DNA of 64,000 nt, taken from positions 12,412 to 76,411 of the forward strand of contig CAIRNJ010000060.1 in the NCBI GenBank assembly GCA_903879915.1, written 5' to 3'. Below, one piece after another: positions 1 through 64,000 of the stretch. The notes under the pieces are model-generated. The model was not told where the DNA came from and did no database searches. It saw only the letters and a list, made by a program, of their open reading frames with translations. The first letter of the stretch is position 1, and the number at the start of each line of letters is the position of its first letter. The translations under genes were made by a program, and so were the position numbers. The DNA comes from an uncultured Elusimicrobia bacterium. GTDB lineage: Bacteria; Elusimicrobiota; Elusimicrobia; Elusimicrobiales; UBA9959.

Positions 1-89
1 GGAAAAACGTGCTCCAGCGCCCAGACCTTGGAAAGCCTGTCCAGGACGAAGATGGCCAGCACCGCGGCCGGAGAAAAGAATTTCCTCAT
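1..89 (-). CDS. lspA: Lipoprotein signal peptidase II, N-terminal 29 codons only (gene runs off left edge)
   Basis: Not in ORF track (edge fragment). Reverse-strand ATG at 87-89 overlaps the ileS stop (TAATG). Hand translation MRKFFSPAAVLAIFVLDRLSKVWALEHVF shows a hydrophobic N-terminus and the D-x-x-S-K motif typical of LspA. ileS-lspA is a widely conserved gene pair. Confidence 0.6.
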   Translation of the reverse strand, partial: MRKFFSPAAVLAIFVLDRLSKVWALEHVF

Positions 90-2926
90 TATTTCCCGGC
101 GCCCTTCAATACCGCGGAGCAGCGGCCGCAAAGCTCGGGGGAATCGGCGTGCGAGCCGATGTCCCGGCGCCACTGCCAGCAGCGCGGGCACTTGGCGCCC
201 TCCGCCTTGTTCACCCTGACTTCCAGCTCCCCCGCCGCGGGGTCAAGCTCGACGGCGGCCTCGGAGACTATCAGCACCTGGGGCCACAGCGGCAGGGCGG
301 ATTCCAGGAAAACTTTCATTTCCGGTTTCGAGGTGCGCAGCGTCACGCGGGCTTCCAGGGAAGAGCCCACGGCGCCCGTCTTGCGCACTTCCTCTATGGC
401 CTTGGTGGCGGTCTCGCGCACGCCCATTATCTTCTCCCAGCGCTCCAGCAGGGCCTGGTCGGCCCAGGCCGCGGGAAATTTCGGGTAGTCGGCCAGGAAC
501 ACGCTCTCCTCCAGAGCCGGGTCTATCTCCAGCCTGGCGGTCTGCCAGGCCTCCTCGGCGGTGAACGACAGCACCGGGGCCGTCATCTTGAGCACCGCGG
601 TAAGGATGTCGTAGAGCACGGTCTGGGCGGAACGGCGCTCCACGGAGTCGGAGCTGAAGGTGTACAGCTTGTCCTTCAGCGAGTCCAGGTAGAAGGCCGA
701 CAGGTCCAGTATGCAGAAGTCCGCCACGGCGCGCACGGCCTGGCGGAACTGGAAGTTCTCGTAATGACCTGCCACGGCCGCCGCGGTCACGGCCAGCCTC
801 GCCCGCATGTAGCGGTCGGTCTCGAGCAGTTTGTCTTCGGCAACGCGGTGCAGCTCCGGCTTAAAGTCGCTGAGATTGCCCAGCAGATAGCGCAGCGTGT
901 TGCGGATCTTGCGGTAGGTGTCTATGGCCCCGGCCAGGATCTTTTCGGAGATGCGGACGTCCTCGGAGTAGTCGCACAGCGCCACCCACAGGCGCAGGAT
1001 CTCGGCGCCGTACTTGGAGATTATCTCGGCCGGGTCGATGGCGTTGCCCGCCGACTTATGCATGGCGTGGCCCTTGTCGTCGAGGATCATGCCGTGCGTG
1101 AGCACCGTTTTGAACGGCGGCTCGCCCCGCAGGGCTACGGCCGGGATCAGCGAGGTCTGGAACCAGCCGCGGTGCTGGTCGGAGCCTTCCAGGTACACGT
1201 CGGCCGGGAAGAACTTGCCGGGGCCGAGCATCCCCCCCTCGAGCACGGCGTACCAGGAAACGCCGGAGTCCAGCCAGACGTCCATGATGTCTTTTTCCTT
1301 GGCGAAGACGGCGCCGCCGCAGGAACATTTGTGCGGGCCGGGCCCCATAAGCTGCTCGACGGGCTCGGAGAACCAGAAATCGCTGCCTTCGGCCAGCACG
1401 CGCTCTTCCATGCGCCTGAGGAAAGCGGAATCGGTCTGTACCTTGCCGCATTCCTTGCAGTATACGGCTATGATGGGCGTGCCCCAGTAGCGCTGGCGCG
1501 ACAGGCACCAGTCGGGGCGGGTCTTGAGCATGCCCGCCATGCGCTCGCGGCCGCCGGCGGGCAGCCAGCGCACGCCGTCGGCGGCTTTCAACAGCTTCCC
1601 GCGCAGGCCGTCGAGGTCCACCTTCAGGAACCACTGCTCGGTGGCGCGGAAGATCACCGGCTGCTTGCAGCGCCAGCAGTGCGGGTAGCTGTGCTCTATT
1701 TTTTTATGCGCCAGCAGCAGGCCGTCGGAGCGCAGCGTTTCCACCACTTTGTCGTTGGCCTCGAAAACTTTCATGCCTTCGAAGACGCCGGCGTCGGCGT
1801 TGAACCTGCCGTCCTCTTTGACGGGGCAGAATATTTCAAGGCCCCATTTCTTGCCGGCGTGGAAGTCTTCCTCGCCGTGACCGGGGGCGATGTGCACGAT
1901 GCCGGCGCCGGTGGACATGTCCACGAAGTCGGTGGAGATCACCGGGCGCGTGAAGCGGCGGCTCTCGGGCAGATGCGGCGCCAGGCAGTGATGATACTTA
2001 AGCCCGACGAGCTTTTCGCCGGGGATCAGCGCGCCCTTCACGGCCTCGAGCCCCGTGGCGGCCAGGAAGCCGTCGGCCAGTTTGTCCGCCACTCTCAGGT
2101 ACTGCCCGCCGGCCTCCAGCACGCGGTAGCTCTCGGCCGCCGCCACGGCGGCGGCCATGTTCGAGGGCAGCGTCCACGGCGTGGTGGTCCAGATCACTAT
2201 CGAGGCGCGGCCTTTCGCGGCTTCGCCCAGCCCCTCGGGCAGGGTCTCCAGCGGGAAGCGCACGTAGATGGACGGCGAGGTCTTGTCCTTGTACTCCACC
2301 TCGGCGTCGGCCAGCGCCGTCTCGCACGAAACGCACCAGTAGATGGTCTTTTTGTCGCGGTGGATGTGGCCTTTCTCCAGCAGCTCGCGGAAGGCCCTGA
2401 TCACGGTGCCTTCGAACTCCTTGGACATGGTGATGTAGGGGGCGGCCCAGGCGGCCAGCACGCCGAGGCGCTTGAAGCCCTCGCGCTGTATGTCCAGGAA
2501 GCGGTTGGCGAAAGCGCGCGCGCTGCGGCGGAAAGCGGGGATGTCGTCTATGTGGCGCTTGCCCATCTTCATCTCTTTGAGCAGCGCCTGCTCTATCGGC
2601 AGGCCGTGGCAGTCCCAGCCGGGCACGTACGGCGTGTAATACCCCAGGATAGCGTGGGATTTGACGACCATATCCTTGAGGATCTTGTTGAGCGCGGTGC
2701 CTATGTGGATGGGGCCGTTGGCGTAAGGCGGACCGTCGTGCAGGATGAAGGGCTTGGCGCCGCGGCGCCGGGCCAGCATGCGCCCGTAAAGGTCCATTTT
2801 GGTCCAGGTCTCGAGTATGCCCGGCTCTTTCTTGGTCAGGTCCCCCCTCATGGAAAAGGAGGTGGTGGGTAAAAAAACGGTCTTGGAATAGTCCTTGCGT
2901 TCGGACAGATCGGCATTGGTGGTCAT
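89..2926 (-). CDS. ileS: Isoleucyl-tRNA synthetase (class I aaRS)
   Basis: From the internal Met (MTTNADLSERKDYSKTVFLP...) the ORF reads as IleRS. Motifs: HDGPPYANGPIHIGTALNKILKD (HIGH-type), HAMHKSAGNAI (KMSKS-type), and the C-terminal Zn ribbon CPRCWQW...CGRC. Start trimmed from 3043 to the ATG at 2924-2926 because the first 39 codons overlap motB and an AT-rich spacer. Confidence 0.95.
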   Translation of the reverse strand: MTTNADLSERKDYSKTVFLPTTSFSMRGDLTKKEPGILETWTKMDLYGRMLARRRGAKPFILHDGPPYANGPIHIGTALNKILKDMVVKSHAILGYYTPYVPGWDCHGLPIEQALLKEMKMGKRHIDDIPAFRRSARAFANRFLDIQREGFKRLGVLAAWAAPYITMSKEFEGTVIRAFRELLEKGHIHRDKKTIYWCVSCETALADAEVEYKDKTSPSIYVRFPLETLPEGLGEAAKGRASIVIWTTTPWTLPSNMAAAVAAAESYRVLEAGGQYLRVADKLADGFLAATGLEAVKGALIPGEKLVGLKYHHCLAPHLPESRRFTRPVISTDFVDMSTGAGIVHIAPGHGEEDFHAGKKWGLEIFCPVKEDGRFNADAGVFEGMKVFEANDKVVETLRSDGLLLAHKKIEHSYPHCWRCKQPVIFRATEQWFLKVDLDGLRGKLLKAADGVRWLPAGGRERMAGMLKTRPDWCLSRQRYWGTPIIAVYCKECGKVQTDSAFLRRMEERVLAEGSDFWFSEPVEQLMGPGPHKCSCGGAVFAKEKDIMDVWLDSGVSWYAVLEGGMLGPGKFFPADVYLEGSDQHRGWFQTSLIPAVALRGEPPFKTVLTHGMILDDKGHAMHKSAGNAIDPAEIISKYGAEILRLWVALCDYSEDVRISEKILAGAIDTYRKIRNTLRYLLGNLSDFKPELHRVAEDKLLETDRYMRARLAVTAAAVAGHYENFQFRQAVRAVADFCILDLSAFYLDSLKDKLYTFSSDSVERRSAQTVLYDILTAVLKMTAPVLSFTAEEAWQTARLEIDPALEESVFLADYPKFPAAWADQALLERWEKIMGVRETATKAIEEVRKTGAVGSSLEARVTLRTSKPEMKVFLESALPLWPQVLIVSEAAVELDPAAGELEVRVNKAEGAKCPRCWQWRRDIGSHADSPELCGRCSAVLKGAGK

Positions 2927-2991
2927 TTTCGCGCCTTTCAATACAAAGTGAAGATATGTATAAGTATACAAAAAAAGGCGCAAACAGGGCC

Positions 2992-3010
2992 CTTTCCGGC
3001 TGCCGGAAAG
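2992..3010 (-). terminator. Candidate hairpin between motB and ileS (ctttccgg-ctg-ccggaaag)
   Basis: Perfect 8-bp inverted repeat with a 3-nt loop, seen directly. On the minus strand a T7 run (plus-strand A-run 2970-2976) follows about 15 nt later. The spacing is not canonical, so it may attenuate or terminate only partially. Confidence 0.3.
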
Positions 3011-3039
3011 CGCATTACGCGGCACGGCCTCCCGGCCGG

Positions 3040-3732
3040 TCAATCCGATTTCATCAGTGAGATCTCTATGCGGCGGTTCTTCGCGCGGCCTTCCATGGTA
3101 GCGTTGTCCCCGATAGGCCGGTTGTCCCCGTAACCCAGGCCGGCCAGGTTCTTCGCGGGGATCCCCTGTTCGGAAAAGAACACCAGCACGCTGTAGGCGC
3201 GCGCCATCGAAAGTTCCCAGTTCGAGGTGTACTTGCCGCTTTTTATGGGCACGTTGTCGGTATGGCCTTCGATAATGATGTCTTTATTGACCTTTTTCAG
3301 CTCGTCCGCCATGGGCGCCAGGATCTTCTTGGCGGGCTCTTTCAGGGTGGCGCTGCCCGAGGTGAACAGCACGCCTTCAGGGAGCACCAGCTTGACCTTG
3401 CGCTCGTTGGACTGCATCTGGATGAGGCTCGAGAGCTCGGTGGTCTGCACGGTCTCCTTCATCTTCTCCTCGAAGTTGTCCGCTTTTTTATCGTCCTCCA
3501 TGCGGTCCAGGCGCTTCTGGTCCACCTTGCCGCCGAAGGCCTTCTGCAGGTTATTCATGGACTCTTCGTATTTCCGGCTTTTGGTCTTGTCGGTCTTGGC
3601 CATGGTAAAGGAGAACATGATCAAAAAAAAGATCATCAGGTAGCTCATCAGGTCGCCGTAGGTGACGGCCCACAGGGCGCCCTTGTTCAGCTGGTTCTCC
3701 AGGTCCTCGCGGCGGGTGCGGTAAACCGACAT
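3040..3732 (-). CDS. motB: MotB-like stator subunit (OmpA/MotB peptidoglycan-binding C-terminus)
   Basis: Single N-terminal TM segment carrying the conserved channel Asp (WAVTYGDLMSYLMIFFLIMF). C-terminal OmpA-like motifs GHTDNVPI, NWELSMARA, NRRIEISL. Confidence 0.85.
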   Translation of the reverse strand: MSVYRTRREDLENQLNKGALWAVTYGDLMSYLMIFFLIMFSFTMAKTDKTKSRKYEESMNNLQKAFGGKVDQKRLDRMEDDKKADNFEEKMKETVQTTELSSLIQMQSNERKVKLVLPEGVLFTSGSATLKEPAKKILAPMADELKKVNKDIIIEGHTDNVPIKSGKYTSNWELSMARAYSVLVFFSEQGIPAKNLAGLGYGDNRPIGDNATMEGRAKNRRIEISLMKSD

Positions 3733-3733
3733 T

Positions 3734-5353
3734 TCAGCCTTCCTTGAAGATATCCCCGAACCGGTCTTCGACGCTCTTCTTTATTTCGCGCAGGCGGGTG
3801 GTATCCGTTCTCAGGGCTTCCAGCATCGCGGTCATGGTCTCGAACTGCCGGCGTATCATCATGCCCGAAACGCCCGTGGCTTTCTGCAGCTGGTCGGGGC
3901 TGGCTTCCTTCAGGAAAGCCTCCAGCTGCGCGCCGGATTTTTCGAATTTATCCACGGACTCGGTCACCGCGGCCCTGAAGCTTTCCACGAACGCGGCGGA
4001 CAGCAGCGCCTCGGCGTATTTCGCGCCGAATTTCTCGAAGCGCTTGTCGTTCTCGGCCTTGACCGCGGCGGAGAAGTCCTGGTTCATCGCGCCGATCTCG
4101 GAGCGCAGGCGGCGGGAGAACTCTTCCAGCGCGTCGGCCTGCCGGCGGGCGGCGGCGGCGATGGAGGCGTCTATCCCCTCGGTCTTCAGGACGTTCTCCC
4201 TGGCTATGTCCTCGAACCGGGCGTTCTTTTCCGCGGCCAGCGCCGACTGCTCGCGCAGCAGTTTGCGCGACTCTTCCGCGGCGGCGGCCGTCTCGCGGCG
4301 CAGCGTCTCGGTCTCGGAATAAATTTTATCGCGCAGCAGCTCCATCTCGACGCGCACGTAATTCTCGAAGATCTCCTTGAAGGCCTGCGCGCTTTCTTTC
4401 ACGCCCGCGGCCATTTCCTGCCGGGAAGCCTCCAGGGCGGCGGCGTGCCGGCGCTCCTCTTCCCTGGCTTTAACGAAGAACTCGTCCTGCGCGGCGCGCA
4501 GTTCCCCGGCCGGGGTGTTGACCGCCATTTTTTCTATGCCGGCCGCGATCTCGGCGCGGAACGCCTGCTGGGCGGCGGCCTGGCGCAGCGCCTCTTCCTG
4601 CGCGCGGCGGAAGAACTCTTCCTGGGCGGCGCGCAGCTCTCCGGCGGGAGAGCTTTCCACGATGCGTTTTTCAAGGCTCTCCAGCCGCTGCGCGAGCAGG
4701 TCGAGGGCCGAGGCGGTCTTGTCGGAGGCGCGGTCGGCGTCCTCGCGGCGCCTGGTCTCGAGGGCCAGCACCGACGAGTAGAACTCCATCAGTTTCTTCT
4801 CCAGCTCCTCGGCGCGGCTCCAGGCGCGCTCCAGCTGCTCGTGCATCTGCCGGTCGAGCTCGGAGTATTTCTGCTGCTCGCGGACGGCCTTCAGCAGGTC
4901 CTCTATCTCGCGGCGGGCGCTGATCTTGGATTCCTCGATGTTCTTGAGCTGCGAAGCGGAGACCACGGCGGCGTGGCTGAAATCCGACAGGCGGCGCTCC
5001 ATCTCCTCGATCTTCTTGAGCAGCAGGTCGGTCTCCTGCGCGCGCCCCGGCGGCGGGGGCGGAGGGGCGTAATAGGCCGGAGGCGGCGGCGCCGAATACC
5101 GCATCTGGTCGCCCAGCCTTCTTTCCAACTGCGAAATTATGTTCCGCTCGAGATCGTCCATTTTCCGGTTAAGCGCCGTTATAGCTTCGGGGTCGGCCGC
5201 GGGCTTGGGCGCGGGGGCCGGCTTGGGCGCGGGGGCGGGCGCGGGGGCGGGCCGCGGAGCGGCCACCGGCCCGGGCGCGGGGGCGGGCGTCCCGGACAGG
5301 CCGGAGAAGATGGAGCCTTTGCCCCCGGGGCCGGGTTTTCCGAGGGGACTCAT
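3734..5353 (-). CDS. Pro/Ala-rich N-terminus plus long Glu/Arg/Ala coiled-coil protein, function unknown
   Basis: 539 aa. N-terminus contains PAPAPAPAPKPAPAPKPA and APPPPAYYAPPPPPP, then heptad-like charged helices. No TM segment seen. The start overlaps the upstream stop (ATGA) and the stop lies 1 nt from the motB start. Confidence 0.7.
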   Translation of the reverse strand: MSPLGKPGPGGKGSIFSGLSGTPAPAPGPVAAPRPAPAPAPAPKPAPAPKPAADPEAITALNRKMDDLERNIISQLERRLGDQMRYSAPPPPAYYAPPPPPPGRAQETDLLLKKIEEMERRLSDFSHAAVVSASQLKNIEESKISARREIEDLLKAVREQQKYSELDRQMHEQLERAWSRAEELEKKLMEFYSSVLALETRRREDADRASDKTASALDLLAQRLESLEKRIVESSPAGELRAAQEEFFRRAQEEALRQAAAQQAFRAEIAAGIEKMAVNTPAGELRAAQDEFFVKAREEERRHAAALEASRQEMAAGVKESAQAFKEIFENYVRVEMELLRDKIYSETETLRRETAAAAEESRKLLREQSALAAEKNARFEDIARENVLKTEGIDASIAAAARRQADALEEFSRRLRSEIGAMNQDFSAAVKAENDKRFEKFGAKYAEALLSAAFVESFRAAVTESVDKFEKSGAQLEAFLKEASPDQLQKATGVSGMMIRRQFETMTAMLEALRTDTTRLREIKKSVEDRFGDIFKEG

Positions 5354-7104
5354 ACTTTACCTCCCGGCGGCGGAGGCTGCGGAGGGGCCTGCGGCGGAAC
5401 TACCGGGGCCGCGGGCGCGGCGGGCGGCATCGGCGCCGGCGCGGCGGGCGCGGCCGAAGCCGTCTGAGCTCCGGCGGGCGCGGCGGGCGCGGGCGCTTCG
5501 GGAGCGGGCGCCGCGGGGGCGGCCCCGGCGGGCACCAAAGCGGATTTTTCCTCCGCCGCCGCGGCGGCCGCCGCTTTAAGGGGATCGGCTATGCGTCCGT
5601 CGCCTATAAGCTTAAGCGCGGAAGTAACTACGGCGTCCACCGCCTTTTCGGTCTTTTCCTGCGAAGGCGCGCCGTACTTCATGGTCTGTTCCAGCATGGC
5701 CCAGGTCTTTTCGGTAAGCTGCATTTTAAGTTTGTCGCGGAACTCGGGGGAGAAATCCCACAGCGCCATGGCCCAGTCCTCTATCTTGACGGCGGTGGCG
5801 AGCACGCCCAGGTCCTTCTCAGACAGCTTCATCAGGTCCTCGGGCAGCAGGATGCGGCGCCTGACCTTGGCGGCGATATCCGGGTGGTGGCTCTCCAGTT
5901 TCGCTATCATCTCGCGCTTAACTTTCAGGCTCACCCTGTCGAGCGTGTCTATCACCACGTTGATGCCGCCGAAAGCGCCGGCCAGCTGTTTTTCTATCTC
6001 GTCGCGGATGGTGGAAATGACCTCGGGGTCCACGAAGCGCATGCGCGCCATGTTGGCCACCACCTCGGAGGAGGTCTCGGCGGGCAGCATGCGCAGGAAT
6101 TCCGTTTTTACGTCCTCCGGCAGATGCCCGGCCACCAGCGAGATGTTGGCGGGGTCCTCGCCGCTCATCAGGTTCACCAGGAAATCGATCTGTTCGAGCC
6201 TGACGTTGAAAAGCTGCTCCTGGTCCGGCTCGGCCATCGAATGCCGGCCGCCGCCGTCCTTCCTTTCCACGATGTCCACCTCGAGCTTGCCGCTCTGCCC
6301 TGGGCCGGGAGCTCCGCCGGGAAGGCCCGCGCCCGCCGCCCCGCCGCCCATGGCGGCGTTGCGGCCGAGGTCCATGGTTATCTGGTGGCTCTGCTGGGCC
6401 TTGGCCATGGTGTTCATGGCGGTGGCGAGCTTAAGGAAGCCCACGGCCACCATCATGGAAATGATGCCCATTATAGTGAGCAGGCTGTATTTAAAAATAA
6501 GGGCCATGGACTCGGGGGTGTTCCAGATGGTGCGCCAGAGCGGAGCGAAAGGGGTTTTTATTATGGCGATATCGTCGCCGCGCTTCACGTCCAGGCCCAG
6601 CACTTCCGAAACCACCGAGCGCACGTTCTGCGCGTCGGCGTCGCTCATCGTCTTATTAATAATAACAGTAACAACAAGTTTCCTTACGAAAGAAGTAGGG
6701 AAAGAAAGTTTTTTCGAATACGACTGGTTCTCCCCCTCGGCGCTCATGGTAGGGAACCCGGGAAGCAGATATTCGTTAAAAGGCTGCCCTTCGGTAGTGG
6801 GGCTCTGCCATTTGAACATCTCGTCTTTATTCGCGGGCGCGGCTTTATCGCCCCCGGCCTTGAGAATATTCATCTCCTCGGTGCGGGTAAAATCCATATC
6901 GGCCTGCACCACCACCTTGGCCTGGTTGGGGCCCAGCAGCTTCACCAGCACCTCGTCCACCTTTCCCTCGAGCGATTTCTCGTATTTGGCCTTGTCGTCG
7001 AGAGGGAGGCCCTGCGCGCCGAGCAGCGTGACCTGGACGAAAAGCAGCGCCAGGAGCGCTGCCGCGCCCCTTAATGCCGTTCTTATCGCCGTCGCGTTCT
7101 TCAT
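5350..7104 (-). CDS. FliF-like ring-building domain fused to FliG-like rotor/switch domains
   Basis: Order of elements: signal/TM segment, then KVDEVLVKLLGPNQAKVVVQADMDF...VRKLVVTVIINKTM...VLGLDVKRGDDIAIIKTPF (FliF/YscJ RBM3-like), then TM segment (LLTIMGIISMMVAVGFL). The FliG middle/C-like region follows (EDLMKLSEKDLGVLATAVKIEDWAMALWDFSPEFRDKLKMQLTEKTWAMLEQTMKYGAPSQ...ALKLIGDGRI), then a Pro/Ala tail. Confidence 0.7.
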   Translation of the reverse strand: MKNATAIRTALRGAAALLALLFVQVTLLGAQGLPLDDKAKYEKSLEGKVDEVLVKLLGPNQAKVVVQADMDFTRTEEMNILKAGGDKAAPANKDEMFKWQSPTTEGQPFNEYLLPGFPTMSAEGENQSYSKKLSFPTSFVRKLVVTVIINKTMSDADAQNVRSVVSEVLGLDVKRGDDIAIIKTPFAPLWRTIWNTPESMALIFKYSLLTIMGIISMMVAVGFLKLATAMNTMAKAQQSHQITMDLGRNAAMGGGAAGAGLPGGAPGPGQSGKLEVDIVERKDGGGRHSMAEPDQEQLFNVRLEQIDFLVNLMSGEDPANISLVAGHLPEDVKTEFLRMLPAETSSEVVANMARMRFVDPEVISTIRDEIEKQLAGAFGGINVVIDTLDRVSLKVKREMIAKLESHHPDIAAKVRRRILLPEDLMKLSEKDLGVLATAVKIEDWAMALWDFSPEFRDKLKMQLTEKTWAMLEQTMKYGAPSQEKTEKAVDAVVTSALKLIGDGRIADPLKAAAAAAAEEKSALVPAGAAPAAPAPEAPAPAAPAGAQTASAAPAAPAPMPPAAPAAPVVPPQAPPQPPPPGGKV

Positions 7105-7116
7105 ATAGATACTCTA

Positions 7117-7857
7117 TTAGACCAGGTACGACTGCAGCCGGCGCTCCACCACCATGGGGATGCTGCCTTTCATGATCTCCAGCACGCCTTCCAGGATCAT
7201 CGACTTGAGCTTGATCTGCCCTTCCATGCGCGAGCGCATCTTGCCGGAGATAGGGATGCAGACCATGTTGGCGAAAAGGATGCCGAAGAAAGCGGAGGAG
7301 ATGGCGACGCCCATGGCGGGGCCTACGCGGTCGGGGTCCGACACCTGCTTGAGCACGCCTATGATACCTATAAGAGTGCCGAGCAGCCCGAACATGGGCG
7401 AGAGCAGGCCGAAGGTGCGGTAGACGTTCGCTATCTCGTTCATTTCGTCGGCGCCCTTATTGATCTCTATCTCTATCACGTGCTTCACGAAATTGGAGTC
7501 GTTGTATTCCAGGGCCGCGGACGCCACCCGGGCCAGGAACCCGCCGGCGTGCTTGGGATCGGCCTCTTTGAGCGCCGACAGGCCCAGCGAGCGGCACTGT
7601 TCCGTCAGCGCCACCATTATAGGGATAGTGCGCTGGATATCCGCGTTCTCGTCGAGCATCATCAGCTTATACAGCTCGGTGAAAGCCTTCACGAGGTACT
7701 TGAACGGAGTATTAATAAGCATGGAGACGGCGCCGCCGCCCAGCACCACGAACACGGCGTGCGCGTTCAAAAGGGAAGGCTCAAGCTGACCGGTCTGCAC
7801 GCCCACGGTGATCAGCGTAAAGAAGCCGACGATGCCCAGAATAGTGGCGAAGTCCAT
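7117..7857 (-). CDS. motA: MotA/TolQ/ExbB-family proton-channel stator subunit
   Basis: 246 aa with the 2+2 TM layout and a large cytoplasmic loop between them. C-terminal TM pair motif LLSPMFGLLGTLIGIIGVL...GVAISSAFFGILFANMV. First gene of the coupled string with the FliF/G-like and MotB-like genes. Confidence 0.8.
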   Translation of the reverse strand: MDFATILGIVGFFTLITVGVQTGQLEPSLLNAHAVFVVLGGGAVSMLINTPFKYLVKAFTELYKLMMLDENADIQRTIPIMVALTEQCRSLGLSALKEADPKHAGGFLARVASAALEYNDSNFVKHVIEIEINKGADEMNEIANVYRTFGLLSPMFGLLGTLIGIIGVLKQVSDPDRVGPAMGVAISSAFFGILFANMVCIPISGKMRSRMEGQIKLKSMILEGVLEIMKGSIPMVVERRLQSYLV

Positions 7858-8040
7858 ATATATCAGGTATCCTTATGTCCGCTGCACCAGCGTACTATGA
7901 TCATCTTCTCACATTAATTATAGGAAGCGGGTGTTTCAGAAAAGTTATAACGATGTTACAAAAAACCGGACGCGCGGCCCGGCCGCCGCGCGCCGCAAGG
8001 GCGCCGGCCGCAGCCTCGGACCGCCTGGTGGAGTTATATT

Positions 8041-8982
8041 TCATGAGTTTAAAGGTATGCGGAAGAAGAAGGTGGCGCCTTTGCCCAGGCCGGGGCTGGT
8101 GGCCTTTATGATCCCGTTATGCGCCCGCACTATCTCGCCGGCGATAGACAGGCCCAGTCCCCAGCCCTGCTTGCGCAGCTTCTCGTCCTTCTGGAATTTA
8201 GCCTGGTAGAACTTCTCGAAGATCAGCGAGGTTTCGCTGCGGTGGATGCCGATGCCGGCGTCCTTGACGTAGGCGCCGGCGCCGCGCGGCTCCGCGCGCA
8301 GCGTAAGCTCCACGCGCTTGCCGGGGGGCGTGAATTTTATGGCGTTGTTGAGCAGGTTCATCAGCACCTGCGAAAGCCTGAAGCGGTCGCCGTTGACCAT
8401 CAGCCCCTCGGGCAGCGGATTCACTACCAGGTCCACCCCTTTTTTCTGGGCGTTGATGGTCATGGCCGGAAGGATGTCGGTGGCCACCAGCGAGAAATCA
8501 AAAACGGCCTTTTCCATTTTCAGCTTCCCGGCCTCTATCATGGCGAGGTCCGTCAGGTCGGCGATGAGATGACCCAGCTGGTCCGTAGAGCCCACTATGT
8601 TCTTGAGGTACTGCGCTTCCTTCTCCCCCGTGCTGCGCTTCAGCAGGAGCTCGCTGAAGCCCCTTATCGAAGCCAGCGGCGTGCGCACGTCGTGCACGAC
8701 CATCGACATGAACTTCGACTTCATCTCGTTGAGGCGGCCGAGCTCCTGGTTGGACAGGACCAGCTTGGAGGTAAGTATCTCCAGCTCCTGCGAGCGCTGG
8801 CCGACGGCGGTCTGGGCCACGGCTATCTGCATGACGTACTGCTGGATGAGGTTGTTCGAGAAATTCTCGCGCTGGCTGAAAGAGCCCTGCTGCATGAAGC
8901 CCGTGACCTGGGAAACGAGCACCACGCCGGCGCCCAGCGCCAGCACCAACATGGGAATACCGAGAATGATCAAAAACTCCAT
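8041..8982 (-). CDS. Sensor histidine kinase (HisKA + HATPase_c), one N-terminal TM segment, no obvious sensor domain
   Basis: H-box MVVHDVRTPLASIRGF; N box LLNNAIKFTPPG; G boxes DAGIGI and GWGLGLSIA. Confidence 0.9.
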   Translation of the reverse strand: MEFLIILGIPMLVLALGAGVVLVSQVTGFMQQGSFSQRENFSNNLIQQYVMQIAVAQTAVGQRSQELEILTSKLVLSNQELGRLNEMKSKFMSMVVHDVRTPLASIRGFSELLLKRSTGEKEAQYLKNIVGSTDQLGHLIADLTDLAMIEAGKLKMEKAVFDFSLVATDILPAMTINAQKKGVDLVVNPLPEGLMVNGDRFRLSQVLMNLLNNAIKFTPPGKRVELTLRAEPRGAGAYVKDAGIGIHRSETSLIFEKFYQAKFQKDEKLRKQGWGLGLSIAGEIVRAHNGIIKATSPGLGKGATFFFRIPLNS

Positions 8983-9019
8983 AAGTTCAACTCCTGGTCA
9001 TATTAAACCACTTTTCGCG

Positions 9020-9412
9020 CTAAAACCCGACAGCTTCCTGCCGGCCGAGGATCCGCCGCGCCAGCGCCTTCACCCGCGCCACCAGCACTTCGTTGGAGAA
9101 GGGCTTGGACAGGTAGTCGTCGGCCCCGCATTCGTAGCCGGATACCTGGTCCGGCACTTCGGAGCGGATGGTGAGCAGCAGCACGGGCAGACTTTTCAGC
9201 CGCCTGTCCGCCCGTATCCGCGACAGCAGTTCCAGCCCGTCCATCTCCGGCATGTTCACGTCGAGAATGGCGATATCCGCCCCCTCGGCCTTCAGGTGCT
9301 CCCAGGCCGTGAGGCCGTTCTCGTGGGCCGACACCTCGAACCCGGAGTCCTGCAGCACCTCCGCCAGCAGGATCCGGAACAGCTCGTCGTCATCCGCCAT
9401 CAGTATTTTCAT
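9020..9412 (-). CDS. Single-domain (CheY-like) response regulator receiver
   Basis: MKILMADDDELF...ILDVNMPEMDG...LLLT...YLSKPF, with no output domain. Start moved to the ATG at 9410-9412, which is preceded by GGAGAAAAGG. Confidence 0.85.
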   Translation of the reverse strand: MKILMADDDELFRILLAEVLQDSGFEVSAHENGLTAWEHLKAEGADIAILDVNMPEMDGLELLSRIRADRRLKSLPVLLLTIRSEVPDQVSGYECGADDYLSKPFSNEVLVARVKALARRILGRQEAVGF

Positions 9413-9455
9413 AAGACCGCCTTTTCTCCCTGACCCCGCCCCCGCCAAGTCCCCC

Positions 9456-11183
9456 TTACTTCCAGCCCTGCGCGTCCATGAACTGGCGGGTCACGGTATC
9501 GCCGGGGTTGAGCTCCATCACTTTCTCGTACGCTTTCTGCGCTTTCGCTTTGTCGCCCATCATATAGTAGGCGGAGCCCAGGCGGGTCCAGCCCATCGGG
9601 TTGGTCTCGTCGAGCAGCACCACTTCTTCGCACTCTTTGGCCGCCATGTCGAACTGCTGGATGTAGAAGCCTTTGGCGGCTTTTTTCAGTTTCTCGTTGA
9701 CCATCGCGGCCTTGGGCATTATCTCGTCGCGGCGCACGGTGCCGCGGGTCAGGTCGGCGATGGTGTAGAGCATCTCTTCGAACATCGCGTCGCCGCGGGG
9801 ATTGGCGCCCAGGGCGGCGTGCGCCAGCAGGAAGGATTTAAGCTCGTTGCCTTCGATGTAGGAGACGACGGCTTCGTGAGCGGTGTTCGACTGCTCGCTG
9901 TCGTTCTGGAGGGTCTTTACCCTGGCAGGGGTCGCCTTGAGCTGCAGGCGGGCGCTGAGAGTGGAGAGCCTGGCCGCTTTCTCGCCCCACGCGCCGGCTT
10001 TGAGCTGGGGCTCCAGGTTGAAGGCCTTGTCCAGGTTCTCTACGGCGGAAGTGTACTGGCGGGCATCGATGCTCTTGCGGGCCAGTTCGACGTAGTCGGC
10101 GGCGTAGGTCTTAAGGGCTTCGATCTGATCTTTCGGGGCCATCAGCTTCGCTTTGCCTACCCGGGCGGTGGCGCCGGCCAGGGGCTGTTTGGCGCGGGAA
10201 GAGCCGAAGCGCATCGTCACGCCGACTTTCTGCATCATCCCGAGCTCGCCGAACGGCGACATTGAATAGTCCAGGTCCATGAACGAAAGGCGGAAGCCGA
10301 CGCCGACCCGCAGGCCGGTGCCGATCGACTGCCCGCTGACGTAGCCGGCGCGCAGAGAAAGCAGCTGGAACATGAAGTACTCGGCCCCGAGGTTCGCTTT
10401 ATATTTATCATCATTCGAAACGGTCTGGTCAAGGGAGACGGTAAGCGTGTGCGCGCCGGCGGGATGGGAGATCCAGGCCAGGCCCAGCGTCTCGGACTGG
10501 GGAAGGGGGAAGGCCAGCCTGTCGAATTTCAGGCTGCCGCCCAGGTTCTTCACGGACAGGCCCACGCGGAATTCCTGGGCGGGGATCTTGCTCATCCAGT
10601 ATTTGGCGGGGCGGATGTGGTAGATGGCGCCCAGGTCCAGGGCCAGCGTGTCGGCGGTGGCGGTATCGAGGCGCTCGGATACGCTCTTCAGGCTCACGCC
10701 GACGTTCAGCACGGGACGGTCGATCTCGTCTTTAATAAACGTGCGCGCGTAAGAGCCGGCGATGGCCATGTCGGCAGCGTCTATCTTGCGGGTGGTGTCG
10801 CCGCTCGCGTCGTAACCCTGGAAAGGCGCCACGCTCTGGCGGGTGATGCTCACGCCGAAGGTGGAGCCGTAGCGGACGGGAAAGGCGAAGGAAGCGTACT
10901 GGTTGGTGACGTCCTCGAACGACGCGGTGTGCGTGGCGGCGAGCTCGGTAACTTCAATGCTCGCGAGCCCGGCGGGATTGGCCCAGGCGGAGTAAGCGTC
11001 CTGCGTGACGGCGGTGCAGGCTTCGCCCATCCCGGTGGCGCGGGGGCTGGGGTTGAATTTAACAAAAGCGCCCGACGTGGTGCCGGCCTCGCCAGCGACG
11101 GAGGGAACGACAAAAAAACCCAGACCGCAGACCAGAAGGTTTGCGGTTGCGAAGAAGAGTTTTCTGAAGTTCGCGGGTTTCAT
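9456..11183 (-). CDS. PorV/PorQ-family-like outer-membrane beta-barrel fused to a C-terminal TPR domain
   Basis: Signal peptide, then GAFVKFNPSPRATGMGEACTAVTQDAYSAWANPAGLA (the PorV/UPF0164-type N-terminal motif) and alternating beta-strand sequence. The last ~200 aa are helical TPR-like (AYYMMGDKAKAQKAYEKVMELNP). Confidence 0.5.
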   Translation of the reverse strand: MKPANFRKLFFATANLLVCGLGFFVVPSVAGEAGTTSGAFVKFNPSPRATGMGEACTAVTQDAYSAWANPAGLASIEVTELAATHTASFEDVTNQYASFAFPVRYGSTFGVSITRQSVAPFQGYDASGDTTRKIDAADMAIAGSYARTFIKDEIDRPVLNVGVSLKSVSERLDTATADTLALDLGAIYHIRPAKYWMSKIPAQEFRVGLSVKNLGGSLKFDRLAFPLPQSETLGLAWISHPAGAHTLTVSLDQTVSNDDKYKANLGAEYFMFQLLSLRAGYVSGQSIGTGLRVGVGFRLSFMDLDYSMSPFGELGMMQKVGVTMRFGSSRAKQPLAGATARVGKAKLMAPKDQIEALKTYAADYVELARKSIDARQYTSAVENLDKAFNLEPQLKAGAWGEKAARLSTLSARLQLKATPARVKTLQNDSEQSNTAHEAVVSYIEGNELKSFLLAHAALGANPRGDAMFEEMLYTIADLTRGTVRRDEIMPKAAMVNEKLKKAAKGFYIQQFDMAAKECEEVVLLDETNPMGWTRLGSAYYMMGDKAKAQKAYEKVMELNPGDTVTRQFMDAQGWK

Positions 11184-11566
11184 AATCTTTACATATATAG
11201 TCTACGAGGAAAGAAAACGTGAATCCCGAAGAAACTCCGAAGTCAATAAAATTCATTTTTTCATAGTAAGACCGGCTTATTTTTTGTTTATCGGGGACAA
11301 CGCGTTTCAACCGTTTTTTAGACATAAAAATACCCCAAAAAAACGCGCTTTTTGGGTCAATATAGGCGCTTTCAGGCTGAAAGCCGTCTTATATGCGAAT
11401 TTTTAAAAATCGGCTAAAAAGCCGCTAAATGACAAAAAAAACCTAAAAACGCTGCTCAAAGCGCTTTCAGGCGAATAAACACAAAATAGGCTTATTTTTT
11501 AAATACTTTTGGACAAATCCACCCCAAAAAAGTCCGAAACCCAATATTCAGTTCCAGGGGAGCATT

Positions 11567-11586
11567 TAATTTAGGGGACAGTATAT
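11567..11586. repeat. Left inverted repeat flanking the transposase gene
   Basis: See the mobile_element entry. Ends 5 nt before the transposase stop codon. Confidence 0.7.
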
Positions 11587-11591
11587 CTAAT

Positions 11592-12302
11592 TCAGTTATC
11601 AGCGTCTTCCGTAGAAACTTCAGGTTTGGGAGAAACATCCTTTTTATGCGGGCCGGGCTTATTCTTTATCAGTTTCCGGATCGGGATCCCGGAAACTGCT
11701 TCTATCGTTTTCAGAAATTCCTCCCCCCCCATGGGCCTTCCGGTAGAGGAATGAGAGTGAAGACCGGTGGCCGTCTCTTTCGGGTCCGCCCCGGAAAGGA
11801 ATTCGCGCCAATTACTTATGATCTGTCCAACCCCGGAAACTTTAACCAGCTCGTCGTTCCTGTTGCGCATATGCGCTTTCGCGCTGCTCCATTTATAATC
11901 CTCGGCTTTTTTTACAAGCTTTGCCCGGACAGGGTTCATCTCGATGTAACGAGTTGCGGCGAGAAGGTAGCGTTCTTCCATCGGGAACGACGAGAATCTT
12001 TCCTGCCAGAGATGTCCTTTCCACCCCTCCCGCAAATTCACTCTGAGCGTATAGCGCCGGTGAGCCTCGCCGATCGCCCGGCACAAACCTTTCGTGTCGT
12101 GCGGAACGGCTACCAGATGCACATGATTCGGCATCAGGCAGTATGCCCAGATCTCTACCTTGTAATGCGCGCACCATTCACCCATCAATTTTATATACGT
12201 CCGGTAATCGTCCTCTGTAAAAAAAACCGGCTGGCGCCTGTTACCTCTTTGGGTAACATGGTGAGGATATCCGGGAACAACAATTCGCGCAAGTCTTGCC
12301 AT
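11592..12302 (-). CDS. REP-associated / IS200-like HUH tyrosine transposase (RayT family)
   Basis: MARLARIVVPGYPHHVTQRGNRRQPVFF...AYCLMPNHVHLVAVP (HUH motif HVH)...RYIEMNPVRAKLV (catalytic Tyr region). Confidence 0.85.
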   Translation of the reverse strand: MARLARIVVPGYPHHVTQRGNRRQPVFFTEDDYRTYIKLMGEWCAHYKVEIWAYCLMPNHVHLVAVPHDTKGLCRAIGEAHRRYTLRVNLREGWKGHLWQERFSSFPMEERYLLAATRYIEMNPVRAKLVKKAEDYKWSSAKAHMRNRNDELVKVSGVGQIISNWREFLSGADPKETATGLHSHSSTGRPMGGEEFLKTIEAVSGIPIRKLIKNKPGPHKKDVSPKPEVSTEDADN

Positions 12303-12385
12303 AGTTAAACCTTCGTATTAAACGGTAATTTTTATCGATACGGGCACATTCAAGGCTGCAGATATTATAGCAAATGCGGAATTAA

Positions 12386-12405
12386 ATATGCTGTCCCCTT
12401 AATTA
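12386..12405. repeat. Right inverted repeat flanking the transposase gene
   Basis: See the mobile_element entry. Begins 83 nt upstream of the transposase start. Confidence 0.7.
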
Positions 12406-12453
12406 TTGTCTATTTTTAGTGATGTTTTTGCTATACTGGTGGGTAGGAGAGAC

Positions 12454-13368
12454 ATGTACACCCGTATAGACATCAAAATAACGTTCAGGTGCAACAATAA
12501 ATGCGATTTCTGCGCTCAGGGGCATAAACGGGATATATGCACCGACCGCACCCCGCAGCGCGTCTATGCCGACCTGGCGGCCGCCTATAAGCGCGGGGCC
12601 CGGGGCGTGGTCTTTACAGGCGGAGAGCCCACCATGCACCCCTCCGTGGTAGATTTCGTGGCCCGGGCTAAGAAATTGGGCTACCAGAAGATACAACTGC
12701 AGACAAACGGGCGCACCTTCGCCTACCCCAGCCTGCTGGAGCGGCTTAGAAAGGCCGGAGCCAATGAAATGGGGCCTTCGCTGCACGGGGCGAAAGCCGA
12801 GACCCATGACGGCCTTACGCACGCCCCCGGGAGCTTCCTGCAGACGGTCTCCGGCATAAGGAACGCCGCCCGGATGGGCTTTAACGTTATAACCAACACG
12901 GTCATAACCTCCGCCAATTACAGGGAACTTCCTGCCCTGGCGGGAATACTCGTTAAATTGGGCGTTACGCAGTACCAGTTCGCTTTCGTCCACATCATAG
13001 GTTCGGCCCTGGAAAACAAGAAATGGATAGTGCCGAAAAAGACGGAGATCATGCCCTGGGTGAAGAAAGGCCTCGATGCCGGGATCAAAAGCGGGATCGC
13101 CTGTTACACAGAAGCCATTCCGTTCTGCCTGATGCAGGGCTACGAGAACTGCGTGGCGGAACGGATAATCCCGGAAGGCCCGGTGGCGGACGGCGACAAA
13201 TTCATAGAGAACTACGGCGACTACCGCCGCAACGAGGGCAAGACCAAAGGCCCGCGCTGCCGGACCTGTAAATATTTCAAGATCTGCGAAGGCCCGTGGC
13301 GGGAATATCCTGAAATTTACGGGTGGAAGGAATTCCGCCCGGTCCTGGATAAACCCGGGAGCCGCTGA
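12454..13368 (+). CDS. Radical SAM protein with Cys-rich SPASM/twitch-like C-terminus
   Basis: CNNKCDFC (CX3CX2C) near the N-terminus, GGEPTMHP, and C-terminal CRTCKYFKICEG. Start moved to the ATG at 12454, preceded by GGAGAG. Confidence 0.85.
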   Translation: MYTRIDIKITFRCNNKCDFCAQGHKRDICTDRTPQRVYADLAAAYKRGARGVVFTGGEPTMHPSVVDFVARAKKLGYQKIQLQTNGRTFAYPSLLERLRKAGANEMGPSLHGAKAETHDGLTHAPGSFLQTVSGIRNAARMGFNVITNTVITSANYRELPALAGILVKLGVTQYQFAFVHIIGSALENKKWIVPKKTEIMPWVKKGLDAGIKSGIACYTEAIPFCLMQGYENCVAERIIPEGPVADGDKFIENYGDYRRNEGKTKGPRCRTCKYFKICEGPWREYPEIYGWKEFRPVLDKPGSR

Positions 13369-14675
13369 TGCCCCGCACAGTCACGAAACTTCTGGAACCT
13401 CTGCCAGGCATAAGAACGCTGGTCAGCGCAGCGGACAGGACCATCAAGATCTCCGTTTCCCCGGACAAGGCCGACCTTCCGGCCGCCCGCGCTTTTCTTT
13501 ACCGCGCGCTCAACGCGTACGAAAATAAATTCACCGTTCTCATCGAAGGCGTGCCGTTCTGTTTCCTGCCCGACGCTTACGACCATATCCTCCCCCCCCG
13601 CCGCTCCGGGAAGAACGTTTTCCCGGCCATCTGTAAGAAATGCCGCCTGAGGCCCGTCTGTCCCGGCCTGCGGCCGGGCCCGGTCCTTTCCGGCGCGGCG
13701 CAGCTCCTTAGGCCGGTCCTTGCAACGCCCAACGAACTGGTCATCGAGGTCAACCGCCGCTGCAACCTCGCCTGCGCCGTCTGCTCGGCGCGCGGCCTGG
13801 AAGAGGAACTGTCTTTCGGCGCGATGCAGGCCCACATGCGGAAGGCGCGCCGGCTGGGCATAAAAGATATCCGCTTTACCGGCGGAGAGCCGTTCCTCCA
13901 CCCGCGGATAGTAAAAACGCTGGCCGCCGCGAAAAAGGCCGGGTTTCACGTACTGGTCAACACCAACGCGACCTTACTGAGCCCGGCGCTGATAGAGCGC
14001 ATCGCCCCTTTAACGGACAACATACTGGTCTCGCTGCAGGGCCGCGACGAGCGAAGCGAAGCGGAGGCTACCGGCACTCCCGGCCTGTTCACGAAGAAGC
14101 TCGCCAATATCCGGGCGCTCAGGCGCGCCGGCATTCCGGTACTGCGGCTTGGGACCGTTATCTCCGGGGACCTGCTGGAGAATTTTGAAAAATATCTGCG
14201 GCTGGCGAAAGAGCTGGACGCCGACATCTGGGAGCTGTACCGCCCCATGCTGTCCGCCGGCAAAGGCCCGGCCGAGACCGTGACCCCCGCGGCGCTGCGC
14301 CGCCTGGCGCGGCGGCTAGAGGCCGGGCTCGGAGGCAGGCCACGCGTACTTTTCGCGAACCCGCTGCCGCTCTGCGTTTTCAAGAAAAGTCAGGCCCCCT
14401 TATTCCTGGGCGCGCGTTTCGACGACGGGCACACCCGGCTGGTACTGGACCCGCGCGGCTTTTACAAGCCGAGCTATTACATTCAGGAAAACCTGGGAAC
14501 GGACCTCCTGGCGGCCTGGAACGGCCGTTTTTTGAAAAAGATGCGCGCACTGGCTTATCTCGGAAAGAAATGTTCAAACTGCCCGCTGCGCCTGCGCTGC
14601 CTGGGAGGCAGCCGTTTTCTGGCGCGGGCCGTGCGCGGCAGTTATTTCAAGCCCGACCCCTGGCTGGCCGGCTGA
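13368..14675 (+). CDS. Radical SAM/SPASM protein with an extra N-terminal Cys-rich domain
   Basis: CNLACAVC (CX3CX2C), GGEPFLHP, and C-terminal CSNCPLRLRCLGG. N-terminal ~110 aa contain FCFLPDAYDHI...CKKCRLRPVCPG. Start overlaps the upstream stop (TGATG). Confidence 0.85.
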   Translation: MPRTVTKLLEPLPGIRTLVSAADRTIKISVSPDKADLPAARAFLYRALNAYENKFTVLIEGVPFCFLPDAYDHILPPRRSGKNVFPAICKKCRLRPVCPGLRPGPVLSGAAQLLRPVLATPNELVIEVNRRCNLACAVCSARGLEEELSFGAMQAHMRKARRLGIKDIRFTGGEPFLHPRIVKTLAAAKKAGFHVLVNTNATLLSPALIERIAPLTDNILVSLQGRDERSEAEATGTPGLFTKKLANIRALRRAGIPVLRLGTVISGDLLENFEKYLRLAKELDADIWELYRPMLSAGKGPAETVTPAALRRLARRLEAGLGGRPRVLFANPLPLCVFKKSQAPLFLGARFDDGHTRLVLDPRGFYKPSYYIQENLGTDLLAAWNGRFLKKMRALAYLGKKCSNCPLRLRCLGGSRFLARAVRGSYFKPDPWLAG

Positions 14676-14678
14676 AGG

Positions 14679-16508
14679 TCACTTCACGCCGGCAGTTTCC
14701 AGTGCCCGCGCTTCCTCGAGCCGCGGCCAGGAGGCCGGCGCGGTCTTTATGGTCCAGAGCAGCGTTTCCCTGGCCTCCTCTGCGCGCCCCAGCGCTTTCA
14801 GCAATTTATAACTTTCAAGCGAGGCGTCCAACCCCGTGAACGCAGCGCCTTCGACACCCGTATAATCGGCATAGGCCGCGCTTTGGCAGGCGGAGAGGGC
14901 TTCTTCTTTTTTATTCGCGGTGGCCAGGCGCATACACTTCTCTATAAGTGTTTCGGGCCTGGGGCGGGCGTGTTCCTCTACCAGGCGGGAAACTTTCCGT
15001 ATAACTTCAGCCGGCACGCCGTAGGACGAAAGTTTTTTAAGGATTTCTACCTGCTGCGCGCGCGAAAGGCTGTATTCCCCGCGGTGGAACCAGCCCAGCC
15101 CGAGCTCCCCCAGCCATTCAATGTTCTTTTCGTCGGAAAGCAGCTCGCTGTGCATGGCCGCTTCGGTCAGCCCGAGGGCCAGCCAGGCCGAAAAATTTTC
15201 CGGCTCCAGGGAAATGGCCTTCCGGAAACACGCGCGCGCCATTGTCAGCCTTTGCCCGGGCCAGACATGCCGCACGGCCACGTTGAACAGCCACCGGCCG
15301 CTGGTAAGCAGGGCGTTCGCCTGCTTGTCGCTGCCGTAGGAAAAAGCCCGGAACACGTCTTGCGGCCCCGAGAACCGCTTCAGCAGGGGCTCGTGAAAGC
15401 GCCCGGATATCTGTTCCGCGTACGCTTCGGCCAGCAGGATATAGCCGCTGAGGTTCGGATGGTGCCCGTCGGCGAAAAGGCCGCTGCCTACCAGCCCGTG
15501 CGGGGAGTTCGCTTCAAAAAGTTTCACGGCGTCTACCAGCGGCACGGAATATCTCCGGGCCAGGGCGCGGATGTAATCGTTCTGCAGACCCGTGGCCCGG
15601 TTGAAGTTATCCAGGGCGCCAAGGTCGGCGGCTTCCCTGTAGCTGCGCGCCGCGCTTTCATACCGGCCCAGCGCCCGGTAACAGCAGCCGCGGCGGTAGG
15701 TCAGGTACGCGCGCATCGCCGGATGCGCCGCGGCCTGCCCGGCATAATAGGCGATCGCGTCCGCCGCGCGCCCGTTATCTTCGAGCGCCTGCCCTTGCGC
15801 CAGCACCGCCCGCATCTGCTCGGCGCTCATATCCGGCTGCGGCAACAGCCCCGGGTCCATATCGGAAATATTCGTGGGGATAGTGGTAAGTACGGGCGTC
15901 AGGCCGCTCTTCAGGCTCAGCTCGACGATGCGGCGCAGGTGGTATTCATAAGTATCCAGGGTGCGCACCCTCAGGGGGCGGAACCGTTTTTCCGCGTAGA
16001 AGAGCAGGTCGCCGAGCAGCATTGACCGGGACAGGACGTTCTCCCGCAGCCATTCCAGGGCCGGCAGCCCGCGCATGTTGCCGGCGTCGCTGTTGCCCGT
16101 ATAAACAAGCACCGCGCCGGGGTTGTCCCGGTTCCGGGTCCGGAGCGCCTGTTCGAGCGCCACCGCCTGCGGGTAAACGGATTCGCCGCGCCGGGCGAAG
16201 TTGAATTCACGGATAGGCCGGTCCTGCAGCCTGCCCCCGAACAGCCGCGACACCATCGCGGGCGGCGTGATGCCCGGATCGTACGGCTCTCCCGCCGCCA
16301 CGGATTCCCCCACCATGTAAAGCGCGAAATAGCCGCTTTTGCCGGCGGCCGCGGAGTGCGCGCGTTTGTACGCCCAGAAAGCCCGGTACAGCAGTTCCGA
16401 AGCGAGCAGCAGGCCGAGTACGGCTATAAAACCGGCGGCAAAAAGCCTGCGCCGGCGCGCCGGGTCCGGAGCTAAGATCGGGCTTTTCTCTCTTTCAGGC
16501 ATAATCAA
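14679..16508 (-). CDS. Membrane-anchored SGNH/GDSL-like domain plus TPR-repeat protein
   Basis: N-terminal TM segment, LYMVGESVAAGEP (GxS block I-like), and multiple TPR-like helices. C-terminal ~45 aa closely match the ORF at 58681-60723. Confidence 0.55.
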   Translation of the reverse strand: MIMPEREKSPILAPDPARRRRLFAAGFIAVLGLLLASELLYRAFWAYKRAHSAAAGKSGYFALYMVGESVAAGEPYDPGITPPAMVSRLFGGRLQDRPIREFNFARRGESVYPQAVALEQALRTRNRDNPGAVLVYTGNSDAGNMRGLPALEWLRENVLSRSMLLGDLLFYAEKRFRPLRVRTLDTYEYHLRRIVELSLKSGLTPVLTTIPTNISDMDPGLLPQPDMSAEQMRAVLAQGQALEDNGRAADAIAYYAGQAAAHPAMRAYLTYRRGCCYRALGRYESAARSYREAADLGALDNFNRATGLQNDYIRALARRYSVPLVDAVKLFEANSPHGLVGSGLFADGHHPNLSGYILLAEAYAEQISGRFHEPLLKRFSGPQDVFRAFSYGSDKQANALLTSGRWLFNVAVRHVWPGQRLTMARACFRKAISLEPENFSAWLALGLTEAAMHSELLSDEKNIEWLGELGLGWFHRGEYSLSRAQQVEILKKLSSYGVPAEVIRKVSRLVEEHARPRPETLIEKCMRLATANKKEEALSACQSAAYADYTGVEGAAFTGLDASLESYKLLKALGRAEEARETLLWTIKTAPASWPRLEEARALETAGVK

Positions 16509-16533
16509 AATCTATGCGGTCGATATTTTCGCG

Positions 16534-17889
16534 TCAGGACCGGCGGGCCTTCCGGATGCCGCGGATCTTATCGGCGAAAAGTTTTTCCAGCGCAGCGTAG
16601 GAGGAAAGGATGTCCTGGCCGTCCACGCCGCAGAAATGCCTGCGCCAATCGTCGTAGAACCCGCTGTCGCCCGGCAGGTCGGAGCCGCGATACTTGGGCT
16701 CCTTCGCAAGGAAACGGCGGCGCACCTCCGTTCCCGGCAGGACGGAAAAAACAGCGAGGCGCACCATTTTCCAGCTTATCTCCGGCAGTTCAAGCTTTTT
16801 CATTTCAGCCAGGGTCCCGGCCAGGGTCGCGCGCGTTTCCCCCGGCAGGCCCAGTATGAGGTTTACGATGGGGACCAGTCCGGCCCCGGCCGTCAGGGCG
16901 ATGGCGCGCCTGTTCAAAGCCACGCTGGCCCCTTTCCCCACGCCGCGCAGCACGGCGTCAGACATGGATTCAATACCCAGGCTGATATAGTTGGCGCGCA
17001 CCGCTTTAAGCAAGGCTATCACGCGCGGAGTCAGAGAAGAAGCGCGGGCAAAGATCTTAAGCACCGGAGTTTTTTTCCCGGCCGCCGCGGCCGCGAACCG
17101 CTCCAGCCAGGCGGCGTCGGCTGGAAAATCGTCGCTGCACTCGTAAACGTGCCTGACGCCCAGCTTGCCGTAAAGATGCGCCAGCTGCGCGGCCGCGGTT
17201 TCCGGGGGCAGGGCGCGCAGCCCTTTCGCCTGTATGCCGCAGAAGGTGCAGCGCCCGGCCCCCTCAGCCCATTTACAGCCGCGCTGGGAGGCGAACGAGA
17301 CCATGCGCCGGGAGTGCGCGGGCTGCAGGCGGAAATACGCGCCGAGGTCCGCCAGCGTATAATCTACGGGCGGCAGCCGCGCCAGGTCCAGGTTTTCCGA
17401 CGGGTTCTCTACAACTTTCCCGCGCGGGTCCTGGTAGATGAGGTTCTTTATGCTTTTATAAGCCGCGCCGCGGGCCAGTTCGCAGATGGCTTTTTCGCCG
17501 TCGTAGCGCACGATGGCGTCCACGCAATGGTCCCGGGAGCCGCGGCCCCGGTTGGCGAAGATCTCGTCCTTGAGCACCGGCGCGTAATGCCCGCCCAGCA
17601 CCACCACGGCGCCGTTCCTGTGCACCAGGCGCGCGGCTTCGAGCACCCTTTCGTAAGTACGCATCACCGGGCTGAAACCGGCCAAGTCATACCGCTCCGA
17701 CGCCAACTTTTTCAGAAAACGCGCGCGGCCCAGCACCTGTTCGTCGAGGATATCTACTTTTACGGAGGGAAGGGTCTCGCGCAGATAAGTGGCCAGCGAC
17801 AGCGCCCACAGCGGGGGCATGATCTCGAGCCACCGCTCCGTGCAGGGATTGTCTTCTGGCAGCGCCCGGTAGATGAGAGCTATCTTCAT
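16534..17889 (-). CDS. B12-binding-domain radical SAM protein with an expanded Cys motif (CX8CX2C)
   Basis: N-terminal Rossmann-like B12 domain (YDLAGFSP...VVVLGGHYAPV), then SQRGCKWAEGAGRCTFCGI. Confidence 0.75.
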   Translation of the reverse strand: MKIALIYRALPEDNPCTERWLEIMPPLWALSLATYLRETLPSVKVDILDEQVLGRARFLKKLASERYDLAGFSPVMRTYERVLEAARLVHRNGAVVVLGGHYAPVLKDEIFANRGRGSRDHCVDAIVRYDGEKAICELARGAAYKSIKNLIYQDPRGKVVENPSENLDLARLPPVDYTLADLGAYFRLQPAHSRRMVSFASQRGCKWAEGAGRCTFCGIQAKGLRALPPETAAAQLAHLYGKLGVRHVYECSDDFPADAAWLERFAAAAAGKKTPVLKIFARASSLTPRVIALLKAVRANYISLGIESMSDAVLRGVGKGASVALNRRAIALTAGAGLVPIVNLILGLPGETRATLAGTLAEMKKLELPEISWKMVRLAVFSVLPGTEVRRRFLAKEPKYRGSDLPGDSGFYDDWRRHFCGVDGQDILSSYAALEKLFADKIRGIRKARRS

Positions 17890-17899
17890 CGCAAAAGAA

Positions 17900-19174
17900 T
17901 TATCTGCTCAGCAGGCTGTTGAGCAGCCGGCCGGTCAGCGAAACCGCCCCGGCAAAGCCCAGGAACGGCTCGTCGGAGAGGCAGTGGTGCCCGTACGAAG
18001 GGAACCCCAGCTCGACGTAAGGCCTTTTCATGTCCAGCAGCTCCGTGACCGTGAACGAGTTCCCCACCACCACGTCCGTGCGGGAATAGCCGGAAAGGTC
18101 CCTGATCAGGGAAAGGGCCTCGGCCGTGTCCGGCGCGAACAGCAGCGCGCGCGGGAGCCTGTCGGTCCCAAGGGGCCTCGCGAACGAGTCCAGCAGCGCG
18201 CAGTTTATCCGCATTCCTAATTCCGGGGCCAGCGAGGCGAAAGCGGCGAAAAGGCAGGGGTCGCCGGCGTAAGCGACGTTCTGGTGGGCCAGCGCGTGCA
18301 GCGCCGGGGCCATGGCGGCGGCCGTGCTTTTCGCCAGGGCGGTTACGGCCGGCGGGAGCCCCTCTTTTATTCCGGCCGCGGCGCGAACACTTTCCAGCCA
18401 GCGGCAGGTGCCGCCGATCCCCATCGGCAGCCCTGTCTCCACCAATTTGGCGCCGGAGCGGGCAGCTATCGCGGCCGCCGCCGCGCGCCCGTAAGGCAGG
18501 GATACGACCACGTCGGCCTCAAGCGCGCCGCTCAGAGCCCCGAATCCGCCGCCGGAAGGGAAAACGCAGGCCAAGCCGAGGCCGCACAGCTCCAGCAGCC
18601 GGCGGAGCTCAGCGATATTGGCGGAATGGTCTCTTTCATTGCGGTCCATCAAATAGCCGACCAGGGCCACCGAGCGCTTGCGCCTTTTCACCTTCCGGTC
18701 CGGCAGCGCGCGCGCCAGCGCGGCCAGCGCCTGCGCGTAGCCGTCCAGCCAGTCGGCCTCGTTATGCGGCACCGGGACGTCCAGCACCGGTACGCGGGCG
18801 GTCAGCCCCGCCGCTATGCCCTCGTAGTCCATGCCGGCCATCTTCAAAAAAGGGAGGCTGGTAAGCAGTATCACGGAAAAGTCCTTCTGGTCGGCGACCC
18901 CGAGCAGGATGTCGGTCAGCTTCTTCTCGGGATCCTGCCGCTGCGGCAGCGGCGCCGACATGGTGCACAGCACGCGGTGCCTGCCGTCGGCGGAAAGCAG
19001 CGTGGAGTAAAGATCGTGGTTGCCGGCCAGGAAATCCACCTTCGGCATCACGCAGTTCGGCCCGTCCACCACCAGGCAGGCGTCCGCCACGGCGTTGACG
19101 GCAAGGTAGACGCCGAGCTGATACGGCAGATTGAAGGTCTTGGGGAACCTATGGCTTGGAAAGGTATTGTTCAT
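17900..19174 (-). CDS. Nitrogenase component-1-type oxidoreductase subunit (NifK/N / BchB/N-like)
   Basis: 424 aa. ADACLVVDGPNCVMPKVDF resembles the H-G-P-x-G-C region of the family, and the layout is Rossmann-like throughout. Start overlaps the upstream fusion gene by 26 nt. Confidence 0.6.
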   Translation of the reverse strand: MNNTFPSHRFPKTFNLPYQLGVYLAVNAVADACLVVDGPNCVMPKVDFLAGNHDLYSTLLSADGRHRVLCTMSAPLPQRQDPEKKLTDILLGVADQKDFSVILLTSLPFLKMAGMDYEGIAAGLTARVPVLDVPVPHNEADWLDGYAQALAALARALPDRKVKRRKRSVALVGYLMDRNERDHSANIAELRRLLELCGLGLACVFPSGGGFGALSGALEADVVVSLPYGRAAAAAIAARSGAKLVETGLPMGIGGTCRWLESVRAAAGIKEGLPPAVTALAKSTAAAMAPALHALAHQNVAYAGDPCLFAAFASLAPELGMRINCALLDSFARPLGTDRLPRALLFAPDTAEALSLIRDLSGYSRTDVVVGNSFTVTELLDMKRPYVELGFPSYGHHCLSDEPFLGFAGAVSLTGRLLNSLLSR

Positions 19175-21671
19175 TGAAATCCCAGTCGCAGAGTTCCAGC
19201 AGCCGGCGCCAGCTCTCTACGGCGCCCCCGTAACCGGGCTCCAGAAGCCCGGCGGAGAAAGAATTCTTGCCCGCCGCCGCCACCCGGGGGTCCCGGCGCA
19301 CGTCAGAATACACCAGTTTAAGCGCGCTGTCGGAGCGCAGCAGGACGTTCAGCTCCTCCATCGTCCGGAAATATTTTACGGAGAAAACGCCGGCGGGAAC
19401 GCGGGCTTTAAGTTCCTTCAGGTCCGCGGCCAAGGCTTTCGAAGGGCCGTCGCCTTTCAGGAACAGCTTAATTCTGAAACCGGCCTCGGCCAGCAGGGCC
19501 AGCACCGGCCGCATCTTTAAAGCGGCCTCCCCCGCCAGAAGCCTGAGCTCGCCCGCCTCCAGCACGAAGCCGGCAGAGTACGCGCGGGCGCGGCGCCAAA
19601 GACCGGCCGCTTCCTTTTTCTGGGCCGGCGAGGGGCCGGCCGTGAACTTTTTGCGGCCCAGCGCGGCGGCTATCGCGGCCAGCCAGGCGTCCGTGCCCGA
19701 GAAACCGTACGGGGCCGGCAACAGCAGCCATTTCAGTCCGGCCTTGGCAAAAGCGGGCTGCAGCACCGTGTCCGGGTGCGACAGCACCTGCACCCGGGCC
19801 GAGCGGGCGGCGGCGTAAAAGTCCTCTCCCGGGCCGGCCATGGAGAGGCCGGCGTCTTTCAGCACGCCGGCTATCTTTTCCCACATCAGCCCCTCGGTGA
19901 CAAGATGCACGTCGCACGTTTTCTCCGGGCCGCCGCGGCGCAGCCTGTCGGCCATGAAATCGGCGCGCACCGCCGCCTTGGCCGGCGAGTGCTCCCCGAA
20001 ACTGTTGTAATTTTCCAGCACCACCTTCACGCCGGTTTCGCGCCCCACTTTTTCGGCGTGGGCACTGACGTCGCCGGCCAGCAGCATCGCGGAGCAGCCC
20101 ACATAAAACTCCACCAGCCCGCCGGGGCCCGCGTTCCGGGCCGCGCCGGAGAGGGAGGCCAGCACTTTGGCGTCGTCGCCCAGCACGGCGTCCGTGCCGT
20201 TGAAATCCGTATTGGCTATCTGCGCGGTCCCCCGCGGCAGGATGGGCCCGCGCGTGCCCGAAGAGTTCAGGCGGTCGCGCCCGCTGAACAGTCCCATGTT
20301 CCCGCCGTCGCAGCCGCTGAAGCGGCATTCCATATCCCCGTGCTCCACCATCATCGAGCCCTGCGGCACGCAGGCCTGCAGCGCGCCGCCGGGGAAGATG
20401 AAGCGCTGCCACTGCCCGAACGCCATGTGCGGGCGCTTGGGCGCGCCGGTCGAGGACTGGTCTTCGTTCTCGGCGCGGGTGCTGGAGGCTATCCCGCCGT
20501 AAAAATCCTTGGTCCCGGTAAAGACCGAGAGCATTTCGCCGAAGCTGAACTGCGACAGCCTGGCCACCGCGGTCCGGAGTTCGTCGTACAGCCTGCCGGT
20601 GACCAGGCCGGCGGAAGGGTGGAAGCAGGAGGTCCAGTCCGAAAACCGCAGCATTCCGCCCCTGGCGGAGGCCGCCGGGGCTATCACTATCCTGCGCGCG
20701 CCCGCCGACGAGGCCCAGTCGCACATTATCTGCCCGTCCTCGATGCCCGCCACCTTGAAGCCGGCCGACGTGAAGACGGAGCGCAGCGGCCTGCCTTCGC
20801 GCGCGACCGTTTTCCCGGCCGCCGGCGGCGGCGCGGCCGGCGCGGCGGAGAACGCCTTGCCGGGCACATGCGCGCCCTCGGTAAAAGAAAAGAACTCGGC
20901 GTCGGTCAGCGCGCGCGGCGGCGCGGCCGGCGGCGCGGCGGCCCGGATGGCGGCGCTGAGGCGCACGATGCGGAGCGTAAAATCGCTGCCGGGATAGGCG
21001 AGCGCGGCCGGGCGCTTCGCCCGCTCCGCCTTAGCCACCACGGTATCGTGAAGTATAACGCCCAGCACGCGCGTATTTACCGCACGGGCGAAAGCTTCCG
21101 CGAAAGCGGCGCCCTCGGCGTTGCGGGCGTTCACGGCCAGCCCCGCCAGGTAGACGCCGTTGCGCGCATAGTTGTTGACCATCGTTATCAGCCGGTTGGC
21201 CGCGTAAAGGGACAGGCTTTCCTCCGAGGTCACGATGACGACCTTCCTGGAGAACCCCCGCCGCAGCGGCGCGGCGAAGCCGCCGCAGACCACGTCGCCC
21301 AGCACGTCGAAGATAGCGGCGTCGTACCCGTCCTTTTCAAGGATGGCGCCCGCTTTCATCTCGTCGAGCATGGCGCCTATGCCGGCGCCGGCGCAGCCCA
21401 TTCCCGGGTTGGGGCCGCCGGCCTCGATGCAGTAAACGCCTTTGATCGCTGAGGGATAGATGCTTTCGCGCAGGTTGGACCGGCCGGCGCTGCCGGGATT
21501 ATCGGAAAAGGGCTGGATGCGCCCGCGCATCAGCGTAAGCGCGGAATCCATTTTGGGGTCGCAGCCTATGTGCAGGACCTTGCTTCCCCCTGCGGCCATC
21601 AGCGCCGTCACGTTGGCCGCGATGGTGCTTTTGCCTATGCCGCCCTTGCCGAAGAATACGATGCTTTCCAT
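19149..21671 (-). CDS. Fusion protein: NifH/BchL-like Fe-protein ATPase (N-terminus) plus nitrogenase component-1-like domain (C-terminus)
   Basis: N-terminal ~260 aa carry GKGGIGKST (P-loop), GCDPKMDS (switch I), EAGGPNPGMGCAGAGI and DVLGDVVCGGFAAPLR (both 4Fe-4S Cys ligands). An Ala/Pro-rich linker follows (AAAPPAAPP...AAPAAPPPAAGK). The remaining ~540 aa include FYVGCSAMLLAGDV...VKVVLENYNSFG, typical of component-1-like folds. Confidence 0.75.
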   Translation of the reverse strand: MESIVFFGKGGIGKSTIAANVTALMAAGGSKVLHIGCDPKMDSALTLMRGRIQPFSDNPGSAGRSNLRESIYPSAIKGVYCIEAGGPNPGMGCAGAGIGAMLDEMKAGAILEKDGYDAAIFDVLGDVVCGGFAAPLRRGFSRKVVIVTSEESLSLYAANRLITMVNNYARNGVYLAGLAVNARNAEGAAFAEAFARAVNTRVLGVILHDTVVAKAERAKRPAALAYPGSDFTLRIVRLSAAIRAAAPPAAPPRALTDAEFFSFTEGAHVPGKAFSAAPAAPPPAAGKTVAREGRPLRSVFTSAGFKVAGIEDGQIMCDWASSAGARRIVIAPAASARGGMLRFSDWTSCFHPSAGLVTGRLYDELRTAVARLSQFSFGEMLSVFTGTKDFYGGIASSTRAENEDQSSTGAPKRPHMAFGQWQRFIFPGGALQACVPQGSMMVEHGDMECRFSGCDGGNMGLFSGRDRLNSSGTRGPILPRGTAQIANTDFNGTDAVLGDDAKVLASLSGAARNAGPGGLVEFYVGCSAMLLAGDVSAHAEKVGRETGVKVVLENYNSFGEHSPAKAAVRADFMADRLRRGGPEKTCDVHLVTEGLMWEKIAGVLKDAGLSMAGPGEDFYAAARSARVQVLSHPDTVLQPAFAKAGLKWLLLPAPYGFSGTDAWLAAIAAALGRKKFTAGPSPAQKKEAAGLWRRARAYSAGFVLEAGELRLLAGEAALKMRPVLALLAEAGFRIKLFLKGDGPSKALAADLKELKARVPAGVFSVKYFRTMEELNVLLRSDSALKLVYSDVRRDPRVAAAGKNSFSAGLLEPGYGGAVESWRRLLELCDWDFNEQYLSKP

Positions 21672-21856
21672 GAGTTAGACCAGCTGAGCGTTTTACGGCC
21701 GTACCTGCGAGCGCTATAATAGTCCGTGCCCGACGATATCTTACTCGGTATGGTATAATAAATCAGCCGGCGTAGCAAGCAGCGGTCCAGCAATGAAAAA
21801 GCCGTTTATGAGAGCATTCAGCACGACACTCAGGCGCCGCATCCGGGAAGCCCGCC

Positions 21857-22735
21857 ATGTTTAACGAAACCATCGGCTGCCTGGCCGCTTTGGGCTCGGC
21901 CGCGGCCTGGGCGTACGGCTCCATACTTTTCCGCGAACTCGGCTCGGACGTCTCCCCCGCCGGCATGACCCTCTCGTCGAGCGCGATAGGGATACTCTAC
22001 ATGGGCCTCGCGCTGCTGGCCGTCGGCCTGGAGCCGGTAAGCACCAGGGCTTTCCTGCTCCTGGGGGCCAGCGGAGTGCTGGGCCTGGCCCTGGGCACTA
22101 TCCTGTTCTTCAGGGCGCTGATGTGCCTTGGCCCGAAATTGATGATGATCCTGGGCCTGATCTGCCCCGTCCTGACCATAGGCCTGGCGGTCGGCCTGCT
22201 GAACGAACGCCCCTCCGCCGCGGCCTGGGCGGGCTCGCTCATAACGCTTGCCGGGCTGGCCGTAGTTCTTTGGAAAAGGCCGCCGTCCGGGCAGCGCGAG
22301 AAACTCGCACCCGGGATCACCTGCGCGCTGCTCTCGGCCTTATGCACAGCCTTCAGTATAATCCTGGCCAAGGTCGGGGTAGCGGAGGTTCCGGCGCTGG
22401 AGGCCTCGCTGATAAGGCATATCTGGGCGGCGGGAGCGCTGCTTCTCTGGGGCCTCGCCGGCGGCGGATTAAAAGGCTGGCTCGCCCCCTTCCGGGAGCC
22501 GCGCCTGGCGAAGCTTCTTTTCTTCGCGACGTTCGTGATAATTTTCGGGGGCTTCTGGCTTTCGATGGTGGCGCTGAAATACGTCTACGCCTCCGTCGCC
22601 ACCGTGCTGAACATGACGGAGCCGCTGTTCATCCTGCCGCTCACGGCCCTGCTGCTCAAAGAAAAGATCTCCCTGCGCGAGACCGCCGGCGCGCTGCTCG
22701 CCTTCTCCGGCGTGGCCGTCATCCTGCTGAACTGA
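21857..22735 (+). CDS. EamA/DMT-family transporter
   Basis: 292 aa with about 10 hydrophobic helices in two EamA-like halves. Confidence 0.75.
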   Translation: MFNETIGCLAALGSAAAWAYGSILFRELGSDVSPAGMTLSSSAIGILYMGLALLAVGLEPVSTRAFLLLGASGVLGLALGTILFFRALMCLGPKLMMILGLICPVLTIGLAVGLLNERPSAAAWAGSLITLAGLAVVLWKRPPSGQREKLAPGITCALLSALCTAFSIILAKVGVAEVPALEASLIRHIWAAGALLLWGLAGGGLKGWLAPFREPRLAKLLFFATFVIIFGGFWLSMVALKYVYASVATVLNMTEPLFILPLTALLLKEKISLRETAGALLAFSGVAVILLN

Positions 22736-22745
22736 CGCAAAGAAC

Positions 22746-24185
22746 TCAGGCCTCCGTTTCGTAACCCACGTAAGGGTTGAGCGGCCCGTCCTTGTATTTA
22801 TCCTTTTTGAAAGGCAGCAGGTCCGGATGGCAGAAGAACTGGGCGATCTCGTCGGCGAAGAACCGGCCCAGCTTGGTGAGTTTCAGGTATTCGGCGTCCT
22901 CCTGCAGCAGGCCGTGGTCCTTGAGCAGCTGTATTTTTTTGCCGAACACCGCGCCGGGGTCCGCGCCGGTAATATCCCTGAACTGTTTCTTCAGCAGGTG
23001 CATGTTCTTCAAAGGCATGCTGATGTTCCTGCGCAGCTGCTGGTCGCGCGTGCGGATAGCGCCGGTCTTTATCGGCATTTTCCCGCTCTCTATGGCGGCG
23101 TAATATTCCTTCAGGTCGGGGGTGTTCTGCGAGAACCTGTCGCGCAGCATGGTCATGGAGTACAGGCCGAAACCCAGATTATCGTGCTGCCCCCCCATCC
23201 AGTCGCTCATGTAATACGAATAATCCGCCGGGGTTTTCGAGAAGAACCGCGACATGGTCTCATGGTAGCCGTTCTGCTCCAACAAGCCTATGGCCACCGC
23301 CTTCAGCCGTATCTGCTCGTCGTTGGTGATCAGCGGGTTGCCGCGCGAGTCGAACAGGCTGTAGATCGCCCCGGTATGCACGCCCATAGGCAGGATCTTC
23401 AGCCGGTAGATTATGATCTCGTCCACTTCGCAGCGCAGCGCCTGCCTGACCATGTCCACCCAGAGTTCGGGGGTCTCGCCGGGATAGCCGCAGATCAGCT
23501 CCAGGTTCACTTTGAACCCCATCTCCTTGGCCATGCTGATGGCCCTGAGAGAATCGGCGGTGTTGTGGTGGCGGGCCATCTTTTTCAGGATGGGGTCGGA
23601 GAACGCCTGCACGCCTATCGCGAGCCTGCGCACGCCGGCGTCGCGCATGATCTTCAGGCGCTCTCGCCCCTCGTAGCCCAGCAGGAAGAACGGGCTGGTG
23701 TCGCAGGAGAACTGCGTCATCGCGGTCATATCCATGCGGGCGGTAAAGAAATTGAAGAACCGCTTCATCTGCGCCGGCGAGATGAACGTGGGCGTGCCGC
23801 CGCCGAGCAGGATGGAACGGGCCTTCACCCGGCTGACGCCGAACCGGCTCATGGAGATATCCATTTCCTTCTCGAGGTGATCGAGATAGACGTCCTTGTC
23901 CCCCTCGGTGGAGCCGAGGACGTTGGGGAAATGGCAGAACGCGCAGCGCATCATGCAGAACGGGAAATGCACGTACACGCAGGAGCTGTCCTCATGCGGG
24001 ACGTAGCCGTCAAGGAACCCCTCCGCCTTCATCGGCGGGTACTGCATCATCGTAGGGTACATCAAAGACGGGAAGAATTCCCCGTCCTTGTTGATCAGGC
24101 CGCTGTCGATAAGATGGTGAAAATCACCCACCGTTCTGCGCGCGTTCTCAAGTATCGTTGGATCGACTATTTCTTCGTTAAGCAT
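22746..24185 (-). CDS. HemN-like (class C-type) radical SAM protein, paralogue 1
   Basis: HFPFCMMRCAFCHFPN (CX3CX2C), GGGTPTF, and a HemN-like C-terminal domain. Start moved to the ATG at 24183-24185 (MLNEEIV...). Confidence 0.8.
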   Translation of the reverse strand: MLNEEIVDPTILENARRTVGDFHHLIDSGLINKDGEFFPSLMYPTMMQYPPMKAEGFLDGYVPHEDSSCVYVHFPFCMMRCAFCHFPNVLGSTEGDKDVYLDHLEKEMDISMSRFGVSRVKARSILLGGGTPTFISPAQMKRFFNFFTARMDMTAMTQFSCDTSPFFLLGYEGRERLKIMRDAGVRRLAIGVQAFSDPILKKMARHHNTADSLRAISMAKEMGFKVNLELICGYPGETPELWVDMVRQALRCEVDEIIIYRLKILPMGVHTGAIYSLFDSRGNPLITNDEQIRLKAVAIGLLEQNGYHETMSRFFSKTPADYSYYMSDWMGGQHDNLGFGLYSMTMLRDRFSQNTPDLKEYYAAIESGKMPIKTGAIRTRDQQLRRNISMPLKNMHLLKKQFRDITGADPGAVFGKKIQLLKDHGLLQEDAEYLKLTKLGRFFADEIAQFFCHPDLLPFKKDKYKDGPLNPYVGYETEA

Positions 24186-24270
24186 AGTCACCCCCCACAA
24201 CGAATATCCGCCGCGCACGGCGGCGGACAGCTAAAGTGCTCCTCCACAAAAGCCGGTTCTTTCTTTATTA

Positions 24271-25227
24271 TCAGAAGGGCAGCAGCGCCTGGAACCAGAA
24301 GCGGTCCCCCTGCGGCCGGTTATACGCGTTGAACTCATGCTGATATTTCAAAGTGGCAGTGAAAGCCTTCGAAAAAATATGGCTGACGTACGGTCCGACA
24401 GCCGTGATCTCGCCGCGATTGCCTATCCCGGTCCCTGAAATAGCGGTAGCCTTCCCGCGCAATTCGTCGTTGGTGGTCTGCAGGTAGTAAAAGCCCTGCA
24501 GGCCCGCGGCAGTTGACGGCTCCGGCCGGTATCCGGCGAGGAATTCCACGGTGAACTCGTCTCCCGACTTATAATGCGTGGCGACATTCTCGCAATTGAA
24601 CGCGTAGCGCAGTTTCGCGTCGGCCTCTACGTTCGCAACGGGGCGGAAATTGAACGCGTAAGTGGGGGCGTATTGCCAGTAATTCCTGCCGGTATTTACG
24701 CGGGCGTTCTTGTCATAGTTGCCCTGCGGCACCGCGAACTCCAGCGACAGCGCCTGGCTGTAGGTCTTGCCCTGCCAGCCCAGCAAGAGAGGTATCAGCA
24801 GGCCGTCGGCCGCGCCGGTCACCTTGTCGCCCGAATCCGTTCCGGCCGGGTTAACTTTGGCGACGTCCAGCAAAGCGAACGGGGCGGCGAACACGCTTTG
24901 CATGCCCGCGCCGAGGAATTTACCCTGCCAGACATGCTGAAAGCGGAAAGCCACGCCGTTGCTTTTTATCCGGAATTTGCTGAAAACGGGATTGTCCTTA
25001 CCGTTGATCCCTTTCAGGCTGTCAGCGGCGTAATAGTTGTAATACATCAAATAGTAAGTGCCCGGGGCGCGCATGTTGGCGTAGGCAAGCTCATTGCCGA
25101 CCGGGTAAGAACTGCCCGCACCCTCGGTAGCGTGAAGGGGCACCGGCCCAAGGAGCAGAAATCCCAGTAAAGCGGCACAATTAAAGATCTTTTTACTTTG
25201 AGCAGCGCAGGCAGCTTTCATTTTCAC
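24271..25227 (-). CDS. Outer-membrane beta-barrel protein (MetA-pathway/transporter-like family, tentative)
   Basis: Signal peptide (LLGFLLLGPVPLHA), alternating amphipathic strands, and a C-terminal aromatic residue (...FQALLPF). Confidence 0.5.
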   Translation of the reverse strand: MKMKAACAAQSKKIFNCAALLGFLLLGPVPLHATEGAGSSYPVGNELAYANMRAPGTYYLMYYNYYAADSLKGINGKDNPVFSKFRIKSNGVAFRFQHVWQGKFLGAGMQSVFAAPFALLDVAKVNPAGTDSGDKVTGAADGLLIPLLLGWQGKTYSQALSLEFAVPQGNYDKNARVNTGRNYWQYAPTYAFNFRPVANVEADAKLRYAFNCENVATHYKSGDEFTVEFLAGYRPEPSTAAGLQGFYYLQTTNDELRGKATAISGTGIGNRGEITAVGPYVSHIFSKAFTATLKYQHEFNAYNRPQGDRFWFQALLPF

Positions 25228-25407
25228 TCCTAATCCGCAATACTGTGTTTACGCCCGGAGAGGACGCAACAGCAACAGCTCCGGCGCGCGATGACCCTAA
25301 TTATAACACACTCGCGGCCCGGCGATAAATCCTGTACGTCAGGCATTATCCTGCCCGGGCGCGGACCGAATTTGCGCACGAACGGGGAAAGTGTGTAAAA
25401 TTCAAAA

Positions 25408-26640
25408 ATGACAACAGAATCAGAGCTCCCCTCTTCGCGCAAAATCGCAATGGTAGTCCTGCTCGCCGCCCTTGGCAATTTCGTGGATATTTACGACCTC
25501 ATCCTTTTCAGCCTTGTGCGGGTGCAGAGCCTTACCAGCATCGGCGTTCCGCCGGAGAAACTGCTGGACACCGGGCTAAAGCTTATTAACATGCAGATGG
25601 GCGGCATGCTGCTCGGCGGCATCCTCTGGGGCGTCATGGGCGACAAGAAGGGGCGGCTCTCCGTGCTGCTCGGCTCCATAGCCCTGTATTCGCTCGCGAA
25701 CATCGCCAACGGCTTCGTTAACAGCGTTCCCGCTTACGCGGCGCTGCGTTTTATCTCGGGTGTGGGCCTGGCCGGAGAGCTGGGCGCCGGCATCACGCTG
25801 GTGAGCGAACTTATGTCCAAAGAAGCGCGCGGCTACGGCACCATGTTAGTGGCGGGTCTGGGGCTGGCCGGCGCCATCGCGGCGGGGCTAGTGGGCAACC
25901 GCTTCGGCTGGCGCAACGCCTATTTCGTGGGCGGCTTCATGGGCCTGGCGCTGCTGCTGCTGCGCATCGGCATCTGCGAATCGGTCATGTTCAACAAGAT
26001 CAAGGACACAACGGCCCGGCGCGGGAATTTCTTCATGCTTTTCTCCCCCGGTAAGCGCCTGCTCAAATATCTTTACTGCATCGTGCTGGGCATGCCTACC
26101 TGGTTCATCATCGGAATTTTGATGACTTTCGCTCCGGAGTTCGGCAAAGCCCTGGCCATGCCGGTACTCCCTACGGCAACCAACGCCGTGATGATCTTCT
26201 ATGCCACCTGCACCATCGGCAACCTGGCCAACGGAACTTTAAGCCAGCTGATGAAGAGCCGCCGCAAGGCCATCCTTATTTTCTTCGCGGTCGCGGCTGC
26301 GCTCTGCGTGGCTTATTTCAATCTGCGGGGAGCTTCGCTGTTCTCGTTCTACGCCGTCTGCGCGGGGCTCGGTTTCTTCGCGGCGTACTGGGCCGTGCTG
26401 CTTACCATGGCCGCGGAACAGTTCGGGACGAATATCCGCGCCACCGTCTCCACCACCGTGCCGAATTTCGTGCGCAGCTCGCTGGTCCTCGTATCCTGGG
26501 GCTTCCAGGCCCTTAAGCCGGGCTTCGGGATCCTGACGGCGGCAAGCATCGTGGGCGCGGCAGTATTCGCCCTGGCGCTGTTCTCGCTGTCGGGGCTGGG
26601 CGAGACCTACGGCAAAGACCTGGATTACGTCGAGGCCTGA
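25408..26640 (+). CDS. MFS transporter
   Basis: 410 aa with about 12 TM segments and the loop motif GVMGDKKGR between TM2 and TM3. Confidence 0.85.
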   Translation: MTTESELPSSRKIAMVVLLAALGNFVDIYDLILFSLVRVQSLTSIGVPPEKLLDTGLKLINMQMGGMLLGGILWGVMGDKKGRLSVLLGSIALYSLANIANGFVNSVPAYAALRFISGVGLAGELGAGITLVSELMSKEARGYGTMLVAGLGLAGAIAAGLVGNRFGWRNAYFVGGFMGLALLLLRIGICESVMFNKIKDTTARRGNFFMLFSPGKRLLKYLYCIVLGMPTWFIIGILMTFAPEFGKALAMPVLPTATNAVMIFYATCTIGNLANGTLSQLMKSRRKAILIFFAVAAALCVAYFNLRGASLFSFYAVCAGLGFFAAYWAVLLTMAAEQFGTNIRATVSTTVPNFVRSSLVLVSWGFQALKPGFGILTAASIVGAAVFALALFSLSGLGETYGKDLDYVEA

Positions 26641-26645
26641 GACGC

Positions 26646-28097
26646 TCAGCAGGTCAGGGTAACGTTGTCCGTATAGGGGTTGAGCGGGCCGTCCTTATAA
26701 CATTCCCTTTTAAAGGGCAGGTAGTCCGGGTGATAGAACAGCTGCGTCATCTCGTCGATGAAGAACCGGCCTTTCTTCGTGGGCCTCAGGAAGTCGGCGT
26801 CCTCCTCCAGCAGGTCGTATTTCTTCAGCAGGGCTATCTTTCCGCTGAACACCGCGTTCGGCGATACGCCCATCCTGTCCTGGTATAACTTTTTCGACAG
26901 CAGGCACCTGTTCTTCAGCGGCATCATAAAATTGCGCCTGAGCTGCTGGTCGCGGCTGCGCACTATGCCTATCTTTACCGGCAGCCTCCCCGCGTCCACT
27001 TCGGAGCAATACTCTTTAAGGTCCCAGGTATTCTGCTTCTGCCTGTCGTGGAAAGCGCTCATGGCGTAATAGCCGAAGCCGATATTGTCGTACCTGGTCT
27101 CGCCGAGCCAGTCGTCGAGATAAACCGAGTAATCCTCGCTGGTCCTGGCGAAGAAGCGAGTAACGGTCTCAACGAAGCCGCTGCGCTCGAGCAGGCTGAT
27201 GGACACGGATTTCAGCATTACCTGCTCGTCGTTGGACATCAGCGGGTTGTCCCGCGCGTTGAGCATTTTGTTCACCGCTGCGGTGTTGATGCCGTAAGGA
27301 AGTATCTTTAACCGGAAGACCACGATCTCGTCGACGTCCAGCTTGACGGCCTGCTTCATCATCTCCACCCAGTGTTCCGGAGTTTCTCCGGGATAATCGC
27401 AGATCAGTTCCAGGTTCAGTTTGAACCCCATTTCCTTGGCCACGCCTATCGCTCTCAGGGTATCGGCGGCGGTATGATGGCGGCCCATTTTTTTAAGCAT
27501 GTCATCGGAAAGGGTCTGGGCGCCCAGCGCCAGGCGGCCCACGCCGGCGTCGCGCATGATTTTCAGGCGCTCCCTGCCTTCGTAGCCGAGCATCGTCAGC
27601 GGGTCGAGGTCCACGGAGAACTGTTTCATTTCCCCCATGTCGACGCGGGACGTGAAGAAAGAAAGGAACCGCTTCATCTGCGCCGGGGTCATAAGGGTTG
27701 GCGTGCCGCCGCCGACGCTGATGCAATGCGCCTTCATTCTGTTTACGCCGATCTTTTTCAGGTATAGCTCCATTTCCTTGTTCATGTGATCCAGGTAGAC
27801 GTCCTTCTCACCGTCGGACGCCCCCAGCACGTTCGGGAAATGGCAGAACGCGCACTGCTGTATGCAGAACGGGATGTGCCCGTAGACCATGAACTTATTA
27901 TCCCTGGGCGGCACGTAGCCTTTCAGGAATTCTTTTTCCGTCATCGGCGGATGCTGCGTCATGGGCAGATACATGAGAGTGGGCACGAACTCCCCCTCTT
28001 TGTTGATCAAGCCCAGGTCTATGAGCTCGTGAAACTCCCGCACCGTTCTATGCGCTTTCTCAAGTATCTCAGGTTCAAGTATAGCTGAGGTCAGCAT
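26646..28097 (-). CDS. HemN-like (class C-type) radical SAM protein, paralogue 2
   Basis: HIPFCIQQCAFCHFPN. Collinear with the ORF at 22746-24185 along its full length, roughly two-thirds identical by eye. Confidence 0.8.
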   Translation of the reverse strand: MLTSAILEPEILEKAHRTVREFHELIDLGLINKEGEFVPTLMYLPMTQHPPMTEKEFLKGYVPPRDNKFMVYGHIPFCIQQCAFCHFPNVLGASDGEKDVYLDHMNKEMELYLKKIGVNRMKAHCISVGGGTPTLMTPAQMKRFLSFFTSRVDMGEMKQFSVDLDPLTMLGYEGRERLKIMRDAGVGRLALGAQTLSDDMLKKMGRHHTAADTLRAIGVAKEMGFKLNLELICDYPGETPEHWVEMMKQAVKLDVDEIVVFRLKILPYGINTAAVNKMLNARDNPLMSNDEQVMLKSVSISLLERSGFVETVTRFFARTSEDYSVYLDDWLGETRYDNIGFGYYAMSAFHDRQKQNTWDLKEYCSEVDAGRLPVKIGIVRSRDQQLRRNFMMPLKNRCLLSKKLYQDRMGVSPNAVFSGKIALLKKYDLLEEDADFLRPTKKGRFFIDEMTQLFYHPDYLPFKRECYKDGPLNPYTDNVTLTC

Positions 28098-28135
28098 AGT
28101 ATTGTCCTTTTTTGAAGAAAATCCATTCTCGTGTT

Positions 28136-29434
28136 TTAAATGCCGCCTGCCGCTTTCCCGTCCGGCGTGGCTATTTTAAAGATCAGGATAAGGCGGCGGT
28201 CGCCCGCCGGGCTTTTATCGGAAACGAGCCTGAAATTCCTTTTCCGCAGCTCAGCTGCGACCTTTTTAACGGACACGTCGAAAGCGGGGTCGAGGCTGTC
28301 GAAAAGGACCAATGCGCCGTCTTTTTTGAGCGTCTTCCGGATGCCGGCGAAGAATTTTTCATAGAACGCCTCCCTGTCCGCCTCCTTCCAGCTGTCCAGT
28401 TCCTGGGCCATCCCCCTGTAAACGTTCATCAGCACCGCCGTATCCAGCGTGCCCGGCGGGATGCCCATCTCCGTCGGAGTCCCCAGGACCGGCTCAATGT
28501 TCTTAATGCCGCCCTTTGCCACGCAATACTTTATCAGCCCCACCGCGTTGGGGTCAATATCCTCGGCGTACACCTTACCTTTCGGCCCGGCCATCCGGGC
28601 AAGGGAAAACGTGTACTCTCCGATCCCGCAGCCTATATCAGCCAGCACCTGCCCTTCCCTAATGCCGAAAAGATCGAGGTAAGAATCCGGGCCGGCCTGG
28701 CCCGGTCCGCCGCGGCGCCTGTCTTTATGGAAAGCCGCGACCACGAACAGGATGGAATTCAGGGAGTTCTCTTTCACGCGCAGCAGCTCGTTGCCCATCA
28801 TTTTTCTTTCCTGGAGCCCGAGCATCTCGTCGCATTTCGGACAAAGGTAGCGGCTGTGGGCGCGCTTTCCGCCGCGGTATTGCTCTACCGAGACAGGGCC
28901 GCCGAAACAGGGGCATTTCGCCCCGGCCGGAAAGGATCCCGCGGCGTTGGCCGACTCGCGCAGCTGCCTGCAGATGTAGGCCGGCAGCAGGTACAGGGAA
29001 TCGGCAAGTTCCGCCCTGTGCTCATAAAAGATGTAGCGGTACATATCCTGCTGCTCCGCGGCATGAGCCGCCAGCGCCCGGGCCTCGCCCGCAGCGTCTC
29101 CGGCCTCGTGATAACAGAAAGCTAGAAAAAAATCGTTGAGCAGGTCGTCGGCGAGCTTTTCGCGGGCGGCAAGACATGTTTCCAGCGCCGCTGCGAGCGT
29201 ACGCTGTCCCGGTGCCTTCAGATAGGCGAGAACGGCCTGCGACGACGCTACTTTAACCGTTATCTCGGAATTGCGCGCGGCCCGCCCCTTTTTTTCTCCG
29301 GCCTGCCCCGCGCCCGCGCTGCCGGGCGCGGCGGGAACGGACTTAGCCGAAAGGTCCTGTGCCGCCAGGTATATCCCAGAAAAAGCGATAAAAGCCAACA
29401 CCCCCGTAAGGCATACTTTGGACAGCGGTTTCAT
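28136..29434 (-). CDS. Signal-anchored class I SAM-dependent methyltransferase with TPR-like region and Cys4 ribbon
   Basis: MKPLSKVCLTGVLAFIAFSGIYLAAQ (signal/anchor), CPCFGG...CPKC, and SAM motif I VLADIGCGIGEYT. Start moved to the ATG at 29432-29434. Confidence 0.7.
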   Translation of the reverse strand: MKPLSKVCLTGVLAFIAFSGIYLAAQDLSAKSVPAAPGSAGAGQAGEKKGRAARNSEITVKVASSQAVLAYLKAPGQRTLAAALETCLAAREKLADDLLNDFFLAFCYHEAGDAAGEARALAAHAAEQQDMYRYIFYEHRAELADSLYLLPAYICRQLRESANAAGSFPAGAKCPCFGGPVSVEQYRGGKRAHSRYLCPKCDEMLGLQERKMMGNELLRVKENSLNSILFVVAAFHKDRRRGGPGQAGPDSYLDLFGIREGQVLADIGCGIGEYTFSLARMAGPKGKVYAEDIDPNAVGLIKYCVAKGGIKNIEPVLGTPTEMGIPPGTLDTAVLMNVYRGMAQELDSWKEADREAFYEKFFAGIRKTLKKDGALVLFDSLDPAFDVSVKKVAAELRKRNFRLVSDKSPAGDRRLILIFKIATPDGKAAGGI

Positions 29435-29462
29435 AATTTTCCTTTCCTTGTACGCAGCATGT

Positions 29463-30866
29463 TCAGCGCGCACCCGGGGCGCTTAGTTCTTTATAGAGTT
29501 CTTTCTGCCAGGCGGCGTCGCGCCGCATCTCGGCGGCGAATTTACCGCCGTCGGGCAGGGGCGCTCCGGGCGGGGCCGCGGCGTCCTCAGCCAGCCTGGC
29601 CGACAGCTGTTCGTTCAGCGCGGCCGCGGTCTTTTTCTCGGCCGCGCTCAGGTCGCGCCGCTCGCCCGGGTCCTTTGAGAGGTCGTACAATTCCGTGCGC
29701 AGGGGCGTCCTGATAAGCTTCCAGCGGCCGGCGCGCAGCACCTTGTCCCCTACGGAGCTTTCGCTGAAGGCGCGCCCTGCGCCCGGGGCCTGCCCGGGGC
29801 CGCTCAGCAGCGGCACAAGACTTTCCCCCTGCGCCGCGGCGCACGGAGGGATCCCGGCCAGGTCCAGCAGGGTAGGCATAAGGTCTATCAGCCGCACCTG
29901 TTCCGCAACTTCCCTGCGCGCGGCGCCGGGAACTTTTATTACCAGCGGCACCCGCAGCGTATCGTCGTAAACATTGAAATCGTGGAAGAAATAGTCGTGA
30001 TCGAAAAGCCCCTCGCCATGGTCGGCCGTTATTACCACCACCGCGCCGTCCAGCAGCCCGCCGGCACGCAGCTTGGAGAGGAACTCGCCTATCTGCGCGT
30101 CGGCATAGTTTATCCCCTCGTCGTAGCGGGCCAGCAGATGGGCGGCGTCGTCCCCGGTCAGGGTTATGGCGCCGCCGCCGGAAGCCAGCGTCAGCTTTCT
30201 GCCGCGCAGCAGGAACAGCTGCGCTTCGCTGTCCGGCAGGTTCGCCAGCCCTTCGCTGACACGGAAGCCATTGTCGTAAAGCCCGGAAGCCGGGAACAGG
30301 TACGGCGTGTGCAGGTCGTTGCCGTGCGCTACCAGCAGGAATTTCTCGCCTTTCGCCTTGCGCTCCCCCGCCCAGGCCAGCGCGGGCGGCAGCGTATCCT
30401 TGAACGAGGCGTCCGTGCGCCCGACATAAAAGTATTTATCGAACCCGCGGTCCAGGCCGAACAGCGGGTTCAGGTTAAGCCCGCCGACAAAAGCCCCGGT
30501 ATTGTAGCCGTAGATGCGGAAGATCTCCGCCATGGTCAGCGCCGAATCGCCCAGCGCCCGGGTCTGGTCCGCAACTCCGTGCGCGGACACTTCCAGCGAG
30601 GTAAAAATGGAGGCGAAGCTGAGCAGCGTGGTGGGCGCCTGGGCGACGGCCTGGCGGAACACCACCGCGTCCGCGGCGAAAGCGTCTATATTGGGGCTGG
30701 TCTTCCGGCCGTAGCCGTAAAGGGAAAGGTGATCGGCGCGCAGGCAGTCCACTACTATGACGATAACGTTCGGCGCGGGAGCGGCCGGCCCGGCCGCGCG
30801 GCAGGGCAGCGCGGCCAGCAGCGCGGCCGCGGCCGACAGGAAGCAGCGCTTAACGGCCGCTTTCAT
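29463..30866 (-). CDS. Secreted sulfatase-fold (alkaline phosphatase superfamily) protein, Thr at nucleophile position
   Basis: Signal peptide; VIVVDCLRADHLSLYGY; AQAPTTLLSFASIFTS in place of C/S-x-P-x-R; ITADHGE; ELYDLSKDPGERRDL. Confidence 0.8.
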   Translation of the reverse strand: MKAAVKRCFLSAAAALLAALPCRAAGPAAPAPNVIVIVVDCLRADHLSLYGYGRKTSPNIDAFAADAVVFRQAVAQAPTTLLSFASIFTSLEVSAHGVADQTRALGDSALTMAEIFRIYGYNTGAFVGGLNLNPLFGLDRGFDKYFYVGRTDASFKDTLPPALAWAGERKAKGEKFLLVAHGNDLHTPYLFPASGLYDNGFRVSEGLANLPDSEAQLFLLRGRKLTLASGGGAITLTGDDAAHLLARYDEGINYADAQIGEFLSKLRAGGLLDGAVVVITADHGEGLFDHDYFFHDFNVYDDTLRVPLVIKVPGAARREVAEQVRLIDLMPTLLDLAGIPPCAAAQGESLVPLLSGPGQAPGAGRAFSESSVGDKVLRAGRWKLIRTPLRTELYDLSKDPGERRDLSAAEKKTAAALNEQLSARLAEDAAAPPGAPLPDGGKFAAEMRRDAAWQKELYKELSAPGAR

Positions 30867-32196
30867 CTGGCCTCCAGTAGCCGGCTTCTTTCAGTTTGCG
30901 CTGCATTTCCGGGGTCAGCGCGGCGCGCGGCACCGACGCCGCGTCAGCCGGCCTGGCCGACCGCAGCCATTGCACCAGGCGCTGCGCCATAGCGTAGACG
31001 AGATCGGGCCGCTCCGGCGCCAGGTCCCGGGCCTCGGCCGGGTCGCCGGTCAGGTCGAACAGCTTATAGCCGGCGGCGTCGCGCACCAGCTTCCAATCCC
31101 CGGAGCGGGCCATGCTTTTGCCGGGGCCAGCCTCGGAGAACGTATATTCGTTCACTCCTTTCAAAGCTCCGCCGCGCGGGCCGGCCAGGCTACGCCCCTG
31201 CGCCCCGGCCTGGGCCGGCAGCCTGAGGAGGTCCAGCACGGTAGGCAGCACGTCCACCAGCTGCGCCTGCGCCCGCACGCGCGCGCCGCCGGCCCTGCGC
31301 GGGTCCTTAACGATCAGCGGCACGCGCACGGTTCCCTCGTAAAGGCTGCCGCGGCCGAAGCGGTCGAAGCTGCCGTGCTCGCCCAGCTCTTCTCCGTGCT
31401 CGGCGGCGAATACCACTATGGTGCCGGTCGAAAGATGCAGCTCGTCGAGCTTCGCCAGCAGCGCGCCGATATAGCCGTCGGCGTACGCCACTCCGGCGTC
31501 GTAGCGCGCGCTGACATATTCCAGGTCCTCCGCGGAAAGTTTAAGCGTGCCGTCGTCGAAGCCGCGCAGCAGGTCGTAATCCAGGGCCCTGCCCCGGAGC
31601 TGCCCGGCGTAGGCCGGCCCGGCGCCGCCGGGCCAGGGTTTATCGAAGGGCGGGTGGATGTCGTAAGAATCCAGGAACAGGAAGAACTTTTCGCCCCGGC
31701 GGGCGGCCAGCCAGGCCAGCGCTTCGGGCATTATTTCGGCGAAAGACCCCATAGCCTTGCCGCCGGTATCATCCGAATAAAGCTCGAAGCCGCGGTCGAG
31801 GCCGTAGGCGGCCGACATATCCAGCCCGCCGGTGAAAGCCGCCGTGCGGTAGCCGGCGTTCTTCAGCGCCTGAGCTAAAGTGACGAGCCCGGGCGGGACC
31901 TTCCGGCCGCGCTCGTAGACGCCATGCGAGCGCACGTAGCGCGAGGTGAACAGCGAGACCAGGCTGGGCAGGGTCCAGTTGCTCTGCGCTACGGCAGTCT
32001 CGAAGACGGTCCCTTCCGCCGCGAGCCGGCTGATGCTGGGCGCGGTCTCTCTGCCGTACCCGTAAACTTTCAGGTGGTCCGCACGCAGCGCGTTAAGGCA
32101 GACCAGCACCACACTTAACTCCGGCCCCGCGGCAGAGGCGGAAGCCGCGGAACAAACCAGCAGAGCGGCACACAACAGCGGGGCGATGATCCTCAT
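30850..32196 (-). CDS. Secreted sulfatase-fold protein, Thr nucleophile (SNWTLPS)
   Basis: Signal peptide; VLVCLNALRADHL (Asn at the first metal-ligand position); AQSNWTLPSLVSLFTS; AAEHGE; KLFDLTGDPAEARDL. Confidence 0.8.
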   Translation of the reverse strand: MRIIAPLLCAALLVCSAASASAAGPELSVVLVCLNALRADHLKVYGYGRETAPSISRLAAEGTVFETAVAQSNWTLPSLVSLFTSRYVRSHGVYERGRKVPPGLVTLAQALKNAGYRTAAFTGGLDMSAAYGLDRGFELYSDDTGGKAMGSFAEIMPEALAWLAARRGEKFFLFLDSYDIHPPFDKPWPGGAGPAYAGQLRGRALDYDLLRGFDDGTLKLSAEDLEYVSARYDAGVAYADGYIGALLAKLDELHLSTGTIVVFAAEHGEELGEHGSFDRFGRGSLYEGTVRVPLIVKDPRRAGGARVRAQAQLVDVLPTVLDLLRLPAQAGAQGRSLAGPRGGALKGVNEYTFSEAGPGKSMARSGDWKLVRDAAGYKLFDLTGDPAEARDLAPERPDLVYAMAQRLVQWLRSARPADAASVPRAALTPEMQRKLKEAGYWRPDESGR

Positions 32197-33419
32197 GCGG
32201 CCCTTTTCCCCCCGCGGCGCAGCAGCCGGTTCACCCGCAGGCTCAGTTCGTCGCCGCAGTTGAATTTCCGCAGCTTCGCGTATTCCCTGCTCCGGTAATA
32301 CATCACCTGCAGGGCGAGCAGCCGCTTCTGATGCAGCTCGCGCAGCGGCCGCTCTTTGGATTTAAAATGCAGGTCGCTGAGCAGGCGGTAGCTTTCCTCG
32401 GGGTATTTGCCGCGGTATTCCTCGAAGGACCGCGTTCCCGGGTAAGGCGTCCAGAAATACAGCTCCATGGAAGCCGGCATATACTGCAGCAGCATATTGC
32501 CCACCGTGTTCATGTAGTAGCCTGAGGTTTTGTCCTTCGCGCCCTTAATGATCGCGTTCATGTGGATGTTTATGCCGTACTTGTGCGCCAGCGCGGCCAC
32601 CCGCAGCAGTTCGGGGTCGTCCCGGTGGTCCTGCTGCACGTTGAACCCGAAGGTAAGACAGAACCAGCCGGCGGCTTTCAGCATTTTCATCCGGCGCTCG
32701 TCGAAGCCGTCGAGCGGCCCGAGGAAAGAATAGATCTTCCTGCCTTCGGCGGCCAGCAGCTTCACTATCTTGTCGAACTCGGGATGCAGGAAAAAGCCTT
32801 CGTCGCGGATGAACAGGTATTCATAGTCGTACTTGCGCAGCAGCTTCAATTCCTCTTTTATGTAGGACGCCGGGTAAAAGACCTTCTTATTCCTGAACGT
32901 GGCGAAAATATAGCAGTTGTCCGAAAAATCGCAGGGGAAAGGGCAGCCCATGAACGTGCTGATGGACAGCGAGCGCCGGCCCGGAAAAATATCGGCGTAC
33001 CAGGCCTCTTTCAGCTCCTCCAGCGGGAACACGCTCCGGTCCATGTGATTATAGCGGAACTTGCCGCGGATGATCCCTTTTTTAGAGGACCTTATTATCT
33101 CGTCGATATTGTTGCCGTAGCCGACTATCACCTTGGCGGCCAGCCCGGCAAGGTCATCAGGGCAGAGGCTGGCATGGTAGCCGCCTGCTATTATTTTTTC
33201 CTTCCCGACTTTCTTCGCGAATCTGGCGAAGTCAGGCAGGCCGCAGGTGAAAACGGAACAAAGATAAAGGTCCCCGTCGGGTTTAACTTCGTTGTTGAAA
33301 ACGAATTCAGAATCCCAGAACCGCTGGTCGGGCACGGAATACAGTACGGACGGCTCCTTTACGCGGGGCTCGCCGGCCAGGCTCGGAAAATTATACAGGT
33401 AGCACTTCTTTTTTTTCAT
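32193..33419 (-). CDS. B12-binding radical-SAM-like protein with degenerate cluster motif (CX3CX5C)
   Basis: IIAGGYHASLCPDD (B12-domain-like GGxH), then MGCPFPCDFSDNCY where canonical relatives have GCPxxCxFC. Both ends overlap the neighbouring genes by 4 nt. Confidence 0.55.
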   Translation of the reverse strand: MKKKKCYLYNFPSLAGEPRVKEPSVLYSVPDQRFWDSEFVFNNEVKPDGDLYLCSVFTCGLPDFARFAKKVGKEKIIAGGYHASLCPDDLAGLAAKVIVGYGNNIDEIIRSSKKGIIRGKFRYNHMDRSVFPLEELKEAWYADIFPGRRSLSISTFMGCPFPCDFSDNCYIFATFRNKKVFYPASYIKEELKLLRKYDYEYLFIRDEGFFLHPEFDKIVKLLAAEGRKIYSFLGPLDGFDERRMKMLKAAGWFCLTFGFNVQQDHRDDPELLRVAALAHKYGINIHMNAIIKGAKDKTSGYYMNTVGNMLLQYMPASMELYFWTPYPGTRSFEEYRGKYPEESYRLLSDLHFKSKERPLRELHQKRLLALQVMYYRSREYAKLRKFNCGDELSLRVNRLLRRGGKRAA

Positions 33420-34483
33420 TTGCGCGCGCGTTCTTCAGCCGGTACGCGCAGGATGTCCCTGCAGTAAGAGCATTGCCAGCAATCGTGCCGGCAGGCCGTC
33501 CGCACGTCGAAGAAATCGGCGGGGTAAGGCCGGAGATAGCGGGCCGCCTGCCGCGGCGGGCAGCGGGGACGGGCGCCGTTGTCCTGAAAGAAACCGCCGG
33601 AGAAGATGGACCCGCCGAAAGAGGACAGCATGCCCCTGGCTATAGTTATATCCGCTTCATTGACGTACTCGGCCAGCACCCCGGCTATGAACTCGTTGCC
33701 CACCGGCTCGCCGTGCACGCCGCGGGTGGCTATCTTGAACTCGTCGGCCAGGCCGCAGTAGCGGGCCAGGAATTTAGGCGGGATGTACTGCCCGGTCAGG
33801 AAGCGCCAGTGCTGTCCGGGGACCAGTTTGCTGCAGTAGAACCTTCCCTGGTCGAAACTCGTGCCCAGGCCCATGGTCATAGAACAGGAATGGAACCCCT
33901 GGTCCGGGCATTCGAACACGCAGCCCTCGTTGACCATCAGCTTCAGCTTAAGCTTCGGGAAAGCCTTGCGCACCGCGGCTATATATTTCAGGTCGTAGGT
34001 CTTGCGCCTGCCTATGTTATAGGAGGTTATGATCCCCTTCGGGTCCCGCTCCAGCAGCTGGTACAGCTGGTTCAGGGAGTTGATATCGTTGATGATGGAG
34101 ATGTTCAGTTTGTATTTCCCGAGCCGGATGAATTCGTCCGTGATGAAAGTCCCGTTGGCGGTGATCACGTCGGGCTTCAGGTAATCCGCTATCTTCACCA
34201 GCCTGGGCAGGATGCCGGGGTCGGAGATGCCGTCGAAATTATAGACCAGGTTGAACTCTATTTTTTCCGCCTTAAGCTGCCTGCGGAAGGCCAGCAGCCG
34301 CGCCGGGGTTATATCCGGCACGAACCGGGCGCTGGACACGCCCAGCGAGATCCCCGGCGTGGAATAGACGGAGGAGATATACTTCTTGAAAGGCAGGATA
34401 ACGTCCCGGAAGAAATCCTTGTCCCCATTGTAGCCCACGCTCAGCTTTCTGTAATATTTTTTATTGTCTTTGACAGGGTCCAT
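33416..34483 (-). CDS. U32-family-like Fe-S protein (tentative)
   Basis: MVNEGCVFECPDQGFHSCSM resembles the U32 Cys signature, and the C-terminus has an extra motif CRHDCWQCSYC. Start moved to the ATG at 34481-34483 (MDPVKDNKKYY...). Confidence 0.4.
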   Translation of the reverse strand: MDPVKDNKKYYRKLSVGYNGDKDFFRDVILPFKKYISSVYSTPGISLGVSSARFVPDITPARLLAFRRQLKAEKIEFNLVYNFDGISDPGILPRLVKIADYLKPDVITANGTFITDEFIRLGKYKLNISIINDINSLNQLYQLLERDPKGIITSYNIGRRKTYDLKYIAAVRKAFPKLKLKLMVNEGCVFECPDQGFHSCSMTMGLGTSFDQGRFYCSKLVPGQHWRFLTGQYIPPKFLARYCGLADEFKIATRGVHGEPVGNEFIAGVLAEYVNEADITIARGMLSSFGGSIFSGGFFQDNGARPRCPPRQAARYLRPYPADFFDVRTACRHDCWQCSYCRDILRVPAEERARK

Positions 34484-34491
34484 AGTTAGAC

Positions 34492-35937
34492 CTAACGCTT
34501 CCCGGTTTTTTCCCGGCCCTGCTCCGCCCAGTAGTCGGAGCGCGGCCGTATCACCCACCAGTACCCCAGTTCCTTCATGCGCTCGGCCACGGCGGCCAGC
34601 GGGCGGCCGCGGGCCTCTGTTCTCCGGCGCGGCATAGCCTTTACCACGCGGTCCAGCTCGGCCTTCATGGCCTTGAGCCCGGCGGGGTTTTCTGACGCGG
34701 CATTGAGTTGTTCCGCCGGATCGCCGGCCAGATCGTATAATTCGTAGCTGCCGTCCTCGAGGAACAGCTTCCAGGGATATTTGCGTATGCCCACGTACGG
34801 GGCGCCGGTCCTGAGCGAAAGGGTCTGGGCATACACGGTCCTGTCCGGCGGAGTTTTTCCGCCCATCGCCGGCTTAAGGCTGACGCCCTGCGCCGGGGCG
34901 GTAGACGAGAAAGCTAGCAGATCAAGCACGGTGGGCATTACGTCCACCAGCTGCACCGCCGCCTTTACCCGGGACGGAGCGGACCCCGGCGCGCGCACCA
35001 GCAGCGGGACATGTATGCCTTCGTCGTACAGGCCGCCGTGGAACGAGCTGATGATGGTCCCATGGTCCATCAGCGCCTCCCCCGCGCTGGACAGCAGCAC
35101 AACGATCGTCCTCTCCTTGAGCCCCTGCTCCTCCAGCGCGCCCAGCAGCTCGCCGATCTTGCTGTCGGCATAGAGCACCGCGCCGTCGTATTGCGAAACG
35201 ATATATTCGACGTCGCTTCGCTCCAGCGCCGCCACCCTCTTCTTCAAATGGAAATCCTCGTATAGCCCGTCCTGCCAGATCCGGTCGGACAGGTTGTAAT
35301 CCAGCGGCACTTCCGCCAGCTGTCCGGCGTAGCCGGCCTTGAACTTCTCCAGGAATTTCTTCGGCGCGCGGTAAGGCGCGTGCGCGTCGTAACCGTGCAC
35401 CAGCAGGAAGAACGGCTTGTCCTTGTTCTTGCGCAGCCATTTTCGCGCCCCGGGGACCACGTCGGCCAGCGTGCCGAAATCCTTGGAATCGTCATATTCA
35501 TCGAAACCGCTGTCCAGGCCGAACCCGCGGTTAAGGAAAAAGCCGGAAGTAAAAGCTGCCGTGCGGTAGCCGCGGCGCTTAAGTTCCCCCGCCAGCGTGG
35601 GGAGGGCGGGGTCCAGGCGCTGGTCCACGTTGGTCACGCCGTGGCTGGGCGGATAAAGCCCCGTAAAGACGGAGGCGGCGCTGACCAGGGACTGGCTCGA
35701 CTGGGAGTAGGCGTTCTCGAAAACCGTAGCCTCCGCGGCCAGCTTGTCTATATTGGGGCTGGTCGCCCTGCCGTAGCCGTAACAGCCCAGGTGGTCGGGC
35801 CGCAGCGTCTCCATCAGCACCATTACAACATTATAACCGCCCGGGGCCTGGGCCGCGTCCGCCGCGGAGCATAAGCTCCGGACAGACAGCAGAAGAAGCA
35901 GCGAGACGAGCGATCTTATCATGAATCTTACAGGCAT
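34492..35937 (-). CDS. Secreted sulfatase-fold protein, Ser at nucleophile position
   Basis: Signal peptide; VMVLMETLRPDHL (Glu at the first metal-ligand position); SQSSQSLVSAASVFTG; ELYDLAGDPAEQLN. Confidence 0.8.
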   Translation of the reverse strand: MPVRFMIRSLVSLLLLLSVRSLCSAADAAQAPGGYNVVMVLMETLRPDHLGCYGYGRATSPNIDKLAAEATVFENAYSQSSQSLVSAASVFTGLYPPSHGVTNVDQRLDPALPTLAGELKRRGYRTAAFTSGFFLNRGFGLDSGFDEYDDSKDFGTLADVVPGARKWLRKNKDKPFFLLVHGYDAHAPYRAPKKFLEKFKAGYAGQLAEVPLDYNLSDRIWQDGLYEDFHLKKRVAALERSDVEYIVSQYDGAVLYADSKIGELLGALEEQGLKERTIVVLLSSAGEALMDHGTIISSFHGGLYDEGIHVPLLVRAPGSAPSRVKAAVQLVDVMPTVLDLLAFSSTAPAQGVSLKPAMGGKTPPDRTVYAQTLSLRTGAPYVGIRKYPWKLFLEDGSYELYDLAGDPAEQLNAASENPAGLKAMKAELDRVVKAMPRRRTEARGRPLAAVAERMKELGYWWVIRPRSDYWAEQGREKTGKR

Positions 35938-36073
35938 TCCGTTAAAACGGCCGCGTTTGAAACACCAGCCCTATTATATTACAATCATTATAATACTTTT
36001 CTGACGAACCAGGTATCCGCGCAAAGACGCGGCGAACCCGCCCGCCGGAAGGCTTTTTTATGCTCGCCTAACT

Positions 36074-37390
36074 ATGAGATCCCACTTTTTAAAACTGGCC
36101 GGGCCGGTAATAGCCGCGGGGCTCCTGTCCGCCGCCGCCCCCCTTTGCGCCGGCCCGAACCTGGTACTTATCGGCTGGGATACCCTGCGCGCCGATCACG
36201 TGGGCGCCCTGGGCTATAAACGCGCCACAACTCCGAACCTGGACGCGCTGGCCAGGGACTCGTTCCTTTTTACCAACGCGGTGAGCCAGGCCAGCTGGAC
36301 GCTGCCGTCGTTCATGTCGCTGTTCACCGGGCTGTACCCCTCCGAGCACGGGGTCACGAACAAATTCAAACTGCCGGCGGCGGGCAGCACCGGCCTGGAG
36401 CCGGCGGCCCTCTCCACCGCCATAGTGACGATGGCCCAGCTGTTCAAAGCCAACGGCTACCGTACCGCCGCTTTCACCGGCGGGGCCGGCCTGGGCGGGA
36501 GCTTCGGCTTCAGCCGCGGGTTCGACGTTTACGCGGACAGCCGGGATTTCGCCGGTTTCGGCACTACTTTCCCCGAGGCGCTGGACTGGCTGGGAAAGAA
36601 CGGCGGCGCGCCGTATTGCCTGTTCGTGCACGGCTACGACACCCATCCGTTCCATGACCTGGAGCCGGCCGGGCCCGTGACTTTCGTTACCGCCGCAGAA
36701 AAAAGCAATGCCCTGAAGCTGCGGCCCCGCCACGAGAAGTTTCGCCTGCGGCTGCTGGACGGCCGGCGGCTGAAATATACCCGGGCGGACGTGCAGCTGT
36801 GGACGGACGTTTATGACGAAAAAATATTAAGGGCGGACAGGCTGCTGGGGGATTTCCTGGGCAGGCTCGCCGCTGTCGGCTCCACGGACACCGTCGTCGT
36901 GCTTTTATCCGACCACGGCGAAGAACTGTTCGACCACGGCGGCGTCGACCACGGCATGACGCTTTACGACGAAGTTATCCGCGTGCCGCTTTTGATCCGG
37001 GTGCCGGGCAGGCCGGGCGGCAGGATCGCGCAGCAGGTCAGGGCCATCGACGTTTTCCCGACGCTGATAGAGCTGCTGGGCCTGAAGACCGGGGAAGACC
37101 TGCGGGAACAGCTGCGCGGCACGAGCCTGCTCGGGCAGATCGACGGAGCAGCGAAAGCGCTGGACGCGTTTTCCGAGACCGACTACCTTTTCCATTTCGA
37201 CAAAAGGGCGGTAAGAAAAAGCTCCGGGCTGAAACTGACCTTAGACGGGTTTACGCAGAAAAAGGAATTTTACGACACTGCCGCCGACCCGCTGGAGAAG
37301 AAAGATCTCTTCGACAGCGAACCGGCCGGGGCTTATCTGCTGGAAATGGAGCTTTTCAACTGGTCGGACAGGCTTGCGCCGCCGCGGTAG
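36074..37390 (+). CDS. Secreted sulfatase-fold protein, Thr nucleophile (ASWTLPS)
   Basis: Signal peptide; LIGWDTLRADHV; SQASWTLPSFMSLFTG; LSDHGE; EFYDTAADPLEKKDL. Confidence 0.8.
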   Translation: MRSHFLKLAGPVIAAGLLSAAAPLCAGPNLVLIGWDTLRADHVGALGYKRATTPNLDALARDSFLFTNAVSQASWTLPSFMSLFTGLYPSEHGVTNKFKLPAAGSTGLEPAALSTAIVTMAQLFKANGYRTAAFTGGAGLGGSFGFSRGFDVYADSRDFAGFGTTFPEALDWLGKNGGAPYCLFVHGYDTHPFHDLEPAGPVTFVTAAEKSNALKLRPRHEKFRLRLLDGRRLKYTRADVQLWTDVYDEKILRADRLLGDFLGRLAAVGSTDTVVVLLSDHGEELFDHGGVDHGMTLYDEVIRVPLLIRVPGRPGGRIAQQVRAIDVFPTLIELLGLKTGEDLREQLRGTSLLGQIDGAAKALDAFSETDYLFHFDKRAVRKSSGLKLTLDGFTQKKEFYDTAADPLEKKDLFDSEPAGAYLLEMELFNWSDRLAPPR

Positions 37391-37398
37391 CGGCGGAG

Positions 37399-38928
37399 CT
37401 ACCAGTAGCCGTGCTGTTTGGCTTTTTCCATCACTTCCTGGGGCAGCGCCCGTTTGGAAGGCTCTCCCCTGGAAAGTCCGCGGGACGCCTCCGCCCACCT
37501 CTTTAATCTGACCGCCAGGTCCTTCACTGTCTCCGGCCGGTCCGCCGCCAGGTTAACCGCTTCGCCCGGATCGGCCTTGAGATCGTACAGCTCGAAAGTT
37601 TCTTCCGGGTCGCCCGGTGCGCGGCCCTCTTTCAGGTCCGGGAAAGTGATCTCGTGGATCAGCTTCCATTTATAGTCCCGTATGTACTCGTTGATGCTGG
37701 AAATACCGTAGGGCTCGTAGGTTTCGGGCATGTAGGTATTGTACCTGGTGCCGCCGTAGACGAATTCGTTCACGGGCGTGCCGGAACTTATCAGGGGCAG
37801 CAGGCTTACCCCTTCGGTCTTGTCCTTGAGCGGCAGCCCCGTCAGTTCCGCCAGCGTCGGCAGAATGTCCACTATCTGCACCAGCCCGCGCACGCGCCGC
37901 CCCTGCACGCCCGGCAGCCGGATAAGCAGCGGGACATGGACCACGTCGTCGAAAAGGGTGCCGCGGATGCCGCCGGCCCGCCCGAAGCGGCCGTGCTTGG
38001 CGAACATCTCGCCGTGCTCCGAAAGGACCACCACCACGGTCCGGTCCAGCAGGCCCTGGTCCAGGGAACCGAGGAATTCTCCCACCCGCCGGTCCGCGTC
38101 CAGTATCGTCTCGTCGTACAGGTCGCGCAGGTAAGTGATATCGTCCGGGGTCAGGACCACCTTGGCGTCCTTGACGCGCTTTTTTTTCTTGTCGGCCCCG
38201 GGCGGCGGCCTGACCACGTGATAGGAGGCCGTGATATCGGCGTCCTTGCTTTCGCGGTAGCCGCGGTAGGTCCGCGTCGGGTCCACGGTGATATTGCGGC
38301 CGGCGGTGCTGCTGAAAACGCCTTCGAACTGTTTCGACGGAAGGAAAGGCGGGTGGGTGTCGTAGCCGTGCACGAACAGGAAGAACCTGCCGTCCCGGTT
38401 CTTCGCCAGCCAGTCCTGCGCCTGCGGGACCGTCACGTCGAATTTCGTGAAAGGAGGGTTATCCGGGGCGGTCGAGAACCCGCGCATATGCCCCAGCGAC
38501 GGCATATAATCCAGCCCGCCCGTAAAGGCGGCCGTCCGGAAGCCCGCCGCGCTGAGCAGCTCGGGCAGGCTTTTTATTTTCTCGGACAGCAGGATATCCC
38601 GGTTGCGCCCCATTATCTGGTGCGCGTTGGGGGTCAGGGAGGTGAACAGCGAAGTGCCCACGGGCAGCGTCCAGGAAGCCGGCGTAAAAACATCGTCGAA
38701 GACCAGCGCGCCCTCCGCCCACTTGTCCAGGTAGGGCGTGGTCTTGCGGTTATAGCCGTAAAGGCTCATGTGGTCGGTGCCGATGTTAGTCATGGACACG
38801 ATAAGCAGGTTGAAGCCTTTATAGCGCCCGGCCGGCGCGGGGGCCTCCGCGCCGGCGGCGCCGCGCGCGGCTGCGGCCAGCAGCAGGCACCCGGTTAATA
38901 TTCTGCACGAGCGGTTCATATGTAGCAT
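37399..38928 (-). CDS. Secreted sulfatase-fold protein, Thr nucleophile (ASWTLPV), divergent metal site
   Basis: Signal peptide; LLIVSMTNIGTDHMS (no Asp at the first ligand position); TPASWTLPVGTSLFTS; LSEHGE; ELYDLKADPGEAVNL. Confidence 0.75.
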   Translation of the reverse strand: MLHMNRSCRILTGCLLLAAAARGAAGAEAPAPAGRYKGFNLLIVSMTNIGTDHMSLYGYNRKTTPYLDKWAEGALVFDDVFTPASWTLPVGTSLFTSLTPNAHQIMGRNRDILLSEKIKSLPELLSAAGFRTAAFTGGLDYMPSLGHMRGFSTAPDNPPFTKFDVTVPQAQDWLAKNRDGRFFLFVHGYDTHPPFLPSKQFEGVFSSTAGRNITVDPTRTYRGYRESKDADITASYHVVRPPPGADKKKKRVKDAKVVLTPDDITYLRDLYDETILDADRRVGEFLGSLDQGLLDRTVVVVLSEHGEMFAKHGRFGRAGGIRGTLFDDVVHVPLLIRLPGVQGRRVRGLVQIVDILPTLAELTGLPLKDKTEGVSLLPLISSGTPVNEFVYGGTRYNTYMPETYEPYGISSINEYIRDYKWKLIHEITFPDLKEGRAPGDPEETFELYDLKADPGEAVNLAADRPETVKDLAVRLKRWAEASRGLSRGEPSKRALPQEVMEKAKQHGYW

Positions 38929-38996
38929 ACTCGGAGCGCGGTCACGGAAATACGGGATTATTTGAGTATATTGTATGATATTATTCAGAACGCGCT

Positions 38997-40034
38997 ATGA
39001 ATTTCATAAAACCGGGAACCATACTCTGCCTGACCGCGCTGTGCTGCTTCCGGGGCGGCGCCGCGGCGGCCCCGCAGGAGAAGCCGGGCGGGGTCCGCAA
39101 CGTCGTGCTGGTGGGCTGGGACGGAACGCAAAGGGCGCGCCTGACCGAACTGCTGGCGGCGGGCCAGCTGCCGAACTTAAAAGCGCTGGTCGCCGAAGGT
39201 TCGCTGGCCGCCACCGAGGTGACCACCGGCGCCACCCAGACCAAGCCCGGCTGGGCGGAGATATTGACGGGCTACAGCGCGCCGCGGCTGGGAATAACCC
39301 GCAACCGCGACTATAAGCCGATACCCGCCGGGTATACGGTCTTCGAAAGACTGAAAAAATTATTCGGCCCGGCCAATATCGCCACGGTCTTCCTCAGCGC
39401 CAAGGTCAACAACCTCGGCGCCAGGGGGCCGCACGAGATCTGCGGGAACTGCATTTCGAGAGGGTCCGTGCACGAGAAGACGCGCTGGTGGGACAAAAAA
39501 AGCGTCACCACGTCCGAAACCAAGGACGGGAAGCCGCCGGTATGGGTGCTCCGCGAAGGGGAGCCTTATTTCAACACCGTAAAGTCCGTAGACCTTTACC
39601 TGACCGCGCTGGGCCCGGCGGAAAATATGGACCGGAAGGCTTTAACGGCCCTGGATAAATACCGCGGCAGACGGTTCTTCGCGTTCTTCCATTTCGAGGA
39701 ACCTGACGAGCAGGGGCACCTGTACGGAGAGAGCTCCAAAGAATACGGGGAAGCCATAAGGACCGCCGACCGCGGCCTGGGAGAGATAGTCAGGAAGCTG
39801 AAAGCGCTCGGGCTATACCAGAGAACGGACATCTACGTTACCACCGATCACGGCATGGACGAAGGCGGCTTCGAACATTCCAAGGCGCCCGACACGTTCC
39901 TGGCCACGAACTGCAGAAGAAAACTTAACAACGGGGACAGGAAAGATATCACGCCCACTATTTTGGACGGCTACGGCATCGACCTGAAGGGCATAACCCC
40001 GCCCCTGGACGGCCGTTCCCTATTCGGCGAATAA
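38997..40034 (+). CDS. Secreted alkaline-phosphatase-superfamily protein (NPP/phosphodiesterase-like core)
   Basis: Signal peptide; VLVGWDGTQ; TGATQTKPGW (Thr nucleophile context); HFEEPDEQGH; VTTDHGM. Confidence 0.7.
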   Translation: MNFIKPGTILCLTALCCFRGGAAAAPQEKPGGVRNVVLVGWDGTQRARLTELLAAGQLPNLKALVAEGSLAATEVTTGATQTKPGWAEILTGYSAPRLGITRNRDYKPIPAGYTVFERLKKLFGPANIATVFLSAKVNNLGARGPHEICGNCISRGSVHEKTRWWDKKSVTTSETKDGKPPVWVLREGEPYFNTVKSVDLYLTALGPAENMDRKALTALDKYRGRRFFAFFHFEEPDEQGHLYGESSKEYGEAIRTADRGLGEIVRKLKALGLYQRTDIYVTTDHGMDEGGFEHSKAPDTFLATNCRRKLNNGDRKDITPTILDGYGIDLKGITPPLDGRSLFGE

Positions 40035-41464
40035 TGACCATGGCAAGAACGGCGCTTTTACTTTCGCTGCTATTAAGCCCGGGCCTTGCGCGGGCCGGAG
40101 CCGGCGCGGACAGGCCAAATATCCTGCTGATAGCGATAGACACCTGCCGGGCCGATCATCTTTCCGCTTACGGCTACGCGCGGGCCACTACGCCCAACAT
40201 AGACGCCCTGGCCCGCCGCGGCGTCCTTTTCGAGTCGGCCTATTCCCAGTCGAACTGGACGCTCCCGTCGTTCGCCTCTTTCCTGACCGGGAAATATCCG
40301 CGCAGCCTCGGGATGTTCAACGAGGGCAAGAGGCTGTCCGACTTCGACTATACGGACCCGAAACTGGGCGCGGACGAAACGACGCTCCCCGAGGCGCTGA
40401 AAAAGGCCGGCTACAGGACGGCCGGTTTTTTCACCGGCCGCTATAACGGGCCCGACTACGGCTTCGACCAGGGATTCGACCTGTACCGCGATTACAGGAG
40501 CGACGTCAGCCGGAAGCAGCAGCGGACGGACTCTTTCGCCGCTTTCCTCCCAGAAGCCCTTGAGTGGATGGAGAAGAACAAGGATGGGCCTTTTTTCATC
40601 ATCCTCAATCCTTTCGAACTGCACAGGCCTTATTTGCCGCCGGCCGAATTCATAAGCCCTTACGCCGGGGACTACAAAGGGGTACTGGCTTCCACCTGGT
40701 TCTCGAAGCCCGTACTGTCCAGCATCAAAAAAAACGGCGAGGGCTGGAGCTTCTCGCTCGACGAAGCGACCGCGGCGGCAGGGGCGTTGCGCAAAGCGAA
40801 GCAGTTCCCCTCGAACTATCCGCCGGTCCGCCTGGACCGGGCGGATCTCGATTATATCACCGCCCGCTATGACGCGTCGCTCACCTACGTCGACAAATTT
40901 ATCGGGGAGCTGGCCGCGTGGGCCGGCAAGCATACCCCGGGCGATACGATCATTATCATCACCGGCGACCACGGCGAGGAACTGGGCGACCACGGCGGCT
41001 TTCTGCACAACACCGATCCGCCAAAGCTTTACCAGGAGCTCATCCATGTCCCGCTGATCATGGATATCCCGGCAAAATGGCTGAATACCGGGGCCGCAGT
41101 GGTCAGGCAGCCGGTGGAACTGGTAGACCTTATGCCTACCATCCTGGACCTGGCGGGGGCCTCCCCCCCGCCTGGCCTGCAGGGACGCAGCCTGGCCGGG
41201 CTGCTTAAGGGAGAAAAGAAAGAGGAGGGCGGCCGGGCCGTGTTCGCTGAAACCCGGGGCTACGGGGTGAGAGTGCGGTCGGTAAAGGCCGGCGCCTGGA
41301 AACTTATCCGCACCGGGCCGCGCAAAGGCGCTCCGCAGAAGGCCGAGCTGTACGATCTCGCCTCCGACCCCGCCGAGGCGCACGACCTGGCCGGGCAGGA
41401 ACCGGACAGGGTGCGGGAACTGCTGCACCGCCTGGACGCCTGGAGCGACAAGAATGGAAAATAG
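40034..41464 (+). CDS. Secreted sulfatase-fold protein, Thr nucleophile (SNWTLPS)
   Basis: Signal peptide; LLIAIDTCRADHLSAYGY; SQSNWTLPSFASFLTG; TGDHGE; ELYDLASDPAEAHDL. Start overlaps the upstream stop (TAATG). Confidence 0.8.
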   Translation: MTMARTALLLSLLLSPGLARAGAGADRPNILLIAIDTCRADHLSAYGYARATTPNIDALARRGVLFESAYSQSNWTLPSFASFLTGKYPRSLGMFNEGKRLSDFDYTDPKLGADETTLPEALKKAGYRTAGFFTGRYNGPDYGFDQGFDLYRDYRSDVSRKQQRTDSFAAFLPEALEWMEKNKDGPFFIILNPFELHRPYLPPAEFISPYAGDYKGVLASTWFSKPVLSSIKKNGEGWSFSLDEATAAAGALRKAKQFPSNYPPVRLDRADLDYITARYDASLTYVDKFIGELAAWAGKHTPGDTIIIITGDHGEELGDHGGFLHNTDPPKLYQELIHVPLIMDIPAKWLNTGAAVVRQPVELVDLMPTILDLAGASPPPGLQGRSLAGLLKGEKKEEGGRAVFAETRGYGVRVRSVKAGAWKLIRTGPRKGAPQKAELYDLASDPAEAHDLAGQEPDRVRELLHRLDAWSDKNGK

Positions 41465-42632
41465 CTCACCCCGCCTGAAACTCGCCCTGTCGGCCGGCCT
41501 GCTGGCCTGCGCGGCGCTTATCTCCGTTAACGCGGCCGAAAAAAAAGAAGGCGGGCCCGTCAGGATAGGTTATTTCCACGGCGGCCGCACCGCGCTGCTG
41601 CTGCGGCTGTACGAGACGGACGGTTTCAGGAAGAAAGGCCTGAACGTAGAATACTACGCCAAGACCCTGCGCGGCAGCGAATACACGAAAGTCCCGGAAT
41701 CGATTGAGGAATTCAACGAGGGCGGCACCGACGACGTGGGAAAGTCGAAAGGCACGGAGCTTATAGACATGATGCTCGCGGGCAAATTCGACCTGGCGAT
41801 GGTCGGGGAATCCTCGTTCATTTTCTCAGTCTACGCCGGAAAACCTATAGTGGCCATCGCCGAACTGGGGCATGACGTGAACGGGCAGGCCGGGCACGTT
41901 TTTTTGATGCGCAAAGGCCTGAAGACCGACAAGCCCGCTGATTATTTCGGCAAGGTACTGGTCTCCAGGCGGGCCGGGCCCGGCGACGCGATCTTCCTGC
42001 GGGAGTATCTCGAGCATGCCGGCGTGAACCTGAAAACACAGGTGCTGCACCTCGCCGCACTGCCGAAGACCCCGGAGGAAAAGGAACTGCTGCCCAGGAA
42101 CAAGGTCCTCGTCGCAGAGGACGTCTTCGAGGACGATATGCGCAAAGGGGTAAGGAACGGCGTGGTGGACGGCGGATATTTTCACCTGATGGGCGTACCG
42201 AAAAAAATGAACGAGTTCAACCTCGTTCAATCCCTCGACGAGTTCGGCGACCCGGAGCTTTCGCACGCCCTGCTGGTCTGCACCAGGGAGTTCCTGAACG
42301 CCAACCGCGGCACCCTGACCGCGCTGCTGGAAGCGTATATCGAACGGATAAAATACGAGCATGGCCTCAGTTATGAAGAAAGGACGCGGCCGCAGGCCAA
42401 GGGGCTGCAGATGGCCATGGATTTCCGCGGCCTGAACTACCCGCAGTACGATCTCGTCCCCACTGTCAGCGCGGGGCTTTTATACGAGGTGGACAAATTG
42501 CTGAAAAAACACGGCTTTATCGGGAAGAAAACCGTCAAGATAGATAATTACGTGGACAACGGCCTGGTGAACGCCGCGCTGAAGAACCTTAACCTGACGG
42601 AGAAGGACGACCTCAGACCGTCGAAGTATTGA
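41454..42632 (+). CDS. ABC-type substrate-binding protein, NMT1/SsuA/TauA-like
   Basis: Signal peptide, VRIGYFHGGRTALL, and a two-lobe type-2 binding-protein layout. No cognate permease is adjacent on this strand. Confidence 0.6.
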   Translation: MENSSPRLKLALSAGLLACAALISVNAAEKKEGGPVRIGYFHGGRTALLLRLYETDGFRKKGLNVEYYAKTLRGSEYTKVPESIEEFNEGGTDDVGKSKGTELIDMMLAGKFDLAMVGESSFIFSVYAGKPIVAIAELGHDVNGQAGHVFLMRKGLKTDKPADYFGKVLVSRRAGPGDAIFLREYLEHAGVNLKTQVLHLAALPKTPEEKELLPRNKVLVAEDVFEDDMRKGVRNGVVDGGYFHLMGVPKKMNEFNLVQSLDEFGDPELSHALLVCTREFLNANRGTLTALLEAYIERIKYEHGLSYEERTRPQAKGLQMAMDFRGLNYPQYDLVPTVSAGLLYEVDKLLKKHGFIGKKTVKIDNYVDNGLVNAALKNLNLTEKDDLRPSKY

Positions 42633-42657
42633 GCCGGGACAGCAGGCTCCCCGGACA

Positions 42658-43410
42658 TCAGGCAGGCTTGCACGCCGCGAAGATAACCCACTTCCAGCTC
42701 GCGAACAGTTCGCCTTTTTTAACCTTTACTCCGGAGGCGCCCGCCGCCAGGTAGGCGCCGAAGATCTTTTTCTTCTGCCGCTCGTCCAGGTTCGGGTAGC
42801 ATTTCAGCAGGGCGGTAACGGACTCGGCGGAGAAATGCGCCAGTTCTTTTTTCAGCTTCAGCCCGGCGCGCTTTATATGCGCGCGCAGGTCCGCTCCCAG
42901 GTAAAGCTTCGACGGGTCCTTGAAGATCCCGGCCGGCTGTATCAGCCTGTAGATGCCCAGCAGGCGGGCCTGTTCCGCTTTATTGCGCGGCACGTGGTGG
43001 CTGAGCAGCAGCGTGCCGCCCGGCTTCAGCACGCGCGCGGCCTCTTTAAGAAAAACCCCGGGCTCAAGGAACTGCATGGCCTGGCGCATCACCACCGCGT
43101 CGAAAGAACCGTCGGGATACGGCAGTTTGTGCGCGTCCCCGCGCCGCAGGTGCCGGATATGCCGGGCGGCCTCTTTGAGCATGCCGGAGGAAATATCGAA
43201 GCCGTGCGTTTCCAGCCCCCGGCGTTTCAGCGCGCCGGTCAGTTCGCCGGTGCCGCAGCAGGCCTCCAGCATGCGGCCCTTCGCCGGCAGCAGGCCTTTT
43301 ATGGCCCTGCGGTGGGCCGCCAGCAGCCTGCGGTCGGTCACCCAGGAAGCGGACCTTGAGAATTCGGACGAGCGGGCGTCGAACTGCTTTTTAACATGGT
43401 TGTTTTTCAT
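42658..43410 (-). CDS. Class I SAM-dependent methyltransferase (Methyltransf_11-like)
   Basis: MLEACCGTGELTGAL (motif I) and LKPGGTLLLS. Start moved to the ATG at 43408-43410 (MKNNHVKKQFD...). Overlaps the upstream gene by 20 nt. Confidence 0.8.
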   Translation of the reverse strand: MKNNHVKKQFDARSSEFSRSASWVTDRRLLAAHRRAIKGLLPAKGRMLEACCGTGELTGALKRRGLETHGFDISSGMLKEAARHIRHLRRGDAHKLPYPDGSFDAVVMRQAMQFLEPGVFLKEAARVLKPGGTLLLSHHVPRNKAEQARLLGIYRLIQPAGIFKDPSKLYLGADLRAHIKRAGLKLKKELAHFSAESVTALLKCYPNLDERQKKKIFGAYLAAGASGVKVKKGELFASWKWVIFAACKPA

Positions 43411-44929
43411 CGGTGATAAGCGAGCCGGCACAAAGCCGGGCGTCCTCCTGCAGCACTGACTCGACTTCTTCTTCGGAAATAGGGCGGCCGGGATAGGCGT
43501 AAAGCCTTTTGTCGCGCACCAGCCCGGCCGTGCCGTAAGGCCCCGGCACATAATTGGCCTCGATCCTGCGGTAGGCGTCGCGGTAGACCTGCTCCGGCAG
43601 GCCGGACAGGTTCAGGAAATCGTCGCCGGCCAGGCCCTGTTCGCGGGCGAGCATCCCGCGCAGGTGGGCCAGTTCGTCCTGTATCGCGCCGGAAGCTACC
43701 GCGTCGGAGTAAACCCTGGTGCCGGGAATGGCCGAAAGATACTTGACCCGCGCAGGCGTGCCCGGCCCGGCGGAGAACGCCGCGGCGGCGTCCAGGGCTT
43801 CCTTCGTTTCGCCGGGCAGGCCCACCACGTAGGCCGCGCCCACGGTTATACCGGCGTCGCGGGTAAGCCGCATGGCCAGCGCGGTCTCGCTTTCGCTGAA
43901 GCCCTTGCCTGCGCCGTCCAGCGCGGCCTGGCTGAGCGTTTCCACGCCGTAAAGTATCTGGTCGCAGCCGGCGCCGGCCATGGCGGCCAGCACCTCGGCG
44001 TCCACGTTGCGCACGCGCGTCATGCACCACCATTTCACGCGCAGCTCCCTGAGCATTTCACACAGCGCCAGGGTCCTTTTTTTTGAAAAAGTAAAAGTAA
44101 GGTCGGTGAACTGGAAGAATTCCGCCTGATGCCGCTCCTTGAGCAAGGCCAGCTCGCCGCGCAGCCCGGCCACGGATTTCAGCCCCAGCCTGGGGGTGGT
44201 GCGGTAGCAGAAGGAACAGTTCTTGTGGCAGCCGCGGCCGGAGCTTACTATCACCTGCCGCAGAAAATGATTTTTCCGGCCCCACATCCGAAAATCCGGG
44301 ACCGGCAGGATGTCCAGGTTCGAAAGCTGCTTCCTCGGCGCGGTGAAGTTCAGCGCGCCTCCGGGCACGCGCAGCAGCAGGCCGGGAATGGAGGCCGCTT
44401 CGGCGGCCAGCGTGCCGCGGGTGAAAGCGTCCAGCAGCTCCAGTACGGTTATTTCCCCCTCGCCGAGCACGGCTATATCGGCGCGCGTATTGCGCAGCAC
44501 CAGCTCCGGCACGGAAGTGACCAGCGAGCCGCCCAGTATCACGGGGCGCAGCGGGTCCTGGTCCTTGGCGAGAGCGCAGATGGCCTCTATGAACGGGAAC
44601 CCGTCCTCGAAAGTACCCACTCCTACGAGGTCGGCGCCGCGTATGCCCGCGGCCGCGTACGCCAGCGGCGCCGGCTTGAACCTGGCGTCCACTATCTTTA
44701 CCCTGTACCCGGCGTTGGCCAGCACGGTGGCAATATAGGAGATGCCTTCGAAGGGCCGCTCAAGATAATAGCCCCAGCCGCGCGGCACGGTGAAAGGGCT
44801 CGGCGGGACCACAAGGGCGACCAACGGCTTGTAGTTGTCCGGCGGCAGCGGGATCCGCGCCGTGGAAGAGATCAGGTCCTCCCAGCGCCGGTATTCGCCG
44901 CCGCAGTTGGGGGTTCCGCAGAAATCCAT
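43391..44929 (-). CDS. B12-binding-domain radical SAM protein
   Basis: LVGVGTFEDG...VILGGSLVT (B12 domain) and SSGRGCHKNCSFCYR. Start moved to the ATG at 44927-44929 (MDFCGTPNCGG...) because the longer ORF runs into the ABC ATPase gene. Confidence 0.85.
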   Translation of the reverse strand: MDFCGTPNCGGEYRRWEDLISSTARIPLPPDNYKPLVALVVPPSPFTVPRGWGYYLERPFEGISYIATVLANAGYRVKIVDARFKPAPLAYAAAGIRGADLVGVGTFEDGFPFIEAICALAKDQDPLRPVILGGSLVTSVPELVLRNTRADIAVLGEGEITVLELLDAFTRGTLAAEAASIPGLLLRVPGGALNFTAPRKQLSNLDILPVPDFRMWGRKNHFLRQVIVSSGRGCHKNCSFCYRTTPRLGLKSVAGLRGELALLKERHQAEFFQFTDLTFTFSKKRTLALCEMLRELRVKWWCMTRVRNVDAEVLAAMAGAGCDQILYGVETLSQAALDGAGKGFSESETALAMRLTRDAGITVGAAYVVGLPGETKEALDAAAAFSAGPGTPARVKYLSAIPGTRVYSDAVASGAIQDELAHLRGMLAREQGLAGDDFLNLSGLPEQVYRDAYRRIEANYVPGPYGTAGLVRDKRLYAYPGRPISEEEVESVLQEDARLCAGSLITDEKQPC

Positions 44930-44940
44930 TATTTCGCCGC

Positions 44941-45792
44941 TCACGGTTCTTCCTTTTCCACGACTTTTATAACGCCCATCTCGCGCACGAAAGAAGGGCC
45001 TTTGGAGGCGGCCAGGCTTTTCTCCACTTCTTCCCTGAGGCTTTTCATCAGGCGGACCTTCAGGGCCATGAAGGCCGGATGCGCTTTGACCTCGGCGGTG
45101 CGCGGCTCCGGCAGGCGCACCTCTACCGATTCCTTCACTATCCCCGGGCGCGCGCTCATAACTATTATCCGCTGGCTCATGAAGATAGCCTCGTCGAGAT
45201 GGTGGGTTATCAGCACGAAGGTCTTGCCCAGGCCGCTCCAAAGCCGCAGGATCTCCTCCTGCAGCATTTCGCGGGTTATATTATCCAGCGCGGCGAACGG
45301 CTCGTCCATCAGCACGGCCTGGGGACCGCAGGCCAGCGCCCGTGCTATGCCCACGCGCTGCTTCATGCCGCCTGAAAGCTGGTGCGGGTATTTGTCGGCG
45401 AAGCCGTCCAGGTGCACCATGGAAATATATTTCAGCGCCTCTATCCGGCGGGCTTCGGCCGACAGGCCCCTGGCCTTCAGCGGGAACTCCACGTTGCCGG
45501 CCGCCGTCTTCCACGGGAAAAGGCCGTATTCCTGGAAGATCACGGTGCGCTCGGGCGAGGGGCCGAGCACTTCCTCCCCCTTGTAAAGCAGCGTACCGGA
45601 ATCTGGCCGCAGGAAACCGGCCATAAGATAAAGCAGGGTGGTCTTGCCGCTGCCGCTGGGCCCGATAACGCTTACGAACTCCCCTTGCCGTATCTCCAGT
45701 GACAGCCCGCCCAGCGCGCACAGCGACACGCCGCTTTTCGGGTCCTTGAAGGACTTGTACACGTTCTCGGCCTTAAAAATAGGTTGCGTCAT
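44941..45792 (-). CDS. ABC transporter ATP-binding protein (SsuB/TauB/NrtD-like)
   Basis: GPSGSGKTT (Walker A), LSGGMKQRVGIARAL (signature), and VLMDEPF (Walker B). Start at the ATG 45790-45792 overlaps the permease stop. Confidence 0.9.
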   Translation of the reverse strand: MTQPIFKAENVYKSFKDPKSGVSLCALGGLSLEIRQGEFVSVIGPSGSGKTTLLYLMAGFLRPDSGTLLYKGEEVLGPSPERTVIFQEYGLFPWKTAAGNVEFPLKARGLSAEARRIEALKYISMVHLDGFADKYPHQLSGGMKQRVGIARALACGPQAVLMDEPFAALDNITREMLQEEILRLWSGLGKTFVLITHHLDEAIFMSQRIIVMSARPGIVKESVEVRLPEPRTAEVKAHPAFMALKVRLMKSLREEVEKSLAASKGPSFVREMGVIKVVEKEEP

Positions 45793-46535
45793 TTGTCCTG
45801 CCGCCCCGGCTTCCAGGAGAAGCGGCGCTCCACGCGCACTATGGCCTCGTTCATCAGGTAGCCGGTGGCGCCTATGGTTATCATGCCGCACATGACGTTA
45901 GGAATGTTCATCATGGACCGGTTCATCTCTATCATGTACCCGAGCCCCGAGGTGGAAGCTATCAGTTCGGCCGCGATCACGCTCATCCAGGCGAAGCCCA
46001 GGCTTATACGCAGGCCGGTCACTATAAAAGGGAGGGCCGAAGGTATGGCCACATCGAACAGCAGCATTTTTCTGTCCGCGCCCAGCGTTCGCGCGGCGTT
46101 CAGGTGTATCTCCTCGATGTGGCGCACGCCGGAAAAAGTGTGAAGGAAAAGCGGAAAAAAAGCGGCTATAAAAGTTATGAAGTTGCTGGCCCCGTTGCCT
46201 TTTATCCCGAACCAGAGTATGGCCAGCGGGATCCAGGCTATGGGCGGCACCGGCCGCAGCAGTTCGATGACCGGCAGCAGATAAGCGCGGACCCCGGCGC
46301 GGGACGCGGCCAGTACCCCCAGCGGAACGGCGGCCGCGAAACCCAGCGCCAGGCCGGTCAGCACCCTCCGGAGGCTGGCCGCCAGGTATATAAAGAGTAT
46401 GCCCCCCTGCGCCGCATCCTTGAAGGCGTAAAGCACCTTGGTCGGCGGCGGCAGCAGGTAGGGGTTCAGCCAGCCCAGCAGGCTCGCGGCCTGCCAGGCC
46501 GCGGCTATCAGAATTACAGAAACGAGTCCTTTCAC
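45789..46535 (-). CDS. ABC transporter permease (SsuC/TauC-like, BPD_transp_1)
   Basis: 248 aa with about 6 TM segments and the EAA-like loop NAARTLGADRKMLLFDVAIPSALP. Confidence 0.85.
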   Translation of the reverse strand: MKGLVSVILIAAAWQAASLLGWLNPYLLPPPTKVLYAFKDAAQGGILFIYLAASLRRVLTGLALGFAAAVPLGVLAASRAGVRAYLLPVIELLRPVPPIAWIPLAILWFGIKGNGASNFITFIAAFFPLFLHTFSGVRHIEEIHLNAARTLGADRKMLLFDVAIPSALPFIVTGLRISLGFAWMSVIAAELIASTSGLGYMIEMNRSMMNIPNVMCGMITIGATGYLMNEAIVRVERRFSWKPGRQDK

Positions 46536-47545
46536 TTTTCCTTTACCGAAACCGCCGCCGGGTCGAACTTGCCGGCCAGAGCTTTTTCGCGGGCGGTCTT
46601 AGCGAAGCTCGGGTCAACGTTCTCCAGGACCGGCGACTTTTCCTTCAGCAGCCCGCTCGCGAGGTTGAAGTCGGCTATCTGCTGCAGGCGGGTCAGCAGG
46701 TCTTTCGCGGGGGCAAGGTTAATATCCTTTAATTTTTTCGCTCTGGCATAGGAGGTATTGAAAGCGGAACCTTTGTCGATTATCTCCGCCGATACCCCCA
46801 TGGTCTTGGCCAGCCAGCCGTTGGCCAGGGCGTGATTTTTCGCCATGTACAGCACGGCCTGCTGCAGCGCCGCCAGGAAGTTCACCGCGGCGGCGGGCTC
46901 GTTCTTCAGGAACTCCGCGGACACCACCGTGGTGGTAAAGAACGACGGGCTGTAGTCCAGCATGCGGGCGGCTTTCTTCTCGATAAAATCCTCTACGAAC
47001 GGGTCCCAGATAACTATCGCGTCGATGTCGCCTTTCATCAGCGCCGCGCGGCCCTCGGCCGCCGCCATGTGCACCAGCTTCACATCCTTATCCGGCGTAA
47101 GGCCGGCCTTGAGCAGCCACTGCACGGCCGGGTAATGAGCCGAAGTGCCGAACACCGTGGTCACGGTCTTGCCTTTGAGGTCCGAAACTTTATTTAGCGG
47201 CGAGCCCTCGCGCACCATTACAGCTATGCGTCCCGCCGGGCCCAGCGTGGCTATAACCTTGCACGGGAACTTGGCCGCGAGGTTCACGAAGTTGGCCTCG
47301 CTGGTCAGCGCTACGTCTATTTTCCCGGCCAGCAGGGCTTCCTGCATCTGCGAGCCGTAAAGGAACGGCGTCACCTCGGCGTCCAGCCCGTTCTTCGCCA
47401 GGATGTCCGTATTGGCCAGCACTGTCCCTACCTGCCCGTTTATCAGCGCTCCGGCGGACGGATACCCTATGCGTATGTGGTTATTCTCGGCGCCGGCGGC
47501 GGCGCAGCAGGCCGCCAGCAGAAATACCGAAAAAAAATTCTTCAT
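46532..47545 (-). CDS. ABC substrate-binding protein, NMT1/SsuA/TauA-like
   Basis: Signal peptide and IRIGYPSAGALINGQ. Coupled to the permease by a 4-nt overlap. Confidence 0.75.
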   Translation of the reverse strand: MKNFFSVFLLAACCAAAGAENNHIRIGYPSAGALINGQVGTVLANTDILAKNGLDAEVTPFLYGSQMQEALLAGKIDVALTSEANFVNLAAKFPCKVIATLGPAGRIAVMVREGSPLNKVSDLKGKTVTTVFGTSAHYPAVQWLLKAGLTPDKDVKLVHMAAAEGRAALMKGDIDAIVIWDPFVEDFIEKKAARMLDYSPSFFTTTVVSAEFLKNEPAAAVNFLAALQQAVLYMAKNHALANGWLAKTMGVSAEIIDKGSAFNTSYARAKKLKDINLAPAKDLLTRLQQIADFNLASGLLKEKSPVLENVDPSFAKTAREKALAGKFDPAAVSVKEK

Positions 47546-47576
47546 AGAAAAAATCTCCCGTTAATTCAGCCCCCGG

Positions 47577-48608
47577 CTAAAAGGTCATAGCCAGAACGGT
47601 TTCGAAGGTATTGCAGACTATGCCGCCTTTTACCCAGTATTTCCACTCGTAATTGGTCTGCAGCTTCATGTTGTCCGCGAAATTCCAGTTCACGCCTACT
47701 ACGGAAATGGCCGATTTCTTGACGGTGGAAGCGTATTTATAATCCCTGTCGCTGGATCGCTCGATGTCCGGGTCGTAGACGTCGTATTTAGCCACCGCCT
47801 GCAGCACCTTGGGCACCACGAAGAAAGCGGCCTGCGCGTACCAGCCTTCCGCGTTGGCCGGGCGGACATTGTTCAGGGAATTGGCCTTGCCGCGCACGTA
47901 TTCGCCTTTCAGGTAAGCCCGGCCCCAGGTAACAGAAAGCTCGGTGCCCAGGCGGGTGGTGGCGGTGGCGGTGGAAAACCGGGTGCCGTCGTAATACGAG
48001 GCGCCGAAGCTGATGGCCGCGGAGGGATTGAAGACGCCGCGCAGGGCCAGGCCCTTGCGGTGGTTCTTATCGGCGGCGTTCGCGCCTTCACCGTTGAACT
48101 GGCCCACCGTTATTTCCGCCAGTTTTTTCAGCTGCCAGGGCGAAGCGGTAAGCTGCAGCGAGGCGCCGATATCGCGGCCTTTCGTGTCCGGCCGCGCCGG
48201 CGTCAGCGCGTTAACAACCTGCGAGCGGTTGACCGTGTCCAGGTCGGAGTCACCCGCCAGGTGTTCCATGCTGAACGGCACTTTGAACTGGCCCGCGCGG
48301 AATTTAAAAGCGAACGCTTTAGGCAGGACGTTCTCCCGGCTGAAATCCAGGTAGGCGTCCAGCAGGGCGGGCTGCTGGCTGGCGTCCAGCTGGAAGCTGT
48401 AGGCCCAGTCGGTGTTCGGCTTGCCGGAGAAAACTATGCGGGCCAGGCGCATGGAAAAAGAGTCCGGCGTCTTGTCGCTCACTGCGCTGTACATCTCCTG
48501 CATATAAAGCTTTACTTCCGTTTTTTTCTCTTCGGCGCGCGCGCTGCCCGCCATAAATCCGTATGCCGCAACAACAACCGCCATTAGCCGAACGAACTTG
48601 CTTTCCAT
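47577..48608 (-). CDS. Anion-selective porin, phosphate-selective porin O/P family-like
   Basis: Signal peptide; FSMRLARIVFSGKPNTDWAYSFQLD (the family's typical RxRxxxxG...W.Y motif); C-terminal ...TVLAMTF. Confidence 0.6.
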   Translation of the reverse strand: MESKFVRLMAVVVAAYGFMAGSARAEEKKTEVKLYMQEMYSAVSDKTPDSFSMRLARIVFSGKPNTDWAYSFQLDASQQPALLDAYLDFSRENVLPKAFAFKFRAGQFKVPFSMEHLAGDSDLDTVNRSQVVNALTPARPDTKGRDIGASLQLTASPWQLKKLAEITVGQFNGEGANAADKNHRKGLALRGVFNPSAAISFGASYYDGTRFSTATATTRLGTELSVTWGRAYLKGEYVRGKANSLNNVRPANAEGWYAQAAFFVVPKVLQAVAKYDVYDPDIERSSDRDYKYASTVKKSAISVVGVNWNFADNMKLQTNYEWKYWVKGGIVCNTFETVLAMTF

Positions 48609-49285
48609 TATTTTCCCTTTGATCCGGCCGAAACTTTATCGTCGATGCCGCCTGACAGGGTGCCAGCACATCTTATTTTATCAAATTCCCTGAGCGCGGA
48701 CTCCTGGTCGAAGTCCTTCTTGGGAAAGAACAGTTCGATCTGCGCGAGCAGGGAATTTTTTTCGCAGTAAACGTAGCCCAGCAGCCCCCGGCGGCTTATC
48801 AGGTCCTCGGAGCCGGCCCCGTACGCCATGCTGGGAGTGGCGGCAAGGACCTTAACTTTGTTTTCACCGGGGCCGGTCCGGAGGTCCCTGGGCCGCAGCT
48901 GCGGCGGCACCTCGAATTCGGTAGTTATCATGCCGGGATAGGCCGCGCCGCCGGCATACAGCGCGTCTATACGGAGAAAACGCTCGGCCATGGTCTTTTC
49001 AGCCTGCGCGCGGCTGATATTTTTCGTCAGTTCCAGACGGAGCCGCACCGCGCCGGCGCCGGTATCCAGCGTCCGGAAGGCCGGCAGCGCGCCGCGCCAG
49101 TCCCCGCGCCGGTAATCTTTGGAAACGCTGAAAGCTCTGGTGCCGGCATACTCCAGCCCCGCCGCGGCCAGCGCGGCTTTGAAAGGGCGGGCGCCGCCTG
49201 AACCGGCGGCCGCCGGGCAGGCCGGCACCGCGGCCAGCAGGACCAGCATGACCAGCAGGAATAGTTTACGGCTCGAAGATCTCAT
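48608..49285 (-). CDS. Exported hypothetical protein (possible lipoprotein)
   Basis: LFLLVMLVLLAAVPAC signal sequence. No recognisable domain. Overlaps both neighbours. Confidence 0.5.
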   Translation of the reverse strand: MRSSSRKLFLLVMLVLLAAVPACPAAAGSGGARPFKAALAAAGLEYAGTRAFSVSKDYRRGDWRGALPAFRTLDTGAGAVRLRLELTKNISRAQAEKTMAERFLRIDALYAGGAAYPGMITTEFEVPPQLRPRDLRTGPGENKVKVLAATPSMAYGAGSEDLISRRGLLGYVYCEKNSLLAQIELFFPKKDFDQESALREFDKIRCAGTLSGGIDDKVSAGSKGK

Positions 49286-51245
49286 TTATAACTTTGCCCT
49301 GCATGTAGCCGGGGACCGGGACGCCGGTAAGCTTCAGCAGCGTAGGCAGCTGGTCGGCGTTGCTGATATTGCGCTTCAGCCTGTAGCCTTTTTTTACTCC
49401 GGGCCCCATTACTATGAAAGGCGTCCACAGCGCGGAGTTCTTTTCGGCCAGCAGCGCCTGTTTATAACCGCCTTCGCGGGCGTCGCGGAACACCGGCAGC
49501 CCAGCGGACATTTCCTCCGTCAGACCGTAACCGGGCTTCATCACCAGCAGCAGGTCCGGCACGCGGTCTTTGGGCATCCTGAGCCCGCCGGCGTCCTCCC
49601 AGTTCACAACGCGCTCTATCGGCGCCGCGGCGCCGTCCCGCAGGCCCAGCAACATTTTCTTCACCTTCCCGCGAAGGGCGTTATATTCCGGCCCGCCGCC
49701 GCGCCGCCACTGCCCGGCCAGGCCGTCGGGGCGCAGGTAAACGCCTATCATTTTAAGATGCGCCACTTTCGTTCCGGCCCAGTCTATGGCCGGCGCGCCG
49801 GTAGCCGGGTTGGTGCTGAAACTCAAAAGCCCTTCTTTCGCGAACAGATCGTTCAGCATGACGTAGCGGTTCAGCGGGGCTATACCGTGGTCGGAACTGA
49901 GCACTATCAAAGAATTACCGCCCGCGCTTTTCATCGCCTCGCCCAGCACCGCGTCCAGGCGCCGGTACATCTCTTCCAGGTCGGCCAGGGCCGCGGCCCG
50001 CTCGCCCGGGGAGGCGGCGGCGTAGCGCGAACTGTTCCTGTCCACGTAAGGCAGCCACCAGCGGCTTTCCAGCATCTGGTTGGGCGTGTAGGTGTCCTGA
50101 ATAAAAACGTCTGGCTTCAGAGTGGAATAGATGAACGGCACCAGCGCCCGGTGCCAGTCCAGCGCCATCTTCGCCTCGGAGAAGAAAGTGTTCTTTTCCT
50201 CCGGCGAATTGTTCAGCTGGGCCGGCCAGTTGTCGGGGAAATCCACCATCGGGCCCAGCGCCTTTTCCATGGCCGGCACGGCGTCGGCCGGCTCCACGGT
50301 GGTGCGATTCATGGGGTCGAACAACAGCCGGGCCTTCATGGCGCCGGAAGGCGCGAGGCGTATCAGCGAAACCTTAAGGCTGGACTCCAGCGGCTGGGTT
50401 CCCCACGCCAGGCTTACCGGGGTCCACCCGCTCCAGGAATCCGGCCGGCCGAGGTCGGCGATGGCCGACTCTTTGTCGAAAGAGAACAGCGCGCCGGAGT
50501 AATTTTCGGCCTGGTCGTCGGTGCTGTCGTAAATATAGGCGTAGACGGTGGTGCCGTAGGCGGCCAGCTCCGCCTCGAGGGGCGGAGAGTAGGAGACCGG
50601 CGAGGCCTTCCAGCCCCGCGCCGGAGCCGTTCTTACCTGGCGCGTCAGCTGCGGGCCCATGAAGAAAAGCCGCGCGGAATCCCCGGCCGGGGGGCGGGCG
50701 TCAGCCGACGCTTCGAAATTTATCGCCCAGAAATCAGAGCCCCAGGAACCCCAGCGGCCGCGTATGGTCAGCCCCGACGACATTTCCGGCGGCGTAGAGC
50801 CGGGCACCGAGACCACGGCCACGGTACGGCCCGCGTCCTCGAAAAGTTTCCAGGCCGGCGGCACTTTCTTGGCGCTGGAGGAGAAGCCCGAGATGGACGG
50901 CTTGGCCAGCCCGTAGCCTTCCAACCGCATCTGCCCGTCGGCCACGCCGTGCAGTTCGGGATAGCAGCCCGTCATCAGCGTGGCGAAGTTAACCGGGGTA
51001 TGGGAAGGATAGACCGGCATGGAATAGCCGTAGGAACCGTTCTCCATCATCCTGCGTATATTAGGATATTCCCCCTCCGCCGCCAGTTCAAAAACATCTT
51101 TTCCGCCCAGGTCCGCCCTCATCCCGTCGGGCACGAACCAGTAAAGGCCGGCGTTCTTTTCGCCGCAGTAAGCGGAGGTCCCCGCCGCCGCCAGCAGCAA
51201 CAGGGCCAGGAGCCGGACCGCCCCAGGGATTTCAGCGCGTCTCAT
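49266..51245 (-). CDS. Secreted nucleotide pyrophosphatase/phosphodiesterase-type (AP superfamily) protein
   Basis: Signal peptide; YWFVPDGMRADL; YPSHTPVNFATLMTGCYPELHG (Thr nucleophile); VLSSDHGI. Confidence 0.75.
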   Translation of the reverse strand: MRRAEIPGAVRLLALLLLAAAGTSAYCGEKNAGLYWFVPDGMRADLGGKDVFELAAEGEYPNIRRMMENGSYGYSMPVYPSHTPVNFATLMTGCYPELHGVADGQMRLEGYGLAKPSISGFSSSAKKVPPAWKLFEDAGRTVAVVSVPGSTPPEMSSGLTIRGRWGSWGSDFWAINFEASADARPPAGDSARLFFMGPQLTRQVRTAPARGWKASPVSYSPPLEAELAAYGTTVYAYIYDSTDDQAENYSGALFSFDKESAIADLGRPDSWSGWTPVSLAWGTQPLESSLKVSLIRLAPSGAMKARLLFDPMNRTTVEPADAVPAMEKALGPMVDFPDNWPAQLNNSPEEKNTFFSEAKMALDWHRALVPFIYSTLKPDVFIQDTYTPNQMLESRWWLPYVDRNSSRYAAASPGERAAALADLEEMYRRLDAVLGEAMKSAGGNSLIVLSSDHGIAPLNRYVMLNDLFAKEGLLSFSTNPATGAPAIDWAGTKVAHLKMIGVYLRPDGLAGQWRRGGGPEYNALRGKVKKMLLGLRDGAAAPIERVVNWEDAGGLRMPKDRVPDLLLVMKPGYGLTEEMSAGLPVFRDAREGGYKQALLAEKNSALWTPFIVMGPGVKKGYRLKRNISNADQLPTLLKLTGVPVPGYMQGKVINEIFEP

Positions 51246-52651
51246 GACACGGCCTCTTTTTCCCGGGTAAGCTCCCAGATCCTGTGGAAAAAGTCCCTGA
51301 GCAGGCCTTCGCCGAGCCCGGTCATGTTCACTATCTTGTCGTCGTTGTCCCCCACCCGCCGCGCGGAAAGCTCGCGCAAAAATCCTACGGTATCGGCTAT
51401 CCTGCCCGTTCTCAGCGCGTCCGCGTACAGAGCAGTGCCGGGAAAAGGCACCAGGTATTTCACCAGCGGGATAAAGTCGCCTTTGCGGATGAAGTCCAGC
51501 ATGCCTTTAAGCGAATTTTTCGTCTCGCCCGGCAGCCCGACTATGAACAGCCCCCGCGCCTGCAGGCCGGCCCCCGCCGCGGCCGCCAGCGCGGCGTCTA
51601 TCTGGGCGATGGTGGTGCCCTTGCGGCTGAGGTTCAGCACGGCCTGGTCATAGGATTCGATGCCGAACCAGACACCCTGGCACCCGGTCCGTTTTAATTT
51701 TTCCGCGAAAGCGGCGCTGACGCCCGTGACCCTGGCGAAACAATGGTATTTCACCCCGTGCCTGCGGAGTATGCCGCAGACGGCCATCGCGCGCGGCGCG
51801 TCGGCGTTGAAAGTCAGGTCGTTGAGCCAGGTATAGCCGAAGTTCGTGGTCTCTTTAAGATGCGCCACCTCGAGCTCGAACCTTTCAAGGCTCTTAACCC
51901 TTAACGCGGGGATGGTCTTGTAGCAGAAGGAGCAGGCGCAGGGGCAGCCCCTCGACGAGGAAATTATTATCTGGCCCGCTTTAACTATTTCTTCGTAGTT
52001 CGGCCAGACCGTGTAATCGGGAAAAGGCAGGTTATCCAGGTCCTGTATCTGCGGCCGGGGCGCCGTGAGTTTTACGCCGGCGGCGGTCTTCAGGGCCATG
52101 CCCTTTATGCCGGACAGGTCGTTCTGCCCGCGTTCCAGTACGGCGTCAAGGAACTCTATCAGCGTCAGCTCGGCCTCGCCCAGCACGGCGCAGTGGGCGG
52201 CGGTGCTGTCCAGCAGCAGTTCGGGCAGCGACGAGACCAGCGGCCCGCCCAGGAAGACCAGCCTTTCCGGGCGGGCCTGCTTGAGCGCTTTCGTCAGCGC
52301 CTGCAGAAAGATGAAAGAGTCGCAGTAGGTGGCGATCCCGACGATATCGGCGGCGGCCAGTTCTTTTACGGCCCGGCCGGTGTTTTCTCCGCCCGCCGGC
52401 CGGCAGTCCAGCACTTTAAGGGTATAGCCGAGCTTTTTAATTAAGGTCGCCACCGCGGTAAAGCCTTCGAAAGGTCCGCTTATCAGGAATTCCCGGCCGG
52501 GAGTAGGGAGCTGCGGAGAGGGCGGAATTACCAGCGCCACCGTTTTTCCGCGGGCCGCGCGGCCGCTCTTCCCGGCCAGGCCGGCCAGGACGCGTTCGCA
52601 GGGGTCGGCCGGGCCAGCGCAGGACAGCGTTCCATTCACATGCCGCGTCAT
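51242..52651 (-). CDS. B12-binding-domain radical SAM protein (paralogue of 43391-44929)
   Basis: IVGIATYCDS...VFLGGPLVS and SSSRGCPCACSFCYK. N-terminal VALVIPPSPQLPTPG...GPFEG matches VALVVPPSPFTVPRG...RPFEG in the paralogue. Confidence 0.85.
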   Translation of the reverse strand: MTRHVNGTLSCAGPADPCERVLAGLAGKSGRAARGKTVALVIPPSPQLPTPGREFLISGPFEGFTAVATLIKKLGYTLKVLDCRPAGGENTGRAVKELAAADIVGIATYCDSFIFLQALTKALKQARPERLVFLGGPLVSSLPELLLDSTAAHCAVLGEAELTLIEFLDAVLERGQNDLSGIKGMALKTAAGVKLTAPRPQIQDLDNLPFPDYTVWPNYEEIVKAGQIIISSSRGCPCACSFCYKTIPALRVKSLERFELEVAHLKETTNFGYTWLNDLTFNADAPRAMAVCGILRRHGVKYHCFARVTGVSAAFAEKLKRTGCQGVWFGIESYDQAVLNLSRKGTTIAQIDAALAAAAGAGLQARGLFIVGLPGETKNSLKGMLDFIRKGDFIPLVKYLVPFPGTALYADALRTGRIADTVGFLRELSARRVGDNDDKIVNMTGLGEGLLRDFFHRIWELTREKEAVS

Positions 52652-52654
52652 TTC

Positions 52655-53329
52655 TCAGTATTTAATTATCTGGTAGCCGTCGTTCAGGAAAGAAGCGATG
52701 TCGACGGGAACGGAGGGATCTTCTGAAAGCGGCAGCCCTTTCGCCTTAAGCCCGCTGTATACTCCCAGTTGAGTGGCTGACAGCGCGCATAGCGTGAACG
52801 GGATCTTCGCGGCCGTAAAATCCGCCAGAAGGCGCCAGCCGGCCTCTCCGGCGGCGCCGGAGATCCTGACCGGCTTCTCCCCCTTCCCGGCCGGCAGGGA
52901 GAACATATGCGGTCTTTCAGGCAGTATGGCGAGATTGGGGACCATGGAGGAAACGTACACGCCGTCCACCAAAGTCTTCTGACAGATCATTCCCTCTACG
53001 ACCCCGCCCAGGCATTCAGTGGAAATGAGCACGGCAGCCTCCGCCGCGCGCGACGCCCCCAGGATAGCCATAGTCCTTTCGGGTTTCAAATATGCGCCGA
53101 AGCCGTCCTTGCCCAGGAAATAGACCACGGCTTCCCCCTGAAAGACAGCCCGCACGTCCAGGCCGGCCTTCTGCAGTTCCATGCCGCGCCAAAGAGCCAT
53201 ACTGAAACCGAACCGGTCGTCCGTCCTGGACTGTACGATCAAAAGGACCTTCTTACGGCCCTCCTGGGAAAAAGCATGGGAAGAAAAAAGCGCAAGGACC
53301 GCGAAAGCGATAAATATTTTCTTAAGCAT
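52655..53329 (-). CDS. Exported DsrE/DsrF-fold-like protein (tentative)
   Basis: Signal peptide MLKKIFIAFAVLALFSSHAFS, KVLLIVQSRTDDRFGFSMAL...VRAVFQGEAVVYF, and IPFTLCALSATQLG. Start moved to the ATG at 53327-53329. The longer ORF's ARLPRF-repeat N-terminus is an antisense reading of the neighbouring repeat. Confidence 0.35.
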   Translation of the reverse strand: MLKKIFIAFAVLALFSSHAFSQEGRKKVLLIVQSRTDDRFGFSMALWRGMELQKAGLDVRAVFQGEAVVYFLGKDGFGAYLKPERTMAILGASRAAEAAVLISTECLGGVVEGMICQKTLVDGVYVSSMVPNLAILPERPHMFSLPAGKGEKPVRISGAAGEAGWRLLADFTAAKIPFTLCALSATQLGVYSGLKAKGLPLSEDPSVPVDIASFLNDGYQIIKY

Positions 53330-53346
53330 TGTCCGCCATCCTGTTT

Positions 53347-53658
53347 TTAGTATGAGCCGTGGGAACCGTGCGAGCCGTGGGAGCCGTGCGAACCGTGGGA
53401 ACCGTGGGAGCCGTGCGAGCCGTGGGAACCGTGGGAGCCGTGCGAGCCGTGGGAGCCGTGCGAGGAATGAGAGCCGTGCGAAGAATGGGAACACGCGGCT
53501 TCGGAGGATTTAACGGAGACCAGCAGCGCGGCCAGCCCCATGCCCAGGCCGATGGAGGTGCCGGCCATCATGTTTATCTTCTTTTTGGTTATCCGGCCTT
53601 CTTCGCTGACCAGGAATTTTTGAAGGCTTTTTTTAAACTCCGGAAGTTTTTCCGCCAT
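53347..53658 (-). CDS. His-Xaa-Ser repeat protein (HxsA-like): charged N-region, hydrophobic segment, then 15 x H-(G/S)-S
   Basis: MAEKLPEFKKSLQKFLVSEEGRITKKKINMMAGTSIGLGMGLAALLVSVKSSEAAC-S-(HSS,HGS,HSS,HGS x12)-Y. RBS AAGGGG lies upstream of the ATG. The gene is preceded by a 186-nt AT-rich spacer. Confidence 0.85.
   Translation of the reverse strand: MAEKLPEFKKSLQKFLVSEEGRITKKKINMMAGTSIGLGMGLAALLVSVKSSEAACSHSSHGSHSSHGSHGSHGSHGSHGSHGSHGSHGSHGSHGSHGSHGSY
53353..53490 (-). repeat. Tandem 9-nt coding repeat (15 units) encoding Ser-His-Gly/Ser
   Basis: Units gccgtggga, gccgtgcga and accgtggga alternate. Ser codons TCC/TCG/TCT/TCA and Gly codons GGC/GGT vary between units. Confidence 0.95.
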
Positions 53659-53742
53659 AACCTGCCCCTTTTACCCTGCCCGGCCGCTGCCGCTTTCCGG
53701 CTTTTTCCCCATAAAAATAGCCGGGCCTCCGGCTGAAGCCCA

Positions 53743-53784
53743 ATTATATACATATTGTATACCATTTCCCCGCGGATTCCGCAA
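53743..53784 (-). promoter_or_regulatory. Candidate sigma70-type promoter for the His-Xaa-Ser gene string
   Basis: Minus strand reads TTGCGG (53784-53779), then 17 nt, then TATACA/TACAAT, then a perfect TATAAT (53748-53743). An 11-nt palindrome GCGGAATCCGC overlaps the -35 element. This is the only sizeable spacer in about 14 kb of co-directional genes. Confidence 0.4.
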
Positions 53785-53844
53785 TGGCCCGCCCCCCGGG
53801 AAAATACGCCCGGCCGGCCGCCGCAAAGCCCGGAATAAAAAAGG

Positions 53845-54615
53845 CTACAGACCGGAGTTCAGGCAGCCGGCCGCCCGGCTCAGGCCGGAATTGAGCACCA
53901 GCCTTGCAGGAACAGCGCCGCCGGCAGGCTTTTTCAGCCCGCATATGCCGCGGTAGAGGGCGGAATTGTCGGAAAAAAGCGCGTTCCCGGAAACAAAAAG
54001 GCGCTCCTTGAGCACGCCCGCGGGGATCTCCGCCGCGGCCGCGCCGCGGCAGGGCATGCGGCAGGCGTCGTTGAACTTCCGGGTAAGATAGCAGATGCGG
54101 GAGAACGCGGAAAATTTGTACGGGTAGTGCAGGTTAAGCGCGGCTCCCGGGACCTTTGAGAACAGCCGGAACCCCTCCAGGTCGTCTATTTCAACGGCGC
54201 GCACGCCGCGGCCGAACAGCTGCTTAAAACCGGGCGAGGCGGCGAAAAATGACAGGTCGCCGGCCAGCACCCTGCCCAGGGAGATGCGCGGCGGCCGTTC
54301 TCCCCGGCGGCAAAGCCGGTCGAGCACCCCCAAATCGTTGACCACCAGCTCGCCGCGGGCTCCCCAGGATCTGACGAGCGGCACCAGCGCCATGAATTTT
54401 TCCAGCCATTTATCCGTCATCAGGGAGGACGCCAGCACTATGCGCCCGCGAAAGCCCGCGCGCAGCGCCCGGAGCCGGCCGGCGGACGGCAGCTTGACCT
54501 GGCAGAATTCATCCCCGGCGTAAACCGCCTGAAAACGGGACAAAAGGCCGAAGTCTGGATTTTCCAGTTCGCTCGCCGACAGGACTACCGCGTACTCTGT
54601 ACCGGGAGTTCTCAA
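53845..54615 (-). CDS. U32-family protein, UbiV-like (short form)
   Basis: AVYAGDEFCQVKLP near the N-terminus (compare the UbiV-type YLGE-x-VC), a TIM-like middle, and Cys cluster SRICYLTRKFNDACRMPC. Paralogue of 62996-63790. Overlaps the upstream U32 gene by 4 nt. Confidence 0.55.
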   Translation of the reverse strand: MRTPGTEYAVVLSASELENPDFGLLSRFQAVYAGDEFCQVKLPSAGRLRALRAGFRGRIVLASSLMTDKWLEKFMALVPLVRSWGARGELVVNDLGVLDRLCRRGERPPRISLGRVLAGDLSFFAASPGFKQLFGRGVRAVEIDDLEGFRLFSKVPGAALNLHYPYKFSAFSRICYLTRKFNDACRMPCRGAAAAEIPAGVLKERLFVSGNALFSDNSALYRGICGLKKPAGGAVPARLVLNSGLSRAAGCLNSGL

Positions 54616-55412
54616 GGGGCTTTCCTCCCCCCGGCGGCCAGCAGCTTTTTCCTGACGGTCGATAGCCGCAGCATCCCGCGCTTGTTGCGTTCGAAATCAT
54701 GGAACCGCCCGAGCTTGAAATAGCGGACCCCGAGCGCGTGGAACGCGGCGATATTGCGCACCAGCTCCGCCGCCGGCAGCTGCGTCAGGCGGAAACGGCC
54801 GCCGCGCGCGGGCAGGCTCCTCTGGCAGTTCAGATAGCCAGGCTCCTCCGTGCTTTCGATGTCGTGGTAGCGGCAGCTGCCGTCCACGTTGGCGCAATAG
54901 CCGTTTATCATGGCGAAAGCCTCGGTCTCCAGGCCGCGGCGGTTCTGCACTATGCCGCGCGCTTCCGACGGGAGGAGATGCTGCGGCAGGGTTATCCGGG
55001 AAATTCCCAGCCGGGCGTAAAATTCCATCGCGGCGCTGTTAAAACAATGCCCCAGCGTGCTGAGCACTAAATTCCCGGAAAAACCTCCGCCCCGGAGGAA
55101 CTTTATCAGGCCCGGGTCGCGGATTATAAGCCCCGCGCCCCCCGCTTTTACGAAGCGGCCCGCCGCGGCGGACAGCGGGGCGTATTCCTCCCGCGGGTAG
55201 ATCTCGTTCACGGCCAGGTAAAGCGGGCGCCCGGCGCCGGCGCAAAGGCGCAAAAGGGCGTCGGCGTCCTTTTCCAGGGAAAAGCTTAAAGAAGCCCGCC
55301 GGTGGTTGCGGAACCGCGCCAGCGCGAAATAAAGCTCGTCGGCGCCTTTGCGCAGGAACCACCGCGCCTCGTCGAGATTGGAAACGCCGGCCACTATTTT
55401 CATCTGGTCCAT
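54612..55412 (-). CDS. U32-family protein, UbiU-like
   Basis: MKIVAGVSNLDEARWFLRKGADELYFAL, LYLAVNE, IIRDPGLI, and ETEAFAMINGYCANVDGSCRYH, which fits the U32 signature E-x-F-x(n)-G-x-x-C-x4-G-x-C. Confidence 0.7.
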   Translation of the reverse strand: MDQMKIVAGVSNLDEARWFLRKGADELYFALARFRNHRRASLSFSLEKDADALLRLCAGAGRPLYLAVNEIYPREEYAPLSAAAGRFVKAGGAGLIIRDPGLIKFLRGGGFSGNLVLSTLGHCFNSAAMEFYARLGISRITLPQHLLPSEARGIVQNRRGLETEAFAMINGYCANVDGSCRYHDIESTEEPGYLNCQRSLPARGGRFRLTQLPAAELVRNIAAFHALGVRYFKLGRFHDFERNKRGMLRLSTVRKKLLAAGGRKAP

Positions 55413-55415
55413 CCG

Positions 55416-56822
55416 TCAGATCAGCCTGCCGTGCACGCCTATCATTATCCTCGAAGCGCCGGTTATCCCTTCGGCGGAATATTTAGGGTCCCGCATCTCT
55501 TTATAGCAGCGGGCGAAATCTTTTTCTTCGAAACCGTCCAGGCGCTTTATCAGGTACGGCGGGTTCCTGTCCCATTCCATGCCGAACTTCGCCGCGTCCT
55601 TCTCGAACTGCGTATTGGGGAAAACCGCCGTGTGAAAGACCTGTACCCCGGCGCGCAGCGGGTTGTTTACCCGGGGCAGCCGTACCCGGTCGCAGGCTTT
55701 GAGGCAGCCGCGCAGGCTTTTCAGGAAGCCTGCCGGCGTATCGCCTGGCAGGCCCAGCATCAGCTGGAACACCACGTTCGCTTTCGGCGCGTATTTTTTC
55801 ACCAGGGCCAGGCGTTTTTTCAGCTCGCCCGGGGGCAGCGGCGTTCTTCCGGCCAGCCTGAGCACCCTGCGGTCCAGGGACTGCACGCCGAAACAAAAAA
55901 GGAATTTTCCGTAATCCGCCGCCGCGGCCGTCGCCCGGTCCCAGTACCGGAGATCGCAGTGGATTATCCACCGCATGAACCTGCCTTCGGTACCGGAGCG
56001 GACGTACCGCAGCACTTCGCGCGCCCGCCGGCCCTGCATCAGCAGGTCCTGGTCGGTCACGAACACCCGGAAAATATTCCTGTCGTCCCGCTGCCCCACG
56101 TCCAGCGGGGCGCGCGCCGCCAGCCAATCCAGTTCGCTGCGCACCCGTTCCAGCGAAAAGGTCCTTACTCCGCCCCGGTTGGACCAGACGCAGTATTTGC
56201 ACCGGAACGGGCAGCCGCGCGAGGTTTCATGAACGAAATAGTGGTAATCCCCGGAGTCAAAAAGGCCCGCGAGATAAGGGGAAGGGATGATATCCAGGTT
56301 TTCAATTACCGGCCGCGGCGGGCCTTCTACCGGAAGCCCGTCCGCCAGCGCAACCGTCCCGGGGGTCCCGGCCCACGGCTTGCCCGCGAGAAAGCGCGAA
56401 AGGAGCTCGGTGAAGGTGAGCTCCCCCTCCCCCCGGACAAGAATATCGGCCAGCGAATCCTTCAGCACCGCGGCGCCCCGGGCCGTGGCGTCCGCGCCGC
56501 CGAGGATTATCCGGGTGGAGGGAGACGATCTCTTAAGTTCCCTGCAGAGGGAGATGACGGCCAGGGCGTTCCAGATATAGCAGGAAAAACCGACCACCCG
56601 GGGTTTGTCGCCGAGGATCGCGGCCGCGGCGGCCGCCGGGTCTTTCAAAGAAAGCTCTATGCCGCATTCCCGTATAGTCACGGCCGCGCGCTTTTTCAGA
56701 ACGGAATCCGCGTACGTCTTCAGGCAGCCCAGCGCCAGCGGGTTCCCGTAAATGACGGGGTCGGAAACGGAGACGAGCGTGACCTTGAGCGGTTTGGACG
56801 TTTTCATAACGCGGGCTGTCAA
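55416..56822 (-). CDS. B12-binding-domain radical SAM protein
   Basis: VVGFSCYIWN...IILGGADAT and HETSRGCPFRCKYCVW. Confidence 0.85.
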   Translation of the reverse strand: MTARVMKTSKPLKVTLVSVSDPVIYGNPLALGCLKTYADSVLKKRAAVTIRECGIELSLKDPAAAAAAILGDKPRVVGFSCYIWNALAVISLCRELKRSSPSTRIILGGADATARGAAVLKDSLADILVRGEGELTFTELLSRFLAGKPWAGTPGTVALADGLPVEGPPRPVIENLDIIPSPYLAGLFDSGDYHYFVHETSRGCPFRCKYCVWSNRGGVRTFSLERVRSELDWLAARAPLDVGQRDDRNIFRVFVTDQDLLMQGRRAREVLRYVRSGTEGRFMRWIIHCDLRYWDRATAAAADYGKFLFCFGVQSLDRRVLRLAGRTPLPPGELKKRLALVKKYAPKANVVFQLMLGLPGDTPAGFLKSLRGCLKACDRVRLPRVNNPLRAGVQVFHTAVFPNTQFEKDAAKFGMEWDRNPPYLIKRLDGFEEKDFARCYKEMRDPKYSAEGITGASRIMIGVHGRLI

Positions 56823-56850
56823 TATGATACTAAAAGCGCGGACTTTAAGG

Positions 56851-57522
56851 TCAGCGGCGGCCGGCCGCCCGCTGCAGCTGCCAGTGCTTAAGCCCCTCCT
56901 CCTTCAGGATAAGATCGTCCAGGCCGGCCATTCTCGCGTAAACCCCGGCCTCGGCCGCGGTCAGGGCGGCGCGCAAAGAATTGCGCAGCAGCTGCTGCTG
57001 GCGCGGCGTGTTCACACCGGCTATACGCCTGATATGCCCGTCCAGTTCGGCCAGCGTGCGGGGGCGGCGCAGGTCCCGCAGCAGGAGGCCGCCTCCGGGC
57101 CGGCACAGCCGGGCCGCTTCGCAAAACAGCGGGTAGGGGTCGGAGAAATGATGTACCAGGTTATTGCAGATCACAAGATCGAAAGAGCCGGCGGGCAGCT
57201 TCGTGCGCTTGGCGTCGCCGCGCAGCAGCGTTATCCGGCCGCCGAGCCGCGCCCGCGCTATGTTCTCCGCCGCCAGCCCGAGCATGGCCGGCGACAGTTC
57301 CACGGCAGTTATCTTCGCGCCTTTTATTCTCCGGCAGATGGCCAGCGGGATATCGCAGGGGCCCGCCCCGAGGTCTATCACGCTGCCGCCGCGGAAGCCC
57401 AGCTCGTCCGCCACAAGGTCCGCGAAGGCCGCGCTGACTTCGGCGCGGTCTATGGCCGCGTATTCCAGGGCGTCGGCCTCGGATTCTATAAGCTCGGGTT
57501 CAAGGACCCTTTTTAGTGTCAT
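56851..57522 (-). CDS. Class I SAM-dependent methyltransferase
   Basis: VIDLGAGPCDIPLAI (motif I), VICNNLVHHF, and RPGGGLLLRD. Confidence 0.8.
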   Translation of the reverse strand: MTLKRVLEPELIESEADALEYAAIDRAEVSAAFADLVADELGFRGGSVIDLGAGPCDIPLAICRRIKGAKITAVELSPAMLGLAAENIARARLGGRITLLRGDAKRTKLPAGSFDLVICNNLVHHFSDPYPLFCEAARLCRPGGGLLLRDLRRPRTLAELDGHIRRIAGVNTPRQQQLLRNSLRAALTAAEAGVYARMAGLDDLILKEEGLKHWQLQRAAGRR

Positions 57523-57636
57523 AAAGTACCGGGAAAGTAATTATACAAAATGAAAAAAACCGGCCGCCGCCGCGCCGTCAAAACAAAAAGTATTATAATG
57601 CATTAACCAGCTTTAACAACGGGGCGAAAAACTACC

Positions 57637-58680
57637 ATGACAGAGAACACGACTTCCTCTACCGGCTCAGCCCCCTGGCGGCTCGCCATCCTGCTTGTAC
57701 TGGAATGCGTTGTGCTGCTGGCCCTGGCCGAAGGCTACCTCGCCTGGTCCGGGCTGGACACGCGCATCCTGGGCGGATTGATCTACTTCCAGGGAGTCGA
57801 TGTGGAGGCGCACAGGCCTTCAGAGAACACCGTGCTGCATTACGAGCTTAACCCCGGGGCCTCAGTGGTCTTCGCCAGCACCAGGACGGTGACCGTCAAC
57901 GCCCTGGGCTTCCGCGATCCCCCCCGCGCCGCCGCCAAACCCGCGGGCGTAAAGCGGATAATCTGCCTGGGCAGCTCCAACACTTACGGCGCGCTGGTCA
58001 ACGGCGGCCAGACCTATCCCGCGCAGCTGGAGCGGCTGCTCAACGCCCGCGGGCGCGGCCGCTATGAGGCCTGGAACACCGGCACCTGCACCTACATGAT
58101 ACCGCAGAACCTGGAAATAGCCGCCAGGGCGCTGCGGGAGTACTCCCCCGACCTGCTGCTGTTCCAGTTGAACAATTCCGGCCGGCGGGCCTTCCTGCTC
58201 GGCAAACCTTTCAAACAGTATTTCGACCGCGACCCGGGCCTTTACCTGGAGAACCTGCGCTACGCCTGGCCGCGGCAGCTGAACTTCCTGCGCCGCTGGC
58301 GGCTCTTCCGGGCCGTGGTGTTCTATATGAACCGCGTCAGCCTGAACAAAAAAGACCCCGCCTATGACTGGAATAAAACCTCGGAGCTGCTGCCGTCCGA
58401 TGTAGCGGCGTTCAGGGAATTCTACGAGGCTAACAAGGCGAAAGTGCGCATGGCGGTGCTGGTGGTGCCCGTGCCGGGCAATAAACTGGAACACGCTTTC
58501 GACGGGACCGGAATTCCCGTTATCCGCCTGGCTGAAAAGCTGCCGGCGAAGCACGACCCCGAATTCGACAAGATACATCCGGCCGGCTACGTATATCGCT
58601 GGTACGCGGAGAAAATAGCGGCCGAGCTGCCGCGCCTGCTGCCCGGCGCTCCGGCCGGGCCCCGGGTAAAAACTGAATAA
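57637..58680 (+). CDS. Membrane-anchored SGNH/GDSL-like hydrolase or acyltransferase-family protein
   Basis: N-terminal TM segment, RIICLGSSNTYG (block I), and KIHPAGYVYRWYA (block V-like region). Confidence 0.5.
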   Translation: MTENTTSSTGSAPWRLAILLVLECVVLLALAEGYLAWSGLDTRILGGLIYFQGVDVEAHRPSENTVLHYELNPGASVVFASTRTVTVNALGFRDPPRAAAKPAGVKRIICLGSSNTYGALVNGGQTYPAQLERLLNARGRGRYEAWNTGTCTYMIPQNLEIAARALREYSPDLLLFQLNNSGRRAFLLGKPFKQYFDRDPGLYLENLRYAWPRQLNFLRRWRLFRAVVFYMNRVSLNKKDPAYDWNKTSELLPSDVAAFREFYEANKAKVRMAVLVVPVPGNKLEHAFDGTGIPVIRLAEKLPAKHDPEFDKIHPAGYVYRWYAEKIAAELPRLLPGAPAGPRVKTE

Positions 58681-60723
58681 TTATTTTTCCGCCGGCACGG
58701 CCAGCAGTTTGCCGGCTTCGGCGCGCTTCGGCCAGGAGGCCGGAGCGTTCTTGACCGTCCACAGTAAAGTTTCCCGCGCTTCCTCGCCGCGGCCCATGGC
58801 CATGAGCAATTTGTAGCTTTCGAAAGACGCGTCGCTGCCCAGCAGCCCCAGCGTGCCTTTTTTATCCTCGGCGCTGGCGCTGACCATATAGACCACGTCC
58901 TGGCAGGCCTGCAGCGCCTTTTCCGGGTCTTTCCCGGGCCCGGGCTTCATGCACTCTTCCATCCGCTCCTCAAGCCTGTCCTTCTGCACCGGGCTGACGG
59001 CCGCGGACTGCGCGCTGTACGCCGGGAAGGTCAGGTCAAGGCCGTAAGCCAGCCCCAGCGACACCGCTTCGCGGCGCAGGCCCGACCCCTGGAATTCTTT
59101 TTCCGCCTCTTTTTTCCGGCCCAGGCCGGCCAGCACCTGCGCGCGCTCGAGCATGAAAGTGCCCCTGCCGGGCGCCAGCGCCAGCGCCCTGTCGCACAGG
59201 GCCAATGCCCGGCCGTAATTCCCGGCGCGGCGCTCTACTTCGGCCAGGTGCGCCAGGAAAAGAGGGAACAGCTCCTTCAGCCGCATCGCCTTGCCCAGGG
59301 ACCAGAAATTGCGCAGTATCAGTTTATCCAGAGCTTCCGGCGAGCCGGCGGCCTCCTCCAGCAGGCCGGGAAGTTTTTTCCGGATAAAAGCGAGTTCGGC
59401 CAGCGAGCCTTCGTCGAAGGTGGAGTTCTGCTCGTCCAGCCAGGTAACCGCGTAGCTGAGCCGCTTCAGCGCGTCGTAGCGCGGCGTCTCCTGCCACCTG
59501 GAGCTGTCCGCCGACCTGAACTTCTCGAAACCTTTTATCCCGCAGGCCGAGGCCGAGCGGAAGATCTCGTCCCAGACCGCCTTGTTATAGGGCGGGCGCC
59601 AGTGCATGCCGTCCGTGAATTCTTCGAACCCCGGCAGCCCGCCGGCGGAAAAGCCGTAGAACAGCTTGTCCAGCCCGGCCACGCAGGCGTCTTCAGAAGC
59701 CGCCACCTTCCGGATAAGGGCGTTCCTGTCCGCGCTGGCGCGGCTCATATCCTCGTCGTAATCCACGGCCTTGCGCAGATAGGCCCCGGCCTCCGCGGCC
59801 TTGCCCAGCTTGACCAGCGTCTGCCCCATGTAGAAATTAAGGAAATGCTCCTGCGGGCGCTCCGCCAGGCCCACTTTGAACTTCGCGGCGGCGGCCTCGT
59901 ACTTCTTAGCGTAAAAATCAGCGTAGCCCGCCGCGAACCTGACGTTCTCCAGCGGCGCCTGCCGGCGCGAGGGCATGTCGGCCATATTGGCGGGCAGGGC
60001 GCAGAAAACGACGGGGACGCCCGCTTTCTTCGCCGCCGCCGCCATTTTCGCCAGCATGTCCCCGTGCATCTTAAGGTTGGCTTTTTTCCTGGCCTGCTGC
60101 GGGTTGTCCTTCAGCGCGTAATACCGCTCGAGCAGCCGGAACTCCCTGCGCCGCAGCTCGAAATCCAGCCCGGGGCAGTTCCGGTCCGTGGAGCCCTCGT
60201 TATTCCCGCTCAGCACCACGATCAGGTCGGGGCTGTAGGCCAGCACCTCTTTTAAGATGCCGTAGATCCTGTAGCTTTCGTAGCCGCTCATGCCGCAGTT
60301 CAGTATCTCTATGCCGGAGGAGGGCTTGCCGGAGATAAGGCCTTTTTTCGCCAGCTTCCGCAGCAGCCCGCCGCCGAAACTGTCGGTCTGAACGGCGGCA
60401 TAGCCGGGCCCGAGTATGGTAGCCACCGATTCGCCCAGCACGAATACCCTTTTAACTCCGGCGGGCTTGGGCATGGAGAACTGTTCCTGCATGGCCAGGC
60501 TTCTCTGCGCCCTGAACTCGCCTTTGCCCGGCGCCGTCTCCGCGAAGAATGGCTTTTTGAGATCTTCGCAGAAATAGCCGCTCTGGTCCTGCTTGCCGGG
60601 GTCCTGCACCTGCCCGTCCCGGCCGTCTCCGGGCCTGCCGCTGCCGCCCGACGGGCCGGGGCCGCCGCACGGCGCGGACAGGGCCAGGCAGAAGAATAAA
60701 TAAATAAAAATCAGCTTTGACAT
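58681..60723 (-). CDS. Exported SGNH-like domain plus TPR-repeat protein (paralogue of 14679-16508)
   Basis: Signal peptide, VFVLGESVATILG, and TPR helices. The C-terminus ESYKLLMAMGRGEEARETLLWTVKNAPASWP matches ESYKLLKALGRAEEARETLLWTIKTAPASWP in the paralogue. Confidence 0.55.
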   Translation of the reverse strand: MSKLIFIYLFFCLALSAPCGGPGPSGGSGRPGDGRDGQVQDPGKQDQSGYFCEDLKKPFFAETAPGKGEFRAQRSLAMQEQFSMPKPAGVKRVFVLGESVATILGPGYAAVQTDSFGGGLLRKLAKKGLISGKPSSGIEILNCGMSGYESYRIYGILKEVLAYSPDLIVVLSGNNEGSTDRNCPGLDFELRRREFRLLERYYALKDNPQQARKKANLKMHGDMLAKMAAAAKKAGVPVVFCALPANMADMPSRRQAPLENVRFAAGYADFYAKKYEAAAAKFKVGLAERPQEHFLNFYMGQTLVKLGKAAEAGAYLRKAVDYDEDMSRASADRNALIRKVAASEDACVAGLDKLFYGFSAGGLPGFEEFTDGMHWRPPYNKAVWDEIFRSASACGIKGFEKFRSADSSRWQETPRYDALKRLSYAVTWLDEQNSTFDEGSLAELAFIRKKLPGLLEEAAGSPEALDKLILRNFWSLGKAMRLKELFPLFLAHLAEVERRAGNYGRALALCDRALALAPGRGTFMLERAQVLAGLGRKKEAEKEFQGSGLRREAVSLGLAYGLDLTFPAYSAQSAAVSPVQKDRLEERMEECMKPGPGKDPEKALQACQDVVYMVSASAEDKKGTLGLLGSDASFESYKLLMAMGRGEEARETLLWTVKNAPASWPKRAEAGKLLAVPAEK

Positions 60724-60830
60724 AAACAGTTCCGGCGCGCAGCGCGCGCGTTTTCAATATTACCACTAAACTCCCCCGACGGGCAAATTTTTTCATCCCG
60801 TCAAAATGCTAAAATTTCAGCGAGCGCCCG

Positions 60831-62537
60831 ATGAATATTCTTGGAATTTCGGCTTATTATCACGATTCCTCCGCCTGCCTGGTTCAGGACGGCAGGATCG
60901 CCGCCGCCGCCCAGGAAGAGCGGTTCTCGCGCAAAAAAAATACCCCCGACTTCCCGCTGGCCGCCATCAATTACTGCCTGCAGGCCGGCGATATCACGGC
61001 CGACGACCTGGACTGCGTGGTCTTCTATGAAAAGCCTTTCCTTAAATTCTCCCGGGTACTGCTGGGCCACATCGGCGCCTGGCCGCGCTCGCTGGGCGGG
61101 TTCATGCGCTCCATGCCGCTCTGGCTCAGCGACCGCCTCACGGTGCCGCTGACGCTCAGGGACGGGCTCGGCTACCAGGGCAAGGTTTTTTTCGTAAGAC
61201 ACCACCTTTCCCACGCGGCCTCCTCCTTCCTGGCCTCCCCTTTCGACGAAGCCGCCATACTTACGGCCGACGCCGTAGGCGAATGGGCCACCACCTCCAG
61301 CGGCACCGGCAAAGGCAGCGCCATAACGCTGGACCGGGAAATAAATTTCCCGGATTCGCTGGGGCTGTTCTACACCGCGCTCACCACCTTCCTGGGCTAC
61401 GAGGCGCACGAAGGCGAAGGCAAGGTGATGGGCCTGGCCGGCTGCGGCAAGCCGGTCTTCATGGACGAATTCAAACGGCTCGCTGACGTGGCGGCGGACG
61501 GCAGCTACCGCCTCGACCAGTCCTACTTCTCTTTCTACGGCGGCGACCGGATGTACAGCCGCAAGATGGAGCGGTTGCTGGGCCCGGCGCGGAGGCCGGG
61601 CGGCCCGGTGGAAGGGCGGCACGCCGACATAGCGGCCAGCCTGCAGAAATTCACGGAAGATATCCTGGTAAAACTGGCCCGCGATCTCCACGCGCGCACC
61701 GGCCTGCAGAACCTGTGCCTCGGAGGCGGCGTGTTCCTTAACTGCGTGGCCAACCAGAAGATCCTTGAAAGCTCCGGCTTCAAGAACGTTTTCATACAGC
61801 CCGCGGCCGGGGACTGCGGCGGCGCGGTGGGCGCGGCGCTGTACGCCGCCAACAGCCTTTTCAACATCCCCCGGGCGCCCGCCATGGAACATCCCTGCCT
61901 GGGGCCTGAATTTTCGGAGCGGGCCATCGAGCGCGCCATATCGGCCTCGGGACTCGAGGCGAAAAAACTTCCCGACGCGGAACTGTTCGAACATACCGCG
62001 CGGCTGGTGGCGGCCGGCCTGGTGACCGGCTGGTTCCAGGGCAGGATGGAGCTGGGTCCGAGGGCGCTGGGCAACCGCACTATTTTGGGCGACCCCCGCA
62101 ACCCGGACATGAAGCGCCTGCTCAACGACAAAGTAAAACACAGGGAGCCGTTCAGGCCGTACGCGCCGGCCATCCTGGCGGAAAAGGCCGGGGACTATTT
62201 CGAGCTTTCCTGCCCCTCCCCTTTCATGCTGCTGGCCCCGGGCGTGCGCCCCGACAAAGCACCGTCCGTCCCGGCCGCCTGCCACGACGACGGCACGGCG
62301 CGCGTGCAGACGGTCTCGGAGCGCACCAACCCGCGCTTCTACTCCCTGATACGGGCTTTCGACCGGCTGACCGGCGTGCCGATAATACTCAACACCTCTT
62401 TCAACCGGCGCGGCGAGCCCATAGCCTGCGAACCCGCCGACGCGCTGAAGATCTACGCCGCTACGGAGATGGACGCGCTGGTGCTGGGCAATTTCGTGCT
62501 GGAGAAAGCACCGGCCGGGGCGGCGAACAATGGATAA
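60831..62537 (+). CDS. Carbamoyltransferase (NodU/CmcH family)
   Basis: MNILGISAYYHDSSACLVQDGRIAAAAQEERFSRKKNTPDFP is the hallmark N-terminus, and the length and C-terminal YrdC/Kae1-like layout also fit. Confidence 0.9.
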   Translation: MNILGISAYYHDSSACLVQDGRIAAAAQEERFSRKKNTPDFPLAAINYCLQAGDITADDLDCVVFYEKPFLKFSRVLLGHIGAWPRSLGGFMRSMPLWLSDRLTVPLTLRDGLGYQGKVFFVRHHLSHAASSFLASPFDEAAILTADAVGEWATTSSGTGKGSAITLDREINFPDSLGLFYTALTTFLGYEAHEGEGKVMGLAGCGKPVFMDEFKRLADVAADGSYRLDQSYFSFYGGDRMYSRKMERLLGPARRPGGPVEGRHADIAASLQKFTEDILVKLARDLHARTGLQNLCLGGGVFLNCVANQKILESSGFKNVFIQPAAGDCGGAVGAALYAANSLFNIPRAPAMEHPCLGPEFSERAIERAISASGLEAKKLPDAELFEHTARLVAAGLVTGWFQGRMELGPRALGNRTILGDPRNPDMKRLLNDKVKHREPFRPYAPAILAEKAGDYFELSCPSPFMLLAPGVRPDKAPSVPAACHDDGTARVQTVSERTNPRFYSLIRAFDRLTGVPIILNTSFNRRGEPIACEPADALKIYAATEMDALVLGNFVLEKAPAGAANNG

Positions 62538-62772
62538 GATAAAGAAATTCACCCGGGCCGTTTTTCTGGCGGTACAGCGCGTGCTGGTGCCCGCCTTCCT
62601 GTTCCTCGCCTATATTTTCGCGATAGGCGCCATGGCCGCGCTGGACAGGCTCTTCCGCTTCCAGCCGCGCCGCAGGACCGGGCAGAGCAGCTTCTGGCAG
62701 CCGGGAGAAAGCGTTTTCTCGGCCGACCTCGGAGAAAAGAAAGGCGCCGAAGACGCCCTTTCGCAATCGTAA
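62530..62772 (+). CDS. Small membrane protein, unknown
   Basis: 80 aa with one clear TM segment (VLVPAFLFLAYIFAIGAMAAL). Overlaps the carbamoyltransferase stop by 8 nt. Confidence 0.45.
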   Translation: MDKIKKFTRAVFLAVQRVLVPAFLFLAYIFAIGAMAALDRLFRFQPRRRTGQSSFWQPGESVFSADLGEKKGAEDALSQS

Positions 62773-62777
62773 GCCCT

Positions 62778-62939
62778 ATGAATAAATTAACGCTGATAAT
62801 GCGGGAAAGCCTGGCGCTGGTAAAAAAGCACAAGATCTATTTCCTGCTGCCGCTGCTGATCTCGCTGGCCCTGCTGGCCCTGCTGGCCTTCCACGTCGGG
62901 CCCGGCATAGTGGTTTCCTTCATCTACGCCGGGATCTGA
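62778..62939 (+). CDS. Small membrane protein resembling the DUF5989-type peptides found next to carbamoyltransferases
   Basis: Below the ORF-track size cut-off. Hand translation: MNKLTLIMRESLALVKKHKIYFLLPLLISLALLALLAFHVGPGIVVSFIYAGI (53 aa). Confidence 0.5.
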   Translation: MNKLTLIMRESLALVKKHKIYFLLPLLISLALLALLAFHVGPGIVVSFIYAGI

Positions 62940-62958
62940 GGGAGCTTCGCCCTTTCCA

Positions 62959-62996
62959 GCCGCCGCGCGCCTCAGGGCGCCGGCGGCTTTCCGTTT
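62959..62996 (+). terminator. Candidate intrinsic terminator between convergent genes
   Basis: GC-rich hairpin gccgccgcgcgcc-tcag-ggcgccggcggc (one bulge) followed by tttccgttt. Confidence 0.45.
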
Positions 62997-63790
62997 CAGG
63001 GCAGCGGGCAGTAGACCAGGCGGTCCACGCGCAGCAGTTCAAGCTCTTTTTCCGAAGAATAGAATTTGCCGGGGAACTCCATAAAAACGGTATTCCCCCG
63101 TATCAGCAGCTTTTCCTTCACCCAGGGATGGTCCACTTTAAAAGCGCAGGCGCGGCATTCGCGGCCGCAGTCTATGCCGCGCACCGAATCCCTGGGCTGG
63201 ATGTCCCGCAGCCCCACCAGGCAGGTGCGGGTGGTGGTAAGGTTGAGGTACGGGTAGTGCAGCGTGAAAGCGAAGCCTTCCGGTTCGAAGCCGCAGCCGC
63301 TCCGGCTGAAGTTAGTGCGCGGCATGGCGCCCGCGGCCGAGATCTCGTAGCGCCGGATGCCGCGCTCAAGGAAAAAATCCAGCGAGCGGCGGTTGAGCAG
63401 GGAAAGCGACCCGCTGTTCTGCTCGAAGACGTTGTAGGCGAACTGCCGCCCGGCGCCGAGTTTCACCGGCAGCTTCGCCCGGGCCGCCAGCGCCAGCGCG
63501 CCAAAATCGTTGATGGTTATCTCAAGCCGCCCGGCGTCGAGGCGCCCGGTCCTGAGCAGCCGGGCCAGCTCCCTGAAAATAGCGGCCAGGCTGGCCGCGC
63601 CTTTGTCGGTCAGCAGCGGCGTGAGCAGGCAGACTTTCTTCCCCAGCTTCTGAAAACGGACCAGCTCCGCGCAGACGGCGGTCTCCAGCAGGTTCTCGCA
63701 GAATTCCGGCCCCAGGTAAACCCAGTTAAAAAGGGCAGGCACGGCCTTAGCCCCGCCGCCGCCCAGTCTTATGCCGTGTTCTATGGCCAT
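62996..63790 (-). CDS. U32-family protein, UbiV-like (paralogue of 53845-54615)
   Basis: WVYLGPEFCENLL and LHYPYLNLTTTRTCLVG...IDCGRECRAC. Start moved to the ATG at 63788-63790 (MAIEHGIRL...). Confidence 0.55.
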   Translation of the reverse strand: MAIEHGIRLGGGGAKAVPALFNWVYLGPEFCENLLETAVCAELVRFQKLGKKVCLLTPLLTDKGAASLAAIFRELARLLRTGRLDAGRLEITINDFGALALAARAKLPVKLGAGRQFAYNVFEQNSGSLSLLNRRSLDFFLERGIRRYEISAAGAMPRTNFSRSGCGFEPEGFAFTLHYPYLNLTTTRTCLVGLRDIQPRDSVRGIDCGRECRACAFKVDHPWVKEKLLIRGNTVFMEFPGKFYSSEKELELLRVDRLVYCPLP

Positions 63791-63791
63791 G

Positions 63792-64000
63792 TCAGTATTT
63801 CTTCCCGTCCCAGCCTTCCAGCCTTTTAATGAACCGTTCGCGCGCTTCGCGGGCCGGGTAAGCCGCGGCAAGCTCCCGGGCGTGGTCGAGCGTAGCGCGC
63901 ATGTCGGCCACTTTCCGCGCCTTTACGTCCGGCGGGTCCCGGCGGGTGCCGTATTTAAGATACCCGACCCCGGCGGCGAAATAATCGTACAGCGACGCCG
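63792..64000 (-). CDS. C-terminal fragment of an upstream gene, probably the UbiU-like U32 partner (runs off right edge)
   Basis: Not in ORF track. The hand-translated open frame of 68 codons ends ...YLKYGTRRDPPDVKARKVADMRATLDHARELAAAYPAREARERFIKRLEGWDGKKY, with stop at 63792-63794, 1 nt from the next ATG. The call rests mainly on synteny with the 54612/53845 pair. Confidence 0.35.
   Translation of the reverse strand, partial: ASLYDYFAAGVGYLKYGTRRDPPDVKARKVADMRATLDHARELAAAYPAREARERFIKRLEGWDGKKY

What the first reader, a model, noticed from the sequence alone, without database searches (positions are those of the whole stretch)
53347..53658. Exported protein ending in 15 uninterrupted His-Xaa-Ser repeats: candidate radical SAM substrate or metal-binding partner
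The 103-aa product has three parts:
- a charged amphipathic N-region (MAEKLPEFKKSLQKFLVSEEGRITKKK);
- a signal-like hydrophobic core with an A-x-A-type site (LAALLVSVKSSEAA);
- a tail C-S-(HSS, HGS, HSS, HGS x12)-Y.

The 9-nt DNA repeat uses four Ser and two Gly codons in varying order. This indicates selection on the peptide and limits slippage. His-Xaa-Ser repeat proteins define the bioinformatically described but functionally unknown Hxs system, where they co-occur with paired radical SAM maturases. Here the repeat protein sits in a far larger context with nine radical SAM proteins, U32 hydroxylase-like proteins and a Nif-like reductase. Possible roles are a RiPP-like precursor (His or Ser cross-linking, methylation or hydroxylation), a periplasmic Ni/Co/Zn/Cu-binding protein feeding cofactor assembly, or a scaffold on which a small molecule is built.
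Basis: partly seen in the sequence, partly recalled or inferred. Interest (0 to 1): 0.8.

Follow-up and report, generated by a model that had tools for sequence, protein, structure and literature searches.

The report
Second copy of HxsA4 repeat-peptide precursor
This small gene is real and belongs to a catalogued but untested family (HxsA4); its radical-SAM maturation genes lie just past the window's end, next to a nearly identical first copy, so it is a conserved member of a known kind, not a new system.

Summary
Window 53347-53658 (minus strand) encodes a 103-aa protein with three parts: a charged leader, a hydrophobic segment, and Cys-Ser-(His-Xaa-Ser)x15-Tyr.

It passes the curated NCBIfam model HxsA4 (76.6 bits, cutoff 55). 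It does not match canonical HxsA (6.8 bits, cutoff 121.65).

The window has no HxsB or HxsD. However, the source contig (81.5 kb, Elusimicrobiota MAG) carries them about 13 kb upstream on the same strand, starting about 2.4 kb past the window's end. The order there is HxsD, HxsD-like, HxsB, a first HxsA4 copy (104 aa), a DsrE-like secreted protein, an HxsC-like rSAM, U32, and a 264-aa protein.

The finding is therefore copy 2. It sits in a diverged paralogous set (U32, 256-aa protein, DsrE-like protein) flanked by B12-radical SAM genes.

The copy 1 sequence comes from a close relative. It differs from copy 2 by 38 synonymous and 1 non-synonymous codon changes plus one extra Gly. The flanking paralogues share only 27-52% identity. 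This indicates strong purifying selection and rules out a neutral microsatellite.

The canonical HXS system was shown in 2026 to be an antiphage system. The HxsA4 type has not been tested.

Most likely role: an HxsB/HxsD-matured, exported repeat peptide. What the mature peptide does is unresolved.

The parts
53347..53658 (-). hxsA4 copy 2 (103 aa): HxS-repeat precursor peptide; this is the finding
   Evidence: ORF. NF038313 HxsA4 76.6 bits against cutoff 55. 387 homologues. The exact protein is on 15 contigs. DNA is identical in L005 and L006.
53578..53658 (-). Leader, aa 1-27 (MAEKLPEFKKSLQKFLVSEEGRITKKK). It is conserved family-wide and is the probable recognition element for HxsD/HxsD-like/HxsB.
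   Evidence: A fixed-register consensus [LIF]-P-x-[IL]-K-K-x-[IL]-K-x-F-L-x-S-E-E-G-[KR]-[IVM]-x-K-K is present in 116 of 121 members. The recognition role is inferred.
53512..53577 (-). Hydrophobic segment, aa 28-49 (INMMAGTSIGLGMGLAALLVSV). It is a signal-like or transmembrane segment with a small residue (A32/G33) at its start.
   Evidence: Maximum 15-mer Kyte-Doolittle mean is 2.05. The n-region has 8 K/R against 4 D/E. The boundary position is G/A/S in 98% of members. Topology (N-terminus in, C-terminus out) is inferred from charge.
53488..53511 (-). Linker KSSEAACS (aa 50-57) with an A-x-A-type site (SEA|AC) and a semi-conserved Cys
   Evidence: Read from the sequence. A Cys lies within 7 aa upstream of the repeats in 51 of 121 members. 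Cleavage is not predicted by any tool here.
53350..53487 (-). Core: 15 His-Xaa-Ser units (aa 58-102) plus the terminal Tyr103
   Evidence: The family range is 5-30 units. The C-terminal residue is W or Y in 80 of 121 members. The median number of K/R in the repeat region is 0.
53659..53844 (-). 186-nt upstream intergenic region. It holds TATAAT (about 53748-53743), a perfect palindrome TATACAATATGTATA (53761-53747), a hairpin with a T-run (53743-53711), and an RBS AAGGGG 8 nt before the ATG.
   Evidence: These are consensus matches only; function is not shown.
52655..53329 (-). Secreted 224-aa protein with a DsrE/DsrF-like fold and a conserved Cys (YTVCSxSA). It starts 18 nt after the hxsA4 stop codon and is a conserved downstream partner in Elusimicrobia.
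   Evidence: Paralogue after copy 1 shares 52% identity. Homologues follow HxsA4 in L010 (two copies), L003 and L050-52. Only 26 representatives exist among 1.84 billion proteins. AF2 pLDDT is 80. Top PDB matches are 3pnx, 2qs7 and 2fb6, all DsrE-like, with weak E-values, probabilities 0.9-0.99 and TMt 0.74 for 2fb6.
53845..54615 (-). 256-aa protein of unknown function with conserved Cys residues. It is a paralogue of the 264-aa protein that closes module 1.
   Evidence: 27% identity to window 62996-63790. Only 3 homologues found. No Pfam or NCBIfam hit. The AF2 model is poor (pLDDT 54) and the fold search gave only weak TIM-barrel-type matches. No profile similarity to U32.
54612..55412 (-). 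U32-family protein (266 aa), paralogue of the module-1 U32 (315 aa)
   Evidence: PF01136 47.5 bits; weak UbiU and TrhP hits. 35% identity to the L053 U32.
55416..56822 (-). B12-binding radical SAM protein (called as 463 aa). It is the orthologue of the gene directly downstream of HxsA4 in L001.
   Evidence: PF02310 and PF04055. KedN5-type is the best NCBIfam hit, below cutoff. 64% identity to L001 10566-11969.
51242..52651 (-). Second B12-binding radical SAM protein (469 aa), downstream of the DsrE-like gene
   Evidence: The gene order is conserved in L005, L061 and L062.
62996..63790 (-). 264-aa protein, the last gene of Hxs module 1. It anchors the link between the window and the contig that carries the core module.
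   Evidence: An exact-sequence look-up places it directly after HxsD-HxsDrel-HxsB-104aa-224aa-rSAM305-U32(315) on contig ERZ1426829. That contig continues to the 103-aa gene. The same is seen on contig MOqZNu1- of ERZ1426617.
63792..64000 (-). 3' end (68 codons) of the module-1 U32 gene (315 aa), cut by the window's end. The Hxs core lies beyond the window at about window-equivalent 66.4-68.9 kb.
   Evidence: Translation. HMM hit 1.8e-32. The mapping window = 69080 - contig position comes.
12406..13368 (+). HxsC4/HxsC-related small radical SAM protein (320 aa), about 40 kb from the finding
   Evidence: Best NCBIfam hits are HxsC4 NF038332 (150.6 bits, cutoff 500) and HxsC TIGR03977 (99.7 bits, cutoff 267.9). 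It is related but not an equivalog. About 31% identity to the small rSAMs of L001 and L004.

Best explanation
The gene is the second of two hxsA4 genes in an Elusimicrobiota Hxs4-type locus.

Its product is a ribosomal precursor with four parts:
- a 27-residue conserved cytoplasmic leader (core motif ...KFLVSEEGRITKKK);
- a roughly 22-residue hydrophobic export or anchor segment;
- a short linker with an A-x-A site and a Cys;
- a 46-residue core, (His-Xaa-Ser)x15-Tyr.

Proposed steps, each marked as shown or inferred:
1. Inferred from an almost identical leader: the leader is recognised by the HxsD / HxsD-like / HxsB (radical SAM-SPASM) machinery encoded 13 kb upstream on the same strand, next to copy 1.
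2. Inferred by homology with canonical HXS, where HxsB/C/D are needed for processing and a +8 Da change in an HxS unit: HxsB modifies His-Xaa-Ser units in the cytoplasm. HxsC-related small rSAMs may contribute, and the neighbouring B12-rSAM/U32 genes may tailor the product further.
3. Inferred: the hydrophobic segment takes the core across the inner membrane. The leader is then removed by signal peptidase at SEA|AC and/or by the GxGD (A24-like) membrane peptidase that recurs in these loci, possibly at the conserved small residue at the leader/hydrophobic boundary.
4. Inferred: the modified His-rich repeat peptide acts in the envelope together with the co-transcribed secreted DsrE-like protein.

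Shown here: the family membership, the physical linkage to HxsB/HxsD, the duplication, and the purifying selection.

The end function is not shown. An envelope role analogous to the HXS antiphage barrier is my leading guess, at roughly one in three. The confidence value applies to the identity and maturation logic (an HxsA4 precursor served by HxsB/HxsD), not to the end function.
For: Family membership:
- NF038313 76.6 bits against cutoff 55, full length.
- The leader motif is conserved in 116 of 121 homologues in a fixed register.
- GenBank names leader-type homologues HxsA4.

Partners:
- In at least 22 loci from many phyla, the HxS-repeat gene directly follows HxsD, a small protein and a roughly 490-aa rSAM.
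- These are identified as HxsD TIGR03976, HxsD_rel NF038315 and HxsB TIGR03978 (454-456 bits, cutoff 370).

Linkage:
- Contig MOqZNu1- (ERZ1426617, 81,503 bp) carries the window's exact HxsA4. It also carries HxsD-HxsDrel-HxsB(P0280)-104aa-224aa-rSAM-U32-264aa.
- The window's exact 264-aa protein bridges both copies on ERZ1426829.

Copy 1:
- L053 shows its tail ...HGSHGSGY*.
- L058 and L059, from a close relative, give the full 104 aa, 99% identical to copy 2.

Selection:
- 38 synonymous against 1 non-synonymous codon differences between the copies.
- 18 of 27 tail codons differ synonymously within the same organism.
- The flanking paralogues share only 27-52% identity.
- Both copies keep 15 units.

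Conservation: L062, from another strain, has ...HGSHGSHGSY* at the same position.

Peptidase: an A24-like family with both catalytic Asp motifs occurs in HxsA4 loci of at least 4 phyla.

Precedent: HXS maturation and export (PMC13128918).
Against: - No HxsB, HxsD or A24-like gene lies within the 64-kb window. Copy 2 is separated from the core by about 13 kb that includes four genes on the opposite strand, so action in trans is assumed.
- The copy 1 sequence of this exact organism is known only for its last 27 residues. The full sequence comes from a relative (carbamoyltransferase 97% and TPR protein 78% aa identity).
- The A24-like gene is seen in relatives only. The source contig ends 199 nt upstream of hxsD.
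- HxsA4 differs strongly from the tested HxsA. It has no peptidoglycan-binding domain, 15 rather than 5 repeats, and no basic residues in the repeats. The DNA-binding antiphage mechanism may therefore not transfer.
- There is no HxsC equivalog.
- The locus does not look like a defence island, and no HxsA4-type module was found on viral contigs.
- No expression, cleavage or modification data exist.
Confidence: 0.75

Rival explanations
1. It is an antiphage effector of the HXS kind. The matured HxsA4 peptide sits in the periplasm or at the membrane surface and blocks entry of phage DNA, as shown for canonical HxsA.
For: It shares the maturation machinery: HxsB and HxsD homologues are on the same contig. 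Canonical HXS needs HxsB/C/D for HxsA processing and export, and every HxS repeat is required (PMC13128918). Canonical HxsB is common on conjugative plasmids, with 413 records. The wide, patchy distribution of HxsA4 across phyla, including CPR and DPANN, fits a defence module.
Against: HxsA4 lacks the peptidoglycan-binding domain that is essential in HxsA, and its repeats carry no basic residues (median K/R 0). The proposed electrostatic DNA binding is therefore weaker. There are no PADLOC hits for HxsA4, HxsD or HxsD-like. The neighbours are biosynthetic and transport genes rather than defence genes. No HxsA4-type module was found in IMG/VR, and only canonical-type HxsB was found in phage records. 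HxsB here is only about 31-34% identical to plasmid HxsB.
Confidence: 0.3
2. It is a His-rich metal-binding protein (Ni, Co, Zn or Cu) in the periplasm. It would work as a store or chaperone for cofactor assembly by the neighbouring Nif-like and B12-rSAM enzymes, with no essential covalent modification.
For: The core holds 15 His within 45 residues. The rSAM, NifH-like and HemN-like neighbourhood is conserved around Hxs in three Elusimicrobia (window, L001, L050). In one Omnitrophota locus, CutA1, DsbD and a Cu-oxidase-like gene lie upstream.
Against: The family-wide invariant partners are HxsB, HxsD and HxsD-like, which are peptide-maturation proteins, not metal transporters. The precise conservation of a 27-residue leader is hard to explain for a simple metal sponge. 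No Ni, Co, Zn or Cu transporter, hydrogenase, urease or CODH gene lies in the window. The predicted location is periplasmic, whereas cofactor assembly is cytoplasmic.
Confidence: 0.12
3. Copy 2 is dedicated to a second tailoring pathway. The same precursor is modified by the module-2 enzymes (B12-rSAM methyltransferases, U32-like enzyme, 256-aa protein, SAM methyltransferase) to give a product different from that of copy 1.
For: Copy 2 is embedded in a co-directional array: MTase, B12-rSAM, U32, 256-aa protein, hxsA4, DsrE-like gene, B12-rSAM and onward. The U32, 256-aa and DsrE-like genes are old, diverged paralogues of the module-1 genes (27-52% identity), which suggests subfunctionalised accessory sets. 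The B12-rSAM orthologue is directly adjacent to HxsA4 in L001. The 186-nt upstream region with promoter-like and terminator-like elements suggests separate regulation.
Against: The two precursors are essentially identical, so nothing in the peptide specifies a different route. No homologue of these accessory enzymes has a demonstrated peptide substrate. B12-rSAM, U32 and the 256-aa protein are not conserved with HxsA4 outside Elusimicrobia. This reading is compatible with, rather than exclusive of, HxsB maturation.
Confidence: 0.2
4. It is not a functional gene. The repeat would be a neutral 9-nt microsatellite that happens to open a reading frame.
For: It is a tandem 9-nt array with exact repeated words up to 35 nt. 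Alternative ORFs in other frames run through the repeat.
Against: It gives a full-length curated-model hit and has hundreds of homologues with a conserved non-repetitive leader. There are 38 synonymous against 1 non-synonymous differences from the paralogue, and the unit number is identical. It is conserved at the same position in other strains. An RBS is present.
Confidence: 0.01

Closest known systems
NCBIfam NF038313 'His-Xaa-Ser repeat protein HxsA4', with companion models HxsD_rel NF038315 and HxsC4 NF038332
   Same: The protein passes the curated cutoff over its full length. It has the same leader, hydrophobic segment, HxS repeats and aromatic C-terminus as GenBank proteins named HxsA4. 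HxsD, HxsD_rel and HxsB lie on the same contig.
   Different: This copy is not adjacent to HxsB. It is a second copy 13 kb away, inside a paralogous accessory set. The small rSAMs score far below the HxsC4 cutoff. No paper in the searched library describes HxsA4, so the family is a curated annotation without tested function.
Canonical HXS antiphage system HxsA/HxsB/HxsC/HxsD (Li et al., Nat Commun 2026, PMC13128918; first defined in silico by Haft and Basu 2011, cited from memory)
   Same: It is an HxS-repeat substrate with an HxsB-family rSAM/SPASM enzyme and HxsD. It has an N-terminal export signal, and by analogy is matured in the cytoplasm and then exported.
   Different: [quoted passage not shown] HxsA4 is 103 aa, has no such domain, and has 15 G/S-type repeats with no K/R. 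There is one HxsB plus an extra HxsD-like protein, and no HxsC equivalog. The distribution is Elusimicrobia, Omnitrophota, CPR, DPANN and Myxococcota, rather than 99.7% Pseudomonadota. The locus is chromosomal and biosynthetic in character.
Triceptides: three-residue cyclophane RiPPs made by rSAM/SPASM enzymes on aromatic-X-X motifs, including His-C2 to X3-C-beta links on HAA, HTK and HNR (PMC11499958)
   Same: His-Xaa-Ser is formally an aromatic1-X2-X3 motif, repeated in tandem. The maturase is an rSAM/SPASM enzyme. The precursor carries an N-terminal leader.
   Different: HxsB matches the cyclophane-synthase models (YhhB, GrrM/OscB, AmcB) at only 44-60 bits, far below their cutoffs. The only chemistry reported for an Hxs system is +8 Da, not the -2 Da of a cyclophane. 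No crosslink is shown here.
Class III (prepilin-type) signal peptides processed by A24 GxGD aspartyl peptidases
   Same: A positively charged N-terminal leader is followed by a conserved small residue and a roughly 20-residue hydrophobic helix. An A24-like membrane protein with both catalytic Asp motifs recurs in HxsA4 loci of at least 4 phyla.
   Different: The leader is much longer, at about 30 aa, and has its own conserved FLxSEEG motif. There is no G|F-x-x-x-E signature and no pilus-assembly genes. The Pfam hit is marginal (27.1 bits against 26.5). The peptidase gene has not been seen in this organism, because the contig ends before its expected position.
His-rich metal-binding proteins and tails (for example Hpn, and the His-rich tails of HypB and UreE; cited from memory)
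   Same: Very high His density in a low-complexity, probably disordered segment.
   Different: Those proteins are cytoplasmic, have no conserved leader or rSAM partners, and sit with metalloenzyme maturation genes. None of this applies here.

Membership tests
HxsA4 (NCBIfam NF038313) | Whole-protein score at or above the curated cutoff of 55 bits | tested here: met
   76.6 bits, residues 4-103 aligned to model positions 1-93 of 93. Copy 1 of the relative scores 73.5 bits.
HxsA4 (NCBIfam NF038313) | Conserved N-terminal leader (K-K-x-[IL]-x-x-F-L-x-S-E-E-G-[KR]) followed by a hydrophobic segment | tested here: met
   KKSLQKFLVSEEGR is present. The motif occurs in 116 of 121 homologues in a fixed register.
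HxsA4 (NCBIfam NF038313) | In-register His-Xaa-Ser tandem repeats running to an aromatic C-terminus | tested here: met
   15 units followed by Tyr. The family has 5-30 units, and W or Y is last in 80 of 121 members.
HxsA4 (NCBIfam NF038313) | Genomic association with HxsB, HxsD and HxsD-like | tested here: met
   They are not in the window. They are on the same 81.5-kb contig, 13 kb upstream and adjacent to copy 1. Identities come from Pfam PF27806, from the NCBI name of a member of the same 90% cluster, and from NCBIfam hits in the relative L058.
Canonical HXS antiphage system (HxsABCD) | [quoted passage not shown] | tested here: not met
   6.8 bits against cutoff 121.65. At 103 aa there is no room for such a domain, and the only Pfam hit is a spurious Collagen match. 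It has 15 repeats without K/R.
Canonical HXS antiphage system (HxsABCD) | HxsB radical SAM/SPASM maturase (TIGR03978) | tested here: met
   The orthologues in L010 and L008 score 454-456 bits against cutoff 370. P0280 and P0139, on the source contig, are 76% identical to the L010 protein. A member of their 90% cluster is named HxsB by NCBI.
Canonical HXS antiphage system (HxsABCD) | HxsC radical SAM maturase (TIGR03977), paired with HxsB | tested here: not met
   The module-1 rSAM (305 aa) scores 66.8 bits against cutoff 267.9. Window 12406-13368 scores 99.7 bits. The HxsC4 model gives 150.6 bits against cutoff 500. These are related paralogues only.
Canonical HXS antiphage system (HxsABCD) | HxsD (TIGR03976 / PF27806) | tested here: met
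   PF27806 is recorded on the source contig. In the close relative L058, TIGR03976 scores 50.6 bits against cutoff 50.
Canonical HXS antiphage system (HxsABCD) | Protection against phage by blocking DNA entry | not testable with these tools
   This needs experiments. There is no PADLOC model hit for HxsA4, HxsD or HxsD-like.
Triceptide (three-residue cyclophane) RiPPs | Aromatic1-X2-X3 motif in the core | tested here: met
   His-Gly/Ser-Ser x15. His-type motifs HAA, HTK and HNR are known substrates (PMC11499958).
Triceptide (three-residue cyclophane) RiPPs | Maturase belongs to the cyclophane-synthase (3-CyFE) clades | tested here: inconclusive
   HxsB hits the YhhB, GrrM/OscB and AmcB models at 44-60 bits, far below cutoffs of 310-445 bits. 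It shares only the SPASM superfamily.
Triceptide (three-residue cyclophane) RiPPs | Aromatic-to-C-beta crosslink (-2 Da per unit) | not testable with these tools
   This needs mass spectrometry or NMR. The only Hxs datum is +8 Da in HxsA.
Class III signal peptide / A24 peptidase substrate | Dedicated GxGD aspartyl peptidase in the locus | tested here: inconclusive
   It is present in the relatives L058-60, L001 and L050, and in Omnitrophota and CPR loci, with both Asp motifs. It is absent from the window, and its position is not covered by the source contig.
His-rich metallochaperones | Association with metalloenzyme maturation or metal transport genes | tested here: not met
   No such genes were found among about 50 window proteins scanned.

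The most novel reading that the evidence does not exclude
Hxs4-type systems are an uncharacterised, phylogenetically broad class of rSAM-matured envelope peptides. They occur in CPR, DPANN, Omnitrophota, Elusimicrobia and Myxococcota.

The proposed features are:
- A prepilin-like precursor, with a conserved 28-residue leader, a small residue and a hydrophobic helix.
- Modification on every one of its 5-30 His-Xaa-Ser units by HxsB, possibly as His-to-Ser crosslinks.
- Leader removal by a dedicated GxGD (A24-like) peptidase.
- A mature product that is a membrane-anchored or surface poly-heterocyclic His array.

In Elusimicrobia the precursor is duplicated and wired to two diverged accessory sets (DsrE-like, U32, B12-rSAM). 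These lie next to a conserved Nif-like reductase cluster.
Probability: 0.2. Interest if true: 0.75.

Novelty: new member of a known kind. Interest (0 to 1): 0.42.

Why it matters
The canonical HXS system has only just been shown to be a new kind of antiphage barrier, and its radical-SAM chemistry (+8 Da in one HxS unit) is still unsolved.

HxsA4-type systems are simpler. They have one HxsB, short precursors and up to 30 identical target units, and they are far more widespread across uncultured phyla. A 15-unit substrate such as this one would amplify any per-unit mass change, which makes it a convenient handle for solving the Hxs chemistry.

This locus adds three concrete, testable leads:
- Two old paralogous precursor genes are kept almost identical by selection, so both the exact sequence and the repeat number matter.
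- A secreted DsrE-like partner is co-transcribed with each copy.
- An A24-like peptidase recurs across phyla and is a candidate leader peptidase.

For this particular gene the practical message is narrower. It is an already catalogued family member, and its 'missing' maturases were simply cut off by the window boundary.

Tried and rejected
1. Orphan hypothesis. I first concluded that the gene lacks HxsB and HxsD, because tblastn and HMM searches of the window were negative. I rejected this once exact-protein look-ups showed the module on the same contig, beyond the window.

2. Recent gene conversion as the reason the two copies are so alike. Rejected: nucleotide identity is only 78-88% and nearly all differences are synonymous.

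3. UbiU/UbiV-like U32 pair. The 256-aa and 264-aa partner shows no profile similarity to U32. Its AF2 model is poor, and the fold search gave only weak generic TIM-barrel hits. This is left open.

4. Full copy 1 sequence from the same organism. It is not among the top 120 homologues, and the contigs that carry it have no DNA on file. Only the tail (L053) and the relative's full copy (L058) could be obtained.

5. Copy 2 in other strains. L061 starts after the gene. L062 shows only the last 10 codons.

6. Defence-library scan. PADLOC gave nothing for HxsA4, HxsD or HxsD-like, and only generic rSAM hits otherwise.

7. Viral contigs. The 11 hits are off-frame translations of other triplet repeats, with no Hxs genes.

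8. Rfam. Nothing in the window. The upstream palindrome has no second exact copy in the window.

9. Broad alignment for the genome scan. 

10. One of my A24-like seed sequences (L050 13459-14436) turned out to be an unrelated family. The L010 hit from that seed is discounted.
Full report
**1. The observation**

Window 53347-53658 on the minus strand is an ATG-initiated ORF of 103 codons. Its product reads MAEKLPEFKKSLQKFLVSEEGRITKKK-INMMAGTSIGLGMGLAALLVSV-KSSEAACS-(HSS,HGS,HSS,HGSx12)-Y.

One search counts 15 in-register His-Xaa-Ser units, made of 2 HSS and 13 HGS. They use four Ser codons (all TCN) and two Gly codons. GGT makes up 4 of 13 Gly codons in the repeats, against about 4% in other window genes. 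There are eight distinct 9-mers, and the longest exact DNA repeat is 35 nt. TRF reports the 9-nt array at 53354-53482.

The overlapping ORFs in other frames are side-products of the repeat. The frame is validated by a full-length curated-model match and by homologues that share the non-repetitive leader (see section 2).

**2. Which family**

Against NCBIfam the protein scores 76.6 bits on NF038313, 'His-Xaa-Ser repeat protein HxsA4' (cutoff 55). It scores 51.1 on HxsA3 (cutoff 65) and only 6.8 on the original HxsA model TIGR03979 (cutoff 121.65).

A search of 5.8 billion proteins found 387 relatives. Several are named HxsA4 in GenBank, from Omnitrophota, Actinobacteria and Patescibacteria.

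The family shares a leader in a fixed register: [LIF]-P-x-[IL]-K-K-x-[IL]-K-x-F-L-x-S-E-E-G-[KR]-[IVM]-x-K-K-x-hydrophobic-x-K-hydrophobic-[G/A]. This is followed by a hydrophobic stretch of about 20 residues, often A-x-A plus a Cys, and then 5-30 HxS units. The chain usually ends in Trp or Tyr (80 of 121) or in GGWC (13 of 121). There are essentially no Lys or Arg residues in the repeat part.

**3. What is known**

That is out of date.

Li et al. (Nat Commun 2026, PMC13128918) showed that canonical HxsABCD is an antiphage system that blocks phage DNA entry. In that system:
- HxsA needs HxsB, HxsC and HxsD for N-terminal processing.
- HxsA carries a +8 Da modification in its last SHRSS unit.
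- HxsA acts in the periplasm.

That system is 99.7% proteobacterial. No paper in the searched library mentions HxsA4, HxsA2 or HxsA3.

**4. The conserved partners of HxsA4**

In the loci of the closest homologues (L001-L004), and in a sample of 43 genome loci, the repeat gene directly follows three genes. These are HxsD, a protein of about 70 aa, and a radical SAM/SPASM protein of about 490 aa. HMM searches found this trio in at least 22 loci.

NCBIfam identifies the three as HxsD (TIGR03976), HxsD-like (NF038315) and HxsB (TIGR03978, 454-456 bits against cutoff 370).

There is no HxsC equivalog. The small rSAMs of about 300 aa that litter these loci hit HxsC and HxsC4 best, but far below the cutoffs.

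A further recurrent partner has no NCBIfam name. It is a polytopic membrane protein that just passes Pfam's type IV leader peptidase model (A24; 27.1 bits against 26.5). It keeps both catalytic motifs (D..xGKIRN and WSAGDAKLF) in Elusimicrobia, Omnitrophota, Saccharibacteria and other CPR loci.

**5. The apparent paradox and its solution**

The window contains none of HxsB, HxsD, HxsD-like or the A24-like protein. For a while the gene therefore looked like an orphan.

Exact-sequence look-ups resolved this:
- The window's own HxsA4 lies on an 81,503-bp contig of an Elusimicrobiota MAG (ERZ1426617, contig id MOqZNu1-).
- The same contig id carries, at its end, HxsD(135)-HxsD-like(77)-HxsB(504)-104 aa-224 aa-rSAM(305)-U32(315)-264 aa.
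- The window's exact 264-aa protein (62996-63790, minus strand) sits on a 63.6-kb contig of a sister sample. That contig shows the whole stretch in one piece. It runs from the HxsD-to-264-aa module, through DUF5989/80 aa/carbamoyltransferase (opposite strand), TPR(680), 347 aa (opposite strand), MTase(223), B12-rSAM(463), U32(266) and the 256-aa protein, to the 103-aa gene (the finding) and the 224-aa gene.

The last 207 nt of the window encode the C-terminus of the 315-aa U32. In window-equivalent coordinates the core module lies at about 66.4-68.9 kb. That is 2.4-4.9 kb beyond the window's end, and about 13 kb upstream of the finding on the same strand.

**6. The finding is copy 2**

The 104-aa gene after HxsB is another HxsA4.
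- Its 3' end is readable in L053, a contig that carries the window's exact 264-aa protein. It reads ...SHGSHGSHGSHGSHGSHGSHGSHGSGY*.
- The full sequence is available from a close relative (L058 and L059, NCBI assemblies; carbamoyltransferase 97% and TPR protein 78% aa identity to the window).
- That sequence is 99% identical to copy 2. It has one Val-to-Ile change in the leader and one extra Gly before the final Tyr. It has the same 15 units, with HSS at units 1 and 3.

At the DNA level the two differ at 39 of 104 codons, 38 of them synonymously. Within the same organism, 18 of the 27 comparable tail codons differ, all synonymously.

The genes around the two copies are old paralogues: the 224-aa proteins share 52% identity, the U32 proteins 35%, and the 256-aa/264-aa proteins 27%.

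This combination excludes both recent gene conversion and a neutral microsatellite. It shows strong purifying selection on the leader, on the exact repeat sequence, and on the repeat number in this lineage.

Across species the unit number varies from 5 to 30 but always stays in frame. Copy 2 is present at the same position in another strain, where L062 shows ...HGSHGSHGSY* followed by the DsrE-like gene and the B12-rSAM. The gene's DNA is identical in two further contigs.

**7. Neighbours of copy 2**

- Downstream partner. Eighteen nucleotides after the stop codon begins a 224-aa secreted protein found almost only in Elusimicrobia Hxs loci. There are 26 representatives among 1.84 billion proteins, and homologues follow HxsA4 in L010, L003 and L050-52. 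Its AF2 model (pLDDT 80) matches DsrE/DsrF-like structures best. The E-values are weak, probabilities are 0.9-0.99, and TMt is 0.74 for 2fb6. A Cys in the motif YTVCSxSA is conserved.
- Upstream genes. These are a 256-aa protein of unknown fold, a U32-family protein, a B12-rSAM and a SAM methyltransferase. The B12-rSAM's orthologue directly follows HxsA4 in L001 (64% identity).
- Further downstream. A second B12-rSAM, a phosphodiesterase-like protein, a porin, an SsuA/NMT1-type ABC transporter, a third B12-rSAM and a methyltransferase.
- Upstream intergenic region (186 nt). It holds a TATAAT, a perfect 15-nt palindrome, a hairpin with a T-run, and a good RBS. Separate regulation of copy 2 is possible but unproven.

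**8. Mechanism**

Shown here: family membership, linkage to HxsB/HxsD, duplication, and selection.

Inferred:
- The near-identical leader means copy 2 is handled by the same HxsD/HxsD-like/HxsB machinery as copy 1.
- By homology with HXS, the HxS units are modified in the cytoplasm.
- The hydrophobic segment, with positive charge on its N-terminal side, carries the core outward.
- The leader is removed by signal peptidase and/or the A24-like peptidase. The 98%-conserved small residue at the leader/hydrophobic boundary resembles a class III signal cleavage site.
- The product acts in the envelope with the DsrE-like protein.

The chemistry is unknown. Triceptide synthases that link His-C2 to the C-beta of the third residue on HAA, HTK and HNR motifs (PMC11499958) are an attractive analogy. 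However, HxsB is only a distant SPASM relative of them, and the one Hxs datum is +8 Da, not -2 Da.

**9. End function**

The antiphage analogy is the best lead, at roughly 0.3. It is weakened by several points:
- There is no peptidoglycan-binding domain.
- The repeats contain no basic residues.
- The neighbourhood is biosynthetic and transport-related.
- There are no PADLOC hits for the Hxs4-specific proteins.
- No Hxs4-type modules were found on viral contigs.

By contrast, canonical HxsB abounds on conjugative plasmids.

A plain metal-binding role has no contextual support.

**10. Verdict**

The gene is a genuine, selected member of a catalogued family. Its apparent isolation from paired maturases was a window-boundary artefact.

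What is new is modest but concrete:
- a satellite second precursor copy under extreme constraint;
- duplicated and diverged accessory sets;
- a DsrE-like partner;
- a recurrent A24-like peptidase that links HxsA4 precursors to prepilin-type processing.

I class it as a new member of a known kind, of moderate interest.

Noticed in passing
L058:2897-3868; L001:6680-7645; L050:14448-15410; L004:12290-13444; L009:12245-13399; L014:16737-17885; L018:3156-4364: A polytopic membrane protein marginally matches Pfam Peptidase_A24 (27.1 bits against 26.5). It keeps both GxGD-type catalytic motifs (D..xGKIRN and WSAGDAKLF). It recurs in HxsA4 loci of Elusimicrobia, Omnitrophota, Saccharibacteria and other CPR, and has no NCBIfam name. 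It is a candidate dedicated leader peptidase.
   Followed up: partly
window 17900-21671 (minus strand); L001:15687-19515; L050:1937-5825: A NifH fused to a NifD-like domain (840 aa), plus a second Oxidored_nitro protein (424 aa), is conserved near the Hxs module in three Elusimicrobia. It occurs with HemN-like rSAMs, B12-rSAMs, aminotransferases and, in L001, a TP_methylase. This is a nitrogenase-like reductase cluster of unknown substrate.
   Followed up: partly
window 29463-41464: Six sulfatase-like genes (alkaline-phosphatase superfamily) are interleaved with a weak B12-rSAM-like gene (32193-33419) and unknown genes. A further type I phosphodiesterase-like gene lies at 49266-51245. Nearby are an SsuA/Tau-type ABC transporter (44941-47545), an NMT1-like protein (41454-42632) and a phosphate-selective-type porin (47577-48608). 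This looks like an organosulfur or organophosphate scavenging island.
   Followed up: no
window 53747-53761: A perfect palindrome TATACAATATGTATA overlaps a TATAAT. It lies immediately upstream of a hairpin with a T-run, in the 186-nt region before hxsA4 copy 2. It could be an operator or attenuator. There is no second exact copy in the window.
   Followed up: partly
window 53353-53487: Gly codon GGT is used for 4 of the 13 Gly residues in the repeats, against about 4% in other window genes. Ser is encoded only by TCN codons, although AGC supplies 29% of Ser elsewhere. Copy 1 uses a different synonymous mix (GGG and TCT). Codon choice seems to break up DNA identity between units.
   Followed up: partly
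L012:9624-10352; L023:9996-10643; L024, L030, L031, L037, L038: Myxococcota and deltaproteobacterial HxS-repeat proteins also pass the HxsA4 model (92-194 bits) and sit next to HxsD/HxsD-like/HxsB. However, they have an acidic N-terminal region with a different motif (LPSF..(D/E)A) and no hydrophobic segment. They often occur as two tandem copies. The HxsA4 model therefore covers two architectures.
   Followed up: partly
window 5350-7104 (minus strand), with 3040-3732 and 7117-7857: A 584-aa protein combines FliF C-terminal (YscJ_FliF_C) and FliG middle and C-terminal domains. It is flanked by MotB/OmpA-like and MotA/ExbB-like genes. This is an apparent FliF-FliG fusion in an Elusimicrobiota MAG.
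   Followed up: no
window 11592-12302 (minus strand): An IS200-like Y1 transposase (PF01797) lies directly next to the HxsC4-related rSAM pair at 12406-14675. The same three genes are syntenic in L008 (64-78% identity), close to that genome's Hxs module.
   Followed up: no
L044:9998-10958: An unclassified bacterial MAG has two tandem HxsA4 genes (131 and 179 aa) with near-identical leaders. They are surrounded by at least four extra SPASM-type rSAMs, one of them PapB-like. Multi-copy precursors therefore recur in this family.
   Followed up: no
window 55416-56822 and 51242-52651: Both B12-rSAMs flanking copy 2 hit the PADLOC candidate-defence model PDC-M51A (70 and 34 bits). This is probably generic B12-rSAM similarity, but it was not resolved.
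   Followed up: no
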